A stretch of DNA of 64,000 nt from a bacterium. Its GTDB lineage: Bacteria; Calditrichota; Calditrichia; RBG-13-44-9; J042. The stretch is from positions 1,088-65,087 of the forward strand of contig WFTQ01000109.1 in the NCBI GenBank assembly GCA_015485355.1, given 5' to 3'. This document shows, piece by piece, positions 1 through 64,000 of the stretch; positions within the stretch are counted from its first letter, which is position 1, and the number at the start of each line of letters is the position of its first letter. A program made the translations under genes and the position numbers. The notes beneath the pieces were generated by a model. That model was not told the origin of the DNA. It searched no databases and saw nothing but the letters and a program-made list of their open reading frames with translations.

Positions 1-1191
1 TTCTTGTTTAAAGACATTACGGAAATCAAGAAAATCCAGCAACAACTGTTGCAAAGCCAGAAGTTGGAAAGTGTGGGACTGCTGGCCTCAGGGATTGCCC
101 ACGACTTCAACAATATTTTGGCCGCCATCATACCCAATGCCGAATTGATCAAAATGTCCGTGCCCAGGAATTCGGAGAATTATCATCGGGCCGAAATTAT
201 TGAAAAATCGGCGGCGCGCGCTTCCGAGATCGCCCATAAAATCTTAACGTTTACCCGGGATCAGGATCAACAAAAACGATTGATCAATCTCAATGATGTC
301 GTTCAAGAAAGTCTGGAATTGGTGGAGTCCAGTATACCGGATTTCATTTTTATCCAAACTCAATTGGAACCCCGGCTTTATGGTATTTTGGCCGATCCCA
401 CTCAAATGCAGCAAGTGCTGTTGAATCTTATTATTAATTCCCGGGATGCCATGCCCAAGGGTGGAGAAATTCGCATCCAAACCTGCAATGTGGAATTGAA
501 AGACGATTATCCGTTCGGCGGCCTGGAACCCGGACACTATATCAAATTAAGCGTGGAAGACACCGGTGTGGGCATACCCGTAGAAATTCTTCCGAAAATC
601 TTCGATCCTTTTTTTACCACAAAGGAGGTCGGAAAGGGGACGGGATTGGGTTTATCCATGATCTATGGGATCGTTAAAGGGCATAATGGGGAGATCTTTG
701 TTCACACCGAAGAAAAAAAGGGTACCCGCTTCGATATTTTCCTACCCGCCGACAAGACCTCGGTACCGCCTGTGGAAGAAACCCCCGGCGATACGGCCGC
801 TCCTAAGAATTTGGAGATTCTCGTGGTGGACGATGAGGAGTACGTCCGAAATATACTGGCGGATATTTTGAAATTTTTAGGGCATAAGGTTCGCAAGGCC
901 GATAGCGGTAAAATGGCTCTGGAAATTTTTCATCAACACAAAGAAAGCATCGATTATGTCATTCTGGATATGCGTATGCCCAAGATGGATGGGCGGGTAA
1001 CCCTTGAAGGGCTGCATAAAATTAAACCGGATGTCAAGGTCATCATAACCACAGGGTTTGATTCTCAGCTCAGCGAATCTTTAAAAGGTGTAGGGGTGGT
1101 CGGTTTCCTGCGGAAGCCCTATAGTATCCGGAATGTTTCCAAAGCGCTGGAGCATATTCTGTCGCATCAGGTGGAAAAAGCCGATTCATGA
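1..1191 (+). CDS. Hybrid sensor histidine kinase/response regulator (5' end outside window)
   Basis: Frame open from base 1. H-box IAHDFNNIL, N-box NLIINSRDAM, G boxes DTGVGI and FFTTKEVGKGTGLGL, C-terminal receiver (VVDDE, ILDMRMP, KPY). Confidence 0.92.
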   Translation, partial: FLFKDITEIKKIQQQLLQSQKLESVGLLASGIAHDFNNILAAIIPNAELIKMSVPRNSENYHRAEIIEKSAARASEIAHKILTFTRDQDQQKRLINLNDVVQESLELVESSIPDFIFIQTQLEPRLYGILADPTQMQQVLLNLIINSRDAMPKGGEIRIQTCNVELKDDYPFGGLEPGHYIKLSVEDTGVGIPVEILPKIFDPFFTTKEVGKGTGLGLSMIYGIVKGHNGEIFVHTEEKKGTRFDIFLPADKTSVPPVEETPGDTAAPKNLEILVVDDEEYVRNILADILKFLGHKVRKADSGKMALEIFHQHKESIDYVILDMRMPKMDGRVTLEGLHKIKPDVKVIITTGFDSQLSESLKGVGVVGFLRKPYSIRNVSKALEHILSHQVEKADS

Positions 1192-1256
1192 TGCCTTTTC
1201 CGGTGGTAGACGCCGATTTGAACCGTTGATCTATATTTTCAAGGGATTTTGACCCC

Positions 1257-4133
1257 ATGCAGAATTTGTTTCGTAAAATATCCATTTCTCAAAAGCTGTG
1301 GACATTGAGCATCAGCACCATTCTGTTTGTGGTCATTTTGTTTTACTTTTACTTTATTCACTTGAGCCGTCTGCAGTTTCAGGAAAGCTTGTTGAAAAAG
1401 GCCGGCGGTCTGGTGCAGGTGGCTTCCACCAATCTGGGGGCGGGCCTCTATTTGAATGACCGGGATTATGTGCATCGGGTCTTGCGGGGGGTGGAGGCCG
1501 ATCCGGATGTGGAATTCATTTATCTGGTGAACAACTCCGGAGAACGGATTTATGGATATCGGGATCGTCGATACCGAAACGTGATTGCGGAGTTTTTGAC
1601 TACCGATGCCTTGCAGACATTCACCCGGGAATATCTGATAACCCGGCAAAGCGTGTTTTTCCATGATGAATTTCAGGGATATCTGATCACGGGGTTTAAT
1701 CTGGATTGGGTGAATCGAAAAATTGCTGAGCAGCGCCATAAGATTGTGCTGATCGTTTCCCTTCTGGGCGTTATTCTCATGCTGTTGACCATTTTTATTT
1801 CTCACATGATCGTCACCCCATTGAAAACGGCCATTCAAAAGATCAGCCGCATACCGGATCAGCATAAACGGTTAAGCATCCGCCTGCCCGAGGAAGGTAG
1901 TGACGAAATTTCGCGGCTGGGGCATGCTTTCAATCGCTTGGTGGAACGGTTGGATCGTAATTTAAAAGAGCTGGAACAATCCAATAAATACATCGAAGCT
2001 TTCTTCCGCCTGAGCCCCATCCCGATGATCATTACCGATCCCCAGGGAAAGGTGGAGGTTGCCAGCGAGAGCGCCTGTAAATTTTTTGGGAAATCGATGA
2101 ACGAGATTCTGGGGTTGAACCTGGAAAAACTCCTTTCTCAGGATGATTTCCATGCCATACTGAATCGGGTGAAGCAAACGGATGTGGATATCAATGGATT
2201 TATTACCGCCATCACTGTACCCGATGGTACCAAAAAGGTGGTCGAGATTAACATCTCCATTTTGCATGACCAGTTTGGGATGTCGAAAAGCTTTATTATT
2301 GCCATTGTAGACATTACCGAAAACATCCAGACCCAGCGGGAAATCCTGGAAAACCAGGCGAAGTTGCATCGTACGAACCGGGAATTGGAGCAAAAGACCA
2401 AGGAACTGGAAATCGCCAACGAGAAAAACAAGCGCAATGCCCGAAAGTTGAATCATCTGATTCAAATCAGCCAGGATATCATCCGTTGTAGCAATATCGG
2501 GGATGTTATTGATATTCTGGTAAACAATACTCGCAACTTATTGCAGGCGCAATTCAGCATCATTTATTTCTGGGACCCCAAAGAAAAGAAACTGGTGCCC
2601 ACCCGAACCTATCCTCGCCATTGGTTAAAGAAGATTCGGCCGGTTCAAAAAAGCGAGGGGGTCATCTGGAAAACCTTTCAGGAAAACGATTCCTATTTCT
2701 TGAACGAAGATTCTCTGGAGGAGATGGATTTTCGACAGCTGGGTTTGCCGCGCGATGAAAGCGTGTCTTTAATCGCCGTTCCCATCAGCGAAAAAGATTA
2801 TAAATTCGGGGTGGCCATTTATATTCAAAAGAGAAACCGAGTTTTTTACCTGGAGGATCTGCATTACATTACCACCCTGGTGCACCAAGCCTCGATCACC
2901 CTGGATAAAATCTATTTGTTACAGGCCTTAAAGGAGAAGGCCCGTCACTTGGAAAAGGCATATGCCGACTTGCAGAAGTCTCAGCAGCAGGTCATTCAGT
3001 TACAAAAAATGGAGAGTTTAGGCACTCTGGTTGGTGGAATCGCCCACGATTTTAACAATATTCTGGGTATTATCATTCCCAATATAGATCTCATTCGCAT
3101 GCATGCCCGGAACGACCGGGACATTATGAAGCGAATCATGATTATTCAGGATACTGTGGAACGCGCCGCCGATTTGACCCGTCAGTTGCTCATGTTTTCC
3201 CGGGATCAGGATGTCCAGCTCAAACCCATTTCGCCGAATCAGTTGATTGTGCGATTGGCGGGGATGTTTCGTCGCACCCTGGGGAAACATATTGAGATTA
3301 TTACCGACTTGGATCCGGCCATTCCCTTCATCAAGGCAGACGAAACCCGTTTGACCCAGGTCTTGATCAATCTGGCCGTCAATTCTCGGGACGCCATGCC
3401 GGAGGGCGGGAAACTGATCTTGAAGACCGCCCTGGTGCCTTTCAGCCCCGATTCCACCATGAAGAAACGAAAGTACGTGTGTATCAGTGTCACCGACACC
3501 GGAGAAGGGATCGCCCCCGAAAACTTGAGCAAAATCTTTGATCCCTTTTTTACCACAAAGAGTGTGGGAAAAGGCACGGGGTTAGGGCTTTCGGTGGTGT
3601 ATGGAATCATTAAGAGCCACAATGGGTTTATTGATGTGGAAAGTGAGCCGGGTCAAGGGACGACATTTTTTATCTATTTTGAACCTTTAAAAGAAATTCC
3701 CAAAGAACCGCCGCGCAAAGAAGAGGACGATTTTTTGTACGGAGATGAAACGATATTGATCGTCGATGACGAAGAAATGATCCGAGAATCGTTGAAAGAT
3801 ATTCTGGAGTCGCTGGGTTATCATATATACACGGCGGCTGATGGGAAGGAGGCCCTGGAAATTGTGCAGAAGAATGGCAAAATTCATGTTGCCATTGTGG
3901 ATTACGCCATGCCGGGAATGAATGGAATCGAAACGATTCGTCGGATTCGGGAAATGAATGCATCGATTCGCATTCTCTTATCCTCGGGGTATGCGGAGCG
4001 AGAGCAGATTATGAATCAGAATGTCCGGATCGACGGATTCTTGCCCAAGCCTTATCATATCAAAGAACTGGCGCGGAAGATAAAAAAGGTGCTTCAGGTT
4101 CAACCCCCCGTTCTGGATTCCGAAAACCGCTGA
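1257..4133 (+). CDS. Membrane-bound hybrid histidine kinase (2 TM, HAMP, PAS, GAF, HisKA, HATPase, receiver)
   Basis: Two hydrophobic segments, HAMP motif DEISRLGHAFN, PAS-like region, H-box IAHDFNNIL, FFTTKSVGKGTGLGL, receiver IVDDE/IVDYAMP/KPY. Confidence 0.93.
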   Translation: MQNLFRKISISQKLWTLSISTILFVVILFYFYFIHLSRLQFQESLLKKAGGLVQVASTNLGAGLYLNDRDYVHRVLRGVEADPDVEFIYLVNNSGERIYGYRDRRYRNVIAEFLTTDALQTFTREYLITRQSVFFHDEFQGYLITGFNLDWVNRKIAEQRHKIVLIVSLLGVILMLLTIFISHMIVTPLKTAIQKISRIPDQHKRLSIRLPEEGSDEISRLGHAFNRLVERLDRNLKELEQSNKYIEAFFRLSPIPMIITDPQGKVEVASESACKFFGKSMNEILGLNLEKLLSQDDFHAILNRVKQTDVDINGFITAITVPDGTKKVVEINISILHDQFGMSKSFIIAIVDITENIQTQREILENQAKLHRTNRELEQKTKELEIANEKNKRNARKLNHLIQISQDIIRCSNIGDVIDILVNNTRNLLQAQFSIIYFWDPKEKKLVPTRTYPRHWLKKIRPVQKSEGVIWKTFQENDSYFLNEDSLEEMDFRQLGLPRDESVSLIAVPISEKDYKFGVAIYIQKRNRVFYLEDLHYITTLVHQASITLDKIYLLQALKEKARHLEKAYADLQKSQQQVIQLQKMESLGTLVGGIAHDFNNILGIIIPNIDLIRMHARNDRDIMKRIMIIQDTVERAADLTRQLLMFSRDQDVQLKPISPNQLIVRLAGMFRRTLGKHIEIITDLDPAIPFIKADETRLTQVLINLAVNSRDAMPEGGKLILKTALVPFSPDSTMKKRKYVCISVTDTGEGIAPENLSKIFDPFFTTKSVGKGTGLGLSVVYGIIKSHNGFIDVESEPGQGTTFFIYFEPLKEIPKEPPRKEEDDFLYGDETILIVDDEEMIRESLKDILESLGYHIYTAADGKEALEIVQKNGKIHVAIVDYAMPGMNGIETIRRIREMNASIRILLSSGYAEREQIMNQNVRIDGFLPKPYHIKELARKIKKVLQVQPPVLDSENR

Positions 4134-4361
4134 TCCGTGGCCCACCCTCCCGGGCTGTCCGTAACTTCCGGGGTGGGTGTCGATCGATGAAAAAGGTAAA
4201 AGGTTTTACCTTTAATTTCGCTTTTCAAGCGTATATCCTTGATTTTGGGAGGATTTGGATTTAAATTGGATTCAATAAATGAATTTCGGTAGGGAAACCC
4301 GGGATCGGGGCTGTGGTATTCTCAAGTTCCCTCAAAACCGATGCATAACATCAGGGACGGT

Positions 4362-4723
4362 ATGAAATTTACGGAAAAATTATATTGCAACGATGCCTGC
4401 CAGAAAACATTTGATGCCCGTCTTATTGGTGTTTGTACAGAAAAGGGGTGGATCGAGGTAGGCTTATCCGCCGTTCTCTTTTCTCCCGGTGGCGTTGGGC
4501 GGCCTGAAGATGGGGGACCGCTGGCAAGGCCACCCGTTCGGGTTGTCCGGGGGTGGGGAGTCCGGTTGAATGGGAGGGATGTTTTAAAGGAAGCGCCGGC
4601 CCTCATCGAAGGGAAGGGAGGAGGGAATGATTTTTTCAGGGTGCCGGAAAGGCCGCCGCTCCGTTCAATGAGTTCTTGAAGTCGGCAGAGCAACGATTTA
4701 AGGAGGAATTAAAAAATGCGTGA
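4362..4723 (+). pseudogene. Internally deleted, frameshifted remnant of an alanyl-tRNA editing (AlaX)/DHHA1 protein
   Basis: N-terminus FTEKLYCNDACQKTFDA...LFSPGGVGRPEDGG resembles AlaX (TEKLYYxD...F.P.GGGQPxDxG). It is joined to a DHHA1-like C-terminus VLKEAPALIEGKGGGNDF. Restoring one base in the T-run at 4631-4636 gives QGAGK...EELKNA*, whose stop (4721-4723) overlaps the next start codon. Confidence 0.7.
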
Positions 4724-5279
4724 TGTGCGTGGCCTGATATTATTATCGCGCTATGATTTCTTGGAAAGCGAGCTGGACGGAAACGCCTTGAAGCAACTGT
4801 CTGAGATGCTTTCTCCCCGGACCAGGGAAATGGTCACCGAACAGATTTTCCCCGTAAATCGTTATCCTTTTTCGGTATTGAAAGAAATCGATCAGATTAT
4901 ACCGCAGATGGTCTCGTTACCTCTGGAGAAGCTTTTCCGTCAAATCGGTAAAAATTTCGCCGCCGTGATTGTGGACCGTTACTTCTATAATTACAGGGTG
5001 GCCCATCAACCCGATAAATTTCTCGTTCAATTTAAGAACCTTTACCACCATTTGTGGGGAGTAGGTGCTTTTGAGTACAATTTTCAGGATCGCAACCATG
5101 TGACCCTGACCTTTGAATACGAAGAGGATATTCACAAACCTTATTGTTGGTTCTTACAGGAGTTTTTCCGGGAGAGTATTCGCTTGTGTGGAGCCACCGA
5201 GGTTTGGTTAAAAGAATTGGAATGCGATGCCGAAAATGGTGAAAAGTGTCGATATAAAATCAGCTGGCGGGAACAATGA
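4716..5279 (+). CDS. Stand-alone V4R/H-NOX-like (DUF2378-like) ligand-binding protein
   Basis: 187 aa with good RBS (AGGAGG). C-terminal C-x22-E-x2-C-x7-C followed by YKISW, typical of the V4R zinc site. Confidence 0.7.
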   Translation: MRDVRGLILLSRYDFLESELDGNALKQLSEMLSPRTREMVTEQIFPVNRYPFSVLKEIDQIIPQMVSLPLEKLFRQIGKNFAAVIVDRYFYNYRVAHQPDKFLVQFKNLYHHLWGVGAFEYNFQDRNHVTLTFEYEEDIHKPYCWFLQEFFRESIRLCGATEVWLKELECDAENGEKCRYKISWREQ

Positions 5280-5431
5280 AGGGAATCCCCAACCGGCAGA
5301 AGACCTCGGTTCAACCGAGGGAGTTTAAATTTATCCAGCGCATTCAACCCGGGATGGCGGGGAAAATGAAGCACCGCTCTAAAAGGCATGACCGGTTCCG
5401 GAAAGCGAAGAAGTAAAAGGGAGTGAGGGAT

Positions 5432-6133
5432 ATGGGTTCTCATAAGCAGTTATATGTTGTGGTTATCGGGGATATTCAGGGTTCCAAACGGTTAACGGGC
5501 AATCATCGGTATCAAACGCAGTTGTTTATTAAATCCTCTATCATTCAGGTGAACGAGGAATACCATTCGCTGATCGAGGCGCCCTTTACCATCACCAAAG
5601 GGGACGAGTTTCAGGGATTATTGCCCAATCTGGAGGTGGCATTTCAGACCATTTTGGCACTGGAACGGATTACTTTTCCGGTTCACTTACGATTTGGCAT
5701 TGGAGTAGGGGAGGTGTTAAAAATGGGGGGGCGTTTACCGATTGAAATGGATGGACCGGCTTTTCATCGCGCCAACGAAGCCCTTCACATCGCCAAGCGA
5801 AAGCGAAACTGGATGTCTTTAAAGTCCCATGATCCTCAGATGGATTTATTGGTTAACACCATTTTCCATCTCATTCAAGCCATTCGTTCTAAATGGAACG
5901 ATCGTCACTATAATTTATACTGGAAATATAAGGATTTAGGCACTTATCGGGAGGTCGCCGCCGAGGAAAAAGTAACGCCGCAGGCCATTGGAGATATTCT
6001 GAAAAATTGCCGGGCGGTGGAAGTGAAACAGGCGGAGGAAAACCTGTTTCGGTACTTTCGCTGGCTGAATGGCCACATTTTCCCCTACAATGCTCAGCTG
6101 GTTGGAGACGAAGAAGAAGGCATTCCCCTATGA
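5432..6133 (+). CDS. SatD family protein
   Basis: Motifs VVIGDIQGSK, ITKGDEFQG, LRFGIGVG and DGPAFHRA, plus a C-terminal HTH-like segment. Confidence 0.8.
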   Translation: MGSHKQLYVVVIGDIQGSKRLTGNHRYQTQLFIKSSIIQVNEEYHSLIEAPFTITKGDEFQGLLPNLEVAFQTILALERITFPVHLRFGIGVGEVLKMGGRLPIEMDGPAFHRANEALHIAKRKRNWMSLKSHDPQMDLLVNTIFHLIQAIRSKWNDRHYNLYWKYKDLGTYREVAAEEKVTPQAIGDILKNCRAVEVKQAEENLFRYFRWLNGHIFPYNAQLVGDEEEGIPL

Positions 6134-6939
6134 TAGTATTGATCCAGGTACCGAATGCCCCAGAAGAGGATAAGAACAGCCGGGATTAATATGAGTGGCG
6201 ATACCTGCCCCTTCCATTCATATGCAGGGAAAGTTTCCGGTACATTCAGATTATAAAAGGTGAGCGCCAGGCTGTTGTTGATACCGTGACCGATAATGGA
6301 GGGGATAACACTGTTTGTCCGCCAGGCCAGATATCCTAAAATAATTCCGATTAAAAATATTTGAATGGCCCAATAAAGAATGCCGTGAATCAAGGCCCAG
6401 GCCAGGCTGGAATAGATAACGGCACGGGTGACAGGGATGTATTTTTCTAACGACAGTTGCAATAAACCCCGAAAGAGGGATTCTTCCACCAGGGCGGCCA
6501 ATACGACTGCTCCCAGGACCATGGTGAACAGTTCGAAATGACTCTGGTATTTAAAAAACTCCACCAACCTTTCCACCATGCCCGGCATCGGTAAAATCAA
6601 TTGAATTAAACGATCCAGCTGATCCCCCACAATGCTCAAAGCGAATCCGAGCGGAATGCTGACCAAAACGATAGGAAGCGGTACCTTGTGGAGGCGGAAC
6701 AGTTCTTTAATAAAGTAGCCCCGGAATTTGAGAAACAGGATAACGAACAACCAGAGCCCCAGCTCTCCAAAAACCAGAGACAGTTTGGAAATTAGGCCCG
6801 CCTGAAATCCGCTACCTTTTCCCGTCGAATTCATCAGGATGGCTCCTACCAGGCCCGTAACGGCGATGCTGAAGATAAATCCCAGAAAAATTAACAATCC
6901 GGAAAATAACGGCGTGGGTGTTTTCGTATCGTCGACCAT
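6094..6939 (-). CDS. CPBP (CAAX/Abi) family intramembrane glutamic endopeptidase
   Basis: Multi-TM protein with EESLFRG, WALIH and HGINN motifs. Confidence 0.87.
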   Translation of the reverse strand: MVDDTKTPTPLFSGLLIFLGFIFSIAVTGLVGAILMNSTGKGSGFQAGLISKLSLVFGELGLWLFVILFLKFRGYFIKELFRLHKVPLPIVLVSIPLGFALSIVGDQLDRLIQLILPMPGMVERLVEFFKYQSHFELFTMVLGAVVLAALVEESLFRGLLQLSLEKYIPVTRAVIYSSLAWALIHGILYWAIQIFLIGIILGYLAWRTNSVIPSIIGHGINNSLALTFYNLNVPETFPAYEWKGQVSPLILIPAVLILFWGIRYLDQYYHRGMPSSSSPTS

Positions 6940-6942
6940 GGG

Positions 6943-7734
6943 TTAATCCCTTTTTCGATTAAAAATTTGATTGGCAATGTGGTTCATGAATATCCCTCCC
7001 GCCACGGCGACGTTCAGGGATTCGGCCTGTCCAAACTTCCATATTCTTACCAACAAATCCAATTGCTTTTCAATTTCTATGGACAAGCCTTGGGCCTCTC
7101 CTCCCAGCACCAGGGCCACCGGCTTTTGCAATCGAATCTGGTTCAAAGTCTTGCGGGCGTGCAACGATGCTCCCAGGGTAAAGAAGCGATTCTTTTTTAA
7201 AATTTTCAGGCGTTCTTGCAGATGGTTAATTTCCAGAACCGGGAAGTGAAAAATGCTCCCCATGGTTGCGCGGATAACTTTGGGATTAAACGGTTCCACA
7301 CAATCGTCCGAGAGCAGGATCAAGTCGACGCCGAACCAATCCGCGGTGCGCACAAGGGTTCCCAGATTGCCGGGATCGCGAACACTCTGCAATACCAGAA
7401 TGAACTTTTTGTTGCCCAGATTCACCCGTTCCAGATCGGGATATTTTTCTTCCATAATGAGCAAAATGCCCTGCGGGGTGGTGGTATCGGCCAATTTCCG
7501 CAAATTTTGTTTCCCTATGGTTCGGTAAGATAGACCCCGTTGCCGAAAATATTCCTCAAATTCGTTCCAGTGATCTCCCCGTTGAAATTCTTCGGTCACG
7601 TAGGCGGCTTCGATCTTCCAGTCGGAGAGGAGGGCTTCGCGGCAAAGACGCAGCCCTTCCACAATAAATTTACGCGCCTCGCTGCGCCCTTTCTTTTTGG
7701 TCAGCGGTAGATATTTCCGCCAGCTTTCCGTCAT
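6943..7734 (-). CDS. TrmH/SpoU family RNA 2'-O-methyltransferase
   Basis: SPOUT motifs DPGNLGTLVRTA, LGGEAQGLS and ESLNVAVA. Confidence 0.93.
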   Translation of the reverse strand: MTESWRKYLPLTKKKGRSEARKFIVEGLRLCREALLSDWKIEAAYVTEEFQRGDHWNEFEEYFRQRGLSYRTIGKQNLRKLADTTTPQGILLIMEEKYPDLERVNLGNKKFILVLQSVRDPGNLGTLVRTADWFGVDLILLSDDCVEPFNPKVIRATMGSIFHFPVLEINHLQERLKILKKNRFFTLGASLHARKTLNQIRLQKPVALVLGGEAQGLSIEIEKQLDLLVRIWKFGQAESLNVAVAGGIFMNHIANQIFNRKRD

Positions 7735-9542
7735 TTGTAGCCCTTTCGTTTTTGAAGCAAAGGCGCCTTCCGGTACCAGCGCATCAGGTCGTCCCGGAAT
7801 ATCACCCCCAGCAATTTTCGGGGGTTGCGGCGGCTGGTCACCGGTAGCATCTCCGCATCGGTCAGATCGAACATCCGTAATACATCGGCCAACGATTGAT
7901 CGGGGGTAAGACTGAAATAGTCCTCCCGGGCAACGTCTTTGGCAATCAACAGGGGATAGAGGTGTTCATCAAACAGGTAGGGGCGGATATCCCGCAAGGA
8001 AATGATCCCCACCAGGAGATTCCTTGTATTGACAACCGGGAACGTCGAGCGGGTGCTGTTTTTCATTAGTTTTAAAATATCCTTAAACCTCATGTTTTCT
8101 GGAATGGTTTCGAATTCCCTTTGGATATGTTGGCGGATGGGAATGCTCTGTAACAGGGTTAAGTTTCGCCCTTTAAAAATATAGTCGCCGCTAAGAGAAA
8201 TGGCCTTGGTGTAAATATTTTCCTTCATCAGCAGGCGCGAGGTGATGGTGGCGACAATGGTTCCCAGCATGAGGGGCAGAATGATCTGATAATTGGAAGT
8301 GATTTCGAAGATGAGCAGCAGTGCAGAAAGGGTGGCATGGGTGGTTCCGGCGATAAGAATACCCATTCCCACCAGGGCGTAGGCCCCGGGGGGCGCCGTA
8401 ATGGTGGGGAAGAGGGTGTTGGCCACACTGCCGAAAAAGGCGCCGAAAGCGGCACCGATAAAGAGGGAGGGAGTGAACAAACCGCCTGTACCGCCCGAAC
8501 CCAGGGAAAAGGCGGTGGCCACAATTTTGACCACCATAAGAAGGAAAAGGGCCCCGATGCCGGTATGGGCCAGGAGGGCACGGTGGATGGCACCGTCATC
8601 GAACCCATAAATTTCTGGAAAATACAAGGCCAGCAACCCCACCAGCAATCCCCCCGTGGCCGGCTTGAGAAATTCCGGCAACCGGCGGACATGAGCGAAA
8701 AACTCTTCAACGGAATACAGGAAGTTGGTGAAAGATACCGACACCACAGCCCCTACAATGCCCATGAGAAAATAGATGGGATACTCATAGGCGCTTTCCA
8801 GATAATAAATGGGGATGTTTAGCACGGGTGAACTACCGATCAAATGATGGGATATGGTGGTGGAAATAACGGTAGCAAAAATAATGGGACTGAAAGCATT
8901 CAGGCTAAAGTCGGCCAGAATCACCTCCAGGGCAAACAAAACGCCGGTGACGGGTGCGTTGAAGACGGCCGCCAGTCCGGCGCCGGCACCGGTGGCCACC
9001 AAAACTTTCAGCCGTTCCGAAGACACACTGAAGAGCTGGCCGATAGTGGAACCGATGGCCGCACCAATTTGGACGATCGGCCCCTCTTTGCCTGCAGACC
9101 CACCGGAGCCGATGGTGGTTCCCGCCGTTATGGCGGTGATGATGCTTACCCGGGGGCGGATATAGCCCCCCCGATTGGCGACGGCTTCGATTACCGAAGG
9201 AACACCGTGCCCTTTGACCTCTCTGGCAAAATAGTAAATAACCAGACCGACCGCCAAGCCGCCCACAGCAGGAAACAACGCCCTGACCCAGGAGCCCAGG
9301 TCGGTACCGATCACCATTCCCTCGAATCGAACGAAAAGCAAATGGTGAACCAGGTTAACCAATAGGTGGAGCAGATAGGCCCCCAATCCCGCCAGTGTCC
9401 CGATAATGCCCGCCAGAAACAACATATAAAAATCTTCGGGTAAATTGATTTTCTGGATCAGCTTTAAAAGCAAGATGCGGTAATGGGCCGGATGGAAAAG
9501 GGGACTGCGCTTTCGGGTAATGAGTTTGCTGCTTTTGGTCAT
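7731..9542 (-). CDS. ClC family chloride channel/antiporter with two C-terminal CBS domains
   Basis: GHGVP (GSGIP-equivalent), GKEGP, GGLFTPSLFIG, ENIY, then a CBS pair. Start could extend to TTG at 9587. Confidence 0.93.
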   Translation of the reverse strand: MTKSSKLITRKRSPLFHPAHYRILLLKLIQKINLPEDFYMLFLAGIIGTLAGLGAYLLHLLVNLVHHLLFVRFEGMVIGTDLGSWVRALFPAVGGLAVGLVIYYFAREVKGHGVPSVIEAVANRGGYIRPRVSIITAITAGTTIGSGGSAGKEGPIVQIGAAIGSTIGQLFSVSSERLKVLVATGAGAGLAAVFNAPVTGVLFALEVILADFSLNAFSPIIFATVISTTISHHLIGSSPVLNIPIYYLESAYEYPIYFLMGIVGAVVSVSFTNFLYSVEEFFAHVRRLPEFLKPATGGLLVGLLALYFPEIYGFDDGAIHRALLAHTGIGALFLLMVVKIVATAFSLGSGGTGGLFTPSLFIGAAFGAFFGSVANTLFPTITAPPGAYALVGMGILIAGTTHATLSALLLIFEITSNYQIILPLMLGTIVATITSRLLMKENIYTKAISLSGDYIFKGRNLTLLQSIPIRQHIQREFETIPENMRFKDILKLMKNSTRSTFPVVNTRNLLVGIISLRDIRPYLFDEHLYPLLIAKDVAREDYFSLTPDQSLADVLRMFDLTDAEMLPVTSRRNPRKLLGVIFRDDLMRWYRKAPLLQKRKGYK

Positions 9543-9763
9543 GGTTTGTGCCTGAAATTCGCGATTGGTTTCATCACCACTGGTCAACGGTCATCGTTAC
9601 TCAACCACTAAATCGGTGCTCTGGTCGTATGCGAAAGGAAGCGGTGCACTTCCTTTGTTATGGCTTTATCATGGCCCGCGGCCGATGGAAAAGTTAATAT
9701 CAAATTCCATGAAAATAGAACTTCAATTCTTAAAATCTGTAATCTTGATAAATGAGGCAAGCT

Positions 9764-10003
9764 TTAAATGTGATCGATCATGGTTTCGATAATCCGGCGG
9801 GCTTGGGGGAAGTGAGTTTCGGGGACCAGGATGTAGATCATGTTCCCCGCCAGGGATTCGCCTGATATATTTAGGGCTGCGGTGATGCCGGCGTTTTTGA
9901 TCAAATGAGGAATGCCCTCTTTCTTCAGAACTTCGGAAATCATTTCGGCGTAATTGATTCCCGGCAAAGGACCGATTTTCTTTAAAGCCATGTTCTCTGC
10001 CAT
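9764..10003 (-). CDS. DUF2007-like putative signal-transducing protein (PII-like fold)
   Basis: 79 aa with pattern AEMISEVLKKEGIP...ILVPETHFPQARRII. Confidence 0.7.
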   Translation of the reverse strand: MAENMALKKIGPLPGINYAEMISEVLKKEGIPHLIKNAGITAALNISGESLAGNMIYILVPETHFPQARRIIETMIDHI

Positions 10004-10016
10004 CGGGGTGGACCGT

Positions 10017-10364
10017 TCAATTTTCCGGTTGAAAGGGTTTTCGGAAACCGAATACTTTTTCGACGGGTATTACTACAAGAATACCATTGCCGGGTTCATT
10101 CAGAGAGCCTACAATGCGTTCGATCTCCCGCACCACTTTTTCCACCATATGGTCTTCGATCACCGTAATAATGGTTTTATTGGCGGGACGGCTGCCCTGC
10201 ATCAGGTTCTTGAATCCCGCAAAGATCGGGATATCGTGGGTGATGATGGCGCCCATGCCTATACTGTCCAGAATGGTTGCACCAGAAATATTTAATTCCA
10301 AAAATGCTTCCAGAAGCTCTTCCAGAAGCTCTTCCTTATTCAGCACAAAGAATAGTAGCTTCAT
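10017..10364 (-). CDS. Atypical PII-family signalling protein
   Basis: 115 aa. GATILDSIGMG and GNGILVVIPV correspond to the PII B-loop and C-terminal motifs. No GlnB T-loop Tyr motif. Overlaps the EIIA gene by 4 nt. Confidence 0.8.
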   Translation of the reverse strand: MKLLFFVLNKEELLEELLEAFLELNISGATILDSIGMGAIITHDIPIFAGFKNLMQGSRPANKTIITVIEDHMVEKVVREIERIVGSLNEPGNGILVVIPVEKVFGFRKPFQPEN

Positions 10365-10837
10365 GCATTAATCTCAAAAAATTTCGCTTCTTCTTCTTTA
10401 AAAAACCGGTATATGCTTTCCGGGTTGGTGAGTTGAAGGAGACGGTTGCGGGTTTCCTCCTTAGAGATGATGCGCGAAATACGGCTGAGTAGACGAATGT
10501 GCAGGCCGGGTTGATCTTCCGGTCCCACCAACAGGAAAATGATTTGTGCGGGCTGATTGTCGATCGATTGAAAGTCTACCCCTTCCGGGTGAATCCCCAG
10601 GGCAATGGCAAAGTCGGCGCAGTCGGGATGTTTGCAATGGGGTATGGCTACACCGTTGCCCACGCCGGTGGTCATAATCTTTTCCCGTTCGAGGACGGCA
10701 TCCAGGATCGCCTGCTTTTCGGGAATCACCCCCTGCCTACCCAATAGGTCGATCAGTTCCTGAATGACTTCGACTTTGGTCTGGTTTTCCAGTGGATATT
10801 TAATATATTCGGGTTTCAGAACGTCGATTAATTTCAT
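10361..10837 (-). CDS. PTS EIIA (fructose/Ntr-type) domain protein
   Basis: REKIMTTGVGNGVAIPHCK with the phosphorylatable His, plus IFLLVGP and HIRLLSRISR. Confidence 0.9.
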   Translation of the reverse strand: MKLIDVLKPEYIKYPLENQTKVEVIQELIDLLGRQGVIPEKQAILDAVLEREKIMTTGVGNGVAIPHCKHPDCADFAIALGIHPEGVDFQSIDNQPAQIIFLLVGPEDQPGLHIRLLSRISRIISKEETRNRLLQLTNPESIYRFFKEEEAKFFEINA

Positions 10838-10971
10838 ACCTTTCTCCGCCTAAGCCAACAAGGATTAATTTAACAAAAATGGCCGTTAAAACAAGACAGG
10901 ATTTTTAAAGAGCCTTTTGCAATCCAAAGCCGTTTTTTCGAAAGGTCCCTCGATTCGCGATGCCTTGGGGT

Positions 10972-11256
10972 TTAAGCCTGGGGTTCCGGTGCGTCCGCCT
11001 CGGGTACTAACTCCACCAGAGCCCGGCATCCGCAACGGCAGCGAAATTCGATCCGTTTAATTTCGCCGTCTTCCTCGGTGACCATAATTTCCGGAGAAGA
11101 TTCCCTGATTTCTCCGGGCACGTAAGCCGTGATTCTTTCCCGATGATTTTCCACAAATTCCCTTTTTAAAATGGGCGATTGGGTGCGATAGGGCTTTTTC
11201 AAGGCGCCTACCAGCGTGTGGGGATTCTCCAGGAAGGAGATAAAATCCTTTTTCAT
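10972..11256 (-). CDS. Small hypothetical protein with IEFRCRCGC motif
   Basis: ORF fills an otherwise empty region and has a purine-rich RBS. Alternative start at 11280. Confidence 0.6.
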   Translation of the reverse strand: MKKDFISFLENPHTLVGALKKPYRTQSPILKREFVENHRERITAYVPGEIRESSPEIMVTEEDGEIKRIEFRCRCGCRALVELVPEADAPEPQA

Positions 11257-11416
11257 TCTCCAACTTCCTTGTTTGTCCATTCAATATTATCGGCCCCGGT
11301 AAAATTGGGTTAAAGGTAAAAAAATAATCCACATTGGGGGAAAAATTATTATATTCTTTTGGATGCAAGGCCGTGTTTTCTGGGTTCTGTGAAATCAAAC
11401 AAGAAGGAGATTTCCC

Positions 11417-12706
11417 ATGAGAAAGGTGGTTGGTGTTGCTTTGTTGACGGTTTTGGTTTCCTTTTCGTCGGGTTTTTCCCAGGCATTCCCGGATCCTTTT
11501 CGGGAACCGGAACAGAGTACCCTGGCCGGAGGATTGGGAATGACCTGGATTGATGGAAGACCTTACACGACATTTACTATCGCGCCGGACATCTCCTTGG
11601 GGAAATTTGGGATTGGTATCTATCTCCAATTGTTATTAGACAATCAGAATCAATTTACGTTGCGAAAAGATGAGTATCAGGGTGGAGCGGGAATTTTACG
11701 GGCCATCCGCTATATTCGCTACGGCAGGAAATACGATCCCTTTTATGTGCGCGTGGGTATGCTGGAAATGGCCTCCCTTGGAAATGGATTCTTGATGTGG
11801 AATTATAATAACGGGTCCAATTATGATAAGCGGAAAATCGGTTTGGCTCTGGATGCTGATTTGGGAACCTTCGGATTTGAGACCGTAGCCAGCAACTTGA
11901 ATACTCTGGAGCTGGTGGGAGCCAACGTGTTCGTCCGTCCGTTTCGCTTTTTTATGCCCGAGGCTTTGTTATTAAAGGATATTCGAGTCTATAGCACCTT
12001 TGTCATGGATCGGGGGGTTCCGACTCTTCAGGGTTCTACCCGAAATATCCAGGCTTTCGGGTTTGGAGCGGACCTGCACTGGCTGGATTACCCCTTTATC
12101 AAAAGCTTTATTTACGCGGACTTCGGCAAGTTTAAGGATTATGGTTCCGGACAGGCCGTGGGAATCACCGGCATTGTCCCGGATCTGGGGGGAATTTTAG
12201 GGGTCGCCGCCAAGTTCGAAAAGCGCTTCCTCGATGAACAATTTATCCCCAATTTTTTTGGCCCCATGTATGACCTGAGTCGCACCCCGGTACCGACGGT
12301 CAATGCCTTCGAGCTTCTGGAAAATGCCCCGAAATCAGAGGGCTACTTTGGACAGTTAACCGGCCATATTGCACAAAAAATTCGATTGATTGGAAACTAC
12401 CAGCGGCTGAATGGGAAAAAATACAGTGGGATTTTGCATCTCGAAGCCTCGGCGCCGGACTTGATCCCTCAGATCGAATTGCGAGCCTATTATGATAAGA
12501 GTAACATCGAAAGTTTTCGGGACGCTCGAACCCTGGATATTAATTCCATTGCCACTGTGGAAGTGTCCTACCGGCTCAATCGCTTCATGTTGCTCACCAC
12601 CATTTACCGATGGTACTGGGTGGAAGTTGTTGATGAGTTTGGGGTAAAACAGTATAAACCCATTGAGCGCATTGAGCCGCGGATTACGTTTAGCTATTCG
12701 TTTTAA
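11417..12706 (+). CDS. Putative outer-membrane beta-barrel protein of unknown function
   Basis: Signal peptide followed by Gln, many amphipathic beta-strands, C-terminal beta-signal ITFSYSF. Confidence 0.8.
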   Translation: MRKVVGVALLTVLVSFSSGFSQAFPDPFREPEQSTLAGGLGMTWIDGRPYTTFTIAPDISLGKFGIGIYLQLLLDNQNQFTLRKDEYQGGAGILRAIRYIRYGRKYDPFYVRVGMLEMASLGNGFLMWNYNNGSNYDKRKIGLALDADLGTFGFETVASNLNTLELVGANVFVRPFRFFMPEALLLKDIRVYSTFVMDRGVPTLQGSTRNIQAFGFGADLHWLDYPFIKSFIYADFGKFKDYGSGQAVGITGIVPDLGGILGVAAKFEKRFLDEQFIPNFFGPMYDLSRTPVPTVNAFELLENAPKSEGYFGQLTGHIAQKIRLIGNYQRLNGKKYSGILHLEASAPDLIPQIELRAYYDKSNIESFRDARTLDINSIATVEVSYRLNRFMLLTTIYRWYWVEVVDEFGVKQYKPIERIEPRITFSYSF

Positions 12707-12725
12707 CATCCGGTTTACGTGGCAC

Positions 12726-12751
12726 AACGGCCATCGTTATCGATGGCCGTT
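12726..12751. terminator. Perfect 11-bp hairpin downstream of the beta-barrel gene
   Basis: AACGGCCATCG-TTAT-CGATGGCCGTT. No strong U-tract. Confidence 0.5.
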
Positions 12752-12791
12752 ATACGGTTACCCCCTGAGTTAGGAAACCACTCCCCTGGCT

Positions 12792-13520
12792 ATGAACAAA
12801 AGGCGGCGACCGGATACTGATTTTCGGTTCTGGAATTGGATGTGGGAACTGCTGTTTCCTTCCTCCTGTCTTTCTTGTGGGAAGATGCTGGAGTTTCCGC
12901 TTCCTTTAAAACTCTGCCCCCTCTGTGTGCAGTCCATTCCCCTTTTGCCGTCCGATTTTGCCCGTATCCATGTTTTGGATCGGCTGGAAGAGAGTTATCT
13001 GGATGATTTGTGGGTTCCATTCGGATTTAATGAAGCGCTTCGGAGGTTGGTTCATCATTTAAAATATCGCCAGATGCCCAGGCTGGGCATCGCAATGGGC
13101 CGGTGGACGGGGACCCATCTTTCCGATCGTTTACCCTCCGGTGCCCCGGTGTCCTTGATACCGGTTCCCCTCCATCCAGGGCGCATGCGGGAGAGGGGAT
13201 ATAACCAGAGCGGTCAAATTGCCCGGGGGCTGGGTGAGGAACTCCACCTGGAGGTCCTCTCGGACTGCCTGGTACGCACCCGGTACACCCAATCTCAGAC
13301 CCATTTGAATCGGCAGGAACGCCACGACAATGTTTATCGCGCTTTTGCTCTGGCTCGCAAGGTGCCGGGACATCGGTCCACGGTGCTATTGGTGGACGAT
13401 CTGGTAACCACAGGGGCTACAATCAATGAGTGCGCCCGCATTTTGAAACAGGCAGGGGTGACCAGGGTTGTGGGCATTGCGGTGGCCACCCCGGTAGAGC
13501 GGGAGGAACGCCTGGTTTAG
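12792..13520 (+). CDS. comF: ComF family (double zinc ribbon + PRTase) protein
   Basis: LFPSSCLSC...LCPLC, HHLKY, IPVPLH, RGYNQS and LLVDDLVTTGAT. Confidence 0.9.
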   Translation: MNKRRRPDTDFRFWNWMWELLFPSSCLSCGKMLEFPLPLKLCPLCVQSIPLLPSDFARIHVLDRLEESYLDDLWVPFGFNEALRRLVHHLKYRQMPRLGIAMGRWTGTHLSDRLPSGAPVSLIPVPLHPGRMRERGYNQSGQIARGLGEELHLEVLSDCLVRTRYTQSQTHLNRQERHDNVYRAFALARKVPGHRSTVLLVDDLVTTGATINECARILKQAGVTRVVGIAVATPVEREERLV

Positions 13521-13973
13521 CCGTAAGTACGGTGCTGGCGAGGGATTGACGGGGATTCCCCGGGCGGAAACCCGGCTCTTTGTGTCGTCCGGAAATGGTG
13601 GAAGTGATTGTCGTTGCTCTCCCTCCGCCGGCTGGTGAATGATAGGCGCCCAGACCGTTCCTGGTCATGTTTTCTTCGATGCAATCGGTATGGCCAACAC
13701 CGGTCGGGTGAGCGCTGAAGGATATGGGGATGTAAAAAGGCGTCCTGTCGTCTAAGCGCCATCCTCGTTTATCCGCTCCACTTTGAGCACGGTCCCCCTA
13801 CCGGGAGAGCGGGTTCCGGGGAATCGCCCGGTTAAAATTCCGGGCATAACCGAGTATGCCTATTCTGTCTGCGCCGATACATGGATTTTTAAGAGTCAGC
13901 GGGTGTGTTGGGGCTGCAAAGTTACCCGAAGTGTGCAGCCGAAGGCCGGCGTTGGGGTTTGTTCAGGGGATGG

Positions 13974-15719
13974 TTATTCCACCTGCTCCAGTTCTTTTTC
14001 CAACAATTGTTTCTCATAAATCCAGGCATATAATCCTTTGCGTGCCAACAGTTCCCGATGGCTTCCTTTTTCGGTAATACGGCCTTCTTCCAGCACCACG
14101 ATGACGTCGCTGTGTTGAAGGGTGGAAATGCGATGGGAGATCAAAATAACGGTTCGATCCCGAAAAAAATGGTTCAGGTTTTTCAGGATGTGGGCTTCGG
14201 TTTCGGCATCCAGGGCCGAAAAGGCGTCGTCCAGAATCAGGATGCGGGGATTTCTGAGTATGGCGCGGGCGATGGCGACGCGTTGTTTTTGTCCACCACT
14301 GAGGTTGATGCCCTTTTCTCCCAGGAGGGCATCGTATCCCCGGGGAAAGTTGAGGATTTCCTGGTGAATGTGAGCCATTTGGGCGGCCCGTTCGACGGCT
14401 TCGCGAGGGGCCTGGGGTACCCCGTAGGCGATATTGTTGTGAATGGTATCCGAAAAGAGAAAGGTTTCCTGAGAAACATATCCGATGTGTTGGCGGAGGT
14501 AGGAAAGAGACAGGTCGTTGATGTCGGTATCGTCGATCATCAGACAGCCCCGGGGTAAAGGATAGAAGTGAGGTACCAATTTGACCAGGGTGGATTTTCC
14601 ACTGCCCGTGGGGCCGATGATGCCTACCGTGCTTCCCGCCGGAATATCCAGTTGAATGTCCCGCAGCACCGGGCGATCGGGAAAATAAGCGAAATTTAGG
14701 TTTCGGAATACAATCCTGCCTCTGAACGGCCGGGGTTTCACCTGGCCGGGCAGTTCCCGGATTTCCGGTTCCGTATCCAATATTTTTTGGATGCGTTTTA
14801 AGGAAGCCGTTCCCTGTTGAAACAGGCCGATGACCCACCCCAGGGCGATGGAAGGCCAGATAAGGATGCCCAGGTACAACAGAAAAGCCGTCAGCTCCCC
14901 GATGGTGATGATCTTCTGGATGACCAGATTACCCCCGATATACAAAATCAGCAATGTGGCCAGTCCGATGATGACCACCAGTGAGGGATGGAAAGCGGCG
15001 TACACCCGGGCATAGGCCATGTTTCGCCTCAAATACTCCTGGCTTTCTTTTCGGAACAATTGAATCTGGTGGGGTTCCTGGACGAACCACTTCACGATGA
15101 TCATACCGGAGAGATTTTCCTGGGCGCGGGTATTGAGCACGGACAATTGGGCCTGGATTCGCTCAAAGCGGCGGTATATGGCCCTGCCTACCCGGAATAC
15201 CAGAAAGGCCGTCAAGGGAAAGGGGATCAGGGCGAAAAGGGCCAACCGGGGGCTGATCAGAAACATCATGGGGATGATGAACAGAAAGGCCATCAGGGTG
15301 TTGAAGGAATACGCAATGCCGGGTCCCAGCAGAGAACGCACCGCGTTCAGATCATTCGTGGCTCGGGACATGATGTCCCCGGTGGGCATCTGGATATAGA
15401 ACGATGGGGGCAACGATTCCAGTTTGCGGAAGATGTCGTTTCGCAGGTCAAACTCGATTTCCCGGGAGGCCACGATCAGGCTCCGACGCATCAGAAACAA
15501 AAACAGTCCTTCCATTAAGGTAATACCGACGATCAAAGCGGCATACCCGGCCAGCTCTTTTAAAGAAAAATGGTATTTGAGGTAATCGATGGCCTGTTGA
15601 ACAACCCGGGGATTAAGAATGCGAAACCCGTTGGTCAACAGGACGAACAATCCGCCCCAAATATATTTTTTTTGATAACGCCGAATATAGGGGTACAAGT
15701 ATTTTAGTGCTTGAATCAT
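13974..15719 (-). CDS. ABC exporter permease/ATPase half (MdlA/YheI-like)
   Basis: Six-TM domain, Walker A GPTGSGKST, signature LSGGQKQR, Walker B LILDD (Asp at the catalytic Glu position), H-switch SHR. Start chosen at MIQALKY. Confidence 0.92.
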   Translation of the reverse strand: MIQALKYLYPYIRRYQKKYIWGGLFVLLTNGFRILNPRVVQQAIDYLKYHFSLKELAGYAALIVGITLMEGLFLFLMRRSLIVASREIEFDLRNDIFRKLESLPPSFYIQMPTGDIMSRATNDLNAVRSLLGPGIAYSFNTLMAFLFIIPMMFLISPRLALFALIPFPLTAFLVFRVGRAIYRRFERIQAQLSVLNTRAQENLSGMIIVKWFVQEPHQIQLFRKESQEYLRRNMAYARVYAAFHPSLVVIIGLATLLILYIGGNLVIQKIITIGELTAFLLYLGILIWPSIALGWVIGLFQQGTASLKRIQKILDTEPEIRELPGQVKPRPFRGRIVFRNLNFAYFPDRPVLRDIQLDIPAGSTVGIIGPTGSGKSTLVKLVPHFYPLPRGCLMIDDTDINDLSLSYLRQHIGYVSQETFLFSDTIHNNIAYGVPQAPREAVERAAQMAHIHQEILNFPRGYDALLGEKGINLSGGQKQRVAIARAILRNPRILILDDAFSALDAETEAHILKNLNHFFRDRTVILISHRISTLQHSDVIVVLEEGRITEKGSHRELLARKGLYAWIYEKQLLEKELEQVE

Positions 15720-15745
15720 AAACCACCCGAAAAATGTTCCCCGGA

Positions 15746-16135
15746 TCAGGACGAGGTTAAGGATTCCTGCCGAGAGGTATGGGTAAAGAGGGCGACCAGC
15801 CGGTACCGGTAAAGTTGCTTGATGAATTGGACCGTGCGTTCCTGGGAAGGCTGCACACTGTCGCCAAAGGTCTTTTCCAATTCCTGGCAAATTTGCCGAA
15901 TAGTATGTTCACCGGTGCAGTAATTCCAGATAAAGCTTCCTTTTTCGTCCAGTTTAATCGTTATGTAGGGATTGGGGTTCAGTAGTGCAATGATTTTCCG
16001 CATCAGAGGATTGCGCGCCCGGGGTACCTTGAGGGTTACCAGACCCCGATCGTCCTGCTGATAGGCGCACTTTCGCCTGGGGTAAATTTGCAACCAGTCT
16101 TCCAGGCCGAGGGATTGTTGTTTTTTTTGCCACAT
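15746..16135 (-). CDS. PqqD/RiPP-recognition-element (RRE) family protein
   Basis: IKLDEKGSFIWNYCTGEHTIRQICQELEKTFG...FIKQL matches the PqqD winged-helix pattern. Confidence 0.78.
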   Translation of the reverse strand: MWQKKQQSLGLEDWLQIYPRRKCAYQQDDRGLVTLKVPRARNPLMRKIIALLNPNPYITIKLDEKGSFIWNYCTGEHTIRQICQELEKTFGDSVQPSQERTVQFIKQLYRYRLVALFTHTSRQESLTSS

Positions 16136-16240
16136 GGGATTCCCAATTGCTGATCGTTGTTTCCTGCTGGTAAAGACGGCAATGGTTTTCTGGGCCCTTT
16201 CCGAACGCCTTTCTCGAAGGCTCGGGTTGAGAAGCGTTGG

Positions 16241-17539
16241 TTATAATTGGAGCCGTATTTCCACGGGAATTTCTTGACGCAATTTTTCCAGCCATTCCCG
16301 GAACAGGCGTTCCCGTTTTTCTTCCAGGGCCCACTGGCGGATCTGGTCCCAGTCCTTTTCCAGAGAGATCCGACGTTTTTCGGTGCGTTGATTGAGCCGT
16401 ACGATATGATAGCCGAATTCGGTTTTGAAGGGTCGGGATATTTGCCCCGGCTTCAGGGTGTCGGTGACGGCTTTAAAGGCCGGAATCTGGAATGCATTGG
16501 TTCGGAATTCTCCCAGGTGTCCTTTGTCCTTTTCCACGTTGGGGTCATCGGAATATTGCAGGGCCATGGCTTCGAAACTGGCCTCGCCTTTCAAGATTTT
16601 TTCCCGGATTTCCAGCAGTTTTTGGACCACGCGGTGTTCATCGGCTTCGGTGGGACGCATTTGAATCAAAATATGGCGGATGTGAATCTTTTCCCCGCGG
16701 CGCTCCAAAAGCTGAATGATGTGAAATCCAAACTGGGTTTGAACAATGTCCGAAATTTCTCCCTCCTTCAGGGCGAAGGCTACTTCCTCGAATTCCTTTA
16801 CCAGGTCTCCCCGGCTGACGAATCCCAGGTCGCCCCCGCGGGAGGCACTGCCCGGATCTTCGGAATATTCCCGGGCCAGTTCCGCAAAATTCGCCCCCTG
16901 GTTCAACCTCTCCCGAATGGCTTGGATTTTCTCATAGGCTTTCTGATAGCTCTCTTCGCTGGGCTTGATCTGCATCAGAATATGGGAAATATCCACCGTG
17001 GGTTCCATGGCCGGGATGCTATCCTTGTAATGTTGATAAAATGCTTCTACCTCCCGGCGGGAAATTTTTATGTTCCCGAAGCGCTTCTGCCGCAGCTGGG
17101 ATATTTTGTATTGATTTTCGATCTGTTTGCGAAATTCCTTCTTGATCATCGCCAGGGGGGCATTGTAGAACTGTTCCAGGGCCTGTTGCGAACCTGCCTG
17201 ACGAATCATCGCCTCGATTTGCTGGTTGAGCGTCTGTTCAATCTGTTCTTCATCGGCCTCAATGGTGTCTTCTTCGGCTTTGATGAGAAGCAATTTTTCG
17301 TCGATCAGGCTTTGCAAAAAACGCTGACTGAGCTTTTTGAGTTGCTCCGGATTTTCAAAAAGGTTCACCTGGTTTTGAATGCTGTATTGCATTAGCACCG
17401 TATTCAGTTCCGAAAACAATACGGCACGGTCGCCCACCACGGCAACAACACCGTCGATCAACTGTTGGCCGTAGCCAACGGAGTTTACCAACAGTAGAAA
17501 CACGCCGATAAGCCGGAAAATTTTTCTCATTCGCCTCAT
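16241..17539 (-). CDS. surA: SurA-like chaperone/peptidyl-prolyl isomerase
   Basis: Signal peptide, SurA N-domain (DGVVAVVG), two parvulin domains (SHIL...YSEDPGSASRGGDLG...FGFHIIQL; YSDD...FGYHIV). Confidence 0.87.
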   Translation of the reverse strand: MRRMRKIFRLIGVFLLLVNSVGYGQQLIDGVVAVVGDRAVLFSELNTVLMQYSIQNQVNLFENPEQLKKLSQRFLQSLIDEKLLLIKAEEDTIEADEEQIEQTLNQQIEAMIRQAGSQQALEQFYNAPLAMIKKEFRKQIENQYKISQLRQKRFGNIKISRREVEAFYQHYKDSIPAMEPTVDISHILMQIKPSEESYQKAYEKIQAIRERLNQGANFAELAREYSEDPGSASRGGDLGFVSRGDLVKEFEEVAFALKEGEISDIVQTQFGFHIIQLLERRGEKIHIRHILIQMRPTEADEHRVVQKLLEIREKILKGEASFEAMALQYSDDPNVEKDKGHLGEFRTNAFQIPAFKAVTDTLKPGQISRPFKTEFGYHIVRLNQRTEKRRISLEKDWDQIRQWALEEKRERLFREWLEKLRQEIPVEIRLQL

Positions 17540-17547
17540 TTTTCGTT

Positions 17548-18414
17548 TTAATTTAGGTTAACGTGATTAAAATGCGTTTCTATTGGGGTCTTTTCTTTCA
17601 GACTTTCGATGAGTTTTTTCAGTTGTTGGTTCCGCTTGCGGGTTTTAATGCGGGCCACAATTTCTTGGCGAACCATCTCCAGGCTTCGTATGCTGCCTTT
17701 AGGCTGACGATCCAGCAGTTGTAAATAATGGTAGCCGTCGTTGGTGCGGATGGGCCCGATGATTTCGCCGGTCTTGCGGTTCCGCAGTGCCCGCTGGAAT
17801 TCAGGGCGCAGATGATCGTATACCACATAACCCAGGTCACCATTGGGTTCCAGAAGCGGCGTGGCCCGTTGATCCAGATAATTTTTCTCGATGACCTCCA
17901 GCAACGATTCGGATTCGCGAATGTCCTTTTCGATGGCTCGATCCCGCTTTTCCAGAAATAAATGTACCAGATGCACTTCGGCAAAGTCGCGTTTGAACTC
18001 TTCCTGATTGGTTAGATAGTACTCCTCGATCTCCGTTTCGGTAACGGGAATGAATTTACCGATTTTTTGTTCCGCGTATTTGTTGCCCAGCATGTCCAGT
18101 TCCACCCATCGGGCCTGGAATTGTTCCCCCGGACTTAATTGTATCCCCTCTTTTTGGGCCGCCTGTACCAATACCTGGGCTTCGATCCATTGGTTCACCA
18201 GCTTTTGTAGATAACTGTTTTTCTTTTCCTGAGGGAGGTTTTCGGGTATGAGTTCCTTCACAACGTCGCGGGTTAAATACACCTCTCCCACCCGGGCCAC
18301 GATTTCGGACGGCTCGGGGGTTTCCCGGGGACAGCCGGTCAGAACCAGACTCACCCCGGCGATGACGGCCAGCCATTGATAAGGGATGGACCTTCTCTTT
18401 CTCATGTTACTCAA
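17548..18414 (-). CDS. Parvulin/PpiC-type foldase lipoprotein
   Basis: Lipobox LTGC, GDLGYV and GYHYLQL. Confidence 0.83.
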   Translation of the reverse strand: MSNMRKRRSIPYQWLAVIAGVSLVLTGCPRETPEPSEIVARVGEVYLTRDVVKELIPENLPQEKKNSYLQKLVNQWIEAQVLVQAAQKEGIQLSPGEQFQARWVELDMLGNKYAEQKIGKFIPVTETEIEEYYLTNQEEFKRDFAEVHLVHLFLEKRDRAIEKDIRESESLLEVIEKNYLDQRATPLLEPNGDLGYVVYDHLRPEFQRALRNRKTGEIIGPIRTNDGYHYLQLLDRQPKGSIRSLEMVRQEIVARIKTRKRNQQLKKLIESLKEKTPIETHFNHVNLN

Positions 18415-20120
18415 GCCACTCGTCTTAATAGCGATTCGTTTATTCGGAACCAGTGTTCCCGGCGCAACTCTTCTAACAGATTCTCTTTTATCTGCCTTTC
18501 TTTTTGCCGTTCCAGGTCGGATTTAACAAACAAACGCACCCGGTCCAGTGGTTTCACCTTTTGCGATTCCAGACGACCGGTCTTGATGACGTAAAAATAT
18601 TGACCCGATTGGAAAGGGCCTTCGATTTGGTCTGGACCCGCCTTAAAGGCACGATCCACAATGTTTCTGAAAACCGAATTGGTGGTTTGCATCCCCAGGT
18701 ACCCTTTGCGGCGCTTGAGGTCGTCGCGGACGTTATAAGTCTCGGCCAGTTTGGTAAAGTCTTCGCCCGTCCTGGCCCGACGCGCCACCTGAATAGCCGT
18801 CGCTTCATCCTTGAACGAGGTCACCCAGATTTCGATCCGGGTAGGATCGATATACTTCCCCTTGTTTTTCTCGTAATATTGCTGGATTTCTTCCTCTGTG
18901 ACTTTCGCTTGTTTTTTGATATATTCCCGATTCAACAAGGCCACCAGCTGACGTACCCGGTACTGTTCCATATTTCGACGGATGTCTTCCCGCTTATGGT
19001 AACCCCGGCGGCGCGCTTCTTTTACCCAGATTTCAAAATTCATACGGTTTTCGACCAGTTTCTTGATAAAATCAAAGCTGCGGAAACGGTGATAGTTTTC
19101 ATAGAATTTACCGTCGTATTGATCGATGATGGTGCCAATGGTGATGCGGCGATCATCGTATTGGGCCAGCACAATAGACCGTTGCTTTTCGGTGAAATCG
19201 CTGTCCTTTTTGGGTTGTTGGTTGTCCCAGTCCTGAATCAATTCCTGAAAATATTTCATATTATCTTCAAACAACCGGGCCTGATATTTTTTCTGCAGCC
19301 GATTGGAAAACTCCTGGAATCGTTTGCCGGCATTTTCCATAAAGTAGGAGCTGATCAGGCGCCGTTTTATCATGTCGGTGTCGGATTCCGTTCCCTGATT
19401 GGCAGCGGGGAACCGTTTATCCACAATTTTAAAAATGGCGAATCCACGGCGGGTTTGCACCGGGCCAATCGTTGCGCCCACGGATGCGGTAAAGACCAAT
19501 CGGTCGGCCGTCACCCCCATCTGACCGATACGGTAGGGTTTAAGGAAACCGTCTAATTGCTTGGTGCGCATATCTTCGCTGTATTGTTTCACCAGATCGG
19601 AAAAGCTTTCCCCCCGGTCCAGGCGTTGTCGAATTTCCCGGGCCAGTTTTTCGGCATCCGCTTTTTTGCGATTCCCCCGATACCCGGAAGCGCCTTTGAA
19701 GCCGATCAGAATCAGCCGTGCGGTCACCTCATAGCGGTTCCATTTGAGGTAATCCTGAAAAAGATCATCGGGTATGACCTTGTCCATTACTTCGCGCTCG
19801 TACAATTTTCGGGCCAGAAGGCGTTGCTCGTGGCGGTCCACATTTAATCGGAATTTAGCATTCTGGTCCAGACCCAATGCTTGGGCTTTTATGGCCAAAA
19901 GGCGATTGTCGATCAGTTCGTTAAGCAATTGTTTACGCAGGTCCAGAGAGACGTTTTTCATATCGGTTGTTTTATAGCGTTCGTGGATTGCCTGCCGGAA
20001 CTCTTCCAGAGTAATGTTCATGCGCTCGACTTTGGCGATCACATCGTTTTTCTTTCCGCAGTGGAGAGTCAACATCAGCAACGCCAGCAGGCTTGCCGTC
20101 CCCAAAAATCGCCCTTTCAT
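18411..20120 (-). CDS. PrsA/PpiD-like foldase with two parvulin domains
   Basis: Lipobox-like LHC, FSDLVKQYSED and FTKLAETYN...GYLG. RBS GGAGG before the ATG at 20120. Confidence 0.85.
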   Translation of the reverse strand: MKGRFLGTASLLALLMLTLHCGKKNDVIAKVERMNITLEEFRQAIHERYKTTDMKNVSLDLRKQLLNELIDNRLLAIKAQALGLDQNAKFRLNVDRHEQRLLARKLYEREVMDKVIPDDLFQDYLKWNRYEVTARLILIGFKGASGYRGNRKKADAEKLAREIRQRLDRGESFSDLVKQYSEDMRTKQLDGFLKPYRIGQMGVTADRLVFTASVGATIGPVQTRRGFAIFKIVDKRFPAANQGTESDTDMIKRRLISSYFMENAGKRFQEFSNRLQKKYQARLFEDNMKYFQELIQDWDNQQPKKDSDFTEKQRSIVLAQYDDRRITIGTIIDQYDGKFYENYHRFRSFDFIKKLVENRMNFEIWVKEARRRGYHKREDIRRNMEQYRVRQLVALLNREYIKKQAKVTEEEIQQYYEKNKGKYIDPTRIEIWVTSFKDEATAIQVARRARTGEDFTKLAETYNVRDDLKRRKGYLGMQTTNSVFRNIVDRAFKAGPDQIEGPFQSGQYFYVIKTGRLESQKVKPLDRVRLFVKSDLERQKERQIKENLLEELRREHWFRINESLLRRVA

Positions 20121-20189
20121 ATCGGCCTCCTTCCGCTTACTTCCGAAAGTTAACATTCATCGGAGCTTAAACTTCAAATTATTTCCAAT

Positions 20190-23100
20190 CTATAAATTTA
20201 GCAAGAAGTTTTTAGCAAAGCTCATGCGATCCAGCTCCGTGCGCCCTTTTACATCGACTGTCACTTTCAGTTCGTTTCCCTGGGAAAAGAATATTTCGGT
20301 CATGGTTTGCCGGACGAATTTGGACAGTACTTGCTCGATGAACGGCTCTTTTTCGGTGGCCCGCTCGTCGAAGTACAGAAACATCTTGGATTTGTGAATC
20401 TTCACCTGCTTGATGTAATGCCGTGAAGCCAGTTTTTTGATTTTGACCATTTCGATGAGTTTTCGGGTCGGTTCGGGTAAGGGGCCGAAACGGTCTCGCA
20501 ATTCCTTGACCAGGTTGTCGATGTGGTGCAAGTTGTCCAGGTTGAGCAGGCGATGGTAAATCATCACTTTTTCGTGGGGGGAATTGACATAGTCGTCCGG
20601 CAGATACATTTCGGCATCGACTTCCACCTTGGCATCCACCGTGGGCATGCGGGTCTCCCAAAATGTTTCGGGAAGGGTTTCTTGTTGAATGGTTTCTACC
20701 GCTTCCTGCAGAATTTTCTGATACAGATCGTATCCCACGGCATTGATAAAGCCGCTTTGCTGATGTCCCAGTAAGTTTCCTGCGCCCCGAATTTCCAGGT
20801 CTCGCATGGCGATTTTCAAGCCCGAGCCCAGGTCTGCGAACTCTTCGATGGCGTAGAGACGTTTCAGGGCGGTCTCGTTGAGCCGTTCCTGAGGCGGGAT
20901 GATGAAATATGCATAAGCCTGACGATCCGACCGGCCCACCCGGCCCCGCAATTGATACAGCTGGGCCAGCCCGAACTGATCGGCCCGATTAATAATAATG
21001 GTATTGCAATTGGGAATATCCAGCCCGTTCTCGATGATCATGGTGGCCACCAGCACATCGTAGCGGCGATGGTAAAAGTCGTTCATTATCTTTTCCAGTT
21101 GGCGTTCCCGCATCTGGCCGTGGGCCACGGCGATCCTGGCCCGGGGAACGATAGTGTTCAACATGGCCGCCACCCCATCGATGGTTTGTACCCGATTGTG
21201 AACAAAAAACACCTGCCCCCCGCGTTCGATTTCGTAGGTAATGGCCCGGTAAATCAAGTGCCGATCCCAGGTGGTGATTTCGGTGATGACCGGGTGACGG
21301 TTGCTGGGAGGGGTATCCACGTTGGAGAGATCCCGCGCCCCCATCAATGCCATATGCAAGGTGCGCGGGATGGGGGTGGCCGTCATCGTCAGGGTATCCA
21401 CCGTTATTTTTATTTGTTTCAACTTTTCTTTGTGGGTAACGCCAAAGCGCTGTTCTTCGTCCACAATCAACAGACCCAGGTCCTTGAACCGGACATCCTC
21501 GGACAACAGGCGATGGGTGCCGATGACGATATCGATTTCCCCATTGGCCAGACGCTGAAGGATATCTTTCTGGTCCTTAGGGGTGCGAAAGCGGGACAGC
21601 ACCTCGATGGTGATCGGAAAATTGACCATGCGTTCCCGGAAGGTGTGAAAATGCTGCTGCGCCAGAATGGTGGTGGGCACCAACACGGCCACCTGCTTAC
21701 CGTCCATCACGGCTTTGAAAGCGGCGCGAATGGCGATCTCGGTTTTGCCATATCCCACATCGCCGCAAATCAACCGATCCATCGGTTTGGCGGCCTCCAT
21801 ATCCCGCTTTACCTCCCGGGTGGCCCGAATTTGATCGGGGGTATCTTCGTACGGGAAGGAAGCTTCCAGCTCTTTCTGCCACAACGTGTCCGGGGAAAAC
21901 GCATGGCCCTGCTGAGACATGCGCCGGGCGTACAGCTGCACCAGTTCCCGGGCAATGTTCTCCACCGCCTTGCGGGTTCGTTTTTTCACGCGTTCCCATT
22001 CTGGACTTCCCAATCGGGTTAATCGTGGCCGGTAACCCTCCTCGCTGACATATTTTTGAATCCGGTTCAGGTTGTCCAGGGTAACATATAAAATATCGTT
22101 GTCCTCGTACTGGATCTTGATAACGTCCCGTTCGCGTCCCGCCACGGTAATGCGCTCCAATCCCAGGTAGCGGCCGATTCCATAGTCCACGTGCACAACG
22201 TAATCCCCGTAGTTCAAACTGTTCAAACTGCGAATAAGACTTCCGGAAACGCGGAGGCGCCGTTTGCGTCTTCTGGCCTTCAGGCGGTTGAAGATCTCGT
22301 GCTCCGTTAAGACCTCGATGTGGGGAGTAGGCAGGTAAAACCCCTGGTGCAGTTCCCCCTCGATGAAATGTATGGGGGGAAGGAAACCCAACTCGGCTTC
22401 CAGAATCTCTTCCAACCGTTCCCGGGCTGCGGCTCCTTCGTACAAGACATAGAGTTGACCGGCTGTCCCATCGCGTTGCCGATCGAAAAATTTCTGAATG
22501 TGCTCCAGAAAAAGTTTCATATTCCCCCGGAAAGCCGCCGGGGGATGGGCATTGAAATGCACATCCCCGATTTCCATTCGGCCCAGGTGGGTATGTTCGA
22601 TTCGACGGTACCCTTTCAGCCGGTGGAGCAGTTCCGATAAAGGCACATAGTGATCTTCGATGGAGGTGAGTTCCAGTTCCTCTTGATGTTCTTCAAATCG
22701 TTGGACGGCCTGCTCCCACCATTCGTTCAGGATTTTCCGATCCTGCTCGCTGTTTTCCCAGAATAGGAGGGTATTCTCCGGGAAGTAATCCAGTAAACAG
22801 GCCCCGGAGCGGGTTTGAGGGCCCTGTCCCACCAAACGAACGGACTGGATTTCCCGGGTGGACAATTGAGAGAGAACGTCAAACTCCCGGATCGATTCGA
22901 TCGTGTCCCCGAAATATTCGATGCGGATGGGTCCATCCGATTCAAAGGAAAAGACGTCCACAATTCCACCGCGGGCACTGAACTGGCCGATTTCTTCGAT
23001 GGTCCCCACACGTTCGTAACCGCCCTCCACCAGCCAGTCCAACAGCAATTCCCGTTCCAGATCCTCACCCACTTTCAAATGCAAGATGTTTTGCCGTAAA

Positions 23101-23522
23101 GATTCCGGATCGGGGACTCTTCTTAGCAGGGCCGGGGGGGTGGTAACCAGAACACGCGCTCGTTTTTCCACCAGATCGGAAAGAGCGTTCAGCCGCATGC
23201 TGTAGAGGGCGGGGGTGAATAGCCCCCTGTCGAATGGTACCACTTCGTCCGAGGGCAGGTAGGCCGTCAACGCCGGACGGGAGAGCATGCGCAGATCGTC
23301 CACCAATTTTTCGGCGGCGTCGCTGTCGGGAACGATGACCAGAAGAGGCGATTCCAGGGTATCCTGAACGTACTTGATCACAAAGGCCAGAAAGGAGCCA
23401 TAAATTCCCCGCACCGTTATGCTGTGACGGGAGAGCAGAGCCCGGTGAAGGTCGGTGTATTCATCCTGGCCGTAAATCGTCGATGCCAGTTTCAGCATGG
23501 TCGTGACAGTAACCTGTTCCAT
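20190..23522 (-). CDS. mfd: Transcription-repair coupling factor
   Basis: UvrB-like N-terminus, CarD-like RID (VVHVDYGIGRY), helicase motifs GDVGYGKT, DEEQRFG, TATPIPRT and QLRGRVGR, TRCF tail. Confidence 0.97.
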   Translation of the reverse strand: MEQVTVTTMLKLASTIYGQDEYTDLHRALLSRHSITVRGIYGSFLAFVIKYVQDTLESPLLVIVPDSDAAEKLVDDLRMLSRPALTAYLPSDEVVPFDRGLFTPALYSMRLNALSDLVEKRARVLVTTPPALLRRVPDPESLRQNILHLKVGEDLERELLLDWLVEGGYERVGTIEEIGQFSARGGIVDVFSFESDGPIRIEYFGDTIESIREFDVLSQLSTREIQSVRLVGQGPQTRSGACLLDYFPENTLLFWENSEQDRKILNEWWEQAVQRFEEHQEELELTSIEDHYVPLSELLHRLKGYRRIEHTHLGRMEIGDVHFNAHPPAAFRGNMKLFLEHIQKFFDRQRDGTAGQLYVLYEGAAARERLEEILEAELGFLPPIHFIEGELHQGFYLPTPHIEVLTEHEIFNRLKARRRKRRLRVSGSLIRSLNSLNYGDYVVHVDYGIGRYLGLERITVAGRERDVIKIQYEDNDILYVTLDNLNRIQKYVSEEGYRPRLTRLGSPEWERVKKRTRKAVENIARELVQLYARRMSQQGHAFSPDTLWQKELEASFPYEDTPDQIRATREVKRDMEAAKPMDRLICGDVGYGKTEIAIRAAFKAVMDGKQVAVLVPTTILAQQHFHTFRERMVNFPITIEVLSRFRTPKDQKDILQRLANGEIDIVIGTHRLLSEDVRFKDLGLLIVDEEQRFGVTHKEKLKQIKITVDTLTMTATPIPRTLHMALMGARDLSNVDTPPSNRHPVITEITTWDRHLIYRAITYEIERGGQVFFVHNRVQTIDGVAAMLNTIVPRARIAVAHGQMRERQLEKIMNDFYHRRYDVLVATMIIENGLDIPNCNTIIINRADQFGLAQLYQLRGRVGRSDRQAYAYFIIPPQERLNETALKRLYAIEEFADLGSGLKIAMRDLEIRGAGNLLGHQQSGFINAVGYDLYQKILQEAVETIQQETLPETFWETRMPTVDAKVEVDAEMYLPDDYVNSPHEKVMIYHRLLNLDNLHHIDNLVKELRDRFGPLPEPTRKLIEMVKIKKLASRHYIKQVKIHKSKMFLYFDERATEKEPFIEQVLSKFVRQTMTEIFFSQGNELKVTVDVKGRTELDRMSFAKNFLLNL

Positions 23523-23951
23523 AGCAAACCTTAAAATATAAGGATAAATCCAGCGGAAAGGTTCCCGAAAAATGAAATTCGCCGGAAAGGCCTGTGGACT
23601 CTCCTTTTCCTTGGATCCGCAACATAGTGCCCAATCAACGGTTCCAGGAAGGACGGGAGCACGCGATCAAACCATTGATGCCGGCCGCGCCGTCTTTTGA
23701 CGGGCAAAGAGACCGCATTCATTTTCTCAAGAGGGGGTTTTAACCACCCCGCAGCGCGATGAAGTATATCGCTTCAACGTCGCCTTGATCTATGGTAGGC
23801 GGGGATGTTGCCGGGGTTCTATTTCGATTGGATGGGGTTGACCCCTCCTGGCGAAACGCGCCATAAGGAATTTGTCAAGCGCTCCCGGGAACCGCCGGGA
23901 GGCATGGGATGGCCGGGAAAAAAATTTTTTGTTTTTTTCAAGAAAGTCAGC

Positions 23952-23960
23952 TGTTATATT
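23952..23960 (+). promoter_or_regulatory. Extended -10 promoter candidate for the his leader
   Basis: TGnTATATT about 30 nt upstream of the leader ATG. Confidence 0.45.
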
Positions 23961-23989
23961 GTATGCCGAATTTAAGGAGCATAAAAGAA

Positions 23990-24079
23990 ATGTACCGGTT
24001 TCATCACAATCCTTTGCTGCATCATTGTCATCATCGTGTGCGTCCGTGTGATGGAACCGGAGAGCCCTGTGTAACTTAA
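23990..24079 (+). CDS. hisL: his operon leader peptide (29 aa, MYRFHHNPLLHHCHHRVRPCDGTGEPCVT)
   Basis: RBS AAGGAG, six His codons in three pairs, directly upstream of the terminator and his operon. Confidence 0.9.
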   Translation: MYRFHHNPLLHHCHHRVRPCDGTGEPCVT

Positions 24080-24139
24080 GCGAGACGTCTGTTTTGAGAG
24101 TGTTCAGCCCGGTTCCGTCAGGAGCCGGGCTTTTTTTTT
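23995..24139 (+). promoter_or_regulatory. Histidine transcription attenuator (segments 1-4)
   Basis: Seg1 CCGGTTTCATCAC (23995-24007) pairs with seg2 GTGATGGAACCGG (24048-24060). Seg2 also pairs with seg3 CCGGTTCC (24109-24116). Seg3:seg4 forms the terminator. Confidence 0.88.
24107..24139 (+). terminator. Intrinsic terminator of the his attenuator
   Basis: GCCCGGTTCC-GTCA-GGAGCCGGGC followed by T9. Confidence 0.93.
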
Positions 24140-24140
24140 G

Positions 24141-24402
24141 GTGCGCCCGGTGGGGGGTGTCAAAGCTTTCGGCAAGAGGAGGTTGAATGGATCGAAACGA
24201 TGGTCGAGCGGGGAAATATGCTTCGCGCCTCTCCGCGGGTGAAGGGCGGCAAGGCGTGGCCGGCATTGACGGGATGACGGTGGATGAGCTGATGCCCTAC
24301 CTGCGGGAAGAATGGGCCGGGATTAAGGAAGAGCGGTTATCCGGCGAGTACCATCCTCAAACGGTGCCGCGGGGGCTCGACCTGCCCGGGCCCGGGGAAA
24401 AG
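24141..24402 (+). mobile_element. Decayed group II intron (class C-like): 5' end plus frameshifted RT N-terminus
   Basis: Begins GTGCGCCCGG directly after the terminator U-tract. Encodes ETMVERGNMLRASPRVKGGK, then a frameshift near 24253, then GVAGIDGMTVDELMPYLREEWAGIKEERLSGEYHPQTV...DLPGPG, resembling group II RT domain 0/1. Confidence 0.8.
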
Positions 24403-24482
24403 CAAGGCGGAAGGTGGACATTCCTCATTCGGATTGAAGGAATGAACGTGTGGAAACAAATCATTGGCACTCGAAAGAGGGT

Positions 24483-25340
24483 ATGATGCTTACACTTGCT
24501 TTGCAGAAGTCAGGACGGTTGAGCGACAGGAGTTTGGCTTTGTTAACCGAGTCGGGAATTCATTTAGAGAACGGCTCTTCCAATCGGTTGAAAGCCACGG
24601 CCGGCAACTTTCCTCTACAGATACTTTACTTGCGGGATGACGACATCCCGGAATGCGTGGCCGATGGCGTGGCCGATGTGGGCATCGTGGGCTTGAATGT
24701 GGTGGAGGAAAAGGAGCGATCGGTTCGGGTCGTCGAAAAGTTGGGATTTGCCCGATGCCGTTTGTCCATTGCGGTGCCCCGCCAGTTTCACTATACCGGT
24801 TTGGCCTCGTTAAACGGGTTGAGCATCGCCACCGCCTATCCCCGGATCTTACGGAAGTTCCTTGATAATCAGCATTTGCAGGCAACCATCCATGAAATCA
24901 GCGGTTCGGTGGAAGTGGCTCCGGGTATTGGAATGGCCGATGCAATTTTTGACATCGTCAGCACCGGCAGTACCCTGATGAGTAACGGGTTGGTGGAAGT
25001 AGAGACGGTCATGCATTCCGAAGCCGTGCTGGTGGCCACCCCGGATTTAAACGGGGACAAAGCGGCCGTTCTGGAATCCCTGTTGTTTCGTTTTCGGGCC
25101 GTGATGAAGGCCCGGCGTTACCGCTACATTTTGTTGAATGCACCGAACGAGGCTTTGGAGGAAATTTCCCGGATTTTGCCCGGCATGAAGAGTCCCACTA
25201 TCATGCCGCTGGCCATGCCCGGCTGGTCTTCGGTACATTCGGTAATTCAGGAAGAAGATTTCTGGGAGATCATTGAAAATCTAAAAGCAGCCGGGGCCCA
25301 GGGGATTCTGGTGGTTCCCATCGAGAAAATGATTGTATGA
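24483..25340 (+). CDS. hisG: ATP phosphoribosyltransferase (long form)
   Basis: LALQKSGRL, RDDDIP, GSVEVAPGIGMADAIFDIVSTGSTL and the C-terminal regulatory domain. Confidence 0.97.
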   Translation: MMLTLALQKSGRLSDRSLALLTESGIHLENGSSNRLKATAGNFPLQILYLRDDDIPECVADGVADVGIVGLNVVEEKERSVRVVEKLGFARCRLSIAVPRQFHYTGLASLNGLSIATAYPRILRKFLDNQHLQATIHEISGSVEVAPGIGMADAIFDIVSTGSTLMSNGLVEVETVMHSEAVLVATPDLNGDKAAVLESLLFRFRAVMKARRYRYILLNAPNEALEEISRILPGMKSPTIMPLAMPGWSSVHSVIQEEDFWEIIENLKAAGAQGILVVPIEKMIV

Positions 25341-26653
25341 GGAGTAAAGGGATGCAGCAAATTCGAACGCAGGACGGGGGGGATTATTGGCAACTTCTAA
25401 CGCGTCCCGCCGCTCGGCGGCAAGAGGTTCGCCCACGGGTGAAACAGATTCTGGAAAGCGTACAGCTGACCGGGGATACCGCTCTTCGGGAACTGACCCG
25501 CCGGCTCGATGGGGTCGAATTGGAACATTTTGAGTTGCCTCGAGAGGAATGGTTTCCTCGGTCGGAGACCGTTTCCGGGGAATTGCAACAGGCCATGTCC
25601 CGTGCGGCAATCAATATTTACTATTTCCATCAATCCCAATGGTCGCCGGAAGAATTGAAGGTGGAAACCTCGCCCGGGGTTTTTTGTTGGCGTCGACCGG
25701 TGCCCATACAGCGGGTGGGCATTTATATTCCGGGGGGGACGGCCCCCCTGTTTTCCACGGTGTTGATGCTGGGAATTCCGGCCCAGATTGCGGGTTGTCC
25801 GGAAGTGTTTCTGTTCACCCCTCCCCGCAGCGACGGCACGGTCGATCCCACCATCTTGTTTGCCGCACGATTGGCGGGCGTTCACCGGGTGTTCCGGGTA
25901 GGGGGAGCCCAGGCTATAGCGGCTATGGCCTGGGGGACCGAAACGGTGCCCGCAGTGGATAAAATATTTGGGCCGGGTAATGTTTACGTAACGGAGGCCA
26001 AGGCGCAGGTGGCCGCGCAGGGGGTGGCCGTGGATTTGCCCGCAGGTCCTTCGGAGGTGTTCATTATCGCCGACGAGGCTGCCGATGCCGCATGGGTCGC
26101 CGCCGATCTCCTTTCCCAGGCGGAGCATGGTGCCGACAGCCAGGTGGTGCTGGCCACCCCTTCGCAGCGACTGGCCCGGGCAACCCTGCAGGAATTGGAA
26201 CGCCAGTTGGCTCGGTTGCCCCGTCAGGAATTGGCCCGACGGGCCCTCCAACAGGGCGTCTGCCTGATCACACGCAACCTGAACGAGGCGCTGGATATCG
26301 CCAATCGTTACGCTCCCGAGCATCTCATCCTGATGGTACAGGATTGGGAAGGGTTGGCAGAACGGGTGAAACACGCCGGCTCTGTGTTTCTGGGATACCT
26401 TACGCCGGAAGTACTGGGAGATTATGCCTCGGGCACCAATCATGTGTTGCCCACAGGCGGAACGGCCCGGGCCTATTCCGGAATCAGCGTGGAGAGCTTT
26501 ATTCATTGGATTACTTTTCAGCAGGCCGACCGGAAAGGCCTGCGTTTGCTTGGCCCCACCGTGGAATTGCTGGCCACCGCAGAACGGCTGCATGCCCATG
26601 CCCGGGCCGTATCCTTACGTCGGAAAATGGTGGAAGGAGATACCCAGATATGA
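25337..26653 (+). CDS. hisD: Histidinol dehydrogenase
   Basis: YIPGGTAPLFSTVLM, DKIFGPGN, AGPSEV, QAEH, YAPEHL and DYASGTNHVLPT. Confidence 0.97.
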   Translation: MRSKGMQQIRTQDGGDYWQLLTRPAARRQEVRPRVKQILESVQLTGDTALRELTRRLDGVELEHFELPREEWFPRSETVSGELQQAMSRAAINIYYFHQSQWSPEELKVETSPGVFCWRRPVPIQRVGIYIPGGTAPLFSTVLMLGIPAQIAGCPEVFLFTPPRSDGTVDPTILFAARLAGVHRVFRVGGAQAIAAMAWGTETVPAVDKIFGPGNVYVTEAKAQVAAQGVAVDLPAGPSEVFIIADEAADAAWVAADLLSQAEHGADSQVVLATPSQRLARATLQELERQLARLPRQELARRALQQGVCLITRNLNEALDIANRYAPEHLILMVQDWEGLAERVKHAGSVFLGYLTPEVLGDYASGTNHVLPTGGTARAYSGISVESFIHWITFQQADRKGLRLLGPTVELLATAERLHAHARAVSLRRKMVEGDTQI

Positions 26654-27699
26654 AGCCCGAACAGTTCATTCGTCCGGAAATCCGTCGCATCGTACCCTAC
26701 CGGTCGGCAAGAGAAGCCTATGCTCAAGAGGCGGCTGTATGGCTGGATGCCAACGAAAACGGGTACGATCTCAGTGGTCAGGGCCTGCATCGCTATCCCG
26801 ATCCGCTTCAACGGCGGCTCAAACAACAAATCGCCCGCTGGAAAGGGGTGTCCCCGGAGCAGATTTTTTTGGGCAATGGAAGCGATGAGGCTATCGATCT
26901 GCTGATCCGCGCCACATGCCGTCCCTTTCGGGATGAGATACTGATAACCCCTCCCACCTACGGCATGTACCGGGTGCTGGCGGAAATTCAGGGCGTCGGG
27001 GTGCAACAGGTGGGTCTGGACCACCGCTTTCAGCCGGATGTGTTGCGCATCGTTCGCTCGTTGTCGTTGACCACGCGCCTCATTTTCCTCTGTTCTCCCA
27101 ATAATCCCACAGGCAATGTTCTCGAGCCGAAAGCCGTTGAAACGCTTTTGGAGACTTTTGCGGGTTTGGTGGTGATCGACGAAGCCTATATCGATTTTGC
27201 AGACCACCCTGGGTGGTTAGGGCAGCTGAACCGTTACCCGAATCTGGTGATATTGCAAAGTTTTTCCAAAGCACCGGCAATGGCCGGAGCCCGTCTGGGA
27301 ATGGCCTTTGCTCAGGCGGAAATCATTGCAATACTGAACACGATTAAATATCCCTATAACGTAAACGTTCTAACGCTCAGGGCGGCGGAACTGGCTCTGC
27401 AGCGCCGGGCGGAAACCCGGGCCGTTATCGAACGCATCAAACAACAACGTGCCTGGCTGGAGGCCGAACTCCGAACGCTTCCCCACGTGATTCGGGTGTT
27501 CCCTTCCCGGGCCAATTTCCTGCTGGTGCGGTTTCGCCAGGCGGAAACAGTTTTTCGGTATCTGATTCGGCGGGGGATTGTTGTCCGAAACCGCTCTCAT
27601 CTGCCGGGGTGTGAGGGCTGCTTGCGGATTACCGTGGGAACCGAAAAAGAAAATCAATTGCTGATGAAAACATTACGGGCAATGGAGGTCGGCGAATGA
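26650..27699 (+). CDS. hisC: Histidinol-phosphate aminotransferase
   Basis: [29 protein letters not shown] and the PLP lysine in SFSK. Confidence 0.96.
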
Positions 27700-28787
27700 A
27701 ACGGGTGCTGTTTATCGATCGCGACGGGACGATTATTCAGGAGCCTCCGGATGAACAGGTGGATGCCTGGGAAAAATTGCGCTTTTTTCCCGGTGTCATT
27801 ACGGCGTTGTCCCGAATCGCCGGCGAGCTGGAGTTTGAGCTGGTGATGGTAACCAATCAGGATGGGTTGGGTACGGCGTCTTTTCCCGAAGAGCGGTTCT
27901 GGCCGATTCACAATTTCATACTGGATACCCTGGCCGGCGAAGGCGTTCGCTTCCGGGAGGTTTTGATCGACCGGTCCTTTCCCGAAGAAAACCGGCCCAC
28001 ACGCAAACCCGGTGTCGCCATGCTGCGGCACTATATGATCGGGGAATACGATCTGGCCCATTCGTTTGTGATCGGTGATCGAGTCAGCGATCTTCAGCTG
28101 GCACGCAATCTGGGTGCCCGGGCCATTTTCCTTTCGGAACAGCCTCATCCGGATGCCGATCTGACCACCACGGATTGGTTGGAAATCCACCGCTATCTGA
28201 AAGGAAAAGATCGCGCCGTTCAGTGGATTCGGGAAACCCAGGAAACCCGTGTACACATCCGGTTGCAGCTGGATGGTCAGGGGGGCTATCGGATTCATAC
28301 GGGCTTGGGATTTTTGGACCATATGCTGGCCCAACTGGTCAAGCATTCGGGCTGCGATTTAACCCTGTCGGTGGAAGGCGATCTTGAAGTGGATGAACAT
28401 CATACCATAGAAGATACCGCCTTGGCGTTGGGAGAGGCCTTCCGCGAAGCACTGGGTCGGAAAAAGGGCCTGAAGCGTTACGGATTTGTGTTACCCATGG
28501 ACGATGCCCTGGCCACGGTGGCGTTGGATTTTTCGGGTAGAAGCTGGCTGATCTGGCAGGCCGAATTCCGCCGGGAAAAAATTGGCGACGTCCCCACGGA
28601 GATGTTTTATCACTTTTTTAAATCCTTCTGCGACGCCGCCGGTCTGAATTTGCATGTGCAGGCGAAGGGTAGCAACGAGCACCATAAGATTGAGGCCGTC
28701 TTTAAGGCCGTGGGACGGGCGTTTCGACAGGCCCTTCAACGCGAAAACGCCGGAGGCGGTATTCCCAGTACCAAGGGGGTGTTATGA
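27696..28787 (+). CDS. hisB: Bifunctional histidinol-phosphatase/imidazoleglycerol-phosphate dehydratase
   Basis: HAD motif FIDRDGT, then IGPD motifs DEHHTIED and NEHHKIEA. Confidence 0.96.
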
Positions 28788-29365
28788 AGGTGGCGATCCT
28801 GAAGTACAATGCCGGTAATATATTTTCCGTGCAGACGGCCTTGCAGCGTCTGGGTTATGTGCCGGTCTTAACCGATGAGGTTCAGCGGCTGGATAAGGTG
28901 GATCGGGTGATCTTCCCGGGTGTGGGCGAGGCGCGTTCGGCAATGGCCTACTTGAAACAGCGGGGATTGGACCAATGGCTACGCCGTACCACTAAACCGG
29001 TGCTGGGAATTTGTTTGGGATTGCAGCTGCTATGCGAATATTCGGAAGAAAATGATACCCCCGGCCTGGGGATTTTCCCGGTTTCGGTACGGCGCTTTCC
29101 TCCCCATGGGAAAGTCCCTCACATGGGGTGGAACACCATTCAGCGGCTGAAGGGGCGGCTCTTTCGGGGCGTTCCAGAGGCATCGTATGTGTATTTTGTG
29201 CATAGCTTTTATCCGGAATGGCATGCCCTGGCCACTGCTCAGACGATTTATCAGGTGCCCTTTAGCGCCGCCATGGAACAGGGAAATTTCTTTGGGGTGC
29301 AATTTCACCCGGAAAAAAGTGGTGAGGTGGGTGAACACATTTTAAAGAATTTTTTGGAGCTATGA
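28784..29365 (+). CDS. hisH: Imidazole glycerol phosphate synthase, glutaminase subunit
   Basis: PGVG, GICLGLQ, VPHMGWN, YFVHS and QFHPEKS. Confidence 0.96.
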
Positions 29366-30084
29366 TGCGTATTATTCCGGCTGTCGATGTTTTCGAGGGC
29401 AAATGTGTGCGTTTGCAGCAGGGGGATTTCCGTCGCCGAAAGGTGTATTCGGCCGATCCGTTGGAGGTAGCCCGGCGGCTGGAGGATGCCGGCGTGCGGT
29501 ATGTGCACCTGGTGGACCTGGAGGGTGCCCGGGCCGGACGAGTGATCCACTGGTCGGTATTGGAACAAATCGCCGGACAAACGCAATTGAAAGTGGATTT
29601 TAGTGGGGGCCTAAAAACGGACGAAGACCTCCGGCGGGCCTTTGATCTGGGGGCCCGGCAGGTATGTTTGGGATCGGTGGCGGTTGTTTTTCCGCTGAAA
29701 GTTTACAAATGGCTCCAGGATTATGGGGCCCAACGGATTGTCCTGAGTGCGGACGTCCACCGGAGTCGGATTGTCATCTCGGGTTGGCAGGAAGAAACCG
29801 AGATATCCCTGATTTCTTTTCTGGAAAGTTACCTGTCCATTGGGTTGAGGACCGCCGTGGTAACGGATGTTTCCAGGGATGGGATGCTGGGAGGTCCTGC
29901 GTTGGATACGTATCGATATGTGCGCAACTCCCTGCCCCGGCTGCAGCTGATAGCCAGCGGGGGCGTCCGCACCCTTCAGGACCTCGAATCGTTGCAGGCG
30001 CTGGGCGTAACCGGGGTGATCATCGGCCGGGCCCTGTACGAGGGAACCCTCACCCTATCCGATCTGGAGCCCTTCCTATGTTGA
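29362..30084 (+). CDS. hisA: ProFAR isomerase
   Basis: IIPAVD...VRLQQGD, HLVDLEGA, TDVSRDGML, IASGGV and IIGRALY. Confidence 0.95.
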   Translation: MMRIIPAVDVFEGKCVRLQQGDFRRRKVYSADPLEVARRLEDAGVRYVHLVDLEGARAGRVIHWSVLEQIAGQTQLKVDFSGGLKTDEDLRRAFDLGARQVCLGSVAVVFPLKVYKWLQDYGAQRIVLSADVHRSRIVISGWQEETEISLISFLESYLSIGLRTAVVTDVSRDGMLGGPALDTYRYVRNSLPRLQLIASGGVRTLQDLESLQALGVTGVIIGRALYEGTLTLSDLEPFLC

Positions 30085-30833
30085 CCCGACGAATAATACC
30101 CTGCCTGGACGTCCACCGGGGTCAAACGGTCAAAGGCGTTCAGTTTATGGATTTGCAACCGGTGGGCGATCCGGTGCAATTGGGGCAGCTCTATGCCCAG
30201 CAGGGGGCCGATGAGTTGGCCTATCTGGATATCAGCGCCACGGTGGAGAGTCGGAGGGCCTGGGAGGCGCTGATCCGGCGGGTGGCCCGGCAGCTAAACA
30301 TCCCCTTTATGGTGGGTGGGGGTGTCCGTGCCGTTGACGATGTGGAACGGATGTTACGGGCCGGTGCCGACAAGGTGAGTGTGAACTCGGCGGCGGTGAG
30401 GGAGCCGGAGCTGGTGAGTCGATTGAGCCGGGAGTTTGGCAGCCAGTGCATCGTTGTGGCGATTGATGCCCGAAAGGAGAATGGTGATTGGTGGGTGTAC
30501 ACTCATGGGGGACGGCGGCGCACCGCCTGGCGCGCTCTGGACTGGGCCATGGAAGTTACCCAACGCGGCGCCGGGGAAATCTTGCTGACCTCTATGAATC
30601 ACGATGGCTCCCGGGAAGGCTTTGCGGTGGAGATCGTTCGCCGGTTGGCCGAAGCGCTACCCATTCCCGTGATCGCCTCCGGAGGTGCGGGGAAAAAGGA
30701 ACATTTCCTCCAGCTTTTCCGCCAAGGTCGGGCCGATGCCGCCCTGGCGGCCAGCGTCTTTCATTTCGGACACATGAGGATCGACCAACTCAAACATTAC
30801 CTTAAAGAAAACGGGATCGAGGTTCGACTATGA
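30078..30833 (+). CDS. hisF: Imidazole glycerol phosphate synthase, cyclase subunit
   Basis: [31 protein letters not shown] and IASGGAG. Confidence 0.96.
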
Positions 30834-31456
30834 CCATCGACTTTGAGAAAGCAGGCGGCGTGGTGCCCGCCATCGTTCAAGATGCCCGAAATGGACGGGT
30901 CTTAATGCTGGGCTACATGAATCGGGAAGCTTTTCAGGAAACGCTGCGGACGGGACGGGTGACCTTTTTCAGTCGCTCCCGCCGGCGCCTGTGGACCAAG
31001 GGAGAAACCTCGGGAAACACCCTCCAGTTCCGATCGGTTCTACCGGATTGTGATGGAGATGCGCTGTTGATTCAGGCCATTCCAAGCGGCCCCGTCTGCC
31101 ATACGGGAGAGGATACCTGTTTTGGTTCGGAGAATGATCCCGAATGGAATTTTTGGGCTACCCTGGAAACCGTCATCCATCGCCGAAAAACCAGCGGCGA
31201 TGACGCATCGTATACCCGACGATTGCTGTCCCAGGGGAGTGCCGGGATCGGGCGGAAAGTGGTGGAAGAAGCCACCGAGGTGTTGCTGGCGGCTCTGTTG
31301 GAGGGTAAAGATCGGGTGGTGGAAGAGGCTGCCGATTTGATATACCACCTGATGGTGTTGCTGGTAGAACAGGATGCCCGCTTGCAGGAAGTGGAGCAGA
31401 CGCTTCGGAGGCGGAGGGGTTCCACAACAGGTGGGTCTGGGCTCCCCAGCGGTTGA
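30830..31456 (+). CDS. hisIE: Bifunctional PR-AMP cyclohydrolase/PR-ATP pyrophosphatase
   Basis: LWTKGETSGN, DCDGD, CHTG, SYT, KVVEEA and EAADLIYH. Confidence 0.95.
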   Translation: MTIDFEKAGGVVPAIVQDARNGRVLMLGYMNREAFQETLRTGRVTFFSRSRRRLWTKGETSGNTLQFRSVLPDCDGDALLIQAIPSGPVCHTGEDTCFGSENDPEWNFWATLETVIHRRKTSGDDASYTRRLLSQGSAGIGRKVVEEATEVLLAALLEGKDRVVEEAADLIYHLMVLLVEQDARLQEVEQTLRRRRGSTTGGSGLPSG

Positions 31457-31567
31457 AGGGATTCTGAGGAAACGATTTAAAACCCAAGGGTGGCCCCAAG
31501 CAGGCGGGTGGAGGAGTTTCAAACGGGGTTGCGGGAAAAACCGCAATTTTTCCCGCAACCGAAGCGA

Positions 31568-33370
31568 TTATATCGTTTCCGGTAGGGTATATTGACGCCC
31601 TCGGTTGACCTCTTTTAAGTATTCCTGAAGCGGGGCGAAATAATTCACCATGGCCCTGGCGCTCATATCCTCACCCAGCACCTCGCGCAACAGCTCGCGC
31701 CAGTCCCGGGTAGCCCCCGGCGCCATAATGTGTTCCAGAAATTTTCCCACGGCCTTGCTGCCGTAGTAATTGGTGGCATGGGGGTCTTGTTTCAAAATAT
31801 TTCGGGCAATGTAATCGTGGAACTGAAAGAGCAGCACAAAGGAGAGAGCGTAATCGTAATATTGGGCCGCATCGTTGTTGATATGCGTTTTCGAAGCGGC
31901 GTCGCAATAGGTTTCGTCCCGCGGTTCCGGGGGGATGATTCCCTGGTATTTCTTTTTCAGTTCCCACCAGGTCCGGTTAAAGCGTTCGGGGGACAAATTG
32001 TCCGCGTACAGGCGCTTTTCGAATTCCGTCATCACCCCGGCGGCCCAGGGAATGAAAACCACATAATTGAGGGCCTCCTTCAGCAGGGCTTTTATTTCGT
32101 CGGTTTGATCGTCTTCGGGTAACAGATTCAGATAGGCCAGAAAAGATTTTTGCATCGCCGCTAAGCCCATCAGGCTTCCTATGGCCTCATGAAAGGCACG
32201 ATTGGCACCGCTGCGTAAAAGGATGGGTACTTGAGGACGACTGTAGGCGATAAAGTAGTACACATGTCCCAGTTCGTGATGCACGGTTTCGTACCAGGAG
32301 GCATTGGGAATGACGCTCATCAAGCTGCGAACATCTTTATCCAGGTCCAGATGCCAGGCCGAAGCATGGGTGTTTTTCTTATATGGTGCGTCTTTGGGAA
32401 GGGGATAGAGGCTGGAATGTTCCCAGAAGGTTCTGGGCAGGGGCGGGAATCCCAGGCTGATGTAAAAACGCTCCCCTTGTTTGACGATCCATTCGGCGGT
32501 TTTATTCCCCAGCACGCCATCCAGGTCCAGCCCTTCGGCGGAAATGATGGCATTCCAATCCTGCCCCCAGCGGTTGGGCAACCAATGAGCAGGTAAATAG
32601 TCTGGAACCTGTTTGACGCCGTAACGTTTAGCCAGTTCGTACCGGGCATAGGTGTGCAATTCCCGGTACAGGGACCAGATTTCCCGAATCAGCTGTTGGG
32701 TTAGGGCCAACATTTCGTGGGTGGTCATTCCGTATTCCGAAACCTGATAGGTGAAATAGTCAGGATAATTTAGTGCCTGCACCGTTTTATTCCGCAGATC
32801 GCGGAGTTTTACCAATCCCTCTTTGAGCGCTTTTCCCACTTCCTTGCTGGCCGTCCAGGTTTTTAAGCGTTTCTCCAGAGAAGTCTCTGTCTGAAGAATT
32901 TGATCGATTTCGTTGGGCGTCACCGATCGCCCGTCAATCTTAAAATCGAACCCAAAGAGTTTTTCCGTCTGTTCGGTTTCTGCTTTAATGCGATCCTTTA
33001 CCAATTGAGGAACGGTTTGAGGATTGTTGGCGGCGATGTAAAGCATGGCTTCCAGCTGGCGAACCTGTAAAGGAGTGAGCCGATTCTTCGATTTTAAGAA
33101 TGCTTGAATGGTTTTAATGTTTTCTTTGCTGCCCGTAAAAGCCGCCAGGGCCTCGTTGGCTTTCCGGGTGGCGATGGCGTTAGTGGAATCGCCCTCGATG
33201 ATCATGGTGTTCGATTGCCACTCCGCCTTTGACGCGGCGTAATACAATTGCTGAAACTTGGCTGTGTATTGATCGATGAAGGCCTGGGCATCCTTACGAA
33301 TGTCCTGGGATGATTGGCATCCCAGCATCGCCAGCATTGCCAGAGCGAGTAGCGGGATTCGTTTCATCAT
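31568..33370 (-). CDS. M2 family (angiotensin-converting enzyme-like) metallopeptidase lipoprotein
   Basis: Lipobox MLGC, zinc motif HHELGH, downstream FHEAIG, HWLPNRWGQDW and QYYDY. RBS before the ATG at 33370. Confidence 0.92.
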   Translation of the reverse strand: MMKRIPLLALAMLAMLGCQSSQDIRKDAQAFIDQYTAKFQQLYYAASKAEWQSNTMIIEGDSTNAIATRKANEALAAFTGSKENIKTIQAFLKSKNRLTPLQVRQLEAMLYIAANNPQTVPQLVKDRIKAETEQTEKLFGFDFKIDGRSVTPNEIDQILQTETSLEKRLKTWTASKEVGKALKEGLVKLRDLRNKTVQALNYPDYFTYQVSEYGMTTHEMLALTQQLIREIWSLYRELHTYARYELAKRYGVKQVPDYLPAHWLPNRWGQDWNAIISAEGLDLDGVLGNKTAEWIVKQGERFYISLGFPPLPRTFWEHSSLYPLPKDAPYKKNTHASAWHLDLDKDVRSLMSVIPNASWYETVHHELGHVYYFIAYSRPQVPILLRSGANRAFHEAIGSLMGLAAMQKSFLAYLNLLPEDDQTDEIKALLKEALNYVVFIPWAAGVMTEFEKRLYADNLSPERFNRTWWELKKKYQGIIPPEPRDETYCDAASKTHINNDAAQYYDYALSFVLLFQFHDYIARNILKQDPHATNYYGSKAVGKFLEHIMAPGATRDWRELLREVLGEDMSARAMVNYFAPLQEYLKEVNRGRQYTLPETI

Positions 33371-33637
33371 GATCCACCCTCTTGTTATGTTGCACTTGAA
33401 TAAATTGAAATTTACAGGCTTTTCCGTAAATTTTGAAATGCTAAGTGAAAAAAGTCCTGTCTTCGAAGTAAGCCGGGCCCTTGACCGTGTCCGGATACGC
33501 CCATGGCTCACCCCCGTGCGGGTGTCCGGGAAAACCGGCTTGCCCGGGATATATTTCCCTTTGAACGGTTGCCCGGATACCCCCTCCCATGGATGATGGA
33601 AGCGGGGTGTTGGGCAGATGCGGGTGGAAGAAGCAGG

Positions 33638-33663
33638 CCGGGAGGGAAAGTCGCCCCTCCCGG
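33638..33663 (-). terminator. GC-rich hairpin downstream of the porin/MCO operon
   Basis: CCGGGAGGG-N8-CCCTCCCGG. Confidence 0.5.
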
Positions 33664-33686
33664 TCCGTGCCTGTGCGAAAACCGTT

Positions 33687-34877
33687 TTAGGGAATGTAGC
33701 CGTGTTCCAGATTGAGTAACGATTCGCGGTCGTCGAACTGATTGTTCCAGCTCTGGTCGATGGAGTAGACAAAACCGAATTGAATTCGGGTTTCGCTTTC
33801 GCCGTAAAGGGTTCTCAAGTCTCCGTTGAATTGTCGGAACTGGAGCTGGGCCACGGCATCGAAATTCTCTCCCAATCGATAGAAGACATTGCCGACGATC
33901 TGGAACTGATCGCTTTTTTGCACCAGGTCCGGAAAGATTTTATAGCCGGCGGAGAGAGCCACTTGCAGGGCGGGGCGCTCCAGTTTGCGCATCAGATAAC
34001 GCAGGGAGCCGAAGGCTGCCAGGGCTCGGGCCCGGGTCATGGTGAAAAAGTCGATCACCTGTTTTATTTCGCTGAATCCCTCGTTGTAGATTGCCTGCGC
34101 CCGGAGGTCGATAAAGTGAATGGGATCCGGTTTTAAATTGAGGACCATCGAAGCGGTGACATTTTTTAACGCCCGATCCCAGCGACGGGTATAACCGGGC
34201 CGATCGGTAAGGAAATTATTGAAACCGATTCCAATTTGTTGAAGAATGGGGCGGTTCCAGAGCTGTGTTTGAGGCACCCGATATTGAATGGAAAACCCTA
34301 TGGCATTCAAACTAAAGTCTTTTTCTGCCGTTTCCGGGGGGATGGGGGTTCGGGTAAAATGTTCCCCGTGGAGCCGTATCCACACTCTCTGGTTAAAAAT
34401 GCGGGCGTATTCCAGCACATTGCCGTATTGGTGATCTTCGGTATTTTCTCCGGACGAGAAGGGGTTCAAGACATCGGTAAATTCCAGGGCGTCGTCATCC
34501 CGGAGGGTGGGAAATTCAATCATGGCGCTGCGAACCCGGGAACGACCCAGTTTAATAATGTTGGATTGATCCTCGAGCTGGATGAAGGTTTGGTGAAAAA
34601 ACAACTGCCCCAGGTCGGACTCGGCATCCGGGAATTGAAAACCGATGACCAGCTGACCCCGGAAGGTGTTGTAGAGTTTTTGCCGAAATCCTGTGAGCAG
34701 TCCGGTGTCGGAAAAATCGTTTACCGCCGTGGTCGTCTGATGAACCAGAATATCGGTGTTAAATGAGACCACCCCTCGGGCCCCCAGCTGAATTTCCGGG
34801 TTTACCTGGGCCCCGGCCGTCATCCACAGGCCCAATGTCCCTATGATCGACAAGGCATGCTTTTTAAAGGACCTCAT
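33687..34877 (-). CDS. Putative outer-membrane porin/beta-barrel protein
   Basis: Signal peptide followed by Gln, amphipathic beta-strand pattern, 31 bp downstream of the MCO gene. Confidence 0.72.
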   Translation of the reverse strand: MRSFKKHALSIIGTLGLWMTAGAQVNPEIQLGARGVVSFNTDILVHQTTTAVNDFSDTGLLTGFRQKLYNTFRGQLVIGFQFPDAESDLGQLFFHQTFIQLEDQSNIIKLGRSRVRSAMIEFPTLRDDDALEFTDVLNPFSSGENTEDHQYGNVLEYARIFNQRVWIRLHGEHFTRTPIPPETAEKDFSLNAIGFSIQYRVPQTQLWNRPILQQIGIGFNNFLTDRPGYTRRWDRALKNVTASMVLNLKPDPIHFIDLRAQAIYNEGFSEIKQVIDFFTMTRARALAAFGSLRYLMRKLERPALQVALSAGYKIFPDLVQKSDQFQIVGNVFYRLGENFDAVAQLQFRQFNGDLRTLYGESETRIQFGFVYSIDQSWNNQFDDRESLLNLEHGYIP

Positions 34878-34908
34878 ATTGGCTCTCCTAAATAAATCGG
34901 GTTAGCGT

Positions 34909-36099
34909 TTATTCATCCAATGCCACATGGGGCAGATTGGGCAGCCCCATTTTTTGGGCCATCATGCTTAATTCCGTTTCTTCTGCGGGTAAATCTTCGT
35001 AAACCAGGGCCAGAAGATTCCCCCCGGGGTAAAGTCCGTTGTTCGTTACCCGGGAAGTGTCGTGGTCGTGAAAAGTCCAGATCCCGCGATTTTTGCCTTC
35101 AATAATAATGTCGGCCGTTTTGCCGGGGCTGAGCCGCATGGTGTTCATTTGCCAGGGTTGGGGAATGGGAAGCCCGTCGTCAGCCACCAGCCAGAAATCG
35201 TGGCCGTGGAGGTGCAGGTAGTGCTCCGTTTGACCGGCATTGATTAACCGCACGCGGATGGTTTCCCCGGAACGGATGTACAGATTGGGCGTCATGGGGT
35301 AAGACTTGCCGTTCACGGTGAACCAGTTGGGTTGAGGCAAATCTGCTTGGGACCTGCGACTAATGACATAGGGGGGCAAGTATCCCGCTTCCACTGCCTG
35401 GACGAACTCTTCTTTGGTATTGAAAACGGCGAAGCGCTTTTTGTCGAAGCGACCGGTCTTCATCAAATACATGCGCTCTTTCATTCGCTCCAGCATGGCG
35501 TTCAATTCGTTTCGCACGAAGTTACTGTCGTGGGCGGAGTAGATCAGGGTATACTCCCGTTCGTAGGGAAATTTTTTGAGGATAGGGTCGTCATCATTCT
35601 CGATAATGAAACTGCCGAACATGCCCGACTGCATGTGCAGCAAAGTCCCCCAGTGGCAATGGTAGAAATGCGTTCCATAAGGTTCGGCCGTAAATTCATA
35701 GACGAACTCCTGACCCGGCATGACGGGCATTTGAGTGACATAGGGAACCCCATCCATACGCCAGGGAACATGAAGACCGTGCCAGTGAATGGTGTGATTG
35801 AGTTCGGTTTTGTTTTTCAGGATGACCCGGACTTTATCTCCCTGTTTCACCCGAAACTCGGGTCCGGGAACCCGATTGTTGAACGCCAGAGTGTGAAATT
35901 GGAATCCGGGAACCACTTCGTGTTGGTAGATGTCGATGAAAAGATGAAACTCTTTTACGTCTCCATCCATTTTGGGCTCCAAGGCAACCGGAAAACGGCT
36001 GTTGTTGGCCGCCCGGGCCTCCGAGGTTAACAGATAATGAGGCATGAGCACAGCGGCCGACAACACGGTGGTGGTTTTAAGAAAATCGCGTCGATTCAT
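34909..36099 (-). CDS. TAT-exported two-domain multicopper oxidase (type C)
   Basis: TAT signal MNRRDFLK. Domain 1 has HTIHWHG and HCHWGTLLHMQSGM (T1 site). Domain 2 has HYLHLHG and HDHD (no T1 Cys). RBS AAGGAGG. Confidence 0.9.
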   Translation of the reverse strand: MNRRDFLKTTTVLSAAVLMPHYLLTSEARAANNSRFPVALEPKMDGDVKEFHLFIDIYQHEVVPGFQFHTLAFNNRVPGPEFRVKQGDKVRVILKNKTELNHTIHWHGLHVPWRMDGVPYVTQMPVMPGQEFVYEFTAEPYGTHFYHCHWGTLLHMQSGMFGSFIIENDDDPILKKFPYEREYTLIYSAHDSNFVRNELNAMLERMKERMYLMKTGRFDKKRFAVFNTKEEFVQAVEAGYLPPYVISRRSQADLPQPNWFTVNGKSYPMTPNLYIRSGETIRVRLINAGQTEHYLHLHGHDFWLVADDGLPIPQPWQMNTMRLSPGKTADIIIEGKNRGIWTFHDHDTSRVTNNGLYPGGNLLALVYEDLPAEETELSMMAQKMGLPNLPHVALDE

Positions 36100-36317
36100 A
36101 AATGTTTCCTCCTTTTGGAAAGTCATCAAATTTATTGAAACTACGGATGAATATTGGGCTATGCAAGTACTCCCCGGTTTCGATCCCTGAGGGAGGCCTG
36201 GGATTGAGGACGGCTGAGGTGTTTGCTGCCCGGCCCGTTCATCTGTCCCGGGAAAAGCGCTTCTGGTTCGCCAAGCATCCTTCAAATATCCGTTGCTTAA
36301 ATTCCCGAAAACAGGGT

Positions 36318-36333
36318 TTCAATAATCATGCCA
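36318..36333 (-). promoter_or_regulatory. sigma54-type promoter candidate for the MCO-porin operon
   Basis: Minus strand reads TGGCAT-GATTA-TTGAA (-12 is GA rather than GC). TGT-N10-ACA at 36438-36453 and a related site at 36407-36420 lie upstream. Confidence 0.5.
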
Positions 36334-36841
36334 AAAGTGTGGCTGTGTTCCCTCCCTTACCAGTCTTTCCCTGTTTGCCCTGCCCGATTGGCCTGAGTCT
36401 TTTGGGTGTGGATATTTCCGAAATTTGTTTCACCGGATGTAGAATAATCCACATCTCGGTTCGGATTGTCTGGAACGAGTGACCCCGCCGAGGTCGTTAT
36501 CGATGGGACGTGTAGAGGCGATGAGCGGACGGGAGCGTGTGGGTTCGAATGATCGGATGGTACCGGTGAATGGTCGGTTTCCGGCAATGACGTTCGCCGA
36601 GACAAGATTGATCTCTTCCGGACGATTCATGAAGTCCCCGCTGTTGGGCCCGCAATTTTTGCACCGAGGCTTGATCGGGGTCGTCCGGGAGGGTAAAGAA
36701 ACACCGCTCGATGCTCATCCAACGGGCGGCTGGGTCTTGTTGCGCCGGTTGCCTGGAAATGTCCGGTCGGGAAGCCAACCGAATCGGACAGTTTCCCATT
36801 CCCGGCCCCGATAAACTTCGGATGCAGACCGTTTCTGTTCC

Positions 36842-36871
36842 CCATCCGGAAAGGGTGACCTTTCCGGATGG
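36842..36871. terminator. Perfect 13-bp hairpin downstream of the P-type ATPase gene
   Basis: CCATCCGGAAAGG-GTGA-CCTTTCCGGATGG. Confidence 0.55.
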
Positions 36872-36948
36872 CAGGGGTTGGGTCGGAAAAGACATCTCGA
36901 AAGAAACGATGGGAAGGCGGTATCGGATGCCCCCCGGGGGCAGGGACT

Positions 36949-39309
36949 TTACTTTCGGAACGCGCTTGGGTTCATGTTAAAGTTCAACAGTCGCAGTGCA
37001 TTGGCTACCACAACCAGGGTCGATCCTTCGTGAAATAAGATGGCGATGCCGATGGTGGCGTAGCCGACCAGAGTGGCGATGATCAGGAAGAAGATCACTC
37101 CCAGAGAGACGGCGATGTTTTGCTGAATGATGCGTCGGGTTTTTCGGCTGAGGGCCACTGCGAAGGGGAGTTTACTCAGATCGTCTGCCATGAGGGCGAT
37201 GTCGGCGGTTTCCAGGGCCACATCGGAACCGCTGGCGCCCATGGCGATACCCACCGTGGCATTGGCCAGTGCGGGGGCGTCGTTCACCCCGTCCCCCACC
37301 ATGGCGACTTTATGGTATTTCCGGATCAGGTTCCGAATGGTGGTGACCTTATCCTGGGGCAATAAGCCGGCCTGAAATTCGGTGATGCCTACGCGCCGGG
37401 CGATGGCCATGGCGACCTGGAGATTATCGCCGGTCAGCATGATCAGCTGTTTGATGCCCAGCTTCCGCAGGGTGTTCATCGTGGAGGCGGCATCGGGGCG
37501 GGGTTGATCGGCCAGAGCAATGATCCCGAGAAACTTGCCGTTTCGGCGCACCAGCATGGTGGTATAGCCGTTGGATTGCAGCGCTGCGTTCCGCCGGGCG
37601 ACCGATTCCGGAAGGGGTTGATTTAACCGCTCTGTAAAGAGGCGTACGTTGCCGATTTCGATGGTTTCGCCGTCGATGGTGCCCACCAGGCCTTTCCCCG
37701 AGAGGGTCTGAACGGCCTCGGCTTCCGGAAAGACGAGATGCATGCTCTGGACTTTGCGGAGAATGGCCTTTGCCAGGGGATGCTGCGACCGGCTTTCCAC
37801 GGCGGCGGCCACCCGCATCAATTCCTGAGGTTCGGTTCCGTTCAAGGGAATCACCTTCACCACTTCCGGTCGACCCATGGTGATGGTGCCCGTTTTGTCG
37901 AAAGCGATGGCGTGCAGGGCCCCCAGATTTTCCAGATGCACCCCACCCTTGATCAGTATACCGGTATGGGCGGCACGGGCGATCCCGGATAGGATGGCCG
38001 AGGGCGTGGCAATGGCCAGGGCACAGGGGGAAGCAGCCACCAGGATGGTGAGACCCCTCAGAAAAGCAGTACTCCAGTCCAGCCAACCTACGAGAGGCGG
38101 CAGAAAGATGAGCAATACCACCCCACCCAGGACTACCGGGACAAAGACCCGTTCAAACTTTTCGGTAAACAGTTGAGTGGGCGATTTTTGCGTCTGGGCC
38201 TCTTCCACCATCTGGATCACCCGGGCCAGGGTGGTATCTTTGGCCAGTCGGGTCACTTCGACCTTGAGCGCCCCTTCTCCGTTGATGGTACCGGCAAAAA
38301 CCTCGCCCCCTGTTGTTTTATCGACGGGAACGCTTTCCCCGGTGATGGGGCTTTCGTCGATACTGGATTGACCCTCGACGATTTTCCCGTCGATGGGAAT
38401 CCGCTCACCGGGGCGGACGATGACGATGTCGCCCCGCTGGAGTTCCTCGACCGGGATTTCGCTTTCCTGCCCATCGCGCTGAATGCGGGCCGTTCGCGGG
38501 GCGATTCCCGCCAACGCCCGGATGGCATTGCGTGCCCGATCCATGGCGAAGTGTTCCAGGGAATGCCCCAGACTAAACAGGAATAACAACAACGCCCCTT
38601 CCGACCATGCTCCAAGTATGGCCGCCCCTACGGCGGCAACCACCATCAGGAAATCGATGTCGAATCGAAGTTTAAGGGCGGCCTTTAGGCCGTGCCGGGT
38701 GGCTTCGTATCCACCCGTCAAATAAGCCAGCATGTATAGAATGAGAGATGCCCGGGGAGGCAGGAAACCGGCTTTTTCTCCTGCAACCCCTACGGCCAGA
38801 AATGTTCCCGCCAGCAGGGAGAGGACCAGTTCGAAGTTGCGCCGTAGCCAGGTTTCTTTGCGCGCTTCTTCGATGCCGTAGCCCAGTTCCCGCACCAGGG
38901 ATCGAATCTGCCGCTGGGTGATTTTCCGGCTGTCGTATTCGATGCGCATCTTTTCGGCCGCGTAGTTCACCGTTACCGCCAAAACGCCCGGCCGTCGCTG
39001 CAGGATGTGTTCGATGCTGAGGGCGCAGTCGGCACAGTCCATTCCGGTGATCCGCAGGGTCTCGTGAATAAATTGGCGGCTGATTTCCACACCGGTCTGC
39101 CGCGCCAGTCGGCGAAGCTGTTCGATGGTGGTGAGATTGGGATCGTAATGCAAACAAAGCACGGCTTCCCCATCTTTGCGATCGATATGAACCTGTTCCA
39201 CCCCGCGTTTGATTTCCAGACGTTCGATCAGGCGCTGTACGCACTGGTCGCGTTCATCTTTTACATGGGGAAGCAAAACCGGTAATTCTATTTGCAATTT
39301 CTTTTCCAT
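36949..39309 (-). CDS. Heavy-metal P1B-type ATPase (P1B-4 signature) with N-terminal HMA-like domains
   Basis: GMDCADC, TGES, intramembrane SPC, DKTGT, HP, GDGVND and HEGST. Confidence 0.95.
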   Translation of the reverse strand: MEKKLQIELPVLLPHVKDERDQCVQRLIERLEIKRGVEQVHIDRKDGEAVLCLHYDPNLTTIEQLRRLARQTGVEISRQFIHETLRITGMDCADCALSIEHILQRRPGVLAVTVNYAAEKMRIEYDSRKITQRQIRSLVRELGYGIEEARKETWLRRNFELVLSLLAGTFLAVGVAGEKAGFLPPRASLILYMLAYLTGGYEATRHGLKAALKLRFDIDFLMVVAAVGAAILGAWSEGALLLFLFSLGHSLEHFAMDRARNAIRALAGIAPRTARIQRDGQESEIPVEELQRGDIVIVRPGERIPIDGKIVEGQSSIDESPITGESVPVDKTTGGEVFAGTINGEGALKVEVTRLAKDTTLARVIQMVEEAQTQKSPTQLFTEKFERVFVPVVLGGVVLLIFLPPLVGWLDWSTAFLRGLTILVAASPCALAIATPSAILSGIARAAHTGILIKGGVHLENLGALHAIAFDKTGTITMGRPEVVKVIPLNGTEPQELMRVAAAVESRSQHPLAKAILRKVQSMHLVFPEAEAVQTLSGKGLVGTIDGETIEIGNVRLFTERLNQPLPESVARRNAALQSNGYTTMLVRRNGKFLGIIALADQPRPDAASTMNTLRKLGIKQLIMLTGDNLQVAMAIARRVGITEFQAGLLPQDKVTTIRNLIRKYHKVAMVGDGVNDAPALANATVGIAMGASGSDVALETADIALMADDLSKLPFAVALSRKTRRIIQQNIAVSLGVIFFLIIATLVGYATIGIAILFHEGSTLVVVANALRLLNFNMNPSAFRK

Positions 39310-39398
39310 GATTGTATCCAGGTTATGAAGATCCTCAGAAAGGATGATCGCCAGCCCCTTCCCTATGATTTATCGGGGCCTCCTCGGTCCACCGACAA

Positions 39399-39974
39399 TC
39401 AGGGATTCAATTCTTTTTGAATCCGGGCCACTTCTTCGCGTATCTGAGCGGCGATGTTTCCGGTGCTTTGCAGTTTCAGATATTCTTTGAAGCAGCGTAA
39501 TGCCTCCGGGTTGTTCTTTAAAAAATATCGGTAAGTAACGCCCAATTGCAACCAGCCGTCGGCATAGGTGGGAAATTTCTGCACCGCTTCTTCGAACTTA
39601 GCCTTCCCCTGAAGGGCGTTGTTGCCTTCGCGCAAGGCGATCCCCAGATCGACCAGAGCTTCGGCCGATTCCGGATTAACGATGATGGCCAGTTCAAAAA
39701 TCTCGGCGGCGTTGTCAAACCGGCGCGCCTCCAGATAGGCATGACCCAGTGCCATGAGCAGGTTGAAATCCTGAGGATCCATTTTTAAACGGGTGCGCAG
39801 GTCCTGTATGCGTTGCTCCAGCTCCACCTGAGGAGACGCCGTTTCTTCGACTGTTTCCTCGTCTTCATGCTCGTGGGGATGTTGAGGAGGACCCAATTTT
39901 TGCACGAAAAGGTATCCGGCAAAAATGAAAAATATCACCCCCAGTATAATGAGGATTGTCCGGGTCTGCAACAT
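39399..39974 (-). CDS. Membrane-anchored TPR protein with a His/acidic linker
   Basis: N-terminal TM, PQHPHEHEDEE, then several TPR-like helix pairs. Confidence 0.8.
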   Translation of the reverse strand: MLQTRTILIILGVIFFIFAGYLFVQKLGPPQHPHEHEDEETVEETASPQVELEQRIQDLRTRLKMDPQDFNLLMALGHAYLEARRFDNAAEIFELAIIVNPESAEALVDLGIALREGNNALQGKAKFEEAVQKFPTYADGWLQLGVTYRYFLKNNPEALRCFKEYLKLQSTGNIAAQIREEVARIQKELNP

Positions 39975-40175
39975 GGTTGGGGTTCTCCTTTGCTTTGATT
40001 TTGTATGGTTTCATTGATTGCCATTGGTTGCCTTTTGGCCCGTAACCGCCCTACCCGAGCGCAGAGTCAACCGCCTATCAATCCGTTGCAGTCACCGGTC
40101 CAATTTCTAAAACAGTGGCCGGGTTTCAAAATCTTTTTTTCGATCGCTTCCCCGGATCATCCGGCGGAAGGGAGC

Positions 40176-40207
40176 GGCGTCTTTCCCGCTGCAACCGGAA
40201 AGACGCC
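40176..40207. terminator. 11-bp hairpin downstream of the PII gene
   Basis: GGCGTCTTTCC-N10-GGAAAGACGCC. Confidence 0.45.
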
Positions 40208-40221
40208 CCAGGAGTTTCAGA

Positions 40222-40557
40222 TCATACCGCGGTTTCGCCCCGTTCGCCGGTACTGATGCGAACCGCTTGTTCGGCATCGCAGACGTAAATTTTACCGTCG
40301 CCCTTTAAACCGGTATGCGCCTCTCGCTCGATGGTGGCGACCAGCTCGTCCACCATCTCGTCCCGACAGAAAATCTCGATTTTGATGTGGGGAACAAAAT
40401 CGTATAACTGATCCTCCAGGGAGGGTTTTTCCACCGCGCACCGACCAAAACCTTTGACTTCTAAGACCGTCATTCCCGGCAGGTCTTCGATTTTCTGCAA
40501 CGCCAGGGTCACGGTGCTGAGTTTATGGGGCTTGATATAAGCGATAATATGTTTCAT
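40222..40557 (-). CDS. PII family protein associated with heavy-metal RND efflux
   Basis: MKHIIAYIKPHKL, GMTVLEVKGFG, KIEI, AHTGLKGDGKIYV and VRISTGERGE. Confidence 0.92.
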   Translation of the reverse strand: MKHIIAYIKPHKLSTVTLALQKIEDLPGMTVLEVKGFGRCAVEKPSLEDQLYDFVPHIKIEIFCRDEMVDELVATIEREAHTGLKGDGKIYVCDAEQAVRISTGERGETAV

Positions 40558-40598
40558 GATGGTCTCCTTTTCGTTTCTTGCCAAACGCCGGGCACTTC

Positions 40599-43500
40599 TT
40601 AATCCAGTTGACGTTCGCTTTCGATGTTGATGGCGAACCATTTATAAATGGCCGGAATGACCAGCAGCGTTAAAAGGGTGGAAGTGATTAATCCCCCGAT
40701 CACCACGGTGGCAAGGGGTCGCTGCACTTCGCTGCCCACGCCGGTGGACAACAGCAGGGGAATGAGGCCCAGTGCCGTGGTTATGGCCGTCATCAGCACC
40801 GGACGCAGACGCAGCATGGCGCCCTGTACGGAGGCTTCGTCCATGGGAATACCGTCTTTTAAGAGTTGGTTGAGATAAGTGACCAATACCATGCCGTTTT
40901 CCAGCGCGATTCCGAATAGGGCGATGAATCCCACCGAAGACGGGACGGAGAGGTTTTGACCGGAGATCCACAGGGCCACTACGCCTCCCACAAGCGCCAG
41001 AGGGATGTTCAACAGGATCAGAAAGGAGTTTTTCAGCGAGTTGAAACTGGAAAAGAGCAACAGAAACACGATAAGCAGGGTAATGGGAATGACGACCATC
41101 AGGCGCTTGTTTGCTTCCTGCTGCAGTCGGAATTGCCCGCCCCAGGTAACCAGATATCCCGGCGGGAGCTTCACTTTTTCGGCAATGGCTCGTTGCCCTT
41201 CTTCTACAAACGATCCGATATCGCGACCCACCACATTGCACTGGATGGTGATGAAGCGCTGGCTGTTTTCCCGGGTGATCTGGCGGGGTCCGATGATTTC
41301 TTCGATAGTGGCCAGTTGAGAGAGGGGGACATGAATACCATTGGGTGCCTCGATGAGGATTTCGCCGATGGCTTTGGGGGTGCTGCGAAATTCCGGGGCG
41401 AAACGGACCAGGATATCGAAACGGCGCACGCCTTCGAATATTTGACCGGCCGTTTCGCCCCCCACGGCCGCCCGAATCACCTGCTGTACGTCTTCCACGT
41501 TGATGCCATAGCGGGCGATGGCGTGCCGGTCGACCTTGATGAGCAGCTGAGGGGTGCCGGTGATTTGATCGGCCTGCACGTCCGCCGCTCCGGGAACCTG
41601 CTGAATCACTTTCACGATCTCATCGGCCTTTTCTTTGAGTATCTCCAGGTCGTCGCCGAACAGCTTGATGGCCAGCTCTGCCCGGACGCCTTCCAGCAGT
41701 TCATCCACGGTCATCTGAATGGGTTGGGTGAAGTTGGCCAGCACTCCGGGAATGGCGCCCACTTCTTTCCGGATTACGTTTTCCAGCTCCTGCTGGGTCC
41801 TGGCGGTACGCCACTCTTCCCGGGGCCTCAGCAGGATATACATTTCCGCGCTGTTAATGGGATCGGTGTGAGCGCCGACCTCGCCCCGCCCGATTCGCGT
41901 GACTACCCCGGTCACCTCCGGTATTTTCATTACCCGCCGCTCGACAATCTGGGTGATGCGGGTGCTTTCTTTCAAAGAAATGGAAGGAGCCATGGTTAAG
42001 CGAAGCACGATGGTACCCTCTTGCAGAGTGGGGGTGAATTCGGATCCCAGCCGGGGAAAGATGATAAGCCCGATGAGCATTAAAACCACGGCCAGTGCCA
42101 CCGCCAGCATGCGCCGTTTGATGAAAAAAGTGATGATGGGCCGGTACCGGGATTGCAGTTTGCGCACCAGCCAGATTTCCCGGGGGGTATTTTGAACGCT
42201 GTTTTCCCGAGGGCGACGCATGAACAAGCTGGATAGCACGGGTGCCAGGAACATGGCGAAGATCAACGAGCCCAGCATGGCCAAGGCCACGGTATAGGCC
42301 AGAGGACGAAACGTTTTGCCCTCCACCCCATGCAGGGTAAACAGCGGCAAAAATACCACGATAATGATGGAAATGGCGAACAGAATGGGACGCGCAACTT
42401 CCCGACAGGCCCGCGATACCACATGGATGAGGGGTTCTTCCCGGCTGGACTGCCGCAACATGCGATCCACATTTTCCACCATCACAATGGTCCCGTCTAC
42501 CATCATTCCGATGGCGATGGCCAGCCCCCCGAACGACATCAGATTAATGGAGATGCCAAAATATCTCATCCCCACGATGGCAAAGAGAATGGAAAAAGGA
42601 ATGGAGATGGCCACAACCAGACTGGGGCGGAACGATCCCATGAAAATCATCAGGATGAAAACCACCAGTAAAATGCCCTGCAACAGGGCGCTGGTTACCG
42701 TATTAACGGCGGCTTCCACCAGGGTCTTTTGTTGGTAATACGGGACGATACGCACGCCGGGAGGCAGAATCTTGTTGATTTCTCTCAACTTCTCTTCCAC
42801 CCGCCCGATTACCGTGGAGGAATTGGTACCGTAGAGCTTGATGACCATCCCGGCTACCACTTCTTCCACTCCGTTTCGGGTTTGCACACCCCGACGAATG
42901 GCGCCGCCAATCTTAATATCGGCCAGTTGTTTCAAATAGATGGGAGTCCCGTCGTCGGATTTGATGACAATGTTTTCCAGATCCTCGATGTTGAAGGCCA
43001 ATCCCACAGAACGAACAATAAATTCCTCCGAGTTTTTTTCGATAAACTGGGCCCCCACATTCAGATTATTGGCCTTGATTTTTTCAATGACTTCATTGAC
43101 CGTTACATCGTAGCGGAGCAGAGCGTTTTGATCCAGGATCACGTGATACTGTTTTTCCCATCCGCCGATGCCCAGGACTTCGGTGACGCCGGGTACCGTT
43201 TGGAGCTGATATTTGATCAGCCAATCCTGGATGGTCCGGAGTTCGGTCAGGGAATATTGGCCGGTGGTGTCTTCCAGGTAATAAAACAGAACCAGACCCA
43301 TACCGGTGGAAATGGGCCCCATTTGGGGATCACCAAAACCTTCGGGGATTTGTTCCCGGGCCTCCTGCAAGCGTTCGTTGACCAGCTGACGCGCGAAGTA
43401 GATGTCTGTACCATCCTTGAAATAGACATTGACCACAGAGAGACCAAAGTTAGACACCGAGCGAATCCGCTCCAGGTTCGGCAACCCGTTCATGGCGACT

Positions 43501-43706
43501 TCCACCGGAAAGGTCACATATTTTTCAATTTCCTCCGGGGCCAGTCCCTCGGTGACGGTAAACACCTGAACCAGCGATGGGGATACATCGGGAAACGCAT
43601 CGATGGGGAGTTGTTTATAGCTGTAAAAGCCGCCCGCCAGGATCAATACGCCGAGCACGATCATTAACAGACGGTTTTTAAGTACAAAGTTTATAATGCC
43701 TTTCAT
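40599..43706 (-). CDS. czcA: CusA/CzcA family heavy-metal RND permease
   Basis: 1035 aa with IDAFPDV, GMMVDGTIVMVEN, FRPLAYT, RLRPVLMT and QRPLATVVIGG. Confidence 0.93.
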   Translation of the reverse strand: MKGIINFVLKNRLLMIVLGVLILAGGFYSYKQLPIDAFPDVSPSLVQVFTVTEGLAPEEIEKYVTFPVEVAMNGLPNLERIRSVSNFGLSVVNVYFKDGTDIYFARQLVNERLQEAREQIPEGFGDPQMGPISTGMGLVLFYYLEDTTGQYSLTELRTIQDWLIKYQLQTVPGVTEVLGIGGWEKQYHVILDQNALLRYDVTVNEVIEKIKANNLNVGAQFIEKNSEEFIVRSVGLAFNIEDLENIVIKSDDGTPIYLKQLADIKIGGAIRRGVQTRNGVEEVVAGMVIKLYGTNSSTVIGRVEEKLREINKILPPGVRIVPYYQQKTLVEAAVNTVTSALLQGILLVVFILMIFMGSFRPSLVVAISIPFSILFAIVGMRYFGISINLMSFGGLAIAIGMMVDGTIVMVENVDRMLRQSSREEPLIHVVSRACREVARPILFAISIIIVVFLPLFTLHGVEGKTFRPLAYTVALAMLGSLIFAMFLAPVLSSLFMRRPRENSVQNTPREIWLVRKLQSRYRPIITFFIKRRMLAVALAVVLMLIGLIIFPRLGSEFTPTLQEGTIVLRLTMAPSISLKESTRITQIVERRVMKIPEVTGVVTRIGRGEVGAHTDPINSAEMYILLRPREEWRTARTQQELENVIRKEVGAIPGVLANFTQPIQMTVDELLEGVRAELAIKLFGDDLEILKEKADEIVKVIQQVPGAADVQADQITGTPQLLIKVDRHAIARYGINVEDVQQVIRAAVGGETAGQIFEGVRRFDILVRFAPEFRSTPKAIGEILIEAPNGIHVPLSQLATIEEIIGPRQITRENSQRFITIQCNVVGRDIGSFVEEGQRAIAEKVKLPPGYLVTWGGQFRLQQEANKRLMVVIPITLLIVFLLLFSSFNSLKNSFLILLNIPLALVGGVVALWISGQNLSVPSSVGFIALFGIALENGMVLVTYLNQLLKDGIPMDEASVQGAMLRLRPVLMTAITTALGLIPLLLSTGVGSEVQRPLATVVIGGLITSTLLTLLVIPAIYKWFAINIESERQLD

Positions 43707-44134
43707 TGTCTATCCTCGTTTTTTGATCCAACTGCCGGGTGAAGTTTGTTCCATCTTTTGCCTCTGGAGATGGAGGAATTATCGTTTCGGGGAATCGTCG
43801 GGTGCCGCAGCCGTCCGCGCCTGGCCCGTTGGTGCTGTCGCTTTGTCCCGCAGCCCTCCATTTCCGGAATTGGGAAGCCCGGTGCGGGATCGAGCCGCAC
43901 GGATGGCCGGTTACGGGAATGTGGCCCGATGTCTGGAATTGTCCGATCACACGGTCGCCTGCTCCCCCTAGCGGCCATAGGGCCGGCGCATCCTTCCAGG
44001 TCCTCCGCCGCCTGGGATTGGCGGTTTTCGGACGTTCCTCCCCTGCTTTCATACGCAGCCACAGAACCATAAACGCCATCTCCCCTTCAAAGGCAAAAGG
44101 TCGGTACAATGTCGGGAATTCCTCCATCCCATGA

Positions 44135-45109
44135 TTAATGCCCGTGTCCACCGCCGAAGGCCTCTTTCATGAGCTCTGCCTTCAGGGTAAAACCCCCTTT
44201 CTTCACATATTCTTCTCCGGGCTCCAGTCCCGCCACAATTTCCACATTGGAATCGTTTTCCCGTCCTAAGATGACGGGACGGGGTACAAAGCCCTCCGGG
44301 GTTTTGACGAATACCACGGTCTGATTTTCAAAGGTTTCGATGGCCGTTTTGGGTACCACCACCGAGGCATTGAGCCGGTCGGTAATGACTTTTGCGGTAA
44401 TAAACATGCCCGGGAGCCATTGGTAATCGGGATTGGGCAGAACCACCCGGGCGATGGCGGTCCGAGTCGCCTCCTCCACAACCGGACTGATGTACGAAAT
44501 GGTGCCCACCGCGGTGACCGGGGCCGGACTGGCCGATATGATGGCCTTTTGGCCCACCCTAATGCGAGGCAGATCTTTTTGATAAATGGTTAAATCGGCC
44601 CATACGTAACTGAGATCGGCCACCACAAAGGCGTGGGTGTTGTCGGTCACCACTTCGCCTCGGGTCAAATGCATCTCGATGACCACGCCGTCGATCAGGG
44701 ATTTTACTTCGTAGGGAGACAGACTCTCGTTACTCTCGATGACTGCCAGCACCTCGCCTTTTTGCACCTCATCGCCGATTTTTTTGCGGACTTCTTTAAC
44801 GATTCCCGGAAAGCGCGGGATGATGTGGGCTAACCGATCGGGATCGATCTTGATTTCTCCGGTCAGATCCAGATGGATTTCGATCTTACCCGGACCGGCT
44901 TTTCCCAGCTCAATACCAAATTCTTGCAACACTTCCGGAGACAGGGATACCGCCTCCACATGCTCTTCGGCGGCTTCTTCCACATGGGCTTCTTCGGCCT
45001 TGGCCTGTGTGGCCAGTTCGGCCTTTTGTTCGCCGCAGCCTGACAGGATCATAGACACCAGGCTGATTCCCAGTAGGATAGCCAGAAGTTTTACACGATT
45101 GCGTACCAT
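44135..45109 (-). CDS. czcB: CzcB/CusB-like periplasmic adaptor (lipoprotein)
   Basis: Lipobox LSGC, EEAHVEEAAEEH, biotinyl-lipoyl-like domain, WLPGMFITA and a C-terminal GHGH. Confidence 0.9.
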   Translation of the reverse strand: MVRNRVKLLAILLGISLVSMILSGCGEQKAELATQAKAEEAHVEEAAEEHVEAVSLSPEVLQEFGIELGKAGPGKIEIHLDLTGEIKIDPDRLAHIIPRFPGIVKEVRKKIGDEVQKGEVLAVIESNESLSPYEVKSLIDGVVIEMHLTRGEVVTDNTHAFVVADLSYVWADLTIYQKDLPRIRVGQKAIISASPAPVTAVGTISYISPVVEEATRTAIARVVLPNPDYQWLPGMFITAKVITDRLNASVVVPKTAIETFENQTVVFVKTPEGFVPRPVILGRENDSNVEIVAGLEPGEEYVKKGGFTLKAELMKEAFGGGHGH

Positions 45110-45137
45110 TGTTCTATTCCCTCGTTTTAATTTTTTT

Positions 45138-46505
45138 TCACTCCCTGATAACATCCGATAACGGTTGATTAATCAGCGTTTCGACTTCCGCCACCGAGGC
45201 GTGATATTGTTGCAGGGCATTCAGATAACGCGCCCGTACCTCGAACAGCGTGCGTTGGGCGTCTAACACATCCAGAAAATCAAATTTCCCCATCAGGTAA
45301 CCCTCCTGAATGGTATCGAAAGCCCGTTGTGCCTGGGGCAAGATGTTGTTTTTAAGGATGAGAACATTGCTGTGGGCGATTTTCAAACGCGCATAACTAT
45401 CGGATAATTGGGTTTTTAATTGAATTTCCACAGCCTGTTTTTGCTGCCGGGCCTGTAACACCTGGTAGCGGGCCGCCTGGATCATCCCCTGATTGCGGTT
45501 GAAAATGGTGAGAGGAACCGACAGTCCCATGACGAATGCACGGGTATTCAGGTCGTTTAACTGGCGGACGCCGGCACTCACGATGCCGTCGGGGATTCGG
45601 TTGGCTCGTTCCAGTTCCAGAACCGCCTGCCGTTGTTGGATGGCCAGGGCCTGACGCACCAACAAAGGATTTTGGAGAATGAGTTTTTCCAAGGTTTCCT
45701 GGGGAGGGATCGTCTGGGTAATGGTATCCAGTTTCCCGACCACGCGTTCGAATACCGCGGTGGAACTTCCCCAGGTGGATGCCAGTTGCTTTTTTGCCGC
45801 ATCCAGTTCGATGCGGGCCTGATTCAGGTCTAACTCCGTATTGGACAGCGCCACCCGGGCCCGGGCGGCCTCCGCGGGAGAAATTTTGCCCGCCCGTACC
45901 CGACGGTCAATCGATTCGACAAACGTCCGGGCGATCCGAACCAGCTCCTCATTCAAGGCCACTTTTTCCTGGGCCGCTAAAACCGCCACATAAGCCTGCA
46001 CCACATCCCGAAAAATCAACGTACGGATCACTTCATATTCCTGGGCCGCCAGATCGGCTTCCAGTAACGCCGCCCGAGTCCGTTTGGCCCGCTTCCCGGC
46101 GGTTAAAAAGAGTTGCCGGATCTGTACAGTGATCTCGCTGGCTTCAAACCCTTGGACTTCCTTGCCGCCTGCGAAGTTCTCCACCTCCATATCCAGTTCC
46201 GGATTGGGCAGCAAGGAAGCTTGTAACGCCAGCGCCTCGCGACTGCGAATTTCGTACGAAAAAGCCTGCAATTCGGGGTTATACAACAGCGCCAGGGAAA
46301 GCGCCCGGGATAAAGTTAAAACTCCCCGGGGCTCTTCCAGTAAAATACGCTCCTCCATCGGCTTTGGTAGCGCCTCTTGAATATCCGGTGCATACTCCTG
46401 TATCAAAGGGCTGGGTTCCACCGGGCGCACCACCGTCTGATATCGGGCACAGCCGAGCAAAACCGTACTGACCGCAAACAGCAGCAAAATGTTCAAATTC
46501 CGCAT
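45138..46505 (-). CDS. czcC: CzcC/TolC family outer-membrane factor
   Basis: Lipobox LLGC, ALLYNPEL, SLLPNPEL and GKFDFLDVLDAQRTL. Confidence 0.9.
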   Translation of the reverse strand: MRNLNILLLFAVSTVLLGCARYQTVVRPVEPSPLIQEYAPDIQEALPKPMEERILLEEPRGVLTLSRALSLALLYNPELQAFSYEIRSREALALQASLLPNPELDMEVENFAGGKEVQGFEASEITVQIRQLFLTAGKRAKRTRAALLEADLAAQEYEVIRTLIFRDVVQAYVAVLAAQEKVALNEELVRIARTFVESIDRRVRAGKISPAEAARARVALSNTELDLNQARIELDAAKKQLASTWGSSTAVFERVVGKLDTITQTIPPQETLEKLILQNPLLVRQALAIQQRQAVLELERANRIPDGIVSAGVRQLNDLNTRAFVMGLSVPLTIFNRNQGMIQAARYQVLQARQQKQAVEIQLKTQLSDSYARLKIAHSNVLILKNNILPQAQRAFDTIQEGYLMGKFDFLDVLDAQRTLFEVRARYLNALQQYHASVAEVETLINQPLSDVIRE

Positions 46506-46629
46506 CTGATTCCTCCATATCTATTTTTTCCCTTCGCCGGCGTACAGCGAAATATAGGGCCACCGGATCAACATCCGGTTCGTTACTCAATTATTCCGTG
46601 AATGGGATGGTGAGAATGCCGTATGAAAG

Positions 46630-47088
46630 TCAAATCAGCAAAACGGTGGTCTCAACCGTCTGGATAATCGGGTCGGATATATGATGATCACTTTTCCGGC
46701 AACAAATGTTTACGGGGTACCTCTGAAGCTGAACATTTAAGCCACCGAAAGAACCTTTATCCACTTTCCAAACGTGCTTAGTTTGAGAGACAAGGAACTG
46801 AGAGGTATTCCCCCGGTAGAGAGGAATATCCAGGCAATCGGCAGCCAGGGTGGTATGTTTTTCTGGTCCATGTAAAATGGTTTTGTGGGAAATTTCCTGG
46901 ATCAATTCGCAGTGGAACCAGGATTCCTGAGACTCCAGAGCCAGATGGCCATCGGTTCCCATACAAATCACTAAGTCGGGAAGAGAGACCTGGGCCGATA
47001 ACGTGTACAGGGTGAAAATCCAACCCAGAAGAAATGTTCCTAAGATCCGCCCGATGTTTTTTCCGTTCCGTTTCATGGCTCGATTCAT
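46630..47088 (-). CDS. Exported/membrane hypothetical protein upstream of czcC with a CxGxDGH motif
   Basis: Signal-like N-terminus, LVICMGTDGHLALE and DCLDIP. Overlaps the ArsR stop by 4 nt. Confidence 0.7.
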   Translation of the reverse strand: MNRAMKRNGKNIGRILGTFLLGWIFTLYTLSAQVSLPDLVICMGTDGHLALESQESWFHCELIQEISHKTILHGPEKHTTLAADCLDIPLYRGNTSQFLVSQTKHVWKVDKGSFGGLNVQLQRYPVNICCRKSDHHISDPIIQTVETTVLLI

Positions 47089-47450
47089 GCCCGTTCGTTT
47101 ACATGTTCTTGGGCCTGATGGATCAGAACCTCAATATGGTCATCGTCCAGGGAATAATAGGCCATTTTCCCTTCGCGACGGTATTTCACCAATTTCAGAT
47201 TTCGCAACAGGCGCAACTGGTGCGATACCGCCGAGACGGATAAGTTAATCAATGCGGCCAGATCACACACACACATTTCTTCGATGGCCAGTGCCATTAA
47301 TATCTGAATGCGGGTAGGATCGGACAGTGCCTTGAAAGTGTCGGCCAGTGCCTGGATTTTTTCTCCGTCGGGTAATTGTTGTTGCACGGTTTTGACCTTT
47401 TCCAGATTGACAATCGTTATGCTGCAATAGTCTTTTGTTTCGACACCCAT
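47085..47450 (-). CDS. ArsR/SmtB family metal-responsive repressor
   Basis: FKALSDPTRIQIL, MCVCDLA, SAVSHQLRLLR and alpha5 site D-x-H-x10-H-x2-E. RBS GGAG before the ATG at 47450 (alternative ATG at 47465). Confidence 0.93.
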   Translation of the reverse strand: MGVETKDYCSITIVNLEKVKTVQQQLPDGEKIQALADTFKALSDPTRIQILMALAIEEMCVCDLAALINLSVSAVSHQLRLLRNLKLVKYRREGKMAYYSLDDDHIEVLIHQAQEHVNERA

Positions 47451-47462
47451 TTGACGCTCCAA

Positions 47463-47484
47463 CATTTGAGCAAATGCTCAAATG
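47463..47484. promoter_or_regulatory. ArsR/SmtB-type operator (perfect 10-2-10 inverted repeat)
   Basis: CATTTGAGCA-AA-TGCTCAAATG immediately upstream of the repressor RBS. Confidence 0.8.
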
Positions 47485-47666
47485 AATATATCGACATTTT
47501 TCTCCGTCCGCAATAGGAAAATAATTTTTCCAGTGGCTGCCCGGTACCTTTGCCTTACTGACGAGCGGGGATCGGTTTCCTTGCTCAAACCCGTTTCGCA
47601 GCCGAATTGCCGCCTGTTCCGGTGGGCATTGGGGGTAAGGATGGAGAATAGAAAAATTTTTTGAAA

Positions 47667-47686
47667 CCCTGTAGTATGGTACAGAG
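47667..47686 (+). promoter_or_regulatory. MerR-type operator upstream of merT
   Basis: CCCTGTAGTATGGTACAGAG resembles Gram-positive mer operators (TGTAC-tatg-GTACA core). Confidence 0.65.
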
Positions 47687-47737
47687 CATTTCATTCATAC
47701 AGGATGGTTATAACGGTTAAAGTAAGGAGGGTAAAGC

Positions 47738-48367
47738 ATGTTTCATTCCGTTTCGTCTGGAACCCCTCGCTGGGGACTGATTGGGGCGATAGGGTCGGCG
47801 TTGATTGCCTCCCTCTGTTGTTTGGGGCCGTTGGTTCTACTGGTTCTGGGTGTTGGGGGGGCCTGGGCCGCTCAGCTGACTTCACTGGAACCCTACCGCC
47901 CCATTTTTGTAGGGATCACCCTGCTTTTTATGGGATACGCGTTCTATCGGGTCTATCGCAAAAATCCCGCCCGGGATTGTGAACCGGGTCGTGCCTGTGC
48001 TCATCCCCAAACGGAGCGGCGCAATAAGATTGTGCTCTGGACGGTAGCCCTGATCATACTGGCATTGTTGGTTTCTCCGTATATCATTGCGGGGTTTCAT
48101 TCCTCGACGACAATGCCGGGGACGACGGGTCAGACGGTTGTTCTGGAATTGCAGAACATGACCTGTGTATCCTGCGTGGTAGCGGTGGAAAAAGGTTTAT
48201 TGAATCAGGAGGGGGTTTACCGGGTGGAGGCCACTCTGGAACCGCCCCGGGCCACCGTTGTTTTCGATCCAGGCAAAACCACCGTTACGGCGCTTCTTCG
48301 AGCGACGACCGATATTGGGTACCCTTCCCGGGTGCTGATCGAACCATCCAAGCAGAAGGAGAACTGA
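47738..48367 (+). CDS. merT: MerT mercury transporter fused to a MerP-like HMA domain
   Basis: TM1 ASLCCLGPL, LEPYRP, loop CEPGRAC and C-terminal MTCVSC. Confidence 0.88.
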   Translation: MFHSVSSGTPRWGLIGAIGSALIASLCCLGPLVLLVLGVGGAWAAQLTSLEPYRPIFVGITLLFMGYAFYRVYRKNPARDCEPGRACAHPQTERRNKIVLWTVALIILALLVSPYIIAGFHSSTTMPGTTGQTVVLELQNMTCVSCVVAVEKGLLNQEGVYRVEATLEPPRATVVFDPGKTTVTALLRATTDIGYPSRVLIEPSKQKEN

Positions 48368-48368
48368 G

Positions 48369-49784
48369 ATGCATTGTTGTTCAACCAAACCTCATTTTAT
48401 CATTGTGGGCGGTGGGTCGGCGGCGTTTAGTGCCGCGATTCAGGCCGTGGAGCTGGGTGTCCGGGTAACCGTGATCAATGAGGGACTGCCTGTGGGGGGC
48501 ACCTGTGTCAATGTTGGGTGTGTACCTTCGAAAAATTTGATCCGCGCCGCGGAAGCCTATCATCGGGCGCGCAAGGTGCCTTTCCCCGGAATTCAAGCAG
48601 AGGCGCGTTTACAGAATTTTTCGGAAATCATTCGTCAAAAAGAGGAATTGATCGCCCATTTGCGGCAGGTGAAATATGTGGATATTTTGAAGGATTCCCC
48701 CGATTTTCACCTTATAAACGGGCGTGCCCGGCTTGGTGATTCTCATACGGTGGAAGTCGATGGAAAAATCCTTCAAGGCGATTGGATTCTTCTGGCCACC
48801 GGGGCCCGACCCGCCATCCCCGAAATACCTGGTCTCCGGCAGGTTCCCTTTTTAACCAACGAAACGGCATATCAATTAAGCGAATTGCCGGAATCGTTGA
48901 TCATCCTGGGAGCCAATTCCATCGGCCTGGAAAACGCCCAGTTGTTTGCCCGGTTGGGGAGTCGAGTGACGGTGCTGGAATTATTGCCCCGTATTTTACC
49001 CGGAGAACAACCGGAGGTGTCTTTGGCATTGCTGGACCATCTCGAGAAGGAAGGCATCAAGATTTTTACCCGCGCCCGGACGCAGCGGGTGGTGGTAAGG
49101 GATAATGCGGTGGTGTTGGAAGTGGAGATGGAAGGCGGTATGCGGACTTTCGTGGCGGAAAAACTGTTTGTGGCCGCGGGTCGCACTCCGAACACGGAAA
49201 ATCTGGGACTGGAGAAGGTAGGGGTGACCGTGAATAAGAAAGGCTTTATTCAGGTCGATGATTATTTACAGACCCATGTATCGGGAATTTTTGCGGCGGG
49301 CGATGTTATCGGCGAACCCATGTTCGTGTATACGGCGGCCTACGAGGGCAAGCTGGCCGCGATCAATGCCATTGGGAAAGAAAGGGTAAAACGAAATTAC
49401 TTTCCTCTTCCCTGGGTGATTTTTACCGATCCTCAGGTGGCCGGCGTGGGGTGGAACGCAGTCCAGGCCAAAGAGAATGGATGGGACCCGGAGACCGTCA
49501 CGTTACCGTTAAGCGAGGTACCGAGGGCAATTGCCGCCCGAGATACCCGGGGGTTCATCCAATTGATTCGGGACGGTAAAACCGATCGGCTGTTGGGTGC
49601 GCGGGTCGTTGCTCCGGAAGGAGCCGAATTGATCATGACGCTTTCTGTCGCCATCAAGAGCGAATGGCAAGCAAGTCAATTGTCTGACATGTTGTTCCCG
49701 TATTTGACCCTTTCGGAAGGGATCAAACTGGCGGCCCTGGCCTTTCGGAAAGATGTTCGTAAACTGAGCTGTTGCGCGGGTTGA
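48369..49784 (+). CDS. merA: Mercuric reductase without an NmerA domain
   Basis: GGTCVNVGCVPSK, FVYTAAYEG, PYLTLSEGIKLAA and C-terminal LSCCAG. Confidence 0.94.
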   Translation: MHCCSTKPHFIIVGGGSAAFSAAIQAVELGVRVTVINEGLPVGGTCVNVGCVPSKNLIRAAEAYHRARKVPFPGIQAEARLQNFSEIIRQKEELIAHLRQVKYVDILKDSPDFHLINGRARLGDSHTVEVDGKILQGDWILLATGARPAIPEIPGLRQVPFLTNETAYQLSELPESLIILGANSIGLENAQLFARLGSRVTVLELLPRILPGEQPEVSLALLDHLEKEGIKIFTRARTQRVVVRDNAVVLEVEMEGGMRTFVAEKLFVAAGRTPNTENLGLEKVGVTVNKKGFIQVDDYLQTHVSGIFAAGDVIGEPMFVYTAAYEGKLAAINAIGKERVKRNYFPLPWVIFTDPQVAGVGWNAVQAKENGWDPETVTLPLSEVPRAIAARDTRGFIQLIRDGKTDRLLGARVVAPEGAELIMTLSVAIKSEWQASQLSDMLFPYLTLSEGIKLAALAFRKDVRKLSCCAG

Positions 49785-49832
49785 CCGTTGCGGAATTGGC
49801 AGATCAGACAACCGTAATGAAAAGCGTTTTTA

Positions 49833-49868
49833 CCATGGAGCAATCCGGTGAAAAGGATTGCTCCATGG
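49833..49868. terminator. Perfect 14-bp hairpin downstream of merA
   Basis: CCATGGAGCAATCC-GGTGAAAA-GGATTGCTCCATGG. Confidence 0.55.
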
Positions 49869-49995
49869 CGTAGGAGGCCTAAGGAACAGGCCCGAGGCAT
49901 TACAAACTGACGATCCGGCATCCCCTGTTGCCGTGTGAGCGTCCACCGGGAGAATGTTCATCCCGAGGGATGCCGTGTGGCCGGGGAGAACAGAG

Positions 49996-50673
49996 TTACC
50001 TTACCACCGTACCCCGGATCACATCCTGTCCCAGTTTCGAGTGTATCCGTATGAAGTAGTGACCACTGGAGAAGCTCGCGGGAACGTGAATGTCGTGATA
50101 TCCGGGGGGAAACATCTCTTGTTTTTGCCACACTTGCTGGCCCAGTATGTTATAAACGGTAATATTGATTTCGGAAGTTCGGGGCATCGCCACTCGGACG
50201 ATGAAGTCGCCGTTGGTTGGATTGGGCCAGAGCCGCATGATTTCGAATCGCTTGGGAATGAGATTATCCTCTGCCCTGATGGCAGTGATTAAGGTGTTGA
50301 ATTCCATAGTGTCGCTCCGGCTGACGTTTCGGGCGTAATCGATTGCCGTCACATAATAAGCAATTTTATGGTCGGAACTATCGGTGGCGGGGATTTCTCC
50401 CCGGTAACGGCAGGTATCGATTGGATGGGGAGAATGATCGATGAAATGAAATCCACTTTTTTCGAGGGTTGCATTTCCCTCTGGCTGACATCGGATTAAA
50501 CGGGAGACGATAGACGGGTTCCCTGCTCGATGAAACGGAAGCGATAGGGTGCCGACAAGGCGAGAGGCCATAAAGGGAAATTCATCAGAAAACTCTTTAG
50601 AAAGTTCGTCCGTTCGGATCATATCCTCTGTCTGTGTTTTGGTCACCCAAAAAAGGGATAAGTTTTGTGCCAC
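49996..50673 (-). pseudogene. C-terminal remnant of a secreted protein with a T9SS (Por_Secre_tail-like) sorting domain
   Basis: WPNPTNG...ITVYNILGQQV...SSGHYFIRI at the C-terminus. No credible signal peptide, RBS or start, and the N-terminal part of the ORF looks non-coding. Confidence 0.65.
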
Positions 50674-50820
50674 AAAATTTTATTTAATGTCTTGATTTTT
50701 TTTGATAAGAGTGGCAAATTTTACCAACATTTCACAGAAAATCTGTGGCAACTAAAACCACAATTGACGTCTTGATCTTTAAAAACAGTCTGCCTGTGCT
50801 TTCTCAAGAAAGGTGGCAAG
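50658..50820. promoter_or_regulatory. sigma54-like promoter, IHF-like site and repeated GTGGCAA enhancer-like boxes
   Basis: Minus-strand TGGCAC-AAAAC-TTAT (50658-50672). AATCAAGACATTA on the minus strand (50685-50697) fits WATCAAN4TTR. GTGGCAA occurs at 50711, 50745 and 50813. Confidence 0.45.
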
Positions 50821-50829
50821 GGGATTTGT

Positions 50830-53340
50830 TTGATTATGATGTGTTTTCATAAATGGCACCCGGCGAAAAAAGTGTATGTTTACTTATTCATCATCGCTGT
50901 CTTTCTTGGCATTATAATTGCGCATAGGTTTCTTCCCAGAATCCATTTTTATAAATTGGAAAAGGAGTACCCGGATAGAGCCGTTGACCATAGCTACTTG
51001 ATCTACCATGATTTCGAGAAAGATGGTTTCAGTGAGTCCATTGTTTTGATCGTTGATCAACAAAACGATGTCACCAATTTTATGGTCCGAAATTTCATAG
51101 GAAATGTCATCCAGCAGTTTAACGTTCCCGGTTACGTTTCCAATATCGAAAATAGAAAAAACAGCTTTTCTTTTGCAGATATCAATGACGACAACTTTGA
51201 TGAATTGTGCATCTTTCATCAGGATCGGGATTCTTTATTTTTAACGATCATTGATGTGAAAAACGAACAATACTATATCGATAAATCTTTTTTACTCAGA
51301 CGTGAGCATTTCAATAAATTTCAAAAATGGGATATATATTATAGTGATTTCCAGTTATTGGACATTGATAATGACGGGACCAAAGAACTGATCTTTGCTA
51401 TTGTTTCCGGATTTTCATTGCAACCCCGCGGAGTGTTTATTTTTGATATCAAAGAGAAACGAATAACCCATTCCTTTCGGACCAATGCCTCGATTATTAA
51501 ATTGCATTTTGGTGATATCAATGAGGATGGTTATCAAGAGATTATTGCCTCGACTTATGCGGGGGGAAATTACCCTCCCGATTCGGCCTTTTCGGACTAT
51601 TATAGCTGGCTTTTCGTTTTTGATCATCAACTGAATCTGCTTTTTCCCCCTAAAAAGTTTTACGGATTCACCTCCTCATTGCAGGCTTTTGCGATCAAAT
51701 ATAACAATCGCCCGGTTATCTGGGCATTTTCCAGCTATGGTGGAGTATCGGAATTCCCGGTAAAGGTCATGTTTATTAATCACAGGGGGGAGATCATCCG
51801 AGAACAGCTGCTGCCCTCGCGTTTTTTTGCCAGCTATGGTCTGTTTACAGATGAAGAAGGAGAGTTTACCGTATTGGCCGATCAGATTTCACGGCAAACT
51901 ATCCAGGTGCGTCCCTTTTTTACTATTTCTCATCAATATTATCACGAAGAACGGCTGAATCGATTTGATTATGTGGATATTGATTGGGATAAGCAGCCCG
52001 AACTGATTCTTTATGGAGGGCGCCAATTTTTGATCTTTAATCGGGATTTTGATTTGTTGACTCAATTTCCCATCGGGGAGTTGAATCTGGGGGCGTTTCA
52101 TTATTTTTCGGTGAGGATGAAGGGACCCGGGACTTTGCCCAGTTTTTGTTTTTCTGCGCAGAATGGGACCCATTTGTATCGTTTGGTTAAAAATCCCCTT
52201 TATCCATGGCGCTACTCCATCTTTTTCATTGCTGTGGCGACATTATATTCCGCATCTGCATTAATCTACAGACTGATCATGATGCTTTCCCTATATTTTG
52301 GTTTTTTAACCTCCTATTTAAAAAATACGGCTAATGGGATTTTAATAATCAATTATGCAGGGCGAATCGTTTCCTACAACAATCCCTTTCTCTCCTTGCT
52401 CCGCCTATCCGAAACCTTTAAGAAAAAAGATTGTTTTTTGCATATTTTAAGAGAACGCAAATCCCTGGTCGCTTTGATCCAGAGGGCTATCAGGCATCAT
52501 TGTGATATTCAAGAATACGTCTCATTTAAAAACGGCGATCAGATTGTTGACGTTTGGGTGTCTATAAAACCCCTGACGGTTTTGTCAGGTATTCCCTATG
52601 GTTATATGATCGAAGTACGGGATAGGCCATCCTCCGAACTGGGGGATCGGGCCCGGTTATGGGCGAAAACGGTCCAGAAACTCGCCCACGATATTAAAAC
52701 CCCCCTCTCTTCGATCGCTGTGGGACTGAAGACTGTAGAGCATTATGTGGTCAATTCCCCCTTGAAGAATAAGGATGAATTGCAAGAGGATCTGCAAACC
52801 ATGCGGTATGAAATCGAAAGAATTCATGAAATCACCAAAAGCTTCTTGAAGTTTACGAACTTGGAAAAACCGAATTTTCAGATTGCGGAAATCCATCACA
52901 GTCTTCAACGGAGTCTGGAGCGCTTTAGCGAATTTTTTGAACGCGGCAACATTCAGTTGAATATCGATCTGGATCCGGATATGGAGCTATTTTATTTTGA
53001 TCCCCAGCAAATGGAGATTGTGTTTAATATCCTTTTGGAAAATGCCATTGATGCCATGGAAGGCCGCGGTACCCTGTCCGTTGTTACTACGCAAGTGGAA
53101 AACGTGATCGAAAATGCTCCCCGATTGTGTGAAATAGAAATCACCGACAGCGGCCCGGGAATCCCTCCGGATGAGCAAGAAAATGTTTTTGAACCTTTCT
53201 TTACCACAAAAAAAGAAGGTACCGGAATGGGACTGACAATTGCCCGAAAAATTATCGAAGACCATAATGGAAGTATTACTTTTTACAGTAAAGAAAATTT
53301 GGGGACCACTTTTCGGATTACCTTGCCCATGAGGAAGTAA
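50830..53340 (+). CDS. Sensor histidine kinase with a periplasmic FG-GAP/VCBS-repeat domain, PAS-like domain, HisKA and HATPase
   Basis: TM1, five DxxxDxxxE(L/I)-type repeats, TM2, LAHDIKTPL, ENAIDAM, DSGPGI and FFTTKKEGTGMGL. Confidence 0.9.
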   Translation: MIMMCFHKWHPAKKVYVYLFIIAVFLGIIIAHRFLPRIHFYKLEKEYPDRAVDHSYLIYHDFEKDGFSESIVLIVDQQNDVTNFMVRNFIGNVIQQFNVPGYVSNIENRKNSFSFADINDDNFDELCIFHQDRDSLFLTIIDVKNEQYYIDKSFLLRREHFNKFQKWDIYYSDFQLLDIDNDGTKELIFAIVSGFSLQPRGVFIFDIKEKRITHSFRTNASIIKLHFGDINEDGYQEIIASTYAGGNYPPDSAFSDYYSWLFVFDHQLNLLFPPKKFYGFTSSLQAFAIKYNNRPVIWAFSSYGGVSEFPVKVMFINHRGEIIREQLLPSRFFASYGLFTDEEGEFTVLADQISRQTIQVRPFFTISHQYYHEERLNRFDYVDIDWDKQPELILYGGRQFLIFNRDFDLLTQFPIGELNLGAFHYFSVRMKGPGTLPSFCFSAQNGTHLYRLVKNPLYPWRYSIFFIAVATLYSASALIYRLIMMLSLYFGFLTSYLKNTANGILIINYAGRIVSYNNPFLSLLRLSETFKKKDCFLHILRERKSLVALIQRAIRHHCDIQEYVSFKNGDQIVDVWVSIKPLTVLSGIPYGYMIEVRDRPSSELGDRARLWAKTVQKLAHDIKTPLSSIAVGLKTVEHYVVNSPLKNKDELQEDLQTMRYEIERIHEITKSFLKFTNLEKPNFQIAEIHHSLQRSLERFSEFFERGNIQLNIDLDPDMELFYFDPQQMEIVFNILLENAIDAMEGRGTLSVVTTQVENVIENAPRLCEIEITDSGPGIPPDEQENVFEPFFTTKKEGTGMGLTIARKIIEDHNGSITFYSKENLGTTFRITLPMRK

Positions 53341-53375
53341 ACGAGAAGCGAAATGGTTCTGATGCAAAAACGGGA

Positions 53376-54779
53376 TTGATGGGAATGAACAATCGGATTC
53401 TGGTCATAGATGATGACGAAATCTTGCTCCGAAACCTTAAACGGTTGTTAGAGACTCAGCAATATATCGTGGATACCGTTAGTAATCCTCAGTTGGTGCT
53501 CCCGCTGTTAAGTAAAAAGGCTTATAGTTGTTTGTTATTGGACGTTCGAATGCCTGCTGTGAGCGGAATGGAGTTACTCAAACGATTGAAGCGGGACTAC
53601 GGAAAGATTCCCGTCATCATGATTTCCGGCCGCAGTACCATCGGAACGGCGGTTGAGGCCTTGAAAATGGGAGCCTATGATTTTATCGAAAAGCCGATAA
53701 ACCCGGATCGTCTGCTGGTCTCCATACAGAATGCCATAGAGAAACGCGTGTTGATGGAGGAAAAAGAAGTTATTTTCCGCGAGCTTCAGGAAAATTACCG
53801 GATGGTTGGGACCAGTAAGGCTTTGAAGAAAGTGATTCTGGACATTGAAAAAGCAGCGGAAGTGGATGCCAAAGTTCTCATCACGGGCGAAAGCGGAGTG
53901 GGAAAGGAGCTGGTGGCATGGGCGGTCCATCATCGAAGTCAACGCAAGGCGAAACCTTATGTCAAAGTCAATTGTGCGGCTATCCCCGCGGAATTGTTAG
54001 AAGCCGAACTGTTTGGACATCGGAAAGGGGCTTTCACCGGGGCCGTTGAGGACCGGAAAGGAAAGTTTATAGCCGCCCATGGGGGCACGCTTTTTCTGGA
54101 TGAGATTGGGGATATGGATCTGCGGCTTCAGGGAAAACTGTTGCGGGTGCTGGAAGAAAATGAAGTGGAAATCCTGGGCGAATCCCTTCCCCGGAAAGTG
54201 GACGTTCGCATCATTGCTGCAACCAATAAAGACCTGGAACGGATGGTGGAAGAGCAAAAGTTCCGTCTGGATTTGTATCATCGCCTGGATGTCTTACGAA
54301 TTCATATTCCTCCTTTGAGAGAAAGAAAAGAGGATGTTCTCCCTCTGGTCTATTTTTTTCTGGAAAAGTTCAGCCAAACCTATAACCGTAAGGTTATGCG
54401 TTTGCATCCCCTGAGCGAAGATGTGCTCCTGAATTACGATTGGCCCGGTAATGTCCGTGAGTTGCGCAATGTGATTGAAAGATTGGTGGTTTTCAGTGAG
54501 GGCGAAGTCGTGCCGCCGGAGATGGTGTGGGCACAATTGAGGTCCGCAACGGAGGTTCATCCCTTATACACTTTGAAGGGGTTCGATTTGGTCAATATCC
54601 AGACGGCTCGTCAGATTTTCGAGAAGAATTACCTGAAGTTGGTACTGGATAAGGTGGGCTGGAAGAAAGGCGAAGCTGCCCGCATCCTGGGCATTGATCG
54701 TTCCAATTTATATAAGAAGTTGCGCAAACATGGCCTGTTAAAGCGTGATGATTCTGATAACGATACGACGGCCCCGTAA
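53376..54779 (+). CDS. sigma54-dependent (NtrC/AtoC-like) response regulator
   Basis: Receiver LLDVRMP, Walker [32 protein letters not shown] and a Fis-type HTH. Confidence 0.96.
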
Positions 54780-54858
54780 AGGCAAACCTACCACCTGCCG
54801 GGAGATGGCATGGTACTGATTTTGGGCCTGCCGTTCGGAACGGGACGATGGTATTGCT

Positions 54859-56181
54859 TCAATAAATTTTTAAATATCGATTGATTTCCCAGGCGTGCAC
54901 CTGAGAGATGTACTCATGCCATTCCTTCTTTTTCGCCTCGATAAAATGGAAAAAGATATGATCGCCCAGGGTTTCCCGCATCAGTTTGCTTTTTTGCATA
55001 TGCTCGATGGCCTGCAGCAGATTGGAGGGCAGGGGATGAATGCGCAGACGTTTTTTCTCCCGCTCGCTCATGGTAAAAATGTTTTTATTCACCGGGGGTG
55101 GAGGAGTGATTTTTCGTTCGATGCCGTCGAGTCCGGCGGCAAGCATAACAGCCAGAGCCAGATAAGGATTGCAGGAGGGGTCGGGAACTCGCAATTCAAT
55201 GCGTGTGGACTCCCCCCGTTTGGCGGGTACCCGCACCAGGGGACTCCGATTGCGCTCCGACCAGGCGATGTTCACCGGCGCTTCGTAGCCGGGCACCAGG
55301 CGTTTGTAAGAATTGACCAGGGGATTGGTAACGGCCAGAAATGCCCGCACATGGGTCAGTATGCCACCGATAAAATATCGCGCCGTGTCGCTCAATTGTT
55401 GATCTCCATCAGGATCGTAAAAAGCATTCTTGCCGTTCCGGAAGAGGGACATGTGGGTATGCATGCCGGAGCCGTTGATGCCGTAAACCGGTTTAGGCAT
55501 AAAAGTGGCATGCAGGCGATAGTTCTGGGCAACGGTGCGAATAATGTATTTAAACGTCGTCACATTGTCGGCCGTGGTCACGGCATCGGCGTATTTAAAG
55601 TCGATTTCGTGCTGCCCCGCAGCCACTTCGTGATGGGCCGCTTCCACCTCAAATCCCATGGAAATCAATACATTGACCATCTCCTGCCGGGCTTTTTCCC
55701 CCCGATCGATAGGGGCCAAATCAAAATACCCGGCGGCATCATGGGTCCGATTGGTGGCTTCGCCGTGCTCGTCAATCAGAAATAAAAAGAACTCCACCTC
55801 CGGGCCTGCATAAAACGTAAACCCCTGCTCTTGCGCCCGCTTTACCACCCGCTTGAGCACCTGTCGGGGATCGCCTTCAAAGGGAGTGCCGTCGGGATTG
55901 AATACCTCACAAATGATACGAGCCACTTTCCCCTGGGCCGAACTCCACGGAAGTATCCGAAAAGTGGAATAATCGGGTTTTAAAAGCATATCCGATTCCT
56001 CGATGCGGGCAAAACCGTCGATGGACGATCCGTCGAACATGATCTCCCCGTCCAGTGCCTTCCCGAATTGTGAACGAGGGATCTCCACGTTTTTATTGGC
56101 CCCCATAATGTCCGTGAATTGCAACCGCATAAATTGAATGTTCTCTTTGTCGCAGGTTTTCAAGATTTCGTCTCTTGTCAT
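54859..56181 (-). CDS. glnA: Glutamine synthetase type I (alpha-like, 440 aa)
   Basis: FDGSSIDGF, HHEVAAGQHEIDF, ATFMPKP, NGSGMHTH, KRLVPGYEAP and IELRVPDP. RBS GGAGG before the ATG at 56181. Confidence 0.96.
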   Translation of the reverse strand: MTRDEILKTCDKENIQFMRLQFTDIMGANKNVEIPRSQFGKALDGEIMFDGSSIDGFARIEESDMLLKPDYSTFRILPWSSAQGKVARIICEVFNPDGTPFEGDPRQVLKRVVKRAQEQGFTFYAGPEVEFFLFLIDEHGEATNRTHDAAGYFDLAPIDRGEKARQEMVNVLISMGFEVEAAHHEVAAGQHEIDFKYADAVTTADNVTTFKYIIRTVAQNYRLHATFMPKPVYGINGSGMHTHMSLFRNGKNAFYDPDGDQQLSDTARYFIGGILTHVRAFLAVTNPLVNSYKRLVPGYEAPVNIAWSERNRSPLVRVPAKRGESTRIELRVPDPSCNPYLALAVMLAAGLDGIERKITPPPPVNKNIFTMSEREKKRLRIHPLPSNLLQAIEHMQKSKLMRETLGDHIFFHFIEAKKKEWHEYISQVHAWEINRYLKIY

Positions 56182-56573
56182 AAAACCTCCCCGTTTTGTG
56201 GTGAGCGGTGATTGTTGCCAATCCCGCGAAATATAATGATCGTCTCGCCGAAATAAAACCATTATTTTGCAGAATGATTCCTGATTTACCCGTGAACGAC
56301 ACGAATCGGCGTTAAGATCATCATCGTGAATGGCCCCGGGATGCATTGCTTCTGTTGCGGGGATGTCGACAGTCGCTAAAGGCTTTCGGCCGTCCGCTTG
56401 GTTTCCGCACCGTTTTGCAGCTTCGGAAAGAGGGAACGGTGAATCCCGCTTTAGATGATTGGAAAAACGAAGACAGAAAATTCCGGAGTAATTTGACTGT
56501 TTGTTGAATAATTCCGCAGGATTTAGTATAATCAGACATACGAAGGAGTGGAGGAAAAAACCAGGAGGCGGTT

Positions 56574-57791
56574 ATGAAATTACATTTCAATTTTAAAGAT
56601 TTGTTTCGGGCGCCCCGCATTGCTCTGGGTTTTCAACGCTTATGGATTAATGGATTGGGGTTGTTTATTGGGTATTGGGTGTATTTAATATTTACGTACA
56701 TTAGCTTGTTGATCAGTGGATACACTTTTGGGCAGGTATGGCAAAAACAGGCCTTGCTGGCGTGTGCCTTTTCCTTCCCCCAGCCCTGGTTTGGGCGAAC
56801 CATCGCCGCCGTTGGCGTTGCCCTATTGGCCGCTATCATTTTATTGACCAACACCGCCCTCGCCCGAGCCTCGTACATGGTTCTACGGGACGAGTTCTTT
56901 TATACCTGGTCCCAGGCTTTTCGCTTTGCCCTGCGAAAATGGGTGTCGGTTATCGGGGCCTTTTTCACCTTCGCCTTTATGATTGCTTTTTTTGTTATCG
57001 GGGCCCTTTTCATGGGTTTGGTAGGACGAATCCCGGTGTTTGGTGAATGGTTCAACGCCTTATTGACCCTCCCCTATATTTTTGCCGCCGTTCTGCTGGG
57101 CTTTATTGTAGTGGTCACTTTTGTGGGGATTATTCTGGTACCGGCGATTATTGCCGTTTCCGATGAAGACGCCCTGGGAGGTGTCTTTCAATCGTTTAGT
57201 ATGACCTTTAATCAGCCCTGGCGGTTAGCCGTTTATGGGGGTATCGTGGGCGTTCTGGAAATTGTGGGGATGCTCCTGTTCGCGCTGGTATTAAAAGTGG
57301 GATATATGATTTTCTCCGGGTTGTTCACCATCGGCATGGGCGAAAAATATATTAAAATCAAAGAAACCGCTCTGGCCTGGTTGGACCGCTTGCTCCCGGT
57401 TATGAACGAGTGGTTGCAATATTTACTGGGCTCCTTTTCCAACTGGATTTACCTCAGCCACCCCCACGTTCCGATGGCGGATACCTGGTCTTTACAAATC
57501 GCCGCCGGGATATTCACCTTCTTTTTATTGATATTGGGCGGCAGTGTACTGGCGTTTGGCGAGGCGGTGGGCAATACCGGTATGACGATTCTTTATGTTG
57601 TTTTGTATAAAATTCATGAGGATGAAAATCTTCTGGAACGGGAAGACGATGAATTGAAAGAGGAGGAAGAAGAGGGGGAAGCAGAATCGGTTTCGGAATC
57701 GCCTCCTGAGGGGGCTGGGGAGAAAGCGGCGACGGAAGGGGAGACGACGGCGGAATCCCAAGAAGAAAACCAAGCGGAACAGGGTAGTTGA
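56574..57791 (+). CDS. Multi-pass membrane protein of unknown function with an acidic C-terminal tail
   Basis: About seven hydrophobic segments, a Glu-rich tail and a strong RBS. Confidence 0.8.
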   Translation: MKLHFNFKDLFRAPRIALGFQRLWINGLGLFIGYWVYLIFTYISLLISGYTFGQVWQKQALLACAFSFPQPWFGRTIAAVGVALLAAIILLTNTALARASYMVLRDEFFYTWSQAFRFALRKWVSVIGAFFTFAFMIAFFVIGALFMGLVGRIPVFGEWFNALLTLPYIFAAVLLGFIVVVTFVGIILVPAIIAVSDEDALGGVFQSFSMTFNQPWRLAVYGGIVGVLEIVGMLLFALVLKVGYMIFSGLFTIGMGEKYIKIKETALAWLDRLLPVMNEWLQYLLGSFSNWIYLSHPHVPMADTWSLQIAAGIFTFFLLILGGSVLAFGEAVGNTGMTILYVVLYKIHEDENLLEREDDELKEEEEEGEAESVSESPPEGAGEKAATEGETTAESQEENQAEQGS

Positions 57792-57826
57792 ATTGGGGAA
57801 AGAAATTGGCCGGCCGCAAGGCAGGA

Positions 57827-59035
57827 TTAATCCTGTTTGAGGAATGCATACAGGAAGCTGAAAACGCCGGCTCCGTATAAACCCGTTACCTGGAGGGTAA
57901 GAAAGCTCATCAAAAAATAGCCCAATGCGCTCCAGGCAAAGGCTTGATATAATACCTCGGGATGGCCCCATTTTCGGGTGGCCGTCCGGAGAAAATCCTT
58001 ATACAGCCAGATAAGCAAAATCAGCCCGATCAGACCCATGTCCATTAATACCTGGAGATAGTCGGATTGCCAGCTGATATGAACGCTGGGTACCAATCGT
58101 TTCCGGCTATAAATGCCGTGACCCCATAGCACCTTTGCGTATTGATTGTCCTGAATATCGGTTTGCAGGATGTGCCATGCGTCCTTAATGATACCCAGCC
58201 GATAGGTGGTTAAGTCGCCTTTGCCGCTGGTGTAATATTCGCTGGGGGGATTAAAAAAGGGGTTGATGCGGTAATCATCGGAGCTGAGAATCATCAAGAT
58301 TAAGGTCAGGGGAATGATGGATATGGTTAAACCGTTCTGAAGTAGATGTTTGTCTTTGGGGAATCGTAGGAAACGGAACAAATAATTTGCACACCACAGT
58401 CCCATTCCAAACAATACGGCCAGGAACGCCGCCCGGGTGGCGGTGTACCACAGGGCCAGAAAATGGCTGGTTAAGATGAAAACCAATAGGCCTTTCCCCC
58501 GCAGCCGCCGGGTTTTTAAAAATAGACCTGTACCAACGGGTAGGGTAACGGCCATAAGTATGGAAAGATTGTAAATCCCCCCATAGACGCCGGCACTCCT
58601 TGGGGCTCCCAGTCCATGTTGGACGATGCCGGTCAAGGCCGGAATAGAGGAGAAAAGGATAAACGTCCATATCCAGAAGACGGCTTTTTCCTGGAGGGTG
58701 TGTTGGCAAAGGCGCCGCATGAAAACGGCCGCCACCAGAATTAGAAAAGGCATGGTGCCTGGCAGGGCCTGCACAATGGGGTAAGAACCGGCCCGTAACA
58801 CGCCCATCACGCTTACCAGAAAAAGTCCCATTAATATCCATTCTTCACCCTGAAATCGCCGGCGGAAAAATTTGGGGTGGAAGAAAAGAACCCATAGGAA
58901 GATAGCCGCTGTTTGCAGAAAGATATGAGAAAAGGTCAACCCCATCAACCATAGTATCAACATCGGTGCGCACCATCCTGTTCCCAAAACCGGTTGGAGG
59001 GAAACAAGGAATCGTCTGATTCGGTTTTTTTCCAT
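57827..59035 (-). CDS. O-antigen ligase (Wzy_C/WaaL-like) family protein
   Basis: About 11 TM segments, TATRAAFLA, large periplasmic loop with YRLGIIKDAW and LWGHG, then DYLQVLMDMGLIG. Confidence 0.75.
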   Translation of the reverse strand: MEKNRIRRFLVSLQPVLGTGWCAPMLILWLMGLTFSHIFLQTAAIFLWVLFFHPKFFRRRFQGEEWILMGLFLVSVMGVLRAGSYPIVQALPGTMPFLILVAAVFMRRLCQHTLQEKAVFWIWTFILFSSIPALTGIVQHGLGAPRSAGVYGGIYNLSILMAVTLPVGTGLFLKTRRLRGKGLLVFILTSHFLALWYTATRAAFLAVLFGMGLWCANYLFRFLRFPKDKHLLQNGLTISIIPLTLILMILSSDDYRINPFFNPPSEYYTSGKGDLTTYRLGIIKDAWHILQTDIQDNQYAKVLWGHGIYSRKRLVPSVHISWQSDYLQVLMDMGLIGLILLIWLYKDFLRTATRKWGHPEVLYQAFAWSALGYFLMSFLTLQVTGLYGAGVFSFLYAFLKQD

Positions 59036-59071
59036 GGCGTTGTATCAGGATCGTTTTTCCGATTGGTCTGG

Positions 59072-60367
59072 TTATATCTCCTTTAAGCGCCGCCAGTCTC
59101 CCGGTTTGAGGAAAATGAATTCCCGGAAGGGAATTCCGGTTATTCGCCGGTAATACAAGGCCATCAGGAGGGCGGCAACCAGATAACCGATGGTCGAACT
59201 GATAGCCGCTCCGGTAATCCCCCATCGAGGAATCAGCAACAGGTTCAATATAACATTCAGAATGAAATTTACCAATCCGGTGTATAAACTCAGCTCGGGT
59301 CTTCCCCGGGCGTAAAAGTCGGCCGATAACACCTTGGGCACGGTCAGTGCCACCACACCAGGCAACAACCAGAGCAGAGGGGACACGGAGTTCAGATATT
59401 GATCGGAAAAAACCAGGGGTAATCCCCAGGGGGCCAGCAAGGCCACGATCAACGATCCCAGACCCACAAAAAATAGATTGGTTCGAGAAATAATCGGCGT
59501 TTTGCTTTGTTGTTGGATCGATTGTGAAGCCGCGGGAAAGAATATGGTACTGGTGGACTGAGTGAGGTAAAGTAGTTTTTCGGAAACGATCAGGGCGACA
59601 TAATACCAACCAACCATCTCTTTGGAGAGAAAATACCCGACCAGGAAAATATCGACCCGGTAATTAAGAAAAGTGAGTAGGTTGGATAACATGATTTTTG
59701 CGCCGTATCGGATGGAGGCGCCGGTAATCGTCCAATCCCAGGTGAGGGGAAAGGGAATTTGCTGCCACCACATGTAAATACCGGGTAATAACCAGGATAG
59801 ACTGTAAATGGCCAATACATGGTCAACATCCAAGCGGTTTTGAAGGTAGGCCACCAACAGCAGGACAAAAAACAGCACGGGACGAATGAACATGATTTTA
59901 TTATACCGGTAAAATTGCTGATGACCCAACAGCATTTTGGTGCCGTAATCGAATGTCATATAGGCAAACAGCAACAAGATGCTCCAGTATGCCCCCTGGG
60001 TTAATAAGGCGGCTTCCTGGGGTTCAAAAAATAACTTCAGTCCTTCCGTTCGGATAAAAAGTATGATGAGACCGGTTCCCAGCAATAGTGTCAGCAGACC
60101 GTTGATGAAGTTGGTTCCGATCAATTTTTTTTGAGCGAATTTTCGGTTACTGATATAATACAGGTTGGCCGTTTCAATCCCCAGGTTCGTTATTTTATGG
60201 ACGGCTTCGGTGAACAGAAAAAACAGGGCAATGATCCCCAGATTTGCCGGACCTAACCACCGGGAAAGAAGCACATTGTTTAACAAACCCAGCCCGAATA
60301 CCCCTATCTGGACCAGGAAGGTGATCCCAATGATTTTGGTTAATTTTTGCGCCATTATTTCGGGCAA
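59072..60367 (-). CDS. Wzx-like oligosaccharide flippase
   Basis: About 12 TM segments, LSRWLGPANLG, YRVDIFLVG...VGWYYVA and LLLIPRWGITGAAIS. Confidence 0.87.
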   Translation of the reverse strand: MPEIMAQKLTKIIGITFLVQIGVFGLGLLNNVLLSRWLGPANLGIIALFFLFTEAVHKITNLGIETANLYYISNRKFAQKKLIGTNFINGLLTLLLGTGLIILFIRTEGLKLFFEPQEAALLTQGAYWSILLLFAYMTFDYGTKMLLGHQQFYRYNKIMFIRPVLFFVLLLVAYLQNRLDVDHVLAIYSLSWLLPGIYMWWQQIPFPLTWDWTITGASIRYGAKIMLSNLLTFLNYRVDIFLVGYFLSKEMVGWYYVALIVSEKLLYLTQSTSTIFFPAASQSIQQQSKTPIISRTNLFFVGLGSLIVALLAPWGLPLVFSDQYLNSVSPLLWLLPGVVALTVPKVLSADFYARGRPELSLYTGLVNFILNVILNLLLIPRWGITGAAISSTIGYLVAALLMALYYRRITGIPFREFIFLKPGDWRRLKEI

Positions 60368-60738
60368 ACCCTGAAACCGTTTTTATCTGCACGGGTGTTT
60401 TCCGGGTGAAGCCACTGTCCCGTTATCCTGGATTCGCAAACGGGTCGGTCTTCACATACAATCGCTTTCGTTTCCCCCCGGGGCTCAATTCAAACGCCGT
60501 AAGATATTGGATGTCCCTTCTTTTTACAAGATTTTAAATCGATTTGCACCGTCCACCGGGGTTACGGCAATCCCACCGTGACCCTCCGATCCGCTTCCAC
60601 CCGGGAAATCGAGGCCTCCTATTGGGACGGAAAACAGGCATCATTCTGCCGAACGGGACCGAAAAGTATCGGTTTCCGCTCTTGTGCATGAGGAAGTGCA
60701 GGAATCTCCCCTCCAATTTTGCCCCTGGTGCTTATTGT

Positions 60739-61512
60739 CTATTCCATGGGGTACCGGTTTCCCTTGTCCGAGATCGGAGCAAATCGTTTCCCCGCCCGGG
60801 GTTGTTCCCGATTCCAATGGACCGTCATCACCACAAAGGTACCAAAAGGAAAGCGAGACCGGCACAACAATTGGTCGATTTTATAAAGCAGAGGTTCAAT
60901 GTGAGGAAGAAACAGCGGAAAAAACGCCAGTGTGGTCCGCCACTGTATGCGGGCCCGGGGGATCATACGGCGAACCATTCGTTTAAGGGTAAAGGGGCTG
61001 ATGAATCGGGCGTCCCGGAAGAGGGAAGGTTTCAACCGGCTTTCCAGTTTGCGTAACAGGGAAGAGAATGCCAGGCGATTCAACGTGGCTAACACGATTT
61101 TTCCTCCACTGACCCGCTGCATCTCGGCAATGGCTTGTGCAGGAGAGGGTAAAAATTCTAACACCGTTACGCATAAACTGATGTGGAATGCCTTATCCCG
61201 AAATGGCAGGTGACCCGCGTCCGCCCGCACCAGTGTGATGGAGCGTGTACGGATTTTTGAACGGCAAACCCGTAACATGTCTTTTGAGCTGTCGATCCCG
61301 ACACAAAATCGAGCGCCTTTCTGATGCAGGGCTATTAAATGATTGCCCGTTCCGCAACCCACATCCAGAATGGTTTGCCGGGTTACATTTCCGATCATGG
61401 AAAAAAGTTGTTGATTTTCCACGGCTTCCACGTATTTACCGGAAGGAGCGGAAAACCAGGCGTCGTAAAGGGTCGCTGCCGGTCCAACGAAAGGGTTGCG
61501 ATCTTTTTTCAT
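60739..61512 (-). CDS. Class I SAM-dependent methyltransferase
   Basis: YDAWF, ILDVGCGTG, GIDSS, DAGHLPF and VLEFL. Confidence 0.88.
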   Translation of the reverse strand: MKKDRNPFVGPAATLYDAWFSAPSGKYVEAVENQQLFSMIGNVTRQTILDVGCGTGNHLIALHQKGARFCVGIDSSKDMLRVCRSKIRTRSITLVRADAGHLPFRDKAFHISLCVTVLEFLPSPAQAIAEMQRVSGGKIVLATLNRLAFSSLLRKLESRLKPSLFRDARFISPFTLKRMVRRMIPRARIQWRTTLAFFPLFLPHIEPLLYKIDQLLCRSRFPFGTFVVMTVHWNREQPRAGKRFAPISDKGNRYPME

Positions 61513-61689
61513 GTATGCGCTCCCTTTTTTCATCGTGTGGGCCATTACCTTTTAAAGAAAAGGTTGCGCAAGGGAACCCACGTGCGCGTACGGTCCGCCG
61601 CACCAATAGGCCTTGATCTCCTAAAGGTCCGGGATGACACCCCGATCCCGCCCGGTCCGGACCCATGTTTCTGAAGCGTTTTCAGCGGG

Positions 61690-61947
61690 TTAACGATCTT
61701 TAATGTCTACCGGGCAGGCGTTGGAAAAGGTGACCACCATGACCACCTGACCTTCTGCGGCAACCCTGTCAAAAGCTTCCTGTAGGGCATGAAATACCTG
61801 TTCCAGCGGTCCACTGATCAGGGTGCTCATGGGTCCCGGCTCCGTATGTAAACCCTGTTGCTGGAAGAATCGAATGGTGCGGTCGATGGCCGGAGTCAAA
61901 TCGGGTTGACGGAGCGGATACAGACTCACCTGAGCCGTTACCATCAT
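61690..61947 (-). CDS. YkoF/thiamine-binding (DUF77-like) family protein
   Basis: AQVSLYPL, GPMSTLISG and C-terminal SNACP. Confidence 0.8.
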   Translation of the reverse strand: MMVTAQVSLYPLRQPDLTPAIDRTIRFFQQQGLHTEPGPMSTLISGPLEQVFHALQEAFDRVAAEGQVVMVVTFSNACPVDIKDR

Positions 61948-62198
61948 ATTGGCCTCCCGAGCTATGCCGCTTATTTAACCCTAATGGATGCCGATAGAAT
62001 TTAAGCGGTAGAAAAATGATTTGAAATGATTAGAATAATCTTACCCACGGGTGGGGCATCAATGCTGAAAATTCGAACAGTGGTAGATGAAAAACCCGAC
62101 ATTTCACTCCTGTGCCCCTTCCTCCAAAAAGAGGCGGAAAATCTCTATATGCTTAAAAACCAAAGATTAACCTCGGAGGGATAGGGGGGCGGAATTCC

Positions 62199-62214
62199 TG
62201 GCACATCCATTGCA
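62199..62214 (+). promoter_or_regulatory. sigma54 promoter of the flagellar basal-body operon
   Basis: Perfect consensus TGGCAC-ATCCA-TTGCA upstream of flgB. Confidence 0.85.
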
Positions 62215-62248
62215 TAAGACCAGGTGCAACAAAATGGTGGTGGCTCGA

Positions 62249-62668
62249 ATGATCAAGAATTTTATTTTCAAGCAAACCAAGATTCCTCTGCTCAGCAAAG
62301 GCCTCGATGTTTATGCCCTTCGTCAGAAGGTCATTGCCGGCAATATTGCTAACGTCAGCACCCCCGGTTATCGGGGACGGAAAATCGTTTTCGAGGAAAA
62401 GTTGCAGTCGGCCATGCGACGCACCCTGTCGGGTCGTATCACCCATGAACGCCATCTTGCCTTGGGACGATTACGTTTTCGGGAAGTGGAGCCGCAAATT
62501 CAGGAGGATCCGTCGGAAGAGTTGCGGAGCGGGGTCAATAATGTGGATATTGATCGGGAAATTGTAGAGCAGGTCAAAAATGAAATTCGCTTTCTTTATG
62601 GAGTGCGGTTGTTGCAGGGCAATTTTCGGGCGCTGCGAGCCAGTATCAAGGGACGTTTTGATCAATAG
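62249..62668 (+). CDS. flgB: Flagellar basal-body rod protein FlgB
   Basis: LRQKVIAGNIANVSTPGY and NNVDID. Alternative ATG at 62234. Confidence 0.95.
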   Translation: MIKNFIFKQTKIPLLSKGLDVYALRQKVIAGNIANVSTPGYRGRKIVFEEKLQSAMRRTLSGRITHERHLALGRLRFREVEPQIQEDPSEELRSGVNNVDIDREIVEQVKNEIRFLYGVRLLQGNFRALRASIKGRFDQ

Positions 62669-62688
62669 CCATCAAGGATGGGGGAGTT

Positions 62689-63186
62689 ATGAGCAAGATA
62701 GAAACTTTTTTTACCGCGCTGAATATCAGCGCCAGCGGCCTGTCGGCACAGCGTCGCCGTTTGGAGGCCATTTCCAGTAATATCGCCAATGCCGGCACCA
62801 CACCAGACGAAGACGGAAAACTTTATCGGCGTCGAATAGCCGTTATGGAAAGCGAGAATATCCCCGCTTTTGAACGGGTGTTACGCAAAAGCAAACTGAA
62901 ACTGGAAATGACCGACCGCAAACACTTCCCGTTTAAAAAAACGGTGCGGGTGTTTTCTACGGAATGGAAAGGGGTGCGGGCCGAAATTCGGGAGGATCCC
63001 ACGGCCTTCATGCGGATCTATGATCCTTCTCATCCCAACGCCGATGAGGAGGGATACGTCTATTACCCCGATATCAATGTGGTTTCCGAAATGGTGGAGA
63101 TGATCAGTGCCACGCGTTCTTACGAGGCTAATCTCAGTAGCCTGGAAGCGGCAAAGAAAATGGCCACGGAAGCTTTACGCATTTAA
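62689..63186 (+). CDS. flgC: Flagellar basal-body rod protein FlgC
   Basis: ISASGLSAQRRRLEAISSNIANA, YDPSHPNAD and RSYEANL. Confidence 0.96.
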   Translation: MSKIETFFTALNISASGLSAQRRRLEAISSNIANAGTTPDEDGKLYRRRIAVMESENIPAFERVLRKSKLKLEMTDRKHFPFKKTVRVFSTEWKGVRAEIREDPTAFMRIYDPSHPNADEEGYVYYPDINVVSEMVEMISATRSYEANLSSLEAAKKMATEALRI

Positions 63187-63203
63187 CCCGGGAGAAGCAG
63201 GCG

Positions 63204-63491
63204 ATGAAAATTCAGGACTCTTTGAATCGTGTATATCAGCAGCCGGGCGGGCGCGTGCCCGAAGCTGCTCGGCCGCAGGCACCTAAGGCCTCGGATCCCC
63301 GCGGGGCGCCCGGGGCGTCCCGGAAAGTGCATGTTCCCGAAAACTTTCAACCTCGGGTGGGGCTGTCCCGCAAAGAACAAGCCTTTTTTGAACAGATCTT
63401 TCCCCAACATCGCAAACAAATCCAGGCCTATTTAAACCAGCAGAATAAAGCGTCGGTAGAAAAAGGACAATTGATTGATATGAAGGGGTAA
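63204..63491 (+). CDS. Small hypothetical protein between flgC and fliE
   Basis: 95 aa, tightly packed (17 and 3 bp gaps), ends KGQLIDMKG. Confidence 0.72.
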   Translation: MKIQDSLNRVYQQPGGRVPEAARPQAPKASDPRGAPGASRKVHVPENFQPRVGLSRKEQAFFEQIFPQHRKQIQAYLNQQNKASVEKGQLIDMKG

Positions 63492-63494
63492 ACC

Positions 63495-63794
63495 ATGGTG
63501 GATAAAATCAAGGGAATGCCGTTTCAATCCCTGTTGCAGGAACGGATGCACCCCAATCGTTCGTCTCCAGAAGATGTATCGTTTAAAGACACCTTGAAGG
63601 AGGCTATACAGGAAATCAACGAATTGCAACAGAATGCCGGGGAAACCGCCGAACGATTTTTACGGGGGGAAATCACCGATCTGCATCAGGTGATGGTCGC
63701 CGTCCAGAAGGCCCGCGTGGGGCTGGAGCTAATGTTAGAAATTCGAAATAAAGTGGTAGAGGCCTACCGCGAAATCCTGCGCATGCAAATGTAA
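63495..63794 (+). CDS. fliE: Flagellar hook-basal body protein FliE
   Basis: SFKDTLKEAI, DLHQVMVAVQKA and RNKVVEAYREILRMQM. Confidence 0.95.
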   Translation: MVDKIKGMPFQSLLQERMHPNRSSPEDVSFKDTLKEAIQEINELQQNAGETAERFLRGEITDLHQVMVAVQKARVGLELMLEIRNKVVEAYREILRMQM

Positions 63795-63839
63795 TGGGAT
63801 GGGTTCTGAAAGGGAAATCGATAACAAGGATGTCGCTTT

Positions 63840-64000
63840 ATGGGAGACATATTTAGTCAATTCCGCCAGCCAATACAAGCCTTTCTTGCTCAACTGACCA
63901 CCCAACAAAAAGTGATCCTGTTCGCCGGTGTGGCCGTTCTGCTCACCATCTTACTGTTGGTACTGGTTTGGACGGGAGGAGCCCAGTACGAGGTCCTGTA
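63840..64000 (+). CDS. fliF: Flagellar M-ring protein FliF (3' end outside window)
   Basis: MGDIFSQF...LTTQQKVILF, a TM segment, then YEVL. Position after fliE. Confidence 0.8.
   Translation, partial: MGDIFSQFRQPIQAFLAQLTTQQKVILFAGVAVLLTILLLVLVWTGGAQYEVL

Follow-up and report, generated by a model that had tools for sequence, protein, structure and literature searches.

An EIIA/PII-like gene pair of Calditrichota and its association with unlinked CPA-type cation/proton antiporter genes

Among the small proteins that regulate bacterial transporters post-translationally, the two best-known kinds are EIIA proteins of the PtsN type and proteins of the PII fold, which have so far been considered separately. 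PtsN is known to control TrkA and KdpD, while canonical PII proteins undergo modification of their T-loop and act on many soluble targets. In E. coli, the CPA1 K+/H+ antiporter YcgO/CvrA is a target of PtsN, which binds and inhibits it when unphosphorylated (PMC11808508). The set of transporter-bound PII and PII-like proteins includes GlnK-AmtB, SbtB-SbtA, PotN-PotABCD (PDB 7o4x) and the PII-NrtCD pairing (PMC10945777). The text of a 2026 review of the PTS-Ntr (PMC13104625) mentions none of PII, GlnB, chloride and ClC, and we found no description of an EIIA/PII-like pairing, or of an EIIA/PII-like/CPA module, in the searchable literature.

The locus described here lies in a 64,000-nt stretch of a Calditrichota genome (contig WFTQ01000109.1), referred to below as the window. 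A sequence-only reading had recognized genes for an EIIA, an atypical PII protein, a DUF2007 protein and a ClC with CBS domains, and had proposed that they form a signal-regulated anion transport module. All four open reading frames are present on the minus strand at the positions it gave, and its assignment of the small proteins to signalling families holds (Table 1). As for the proposed module, a tie of the EIIA/PII-like pair to ion transporters was borne out, but the choice of ClC as the target was not. The genes that follow ClC, trmH and a CPBP protease gene, had been omitted from that reading.

Table 1. Features of the EIIA/PII-like locus, with positions in the window
Feature	Position	Strand	Basis
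EIIA, PtsN-like, stand-alone, 158 aa	10361-10837	-	Pfam PTS_EIIA_2, 132 bits
PII-like protein, divergent, 115 aa	10017-10364	-	Pfam P-II, 30.2 bits (cut-off 25)
DUF2007 protein, 79 aa	9764-10003	-	Pfam DUF2007 (PF09413), 34.7 bits (cut-off 25.7)
Spacer DUF2007-ClC, 221 nt, possible internal promoter	9543-9763	-	Genus alignment
ClC with two C-terminal CBS domains	7731-9542 (ATG start) or 7731-9587 (TTG start)	-	Voltage_CLC, 326 bits
SpoU/TrmH-family RNA 2'-O-methyltransferase	6943-7734	-	Pfam and NCBIfam
CPBP (Rce1-like) intramembrane protease, final gene of the co-directional array	6094-6939	-	Pfam Rce1-like, synteny
Small Cys-rich hypothetical protein, 102 aa	10972-11280	-	Context only; without Pfam or NCBIfam family

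The stop codon of EIIA and the start codon of the PII-like gene share 4 nt (ATGA), and 13 nt separate the PII-like gene from DUF2007. The distance from DUF2007 to ClC is 176 nt or 221 nt, depending on whether the TTG or the ATG start is used, and apart from this spacer the array has no sizeable gap. The 221-nt spacer holds an AT-rich block of about 90 nt that is conserved within the genus (alignment of G000, G001 and G003). The spacer gave no Rfam match (fold z-score -1.08), and no consensus promoter or terminator was called on its minus strand; it is a possible internal promoter. Further downstream, the ClC stop codon overlaps trmH by 4 nt and trmH is followed after 3 nt by the CPBP protease gene, so that in this genome the closest packing of ClC is with two genes of housekeeping type, and the genes for the three small proteins lie farther off.

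Like PtsN in the PtsN-YcgO system, the EIIA encoded here is a stand-alone EIIA_2-type protein that carries a phospho-acceptor histidine and lacks a sugar permease of its own class. The Pfam match spans residues 6-148, as a stand-alone EIIA fold, and across 66 EIIA orthologues the phospho-acceptor motif AIPH (GVAIPH, His68) shows conservation of at least 95%. Glc/Fru/Mtl-type EIIC (PF02378) was absent from the genomes of 21/21 relatives, with positive controls detected, and these EIIA_2-type proteins are therefore left without a sugar permease to serve. The lack of a cognate Fru/Mtl-type EIIBC implies that the role of EIIA is regulatory. One HPr and one EI (593 aa) are encoded in the genome, and PTS input to EIIA through this single EI and single HPr is possible. 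The EI begins directly with PEP-utilisers_N, and the genes for EI and HPr both adjoin Man-family EIIC/EIID. The arrangement differs from the PTS-Ntr: neither a dedicated relay (PtsP with a GAF domain, NPr) nor an rpoN-operon context was found in this genome, where the only EI is GAF-less, and EIIA falls below the NCBIfam cut-offs for a PtsN equivalog (TIGR01419, 90.3 bits against 138.7; NF008145, 79.2 against 221). EIIA is flanked by the PII-like gene and by the Cys-rich hypothetical gene, which sits 134 nt upstream and is conserved there in families f1 and f2. In two genomes (G041 and G066) EIIA is kept without the PII-like gene, and EIIA must thus have further roles.

The PII-like protein belongs to a family of 546 representatives (E<=1e-10) and presumably forms a trimer. 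Besides its Pfam P-II (PF00543) match, an AF2 model (pLDDT 85.7) shows the beta-alpha-beta / loop / beta-alpha-beta layout of a PII domain, a ferredoxin-like fold with a T-loop. Foldseek matched this model with probability 1.0 to many PII structures, with PotN (7o4x) as the top PDB hit followed by GlnK and GlnB. Canonical PII proteins bind their ligands and are modified through Arg38, Gln39, Tyr51, Lys90 of GDGKIF, and Arg101/Arg103. In an alignment to 2eg1, Arg38, Gln39, Tyr51, Lys90 and Arg101 are not kept: GFGQQKGH is replaced by GMGAIITH, GDGKIF by GNGILV and IRIR by FGFR, with only the two B-loop glycines retained. PotN, the best fold match, shares 27% identity with the PII-like protein, which represents a different subfamily in which the nucleotide/2-OG residues are largely lost. 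Its best-conserved segment is the T-loop region, GMGxIxxxDIPIFAGF...RPxNKT. With GlnK-AmtB, SbtB-SbtA, PII-NrtCD and PotN it has in common its small size, the PII fold, a genetic tie to a membrane transporter and a T-loop that is the conserved functional element. The near-invariance of this loop across gene contexts could reflect binding of EIIA or of a ligand, rather than docking on a transporter. A second PII homologue (31% identity) is encoded on contig C73. The DUF2007 protein scores over its Pfam gathering cut-off. The sequence-only reading had called it PII-like; comparison of its alignment with that of the PII-like protein showed no similarity at the profile level (hhalign probability 4.8%). 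In relatives, DUF2007 comes after the PII-like gene whether ClC is present or not; it is a lineage-specific third gene added to the EIIA/PII-like unit.

In contrast to PtsN-YcgO, EIIA is here paired, overlapping or fused with a PII-like protein. At the core of the locus is a translationally coupled two-gene regulatory unit that encodes the divergent PII-like protein together with its PtsN-like EIIA. EIIA lies immediately upstream of the PII-like gene in 144/155 related loci, drawn from Calditrichota, KSB1, Eisenbacteria, Delongbacteria, Balneolales, Aminicenantes and others, and the EIIA stop overlaps the PII-like start in 96/148 loci. In G002, a member of the window's own family, the operon stops after the PII-like gene. 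Single-protein EIIA-PII-like fusions have arisen in at least three lineages and fall into three unrelated sequence clusters (P0179; P0223; P0235 with P0271-P0273); a single-chain AF2 model of a natural fusion reached a pTM of 0.65. Every such fusion adjoins Na_H_Exchanger genes, and a PII-like-PilZ fusion was also found upstream of a CPAa/CPAb pair. The usual neighbours of the pair are in fact genes for CPA-type cation/proton antiporters, CPAa and CPAb, and not ClC. In about 72 of 80 metagenome loci the genes run EIIA, PII-like, CPAa, CPAb, spaced about 8-12 nt apart, and this order persists down to identities of about 31% for EIIA and about 28% for CPAa. Taken together, the retained adjacency, the coupled translation, the natural fusions and the transporter genes alongside support the view that EIIA and its PII-like partner constitute a genuine functional pair with a tie to ion transporters of the membrane.

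In the window, CPAa and CPAb do not adjoin the pair; DUF2007, ClC, trmH and CPBP lie downstream instead. The genome does encode both antiporter orthologues, CPAa on contig C95 and CPAb on contig C63, unlinked to the window (identified as reciprocal best hits, with gene order in agreement in 54/55 loci). Among 86 Calditrichota genomes, 48 carry both the PII-like gene and the CPAa/CPAb orthologues, 3 the PII-like gene only, 0 the CPA genes only and 35 neither (Fisher p = 5.6e-21, uncorrected, in a test that ignores phylogeny). The three genomes with only the PII-like gene are all incomplete (62-87% complete), and the joint absences are spread over at least 8 family or genus lineages. In G041 and G066, the PII-like gene has been lost from an otherwise intact locus, and CPAa and CPAb are missing too.

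On balance, we consider it likely that CPAa and CPAb are controlled in trans by an EIIA/PII-like switch that senses the state of the PTS, and that the adjacency of ClC is inherited gene order. The sequences directly show which genes are present, EI and HPr included, how often they adjoin or are fused, and in which genomes they occur together; phosphotransfer to His68, the binding of EIIA to the PII-like protein, contact with CPAa/CPAb and the direction of control are what we infer. Phosphorylation of His68 on EIIA by the single EI and HPr would reflect carbon and energy status, as set by PEP/pyruvate. EIIA would bind the PII-like protein, which would be the transporter-facing element, and the two might then switch a two-subunit CPAa/CPAb cation/proton antiporter on or off post-translationally. 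The four genes make up one operon in most phyla, and in Calditrichota this operon is split; with CPAa on C95 and CPAb on C63, control would have to act in trans. As in PtsN-YcgO, the phosphorylation state of EIIA is here proposed to be read by a cation/proton antiporter or by ion homeostasis, but the antiporters are RCK-less CPAa/CPAb pairs whereas YcgO has a CorC/RCK tail. Relative to GlnK-AmtB, SbtB and PotN, the transporter class is CPA, EIIA (occasionally PilZ) is an obligatory input partner, and the regulator and transporter genes are unlinked in Calditrichota.

In the model drawn from the sequence-only reading, EIIA, the PII-like protein and DUF2007 would act together on the CBS domains of the neighbouring ClC to gate it, with anion flux set by carbon, energy or nucleotide status. 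We regard this as unlikely. The genes do share a strand, and in 13 of the 51 Calditrichota genomes that carry the PII-like gene, DUF2007 is immediately followed by the ClC orthologue. Pairs of CBS domains are known to serve in docking and nucleotide binding. PtsN docks on a cytoplasmic regulatory domain of YcgO (PMC11808508). In sister family f3, moreover, DUF2007 and ClC are separated by -4 to 21 nt, an operon-like gap; co-transcription is likely there, and the unit may in addition act on ClC. However, ClC fails to track the PII-like gene: 35 of the 86 genomes have both, 16 the PII-like gene only, 11 the ClC orthologue only and 24 neither, and the two genes have been gained or lost largely independently across the phylum. 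The class-wide order is EIIA, PII-like, (Ser/Thr kinase), (hisS), ClC, trmH, CPBP, and trmH comes after ClC, or after DUF2007/hisS where ClC is missing. The deeper families f4, f5, f6 and f8 have the kinase and hisS between the PII-like gene and ClC. G041 and G066 retain EIIA, kinase, hisS, ClC and trmH in place despite deletion of the PII-like gene, with ClC still between hisS and trmH, and the PII-like gene conversely persists in genomes where ClC is lost. Where the array is broken (G059, G061, G053, G043), ClC moves with hisS/trmH and not with EIIA and the PII-like gene. The window itself has its only large gap between DUF2007 and ClC, while ClC overlaps trmH. Outside Calditrichota, a ClC was found within 7 kb of the pair in one lineage only (L096, L187), on the opposite strand and not adjacent. 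ClC appears to adjoin the EIIA/PII-like unit because of inherited co-directional gene order, and this adjacency does not mark it as the regulated transporter.

The ClC protein resembles known CLCs (the membrane domain of ClC-ec1 and StClC; the CBS pairs of CmCLC and eukaryotic CLCs) in its Voltage_CLC domain, the gating Glu in GKEGP, the Tyr-cen and two C-terminal CBS domains. Unlike ClC-ec1, it has His at the Ser-cen position (GHGVP) and, in alignment to ClC-ec1 and StClC, Val at the position of the internal proton Glu, and so lacks the ClC-ec1-type exchanger residue set. The same motifs recur unchanged in 13 orthologues and in the paralogue on C77. We considered a ClC-F identity and rejected it, given a weak match to ClC-F structures and the absence of a fluoride riboswitch. 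A broader scheme would make EIIA, the PII-like protein and DUF2007 a hub through which the phosphorylation state of the PTS governs monovalent ion balance in both its arms: CPAa/CPAb would be controlled in trans and, in f1 and f3, DUF2007 would act on the CBS domains of a co-transcribed ClC of the GHGVP type, with cation/H+ and Cl- fluxes shifting together. We hold this to be quite unlikely.

Less likely again is that the pair signals to a non-transporter, such as the PEGA-domain Ser/Thr kinase or carbon/nitrogen metabolism, and that its co-occurrence with CPAa/CPAb is indirect and due to a shared niche. A Hanks-type kinase does directly follow the PII-like gene in about 20 Calditrichia loci, the T-loop-modified canonical PII proteins have their many soluble targets, and EIIA is kept without the PII-like gene in two genomes. 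But the kinase is missing from the locus in f1 and f3, with no close orthologue in the genome (best hits 34-38% identity), and outside Calditrichota it is not a neighbour of the pair, whereas CPA genes are. All fusions adjoin CPA genes, and among the 86 genomes CPAa/b do not occur where the PII-like gene is missing. That the array is conserved order only, with no functional link among its genes and an ordinary nitrogen PII, would fit the label 'P-II family nitrogen regulator' in some database entries and the presence of trmH, CPBP and hisS without an evident signalling link, but is made very improbable by the lost canonical residues, the translational coupling and repeated fusion with EIIA, the absence of CPAa/b from the genomes that lack the PII-like gene, and the separate PII homologue on C73.

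Our analysis of the window carries a caution, since close same-strand packing with a transporter, here ClC, can mean inherited order and not a functional module. It also adds evidence beyond gene-neighbourhood surveys, namely that the genes for regulator and antiporter, although unlinked in Calditrichota, are retained or lost together. If the proposed switch is correct, the EIIA/PII-like pair would explain how bare, RCK-less antiporters are controlled. As a dedicated, often fused pair that accompanies such CPA antiporters across many uncultivated phyla, it would also connect the PTS with the PII superfamily.

The array in the window comprises seven co-directional minus-strand ORFs, identified from the ORF listing and assigned to families by Pfam and NCBIfam. 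The sequence-only reading had described four of these genes, from EIIA to the ClC, and what it observed is correct. From EIIA to the CPBP protease the inter-gene gaps are -4, 13, 221 (or 176), -4 and 3 nt, and the sole real gap of the array thus separates the small proteins from the chloride-channel-family gene (ClC), which itself overlaps trmH. The host genome is that of a metagenome-assembled, hydrothermal-vent Calditrichia, and the sequencing runs that contain the window stretch are five DNA metagenome runs, with no RNA run among them. Both the Cys-rich protein and a 429-aa protein encoded divergently to the array stay upstream of EIIA in the window's own family (f1) and in family f2. The 429-aa protein, for which no family assignment was found, shows a weak ImpL63-like match and is possibly located in the outer membrane.

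Features of the array and of further loci discussed in the text (array ORF starts are those of the longest ORFs; positions without a prefix are in the window, C marks contigs of the same genome and L marks loci)
Feature	Position	Strand	Description
429-aa protein	11417-12706	+	
Cys-rich protein (CRCGCR motif)	10972-11280	-	102 aa; no Pfam/NCBIfam family
EIIA	10361-10837	-	158 aa; PTS_EIIA_2, 132 bits
PII-like protein	10017-10364	-	115 aa; P-II 30.2 bits, cut-off 25
DUF2007	9764-10003	-	79 aa; 34.7 bits
AT-rich block	9675-9763	-	~90 nt
ClC	7731-9542 (ATG) or 7731-9587 (TTG)	-	~603-618 aa; Voltage_CLC and two CBS domains
SpoU/TrmH-family methyltransferase (trmH)	6943-7734	-	263 aa; Pfam, NCBIfam
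CPBP protease	6094-6939	-	281 aa; Rce1-like
EIIC (EII-Sor) and EIID (EIID-AGA) genes	C20:13264-16789 (L190)		directly upstream of ptsH-ptsI
Glycosyltransferase-EIIA fusion	C35:72481-74004 (L191:82-1602)		507 aa; family-2 glycosyltransferase, C-terminal PTS_EIIA_2
ClC paralogue	C77:27627-29801		extra TrkA_C domain
PII-like-PilZ fusion (P0266)	L219:4610-5827		

EIIA and the PII-like protein are a real unit, and their usual partner is a pair of CPA-type cation/proton antiporter genes, CPAa and CPAb. An exhaustive HMM search recovered 546 cluster representatives of the PII-like family at E<=1e-10. Of 155 loci taken from genomes of species and from metagenomes, 144 have EIIA immediately before the PII-like gene, and the EIIA stop overlaps the PII-like start in 96/148. 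The order EIIA, PII-like, CPAa, CPAb is found in ~72 of 80 loci, a sample centred on an Aminicenantes-type member, with gaps of ~8-12 nt, and is kept down to an EIIA identity of ~31% and a CPAa identity of ~28%. Natural EIIA-PII-like fusions occur in three unrelated sequence clusters; every fusion adjoins Na_H_Exchanger genes, all retain the His, and a natural fusion folds well as a single chain (pLDDT 87, pTM 0.65). Elsewhere, a fusion of the PII-like domain to PilZ, a type of c-di-GMP receptor, stands directly upstream of a CPAa/CPAb pair. This arrangement suggests that the PII-like part faces the transporter, with EIIA or PilZ as exchangeable input. Full-text literature searches found no paper pairing a PII-like protein with EIIA, and a review of PTS-Ntr from 2026 (PMC13104625) nowhere uses the words PII, GlnB, chloride or ClC; the pair therefore appears to be undescribed in the searchable literature.

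The PII-like protein aligns end to end with GlnB/GlnK and has lost most of the canonical ligand and modification residues. Its AF2 model has a PII fold (pLDDT 85.7); PotN (7o4x), which is associated with a transporter, is its top PDB fold match, and GlnK and GlnB structures rank next. Within the family, conservation is highest in the T-loop region, GMGxI..DIPIFAGF..RPxNKT. A kinship of DUF2007 with PII could not be shown by sequence: hhalign detected no significant profile similarity to the PII-like family; a PDB search for sequence relatives of DUF2007 found none. Another PII-like domain is fused to a PrmC-type methyltransferase (P0148). Rarer neighbors of the PII-like gene include V-type ATPase subunits, F-type ATPase atpI/atpB and an SSF symporter. 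In a few lineages it precedes rotary ATPase membrane-subunit genes with no adjacent EIIA (V-type in L055, L060 and L065; F-type atpI/atpB in L071 and L091), another ion-translocating context.

The window genome keeps orthologues of both antiporter genes, unlinked, with CPAa on contig C95 and CPAb on C63; reciprocal best hits support these assignments, and in 54 of 55 operons the gene order agrees with them. In most Calditrichota, CPAa and CPAb form a two-gene operon of their own with no regulator nearby. Among 86 Calditrichota genomes, many of the compared assemblies being incomplete metagenome assemblies, 48 have both the PII-like gene and CPAa/CPAb, 35 have neither, three have the PII-like gene only and none has CPAa/CPAb only (Fisher p = 5.6e-21, uncorrected for phylogeny). 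The three exceptions are incomplete genomes (62%, 67% and 87% complete), and the joint absences involve eight or more lineages of family or genus rank. In genomes G041 and G066 the locus is intact except for a deletion of the PII-like gene, and CPAa and CPAb are missing too. This co-occurrence is the strongest evidence obtained, and it favors the CPAa/CPAb antiporter over the ClC as functional partner in Calditrichota.

The adjacent ClC had been proposed as the target of the small proteins; the adjacency itself is real and, in the sister family f3, tight: the gaps there are -4 to 21 nt from DUF2007 to ClC and -4 to 6 nt from ClC to trmH. However, gene order across the phylum, the subject of the synteny survey suggested with that proposal, speaks against the ClC being tied specifically to the pair. 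In families f4, f5, f6 and f8 the order is polyprenyl synthase, an EIIA paralogue on the opposite strand, then EIIA, PII-like, a PEGA-domain Ser/Thr kinase immediately downstream, hisS, ClC, trmH and CPBP, followed by SatD. In f1 and f3, DUF2007 is present and the kinase and hisS are missing from the locus; the ClC therefore comes to lie next to the small proteins. A ClC orthologue (at least 51% identity) accompanies the PII-like gene in 35 of the 86 genomes, while 16 have the PII-like gene only, 11 the ClC only and 24 neither. The ClC stays where the PII-like gene was lost (G041 and G066 keep EIIA, kinase, hisS, ClC and trmH), and it has moved or separated with hisS (and trmH) away from EIIA/PII-like in G059, G061, G053 and G043. 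EIIA, PII-like, DUF2007 and trmH persist without it in G011, G027 and G029, and in G002, of the window's own family, the operon stops at the PII-like gene. In the PII-like protein tree all Calditrichota form one clade, with ClC presence toggling among the members of its DUF2007 subclade; clades linked to CPA genes, the deepest branches among them, are found outside. Recurrence of a ClC beside the pair in other phyla was seen only in one Eisenbacteria-like lineage (L096, L187), where the ClC is encoded on the other strand at a distance of 1.4-3.6 kb, which is compatible with chance. That the small proteins also act on the ClC in f1 and f3 has a low probability. The divergent second EIIA immediately upstream of the pair in f4, f5, f6 and f8 (e.g. 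L035, L041, L051, L207) is the orthologue of a copy on contig C69 of the window genome.

The 221-nt spacer before the ClC gave zero Rfam matches at E<=1, riboswitches including the fluoride type having been looked for, and its fold is ordinary (z = -1.08). A consensus-based promoter and terminator scan, which may not suit the host phylum, called nothing on the minus strand. The AT-rich block right after the DUF2007 stop is conserved in both species that represent the genus and to some extent in G003; it could serve ClC-trmH-CPBP as an internal promoter. The ClC is of the CBS type, with the gating Glu and Tyr-cen present, His in place of Ser-cen (GHGVP) and Val in place of the internal proton Glu. 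GHG[VI]P and Val also occur in the C77 paralogue and in all 13 orthologues checked; judged by these residues, such proteins are a ClC subclass. The GHGVP motif is not mentioned in a plant CLC paper (PMC8839641). A ClC-F identity was ruled out by weak matches to ClC-F structures, the CBS domains and the lack of a preceding riboswitch.

The phospho-acceptor motif of EIIA, AIPH (His68), is at least 95% conserved among 66 orthologues, and the window protein scores below the NCBIfam PtsN equivalog cut-offs. A single HPr and a single EI, the latter of 593 aa and lacking a GAF domain, are encoded on contig C20. Glc/Fru/Mtl-type EIIC was absent from 21 of 21 related genomes searched. The idea that the PTS is purely regulatory here was rejected in that form, as a Man-family EIIC/EIID pair adjoins ptsH-ptsI and only the Fru/Mtl/Glc-type EIIC is missing. 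Three EIIA_2-type domains are present, in the window, on C69 beside a polyprenyl synthase and on C35 fused to a glycosyltransferase, and presumably all are regulatory, since none has a cognate sugar permease. By eye, the C35 glycosyltransferase part resembles glucosyl-3-phosphoglycerate-synthase-type enzymes, and the fusion could place compatible-solute synthesis under control of the PTS state.

We propose that EI and HPr would set the phosphorylation of EIIA His68, and that EIIA would bind the PII-like protein, as their coupling and fusion suggest. The PII-like protein would in turn engage CPAa/CPAb, in keeping with operons, fusion contexts and co-occurrence, and cation/proton exchange would thereby be controlled. 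The closest precedent is YcgO, which is bound and inhibited by unphosphorylated PtsN (PMC11808508), and PII-fold proteins act with transporters in GlnK-AmtB, SbtB-SbtA, PII-NrtCD (PMC10945777) and PotN. What the window adds is a split arrangement with co-occurrence in trans, the addition of DUF2007, and a clear case in which adjacency to a transporter is misleading.

Follow-up and report, generated by a model that had tools for sequence, protein, structure and literature searches.

Group II introns of class C (IIC) insert after intrinsic transcription terminators (PMC4424553, PMC7306698, PMC1702495), and those behind terminators form the most abundant class in bacteria (PMC7306698). Class C examples are B.h.I1, O.i.I1 and GsI-IIC (Toor 2006, PMC1702495; Zimmerly & Semper 2015, PMC4424553; Waldern 2020, PMC7306698). 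An IIC intron has been noted as a false 'tandem' behind the terminator of a SAM-I riboswitch (Sherlock et al. 2022, PMC9481103). Truncations of bacterial group II introns are frequent (PMC4028801).

Here, analysis of the his locus of an uncultured Calditrichia-type bacterium suggests that, very probably, an IIC intron inserted one base behind the terminator of a predicted his attenuator and decayed to a dead stub of ~260-295 bases. The relic has in common with the class C examples: a target consisting of a terminator stem-loop and T-run; the 5' end GTGCGCCCGG; an IIC-like N-terminus of the reverse transcriptase (RT); and an orientation sense to the terminated transcript. It differs from them in what is left, which amounts to ~10 nt from the 5' end of the ribozyme, ~50 nt from domain IV and ~80-95 RT codons, without domains I-III, V and VI and without the RT core. 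With truncated bacterial group II introns, whose truncated or fragmented copies reportedly had their frequency described by Dai and Zimmerly in 2002, it shares the state of a dead, internally deleted copy. There is no difference in kind from these; the host locus and a microhomology joint are what is particular.

The target itself compares with the enterobacterial his attenuator. In both, a short ORF has its His codons in clusters, three hairpins (1:2, 2:3 and 3:4) can form as alternatives, and the terminator stands directly before hisG. In contrast to the enterobacterial element, the one described here belongs to the phylum Calditrichota and relatives, its His codons are interrupted (HH..HH.HH), and the Rfam His_leader covariance model (RF00514) gives no match at E<=10 in positions 23500-25000. 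It would resemble the enterobacterial His_leader in its working without belonging to that family by sequence.

Organization of the his locus

The region was recovered in hydrothermal-vent metagenome DNA runs, and its closest HisG relatives are Calditrichota MAGs. In an Rfam scan, the window (the whole 64-kb stretch of DNA that was analysed) returned no family at gathering score, be it a tRNA, a riboswitch or another known RNA. The + strand carries, in this order, A/T-rich block, leader ORF, terminator, T9, spacer, hisG and hisD-like ORF. The features are as follows.

23990-24079, + strand: predicted his leader peptide ORF, MYRFHHNPLLHHCHHRVRPCDGTGEPCVT; 29 codons; Shine-Dalgarno AAGGAG at 23974-23979
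23994-24139, + strand: predicted attenuator RNA, from fold, terminator scan and sequence reading
24140, + strand: G, the final base of the 5' exon, separating the T-run from the start of the intron
24141-24150, + strand: surviving class C intron 5' end GTGCGCCCGG, 1 nt after T9, on the same strand as the terminator
24145-24150, + strand: GCCCGG, the hexamer at which the deletion of domains I-III was probably joined by microhomology; matches to the close copies start at 24145
24151-24200, + strand: domain IV-derived stretch just upstream of the start of the intron-encoded protein, collinear with ~632-690 of the relative L089, GGTGCATCAAGGGGCACGGCAAGGCGAGGT
24167-24399, + strand: frameshifted N-terminal fragment of the intron RT, profile positions 5-81 of 430
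24187-24486, + strand: 99-codon ORF that crosses the relic and ends in a TGA overlapping the hisG ATG (ATGA)
24400-24435, + strand: zone of the 3' deletion joint; native spacer beyond, with a Shine-Dalgarno-like AGAGGG before hisG
24483-25340, + strand: hisG (ATP phosphoribosyltransferase); Pfam HisG 2.9e-50, HisG_C 2.7e-30; start ATGATG
25337-26653, + strand: hisD-like ORF, named from gene order alone

For the HisD protein, no encoding contig is on record. The spacer from T9 to the hisG start at 24483 measures 343 nt.

The 29-aa leader ORF holds six His, arranged HH, HH and HH. In the fold, segments 1 (23994-24008) and 2 (24047-24060) form a hairpin. An alternative 8-bp 2:3 pairing, read from the sequence, joins GGAACCGG (24053-24060) to CCGGTTCC (24109-24116), the latter being part of the terminator 5' arm. 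The terminator scan places a stem of 11 pairs at 24106-24131, and T9 occupies 24131-24139. The leader region folds with an MFE of -65.5 kcal/mol (z=-4.5 against shuffles), and this fold contains both the 1:2 hairpin and the terminator. The opposition of 2:3 pairing to terminator pairing is classic anti-terminator geometry, from which attenuation itself is predicted.

The relative L001 (87% HisG) has a homologous leader (MIRFHQNNLHHHHCHHH...), equivalent pairing segments and an equivalent terminator. The attenuator elements are kept in L003 and L016 as in L001, and the terminator is kept in L013. Across 41 Calditrichia and Neomarinimicrobiota relatives, an ORF with at least four His lies upstream of hisG in 34, the His being scattered in a few, and the last T-run ends 8-49 nt 5' of the hisG ATG in 33. 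Leader-peptide his attenuators appear, from these sequences, to be the rule across the MAGs of both groups, and no Rfam family matches them at E<=10.

Upstream of the leader, an A/T-rich block, AAAAAATTTTT(T/C)GTTTTTTTC ... TATATTG, is conserved between the window (23917-23966) and L001 (2694-2745). It is probably the his promoter; no sigma-70-type consensus was found.

Intron-derived features behind the terminator

An earlier note on this DNA had placed an intron 5' end 1 nt past the T9 tract, and the coordinates confirm this: T9 at 24131-24139, G at 24140 and GTGCGCCCGG at 24141-24150. L127 has exactly this junction, TTTTTTTTG|GTGCGCCCGG, and L095 and L090 have nearly the same one. JGI metagenomes were scanned with an alignment of the RT N-terminus, and the first 75 nt of the relic were compared with at least 80 loci. 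The arrangement of T-run, G and GTGCGCCCGG recurs in many of the loci listed, typically ~600 nt before the part of the RT that matched. In intact relatives, GTGCGCCCGGCAGGGCG opens the intron at a distance of ~550-780 nt (mostly ~600) ahead of the RT N-terminal match, and the order hairpin, T-run, 0-5 nt, GTGCGCCCGGCAGGGCG is the junction that opens the intact IIC introns closest to the RT fragment. Nine loci (L086, L089, L096, L106, L108, L114, L127, L143 and L148) carry GTGCGCCCGG identically over 10 nt, with a G+C-rich hairpin and T-run before it and CAGGGCG... after it. Most of 22 further RT relatives have a candidate GTGCGCC.GGCA start, with small variation, after a stem-loop.

The window departs from the relatives after the 10 nt of GTGCGCCCGG, at the deletion joint, so that only these 10 nt of the 5' end survive. 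The sequence GTGCGCCCGG is not rare by itself: there are two exact copies in the window, and its weight as an intron end comes from position and context, not from the 10-mer. The other copy, at 46421-46430, lies inside a lipoprotein-like ORF with no hairpin and was rejected as an intron end, being attributed to chance. A 15-nt exact copy of TGGTGCGCCCGGTGG at 46418-46432 (- strand), in the lipoprotein-like ORF and with no hairpin or T-run, was likewise judged a chance occurrence. L001 reads TTGGGTG after its T-run, and part of the 'GGTG' in the window could be native flank. With respect to class, the insertion lies right behind an intrinsic terminator stem-loop (11-pair stem, T9, 1 nt), which along with attC sites is a class C target, and the 5' boundary is GUGYG with an IIC-type continuation, over 10 nt.

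Past GTGCGCCCGG, the window is collinear with L089 ~632-900, which covers the end of domain IV and the start of the RT, and not with domain I. A GGAGG Shine-Dalgarno lies at 24178-24182 inside the domain IV-derived stretch. The 99-aa ORF, searched against the PDB with phmmer, finds the GsI-IIC RT as its best match (E=6.8e-8, chain residues 17-84). The three other, weaker PDB matches are presumably IIC maturases too, which their PDB names do not say. Among 1.84 billion representative proteins, 736 reach E<=1e-3, and every match falls on the N-terminus of a group II RT. Pfam gives no match on the 99-aa ORF; the fragment is N-terminal to RVT_1.

A 430-position RT profile, built from 24 intact relatives, matches in two frames: that of 24100, over profile positions 32-81 (nt 24247-24399, E=1.2e-17), and that of 24101, over positions 5-40 (nt 24167-24274, E=8.9e-5). 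The RT fragment is therefore frameshifted, as the earlier note had proposed. DNA alignment with L089 locates a net -1 frameshift near 24250-24258. Nothing matches past position 81 of 430; the RT core is absent.

About 77 residues survive, and the C-terminus, where an absent En domain would mark class C, is missing. The class of the RT is a putative one, drawn from nearest neighbours: the best PDB match is GsI-IIC, none is named as a non-IIC intron RT, and most of the nearest metagenomic RTs examined reside in introns with an IIC-type junction. The listed metagenomic RTs are 40-63% identical to the fragment, near-identical copies from runs X1 and X4 not being among the matches listed. Among these matches, no intact parent copy is nearer than ~60% amino-acid identity. 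A retron or other non-intron RT was rejected in view of the IIC 5' junction and the domain IV collinearity.

The catalytic parts of the intron are missing. The Rfam group II models (RF00029, RF02001 and RF01998) give no match at E<=10 in 23500-25000 and none at gathering score across the window. In the gathering-score scan, eight of nine relatives match RF02001 and RF01998 (group-II-D1D4-3 and D1D4-1), and five of those eight also match domain V (RF00029), which lies ~1.8 kb past the 5' end. L127, a copy with an internal deletion of its own, matches no group II Rfam model. Domain I, the carrier of the EBS sites of the EBS1-IBS1 and EBS3-IBS3 exon pairings, is deleted in the window. Together with the end of profile matches at position 81, this agrees with the previous reading that neither domain V/VI nor a YADD motif is present before hisG. 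The window does not hold the six-domain ribozyme, with its catalytic domain V and branch-point domain VI. As judged from its sequence, the element is a relic of an IIC member and would be unable to splice or move.

Insertion site in relatives and support from separate assemblies

Two relatives have the same attenuator without the insert; their spacers measure 84 and ~30 nt, that of the window 343. Comparison with relatives, which had been proposed as a check, thus supports the insertion. In L001, the same leader and terminator are followed by a T-run-to-ATG spacer of 84 nt with no RT-like sequence. The second empty site belongs to a relative found on 1-2.7 kb contigs in runs X1-X4, whose matches to the terminator and to hisG are separated by 180 nt, compared to 495 in the window. 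After its T-run it reads ATGACCTGTACAACAGAAGGAGACGCGCAC, and its ~30-nt spacer has its own Shine-Dalgarno.

The relic arrangement was assembled separately, whole or in parts, in five runs (X1-X5) from two studies. A 20,850-nt contig covers 23500-25000 with one difference, and both borders of the relic lie within a 448-nt contig (X4). A strain that is ~2-3% divergent shows the same arrangement across tiled short contigs. On this distribution, the insertion and most of the decay would have occurred before the split from the divergent strain and after the split from L001.

Long spacers between terminator and hisG also occur in two other Calditrichia relatives, L003 (2715-3000, 286 nt) and L016 (2830-3000, 174 nt), as non-coding inserts. 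These were considered as intron relics and rejected, the inserts not being RT-like. L003 carries AAATTCGTG tandem repeats and long inverted repeats.

Probable course of decay

The structure of the relic, compared with its relatives, suggests a path of decay, of which we infer both the order and the mechanism of the deletions. A full-length class C intron of ~1.9 kb would have entered sense-oriented, one base past the T-run of the attenuator terminator. A left deletion of ~480 nt (by the L089 alignment) would have taken out domains I-III, probably between two GCCCGG hexamers, one at intron positions 5-10 and the other in domain IV. Small indels would have shifted the RT reading frame, and a right deletion of at least ~1.3 kb would have taken out the RT core, maturase and domains V and VI. 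The remnant, from 24141 to ~24400-24435, would now lie passive in the 5' leader of the read-through his mRNA, between the attenuator and AGAGGG.

The left joint is best seen against near-identical intron copies in the same metagenomes, on a 598-nt contig (X4) and a 331-nt contig (X1), both known from contig alignments alone. These close copies match 24145-24183 and then 24259 to the contig ends (24296 for X1, 24317 for X4). The match at 24145 is preceded in them by 401 nt or more of different sequence, ending ...CCAGGGAGGTAGGAGACGGAATCTCTGAG(G/T) just before GCCCGGTGGGG and collinear with CCAGGGAGTGGCCGG... of L089; ...GGAATCTCTGAG(G/T) precedes the match start in both, and in domain IV they read GAG(G/T)|GCCCGGTGGGG. 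As one GCCCGG stands at intron positions 5-10 and a second one in domain IV of the close copies, a deletion between the hexamers gives exactly GTGC-GCCCGG-TGGGG. Domains I-III were probably lost in this way, as far as can be read from contigs seen as alignments. A microhomology deletion would predict that the close copies read GAGG-GCCCGG-TGGGG in domain IV and GTGCGCCCGGCA at the 5' end, and an intron origin would predict that, in the full X1 and X4 contigs, GTGCGCCCGGTGGGG is not contiguous within any non-intron element. The intron 5' end described in the earlier note is present as its GTGCG end, and what survives is a stub of just ~10 nt fused to domain IV; the probable GCCCGG deletion had gone unseen.

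Between 24183 and 24259, the close copies have 97 nt and the window 75 nt; this net shortfall of 22 nt would include the frameshift. At the right side, nothing is left past RT residue ~81-95, and the joint is bounded to 24400-24435. A tighter placement is prevented by the native spacer, which has diverged too far from that of L001 to be recognized; aligned to the L001 spacer, the spacer remainder scores no better than shuffles. A third-frame RT-like similarity in 24400-24435, GKARRKVDIPHSD ('KVDIPHSD'), was too weak and non-significant and was rejected. The relic indeed lies in the spacer of ~340 nt before hisG, as had been claimed, but it fills only ~260-295 of the 343 bases.

A second internally deleted IIC copy was observed in L127 (3907-4200), behind a hairpin and T8. 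There, ~95 nt of the 5' end (GTGCGCCCGGCAGGGCG...) are fused directly into the RT N-terminus (...HRVESNKGAAGVDGMTV).

The open reading frame through the relic

The 99-codon ORF begins 4 nt downstream of the intron-derived GGAGG, and its exact sequence is on record in a protein collection, from six contigs. The divergent strain differs by ten substitutions, nine of them in the ORF: two are synonymous, seven change residues, and none creates a stop. The ratio of two to seven is about the neutral expectation, and no protein constraint is apparent from it. Since L001 has ATGATT at its hisG start, the ATGA overlap is native. The Shine-Dalgarno-like AGAGGG still lies just upstream of the hisG start, and the fold of the 390-nt leader is no more stable than that of shuffled sequences (z=-0.5). 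Neither the fold, nor the ORF substitutions, nor the hisG initiation region gave any sign that the relic has a present function. The suggestion that the relic had reshaped hisG translation initiation accordingly finds no support: AGAGGG is retained, there is no excess of fold, and the ORF is without protein constraint. The 99-codon ORF is most likely incidental, and the recorded 99-aa 'protein' is almost certainly not a gene.

Discussion

The short left end of the relic is open to another explanation. The relic might start with GCCCGG (24145) in domain IV, the left deletion having passed the true 5' end of a full intron inserted here, in which case GGTGC would be native. The close copies match only from 24145, TTGGGTG follows the T-run of L001, and the window contains a further, chance copy of the 10-mer, each of which agrees with such a 5' truncation. 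However, T8-9 G GTGCGCCCGG is identical to the L127 junction and near-identical in several other intact introns, and the second empty-site relative has the unrelated flank ATGACCTG. The deletion endpoint would have to recreate both consensus and spacing by chance, which is estimated at ~1e-4 (10-mer, 0-5 nt from the T-run). Truncation past the 5' end is improbable on this balance. The joining of an intron fragment to the his locus as a metagenome assembly chimera is scarcely credible. The window does come from a metagenome-assembled genome, and repeated intron copies break assemblies, leaving short contigs of 196-598 nt; separate assembly in five runs of two studies and in the divergent strain argues against it, as do the 20,850-nt contig and the 448-nt contig over both borders.

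A further question is whether the debris has been put to use. If the 99-codon ORF were translated, it could couple translation or prevent Rho-type polarity, changing hisG expression. The Shine-Dalgarno 4 nt before its ATG, the 99 open codons, the ATGA overlap and the persistence of the open frame in the divergent strain would fit this role. The overlap is native, though, and hisG already has its own Shine-Dalgarno-like sequence; the nine ORF substitutions fall near neutral expectation and RNA structure is not in excess. Such exaptation is quite unlikely, more so than truncation past the 5' end. The proposal of a group II intron relic behind the his terminator, made in the earlier note, is upheld by the identity of the junction, the RT homology, the absent catalytic domains and the insert-free relatives.

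For an intron inserted and then gutted at this site, it is reasonable to suppose that the intact element was once transcribed conditionally, putatively mainly under histidine starvation. The SAM-I riboswitch case offers a close parallel. Among the loci compared here, L114 (620-800) holds an apparently intact IIC intron (5' end ~793) directly behind an FMN riboswitch terminator (RF00050, 119 bits). These two cases and the relic have in common an intron behind a conditional terminator, inside a regulated leader. They differ in that the SAM-I and L114 introns are apparently intact and stand behind ligand-sensing riboswitches, whereas the relic is a stub behind a predicted ribosome-mediated leader-peptide attenuator. 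Among the other loci, L096 (732-860) has a tRNA gene terminator followed by an IIC intron, and L143 (706-789) has a c-di-GMP-I riboswitch ~800 nt upstream of an IIC intron.

It could be asked whether conditional terminators, both leader-peptide attenuators and riboswitch terminators, are productive rather than accidental homes for IIC introns. The his-attenuator relic, the L114 FMN-riboswitch case and the published SAM-I case are candidate instances. If this were true, read-through on starvation would time the transcription, splicing and mobility of the intron to stress, with silence otherwise. From the sequences in hand, we regard this idea as doubtful.

Taken by its parts, the relic is an ordinary instance of a well-known element at a well-known type of target. 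It stands out in three respects: its target is a leader-peptide attenuator, relatives show the empty site, and one deletion was probably joined at microhomology. It would provide a clean example, with empty sites, of an IIC intron that strikes a regulated terminator and is then gutted, one joint apparently using 6-nt microhomology. It would also add a leader-peptide attenuator to the riboswitch terminators as IIC targets, leaving knowledge of IIC elements unchanged. For this Calditrichia lineage, the unusually long hisG leader would be explained as the debris of a mobile element.

What the first reader, a model, noticed from the sequence alone, without database searches (positions are those of the whole stretch)
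33687..36099. Type C two-domain multicopper oxidase paired with an unknown porin-like protein
Seen: all four HxH motifs for a trinuclear centre (HWH, HCH, HLH, HDH), a T1 Cys only in domain 1, a TAT signal, and a Met-rich interdomain insert (MLERMKERMYLM). The beta-barrel gene follows after 31 bp. Known: type C 2dMCOs are rare and poorly characterised, and Met-rich inserts bind Cu(I) in CueO. Inference: a trans-outer-membrane metal oxidation module (Cu(I), Fe(II) or Mn(II)) in which the barrel channels the metal to a trimeric periplasmic oxidase. I do not know of this pairing being described.
Basis: partly seen in the sequence, partly recalled or inferred. Interest (0 to 1): 0.7.

Follow-up and report, generated by a model that had tools for sequence, protein, structure and literature searches.

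The report
Copper oxidase with its own porin
A small trimer-type copper oxidase and an unnamed outer-membrane pore are always encoded side by side in many bacterial phyla, usually among copper-defence genes, so they most likely form an undescribed stand-in for the classic CopA/CopB copper-resistance pair.

Summary
On the minus strand, 34909-36099 encodes a Tat-exported type C two-domain multicopper oxidase (MCO). All 12 copper ligands are invariant in 31 orthologues, and the best PDB matches are mgLAC 2ZWN and Nitrosomonas BCO 3G5W. After 31 nt, 33687-34877 encodes a Sec-exported protein with no Pfam, NCBIfam or PDB sequence match. AlphaFold models it as a 16-strand OmpF/Omp32-like porin.

The linkage is essentially absolute:
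- 77 of 80 genome loci found through the barrel carry the pair.
- 73 of 80 metagenome loci found through the MCO carry it.
- 6 of 6 loci with barrels only 23-30% identical carry it.
- Every exception but one truncated copy simply lacks flanking DNA.

Neighbours elsewhere are mostly copper genes: Cu-type P1B ATPases, CsoR, CueR-like MerR, CopC-CopD, YtkA, DUF411, bufferins and Met/His-rich proteins. One locus reads MCO-barrel-YtkA-CopC-CopD, a positional copy of copABCD.

The MCO has a 21%-Met C-terminal tail. The barrel has an acidic L3 loop (invariant RDDD) and a conserved periplasmic face and tail.

Best reading (about 0.6): a periplasmic cuprous oxidase with a dedicated outer-membrane channel. 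It is analogous to PcoA/PcoB but not homologous, and I found no description of it. Substrate, complex formation and flux direction are untested.

The parts
36319..36333 (-). Sigma-54-like -24/-12 motif TGGCATGATTATTGA, about 220 nt upstream of the MCO start. Weak candidate promoter.
   Evidence: 3 matches in the window against 1.2 expected by chance; kept only in the closest relative L001 (1 of 68 upstream regions), so it is not a conserved feature of the module.
34909..36099 (-). Type C two-domain multicopper oxidase, 396 aa, Tat-exported.
36007..36099 (-). Twin-arginine signal peptide (residues 1-31, MNRRDFLK...ARA).
   Evidence: R3 and F6 are invariant.
35587..35955 (-). Cupredoxin domain 1 (residues about 49-171). 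It carries T1 ligands H102, C148, H155 and M160, and trinuclear-centre ligands H105, H107, H147 and H149.
   Evidence: alignment to 2ZWN and 3G5W; all invariant.
35332..35586 (-). Clade-specific long interdomain linker (residues 172-256), about 50 aa longer than in mgLAC/NeBCO. Helix 192-214 contains MLERMKERMYLM; a second helix spans 229-237.
   Evidence: The long linker is kept even in MCOs 42-52% identical that partner with divergent barrels.
34990..35331 (-). Cupredoxin domain 2 (residues 257-370) with trinuclear-centre ligands H296, H298, H344 and H346. It has no Cys and so no T1 site.
34912..34989 (-). C-terminal tail (residues 371-396): a variable Met-rich stretch followed by the invariant LPxxALDE-COOH end.
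   Evidence: 21% Met against 4.7% overall; length 11-47 aa in 59 orthologues.
34878..34908 (-). 31-nt intergenic spacer with an AGGAG ribosome-binding site for the barrel gene.
33687..34877 (-). Outer-membrane porin-like protein, 396 aa, Sec signal 1-23, predicted 16-strand barrel. It belongs to an unnamed family.
   Evidence: no family or PDB sequence hit; model; Omp32/OmpF/PorB folds; small discrete family.
34428..34535 (-). Predicted constriction loop L3 (residues 115-150). Net charge -7; invariant R126 D127 D128 D129, N138 and S141.
   Evidence: The FPTLRDDD motif is kept in members only 23-30% identical.
33690..33746 (-). Conserved periplasmic C-terminal tail after the last strand (residues 378-396, NNQFDDRESLLNLEHGYIP). 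Low model confidence. Candidate docking peptide.
   Evidence: The motif R.S.LN.[EQ]H.YI is retained in divergent subclades.
33638..33663 (-). Terminator-like hairpin (10-bp stem, 8 G-C pairs) 24 nt after the barrel stop. It ends the two-gene unit.

Best explanation
The two genes form one functional unit for handling copper in the cell envelope. It works like CopA/CopB (PcoA/PcoB) but is built from non-homologous parts.

Proposed mechanism:
1. The Tat-exported type C 2dMCO assembles as a homotrimer in the periplasm. This is obligatory, because its trinuclear centres form between domain 1 of one subunit and domain 2 of the next.
2. It recruits Cu(I) with its Met-rich C-terminal tail, and perhaps with the Met-bearing linker helix.
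3. It oxidises Cu(I) to Cu(II) at the domain-1 T1 site and passes the electrons to O2.
4. The partner is a dedicated 16-strand porin with a strongly acidic eyelet. It gives copper a selective path across the outer membrane, most likely letting Cu(II) out. It probably docks to the oxidase through its conserved periplasmic turns and C-terminal tail.

Shown: the gene anatomy, the copper ligands, the export signals, the predicted folds, the strict synteny and the copper-rich neighbourhoods.

Inferred: the substrate, the physical complex, the 3:3 stoichiometry and the direction of flux.
For: 1. Enzyme class. The best sequence matches are 2ZWN (E 3.7e-57) and 3G5W (5.3e-53), and they are also the best fold matches. 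All 12 Cu ligands are invariant.

2. Partner fold. The AF2 model has pLDDT 81 and pTM 0.79. Foldseek gives Omp32, BpsOmp38, PorB and OmpF at E 1e-11 to 1e-9 and TM up to 0.67-0.69 normalised to the target.

3. Linkage.
- 77 of 80 barrel-ascertained genome loci have the MCO directly upstream on the same strand. Of the other three, two lack upstream DNA and one is a truncated barrel.
- 73 of 80 MCO-ascertained metagenome loci have the barrel directly downstream. The other seven have 369 bp or less of downstream DNA.
- 6 of 6 barrels only 23-30% identical (for example Sulfuriflexus mobilis) are also preceded by a 400-440 aa type C MCO.
- Pairwise identities of the two proteins correlate across loci, r = 0.84.
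- Everything else in the neighbourhood varies.

4. Copper context.
- 12 of 17 neighbouring P1B ATPases are Cu-type: 7 with CPC/YN/MxxSS and 5 with CPH plus a His-rich N-terminus.
- L165 reads CsoR-x-MCO-barrel-YtkA-CopC-CopD, next to a MerR regulator and an HMA-ATPase.
- L169 carries a two-component system, DUF411 and a bufferin operon.
- HMA-AraC regulators and Met/His-rich small proteins recur.
- A second, 3-domain MCO lies nearby in Caldithrix abyssi and four other loci.

5. Met-rich element. The MCO C-terminal tail is 21% Met. Subclades that lack this tail have instead a Met/His-rich gene directly after the barrel, for example MDHSQHMNMDHS repeats. Met-rich regions recruit Cu(I) in CueO (PMC11494321), and Met/His-rich C-termini occur in cuprous-oxidase laccases (PMC12723717).

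6. Barrel conservation. It is highest in the acidic L2 and L3 loops, the periplasmic turns T5-T7 and the C-tail (0.80-0.90). The outer loops L4-L8 score 0.47-0.56.

7. Precedent for coupling. The PcoB N-terminal region stabilises PcoA (PMC12509749).
Against: - No experiment, transcript data or complex model is available. Only DNA metagenomes from hydrothermal vents hold this sequence.
- In this window the adjacent pump is a Zn/Co/Cd-type ATPase (SPC, HEGxT) beside a CzcCBA-like system and mer genes. No copper-specific gene or regulator lies next to the pair.
- The barrel has no Cys, only 4 Met and 7 His, and only one invariant His (H392). It has no soft-metal site, and an OmpF-like eyelet could pass many hydrophilic solutes.
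- The solved type C 2dMCOs were characterised as laccase-type or broad oxidases, not cuprous oxidases (my own knowledge).
- Several hosts are anaerobes, for example Caldithrix abyssi (my own knowledge), whereas an MCO needs O2. This is softened by the finding that CueO catalysis contributes to copper resistance under anaerobic growth conditions (PMC12510620).
- The loop-and-turn topology used for the conservation argument rests on an AF2 model and on the standard outer-membrane-protein orientation.
Confidence: 0.6

Rival explanations
1. Iron or manganese oxidation module. The porin admits Fe(II) or Mn(II), or lets the oxidase reach the surface. The MCO acts as a ferroxidase or manganese oxidase, for detoxification, iron acquisition or energy.
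For: - A porin-MCO unit was proposed for Fe(II) oxidisers using PcoAB, and P. aeruginosa PcoA is a ferroxidase (PMC5566968).
- The window comes from hydrothermal-vent metagenomes rich in reduced metals.
- c-type cytochrome genes lie near the pair in about 10 loci.
- Sulfuriflexus has TonB/ExbBD and PepSY_TM genes upstream.
Against: - The recurring neighbours are copper-specific: CopC/CopD, CsoR, YtkA, DUF411, bufferins, Cu-type ATPases and Met-rich proteins.
- Carriers include ordinary aerobic heterotrophs such as Maribacter, Aquimarina and Flavobacterium frigoris.
- Methionine-rich tails suit Cu(I) or Ag(I), not Fe(II) or Mn(II).
Confidence: 0.12
2. Organic-substrate oxidase. The porin imports a phenolic, catecholate-siderophore or similar compound, and the laccase-like MCO oxidises it in the periplasm.
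For: - The nearest solved relative, mgLAC (2ZWN), is deposited as a 'two-domain type laccase'.
- The barrel looks like a general-diffusion or substrate-specific porin and has no metal-binding motif.
- PcoA has been suggested to act through siderophore oxidation (PMC5566968).
Against: - None of about 160 neighbourhoods has a recurrent aromatic-catabolism or siderophore gene set.
- The Met-rich tail, or the Met/His-rich third gene, argues for a metal substrate.
Confidence: 0.1
3. The two proteins are unrelated in function and merely travel together on mobile metal islands.
For: - The pair lies in mosaic heavy-metal islands whose other genes differ from genome to genome.
- Identities of 60-90% across phyla suggest horizontal transfer.
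Against: - Order, orientation and adjacency are kept in about 160 loci, while all other neighbours change.
- They are kept down to 23% barrel identity, with 4-nt overlaps in some loci.
- That degree of preservation is not expected without selection on co-expression.
Confidence: 0.05
4. Nitrogen-oxide enzyme: a nitrite-reductase-like or nitrite-tolerance function, as for the Nitrosomonas ncgA blue copper oxidase.
For: - NeBCO (3G5W) is the second-best match.
- The TIGR02376 nitrite reductase model gives a weak hit, 87 bits against a cut-off of 296.
- In N. europaea the homologue sits in the ncgABC-nirK operon (my own knowledge).
Against: - The protein has a complete eight-His trinuclear centre, not a NirK-type T2 site.
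- No nir, nor or nos genes recur near the pair.
- NeBCO lacks the long linker and, from my own knowledge, is followed by cytochromes rather than a barrel.
Confidence: 0.03

Closest known systems
PcoA/PcoB (E. coli pco) = CopA/CopB (Pseudomonas syringae copABCD; Caulobacter pcoAB)
   Same: - A Tat-exported periplasmic multicopper oxidase gene is followed directly by an outer-membrane beta-barrel gene.
- Both lie in copper-resistance contexts.
- One relative (L165) even continues with CopC-CopD as in copABCD.
- A Met/His-rich flexible segment accompanies the pair.
- The barrel lumen is electronegative (PMC9210255).
   Different: - The oxidase is a two-domain, trimer-type MCO of 396 aa, not a three-domain monomer of about 600 aa. 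TIGR01480 scores 127 bits against a cut-off of 479.
- The barrel is a predicted 16-strand OmpF-like porin. PcoB is a 12-strand OmpLA-like monomer.
- There is no PF05275 (CopB) signal in any of 35 members.
- The Met-rich disordered segment is on the oxidase C-terminus or on a third protein, not on the barrel N-terminus (PMC12509749).
Type C two-domain MCOs with solved structures: mgLAC (PDB 2ZWN) and Nitrosomonas europaea blue copper oxidase (PDB 3G5W)
   Same: - The domain order and ligand pattern are the same: T1 in domain 1 only, and HxH pairs split 2+2 between the domains.
- They are the best sequence and fold matches.
- A trimeric assembly is therefore expected.
   Different: - This clade has an interdomain linker about 50 aa longer, with two helices.
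- The FCB-type members also have a Met-rich C-terminal tail ending in ALDE.
- No barrel partner is reported for the solved enzymes. N. europaea ncgA is followed by cytochromes and nirK (my own knowledge).
CueO (E. coli periplasmic cuprous oxidase)
   Same: - It is a Tat-exported MCO.
- It has a methionine-rich segment thought to recruit Cu(I) (PMC11494321).
- The proposed chemistry, Cu(I) to Cu(II), is the same.
   Different: - CueO is a three-domain monomer.
- Its Met-rich helix lies over the T1 site in domain 3.
- It has no dedicated outer-membrane partner.
- NF008205 scores 89 bits against a cut-off of 525.
General trimeric 16-strand porins (Omp32, OmpF/OmpC, PorB, BpsOmp38)
   Same: - The predicted fold and strand number agree.
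- A long third loop carries an acidic cluster facing conserved basic residues on strands 1-5.
- Periplasmic turns are short and external loops longer.
   Different: - There is no significant sequence similarity. Porin_4 hits only 3 of 35 members, at E of 0.005 or worse.
- The family is small: 128 representatives in 1.84 billion.
- It is unusually conserved, 50-85% identity across phyla.
- It has a conserved 19-aa periplasmic C-terminal tail and does not end in the usual aromatic residue.
- It always follows one specific enzyme gene.
Porin-cytochrome and hypothesised porin-MCO electron conduits (MtoAB/PioAB; 'PcoAB' of He et al. 2017)
   Same: A periplasmic redox protein gene is paired with an outer-membrane barrel gene, and the metals are redox-active.
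   Different: - Those barrels have 26 strands (MtrB/MtoB-type; my own knowledge) or are PcoB-type.
- Here nothing suggests that the oxidase enters the barrel.
- The context is copper defence, not respiration.

Membership tests
Type C two-domain multicopper oxidase | Exactly two cupredoxin domains in a protein of about 300-400 aa | tested here: met
   Pfam Cu-oxidase_3 (residues 69-169) and Cu-oxidase_2 (residues 256-346) in a 396-aa protein. The model shows two beta-sandwich domains.
Type C two-domain multicopper oxidase | T1 (blue) copper ligands His-Cys-His-Met present in domain 1 and absent from domain 2 | tested here: met
   H102, C148, H155 and M160 are invariant. Domain 2 has HDH, with Asp at the Cys position. 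C148 is the only Cys of the protein.
Type C two-domain multicopper oxidase | Eight His of the trinuclear centre as four HxH motifs, two per domain | tested here: met
   HWH 105-107, HCH 147-149, HLH 296-298 and HDH 344-346. All are invariant in 31 orthologues and align to the same motifs of 2ZWN and 3G5W.
Type C two-domain multicopper oxidase | Homotrimer with trinuclear centres at the subunit interfaces | not testable with these tools
   Only monomer prediction is offered. Low pLDDT in the ligand-bearing loops of the monomer model (113-119, 152-155, 351-359) is compatible with an obligate oligomer but proves nothing.
CopA/PcoA copper-resistance multicopper oxidase (TIGR01480) | Three-domain architecture scoring above the family cut-off | tested here: not met
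   TIGR01480 scores 127.3 bits against a cut-off of 478.95. Only the N-terminal 190 residues align.
CopB/PcoB outer-membrane copper protein (PF05275) | Sequence match to the CopB family | tested here: not met
   No hit for P0002. No CopB hit in any of 35 members even at E up to 10.
CopB/PcoB outer-membrane copper protein (PF05275) | 12-strand OmpLA-like barrel with a disordered His/Met-rich N-terminal region | tested here: not met
   The model has about 16 strands, and all 50 listed Foldseek hits are 16-18-strand porins and outer-membrane channels. The mature N-terminus is short and not His/Met-rich. PcoB features are taken from PMC9210255 and PMC12509749.
General 16-strand porin (OmpF/Omp32 class; Pfam Porin_4 clan) | 16 antiparallel strands with a long inward-folding loop L3 | tested here: inconclusive
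   The prediction and Foldseek agree (TM 0.55-0.69 normalised to the target, E about 1e-11..1e-9). DSSP gives 17 segments, and strands 47-54 and 59-67 are read here as one.
General 16-strand porin (OmpF/Omp32 class; Pfam Porin_4 clan) | Significant sequence or profile match to a porin family | tested here: not met
   Porin_4 matches only 3 of 35 members, best E 0.0048, below the threshold. PDB phmmer gives no hit at E up to 10.
General 16-strand porin (OmpF/Omp32 class; Pfam Porin_4 clan) | Homotrimer in the outer membrane | not testable with these tools
   No multimer prediction or experimental data are available.

The most novel reading that the evidence does not exclude
The trimeric oxidase sits coaxially on a trimeric porin as a fixed 3:3 supercomplex. 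It is held by the invariant C-terminal peptides of both proteins (ALDE-COOH and LNLEHGYIP). Each Met-rich oxidase tail reaches into, or up to, one pore. The unit would then be a true trans-outer-membrane oxidase. It would capture Cu(I), or another reduced metal, as it crosses the outer membrane and oxidise it before it ever becomes free in the periplasm. That would be a copper-enzyme counterpart of the porin-cytochrome conduits. It would also give type C two-domain MCOs their long-missing physiological role.
Probability: 0.15. Interest if true: 0.8.

Novelty: new variant of a known kind. Interest (0 to 1): 0.6.

Why it matters
- Type C two-domain MCOs have solved structures but no agreed physiological role. 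A strictly conserved partner and a copper-defence context give them a testable one.
- The partner founds an unnamed family of outer-membrane porins. It has no Pfam or NCBIfam model and is annotated 'hypothetical protein'. Its selectivity loop is highly conserved. How copper crosses the outer membrane is still poorly understood.
- The module appears to replace CopA/CopB in many lineages: Calditrichota, KSB1, Zixibacteria, Ignavibacteria/Chlorobiota, Marinimicrobia, Nitrospirota, marine Flavobacteriaceae and some Gammaproteobacteria.
- Annotation-based surveys of copper resistance in oceans, sediments and vents therefore probably miss it.
- The matching three-fold symmetry of a trimeric oxidase and a trimeric-type porin makes it an attractive target for structural work on periplasm-to-outer-membrane coupling.

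Tried and rejected
- The genome search and the fetch from genomes were shut, so the window's own genome could not be searched for second copies or regulators.
- Pfam, NCBIfam and PDB sequence searches of the barrel gave nothing. A per-member Pfam scan at E up to 10 gave only sporadic Porin_4 or Porin_3 noise and no CopB.
- hhalign of the barrel family against the Porin_O_P-like barrel that recurs nearby in Flavobacteriaceae showed no relationship (probability 0.6%).
- The sigma-54-like motif upstream is not conserved beyond the closest relative, so I rejected it as part of the module.
- Rfam found nothing in the whole window, including the 850-nt gap upstream of the MCO.
- No RNA runs hold the sequence; only five vent DNA metagenomes do. 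Co-transcription and induction could not be checked.
- There was no plasmid match for the barrel.
- A conserved His cluster in the barrel (H95/H170/H173) held in the 35-sequence alignment but not among 73 sequences; only H392 stays invariant. I rejected it.
- Literature searches for a two-domain MCO with a porin or outer-membrane partner found no description. The Bizionia paper concerns a different arrangement, a PcoA-PcoB fusion.
- A complex model of trimer plus barrel could not be made.


Full report
**1. What is in the sequence**

Both genes lie on the minus strand.

The oxidase:
- ORF 34909-36099 starts at an ATG preceded by GGAGG and encodes 396 aa.
- The N-terminus MNRRDFLK is a twin-arginine signal. 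TIGR01409 scores above its cut-off and Pfam TAT_signal just below.
- Pfam finds Cu-oxidase_3 and Cu-oxidase_2, that is, two cupredoxin domains.
- The best PDB sequence matches are the two solved type C two-domain MCOs, mgLAC 2ZWN (E 3.7e-57) and the Nitrosomonas europaea blue copper oxidase 3G5W (5.3e-53). The alignments place HTIHWHG, YHCH...H...M, HLHGH and HDH on the same motifs.
- In 31 orthologues all twelve copper ligands are invariant: T1 H102/C148/H155/M160, and trinuclear H105/H107/H147/H149/H296/H298/H344/H346.
- C148 is the only cysteine, so the T1 site is in domain 1 only.
- The AF2 monomer (pLDDT 72) again matches 2ZWN and 3G5W best.

The barrel:
- After a 31-nt spacer with its own AGGAG, ORF 33687-34877 encodes a 396-aa protein with a Sec signal.
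- It has no Pfam, NCBIfam or PDB sequence match.
- With a 35-sequence alignment, AF2 gives a confident barrel (pLDDT 81, pTM 0.79).
- Its best structural neighbours are 16-strand general porins: Omp32, BpsOmp38, PorB and OmpF (E 1e-11 to 1e-9, TM up to 0.67-0.69).
- A strong hairpin follows the stop codon.

**2. The pair is a unit**

- I fetched 80 genome loci through the barrel. In 77 of them an orthologue of the MCO (61-91% identical) lies directly upstream on the same strand. Two of the other three have no upstream DNA. The third (L063) is a truncated barrel behind a Rieske gene on a 3-kb contig containing Ns.
- I fetched 80 metagenome loci through the MCO. In 73 of them the barrel is directly downstream. 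The other seven have 369 bp or less of downstream DNA.
- Nothing else in the neighbourhood is constant.
- A profile search of 1.84 billion representative proteins finds only 128 relatives of the barrel, so the family is small and discrete.
- I looked up six members that are only 23-30% identical to the window's barrel, including one from the complete genome of Sulfuriflexus mobilis. All six are preceded by a 400-440-aa type C MCO (42-52% identical for five of them; the sixth locus, L166, is a closer relative at 70%) that keeps the long interdomain linker.
- In several loci the two genes overlap by 4 nt.
- Pairwise identities of the two proteins are correlated across loci, r = 0.84.
- The carriers are labelled Calditrichota, KSB1, Zixibacteria, Ignavibacteria/Chlorobiota, Marinimicrobia, Nitrospirota, Krumholzibacteriota, Flavobacteriaceae (Flagellimonas, Maribacter, Aquimarina, Flavobacterium frigoris) and Gammaproteobacteria. 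MAG labels should be treated with caution.

**3. Which metal**

In this window the pair closes a mixed heavy-metal island:
- an outer-membrane factor, membrane-fusion protein and CzcA-type RND pump;
- a P-II-like protein and a TPR protein;
- a P1B ATPase with SPC and HEGxT motifs (Zn/Co/Cd-like);
- further upstream, ArsR, a MerT-HMA fusion and a MerA-like reductase.

The local context therefore says 'metal' but not which one. Elsewhere the answer is clearer:
- Of 17 neighbouring P1B ATPases, 7 are Cu(I)-type (CPC, YN, MxxSS) and 5 are CPH-type with His-rich N-termini.
- Recurring neighbours include DUF302, DUF2231, HMA-AraC regulators, small Met/His-rich exported proteins, c-type cytochromes and a second, three-domain MCO.
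- The divergent subclades are the most telling. L165 reads CsoR, a 250-aa protein, MCO, barrel, YtkA, CopC, CopD, with a divergent MerR regulator and an HMA-ATPase. This is the copABCD layout with the first two genes replaced.
- L169 has a two-component system, the pair, a cytochrome c, DUF411 and a bufferin operon.
- L167 and L168 have YtkA genes after the barrel.

**4. Methionine-rich elements**

- It is conserved: M202 and M206 are invariant and M213 is present in 64 of 71 sequences. It is modelled as a long amphipathic helix. It is not very Met-rich.
- A better candidate is the C-terminal tail. Between the YEDLP motif and an invariant LPxxALDE carboxy-terminus lies a segment of variable length (11-47 aa) and variable sequence that is 21% Met, against 4.7% for the whole protein.
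- Subclades whose MCO lacks this tail have, directly after the barrel, a gene for a Met/His-rich exported protein. Examples are MMNLMMVEGSGMEGMSMDM and MDHSQHMNMDHS repeats. From my own knowledge, these recall the repeats of Pseudomonas CopA and CopB.
- Met-rich domains recruit Cu(I) in CueO (PMC11494321). Met/His-rich C-termini occur in cuprous-oxidase laccases (PMC12723717).

**5. The barrel**

I assumed the standard topology: termini and short turns in the periplasm, long loops outside. On that basis:
- The most conserved parts are L2 (0.88), L3 (0.80, net charge -7, invariant R126-D127-D128-D129), periplasmic turns T5-T7 (0.84-0.90) and a 19-residue tail after the last strand (0.86).
- The outer loops L4-L8 are the least conserved, 0.47-0.56.
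- Conserved arginines and lysines on strands 1-5 face the acidic L3, as in OmpF-type eyelets.
- The FPTLRDDD motif and the C-terminal LNxEHxY motif persist at 23-30% identity.
- The barrel has no Cys, few Met and one invariant His. It looks like a channel for hydrated cations such as Cu(II), not a soft-metal binder.
- The conserved periplasmic face and tail are what one would expect of a docking surface. This is inference.

**6. Mechanism proposed**

A periplasmic trimeric cuprous oxidase is coupled to a dedicated acidic porin, working like PcoA/PcoB. Section 7 sets out why neither protein is a member of those families. The enzyme class, export signals, predicted folds, synteny and context are shown. 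The substrate, the complex, the stoichiometry and the flux direction are inferred. The direction is unsettled even for PcoB, with import argued in PMC9210255 and efflux in PMC12509749.

Caveats:
- The local context is Zn/Cd/Hg rather than Cu.
- There are no expression data.
- Some hosts are anaerobes. However, CueO catalysis matters even under anaerobic culture (PMC12510620).

**7. Comparison with known systems and novelty**

- The idea of an MCO with an outer-membrane barrel is old: CopAB/PcoAB, and the porin-MCO hypothesis of He et al. 2017.
- Here both parts fail the membership tests for those families. TIGR01480 scores 127 against a cut-off of 479, there is no PF05275 signal, and the barrel has 16 strands against 12.
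- The Met-rich flexible segment has moved from the barrel N-terminus to the oxidase C-terminus or to a third gene.
- Full-text searches found no description of a two-domain MCO with a porin partner. Database names are 'multicopper oxidase domain-containing protein' and 'hypothetical protein'.
- I therefore class it as a new variant of a known kind, with moderate-to-high interest.

**8. Earlier notes of this scan**

Earlier notes of this scan mention the same pairing in another genome and the island in this one. They were used as leads only.

Noticed in passing
window 39399-49784: The pair sits at the end of a mosaic heavy-metal island. The island holds an OMF-MFP-CzcA-type RND pump (40599-46505) and a P-II-like gene overlapping the RND stop (40222-40641). 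It also holds a TPR protein (39399-39974), an ArsR regulator (47085-47465), a MerT-HMA fusion (47738-48367) and a MerA-like flavoprotein (48369-49784). No mobility gene was seen in the part I read.
   Followed up: partly
window 36949-39309: The adjacent P1B ATPase has an HMA domain but an SPC motif in TM4 and a HEGxT motif. It scores best on the Zn/Cd/Pb models, so the pump next to this copper-type oxidase is probably not a copper pump.
   Followed up: partly
window 36100-36948: An 850-nt stretch between the ATPase and the MCO has no convincing ORF and no Rfam hit. It contains a sigma-54-like motif (36319-36333, minus strand) that is shared only with the closest relative L001.
   Followed up: partly
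L016:3483-5395; L060, L065, L066, L070, L072, L076, L078, L080 upstream of the MCO: A recurrent trio lies a few genes upstream of the pair in Flavobacteriaceae, Chitinophagales and one Calditrichota MAG. It consists of a small cytochrome c (about 140 aa), a Porin_O_P-like barrel of about 385 aa, and a small CxxCH protein (about 100 aa). This barrel is unrelated to the MCO partner by hhalign. It may be a separate porin-cytochrome unit.
   Followed up: partly
L164:7217-7678 and L169:7200-7673: In the gammaproteobacterial subclade, the gene directly after the barrel encodes a 153-157-aa exported protein with MDHSQHMNMDHS-type His/Met repeats. It has no Pfam family.
   Followed up: no
L169:9332-11272: A bufferin-type RiPP operon (BufA1, MbnB-like, HvfC_N) and a DUF411 gene lie within 3 kb of a divergent MCO-barrel pair.
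   Followed up: no
about 15 related loci each, e.g. L046:9187-9573 (DUF302), L035:4525-4797 (DUF5676), L031:6139-6672 (DUF2231): DUF302, a 2-TM DUF5676 protein and DUF2231 membrane proteins recur next to the pair in several phyla. Their role in metal handling is unknown.
   Followed up: no
window 31568-33370: A lipoprotein-type M2 (angiotensin-converting-enzyme family) peptidase lies directly downstream of the pair. It is also present downstream in the closest relative L001 (86% identity).
   Followed up: no
L063:1735-3065: This is the only aberrant copy found. The barrel gene lacks its first 80 or so codons and abuts a Rieske-type gene on a short Aminicenantes MAG contig containing Ns. It is probably an assembly or binning artefact, or a pseudogene.
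   Followed up: partly
all related loci: The MCO is 61-91% identical and the barrel 48-85% identical between MAGs assigned to different phyla. That is far above what vertical descent would give, which suggests frequent horizontal transfer of the pair, some mis-binned contigs, or both.
   Followed up: no
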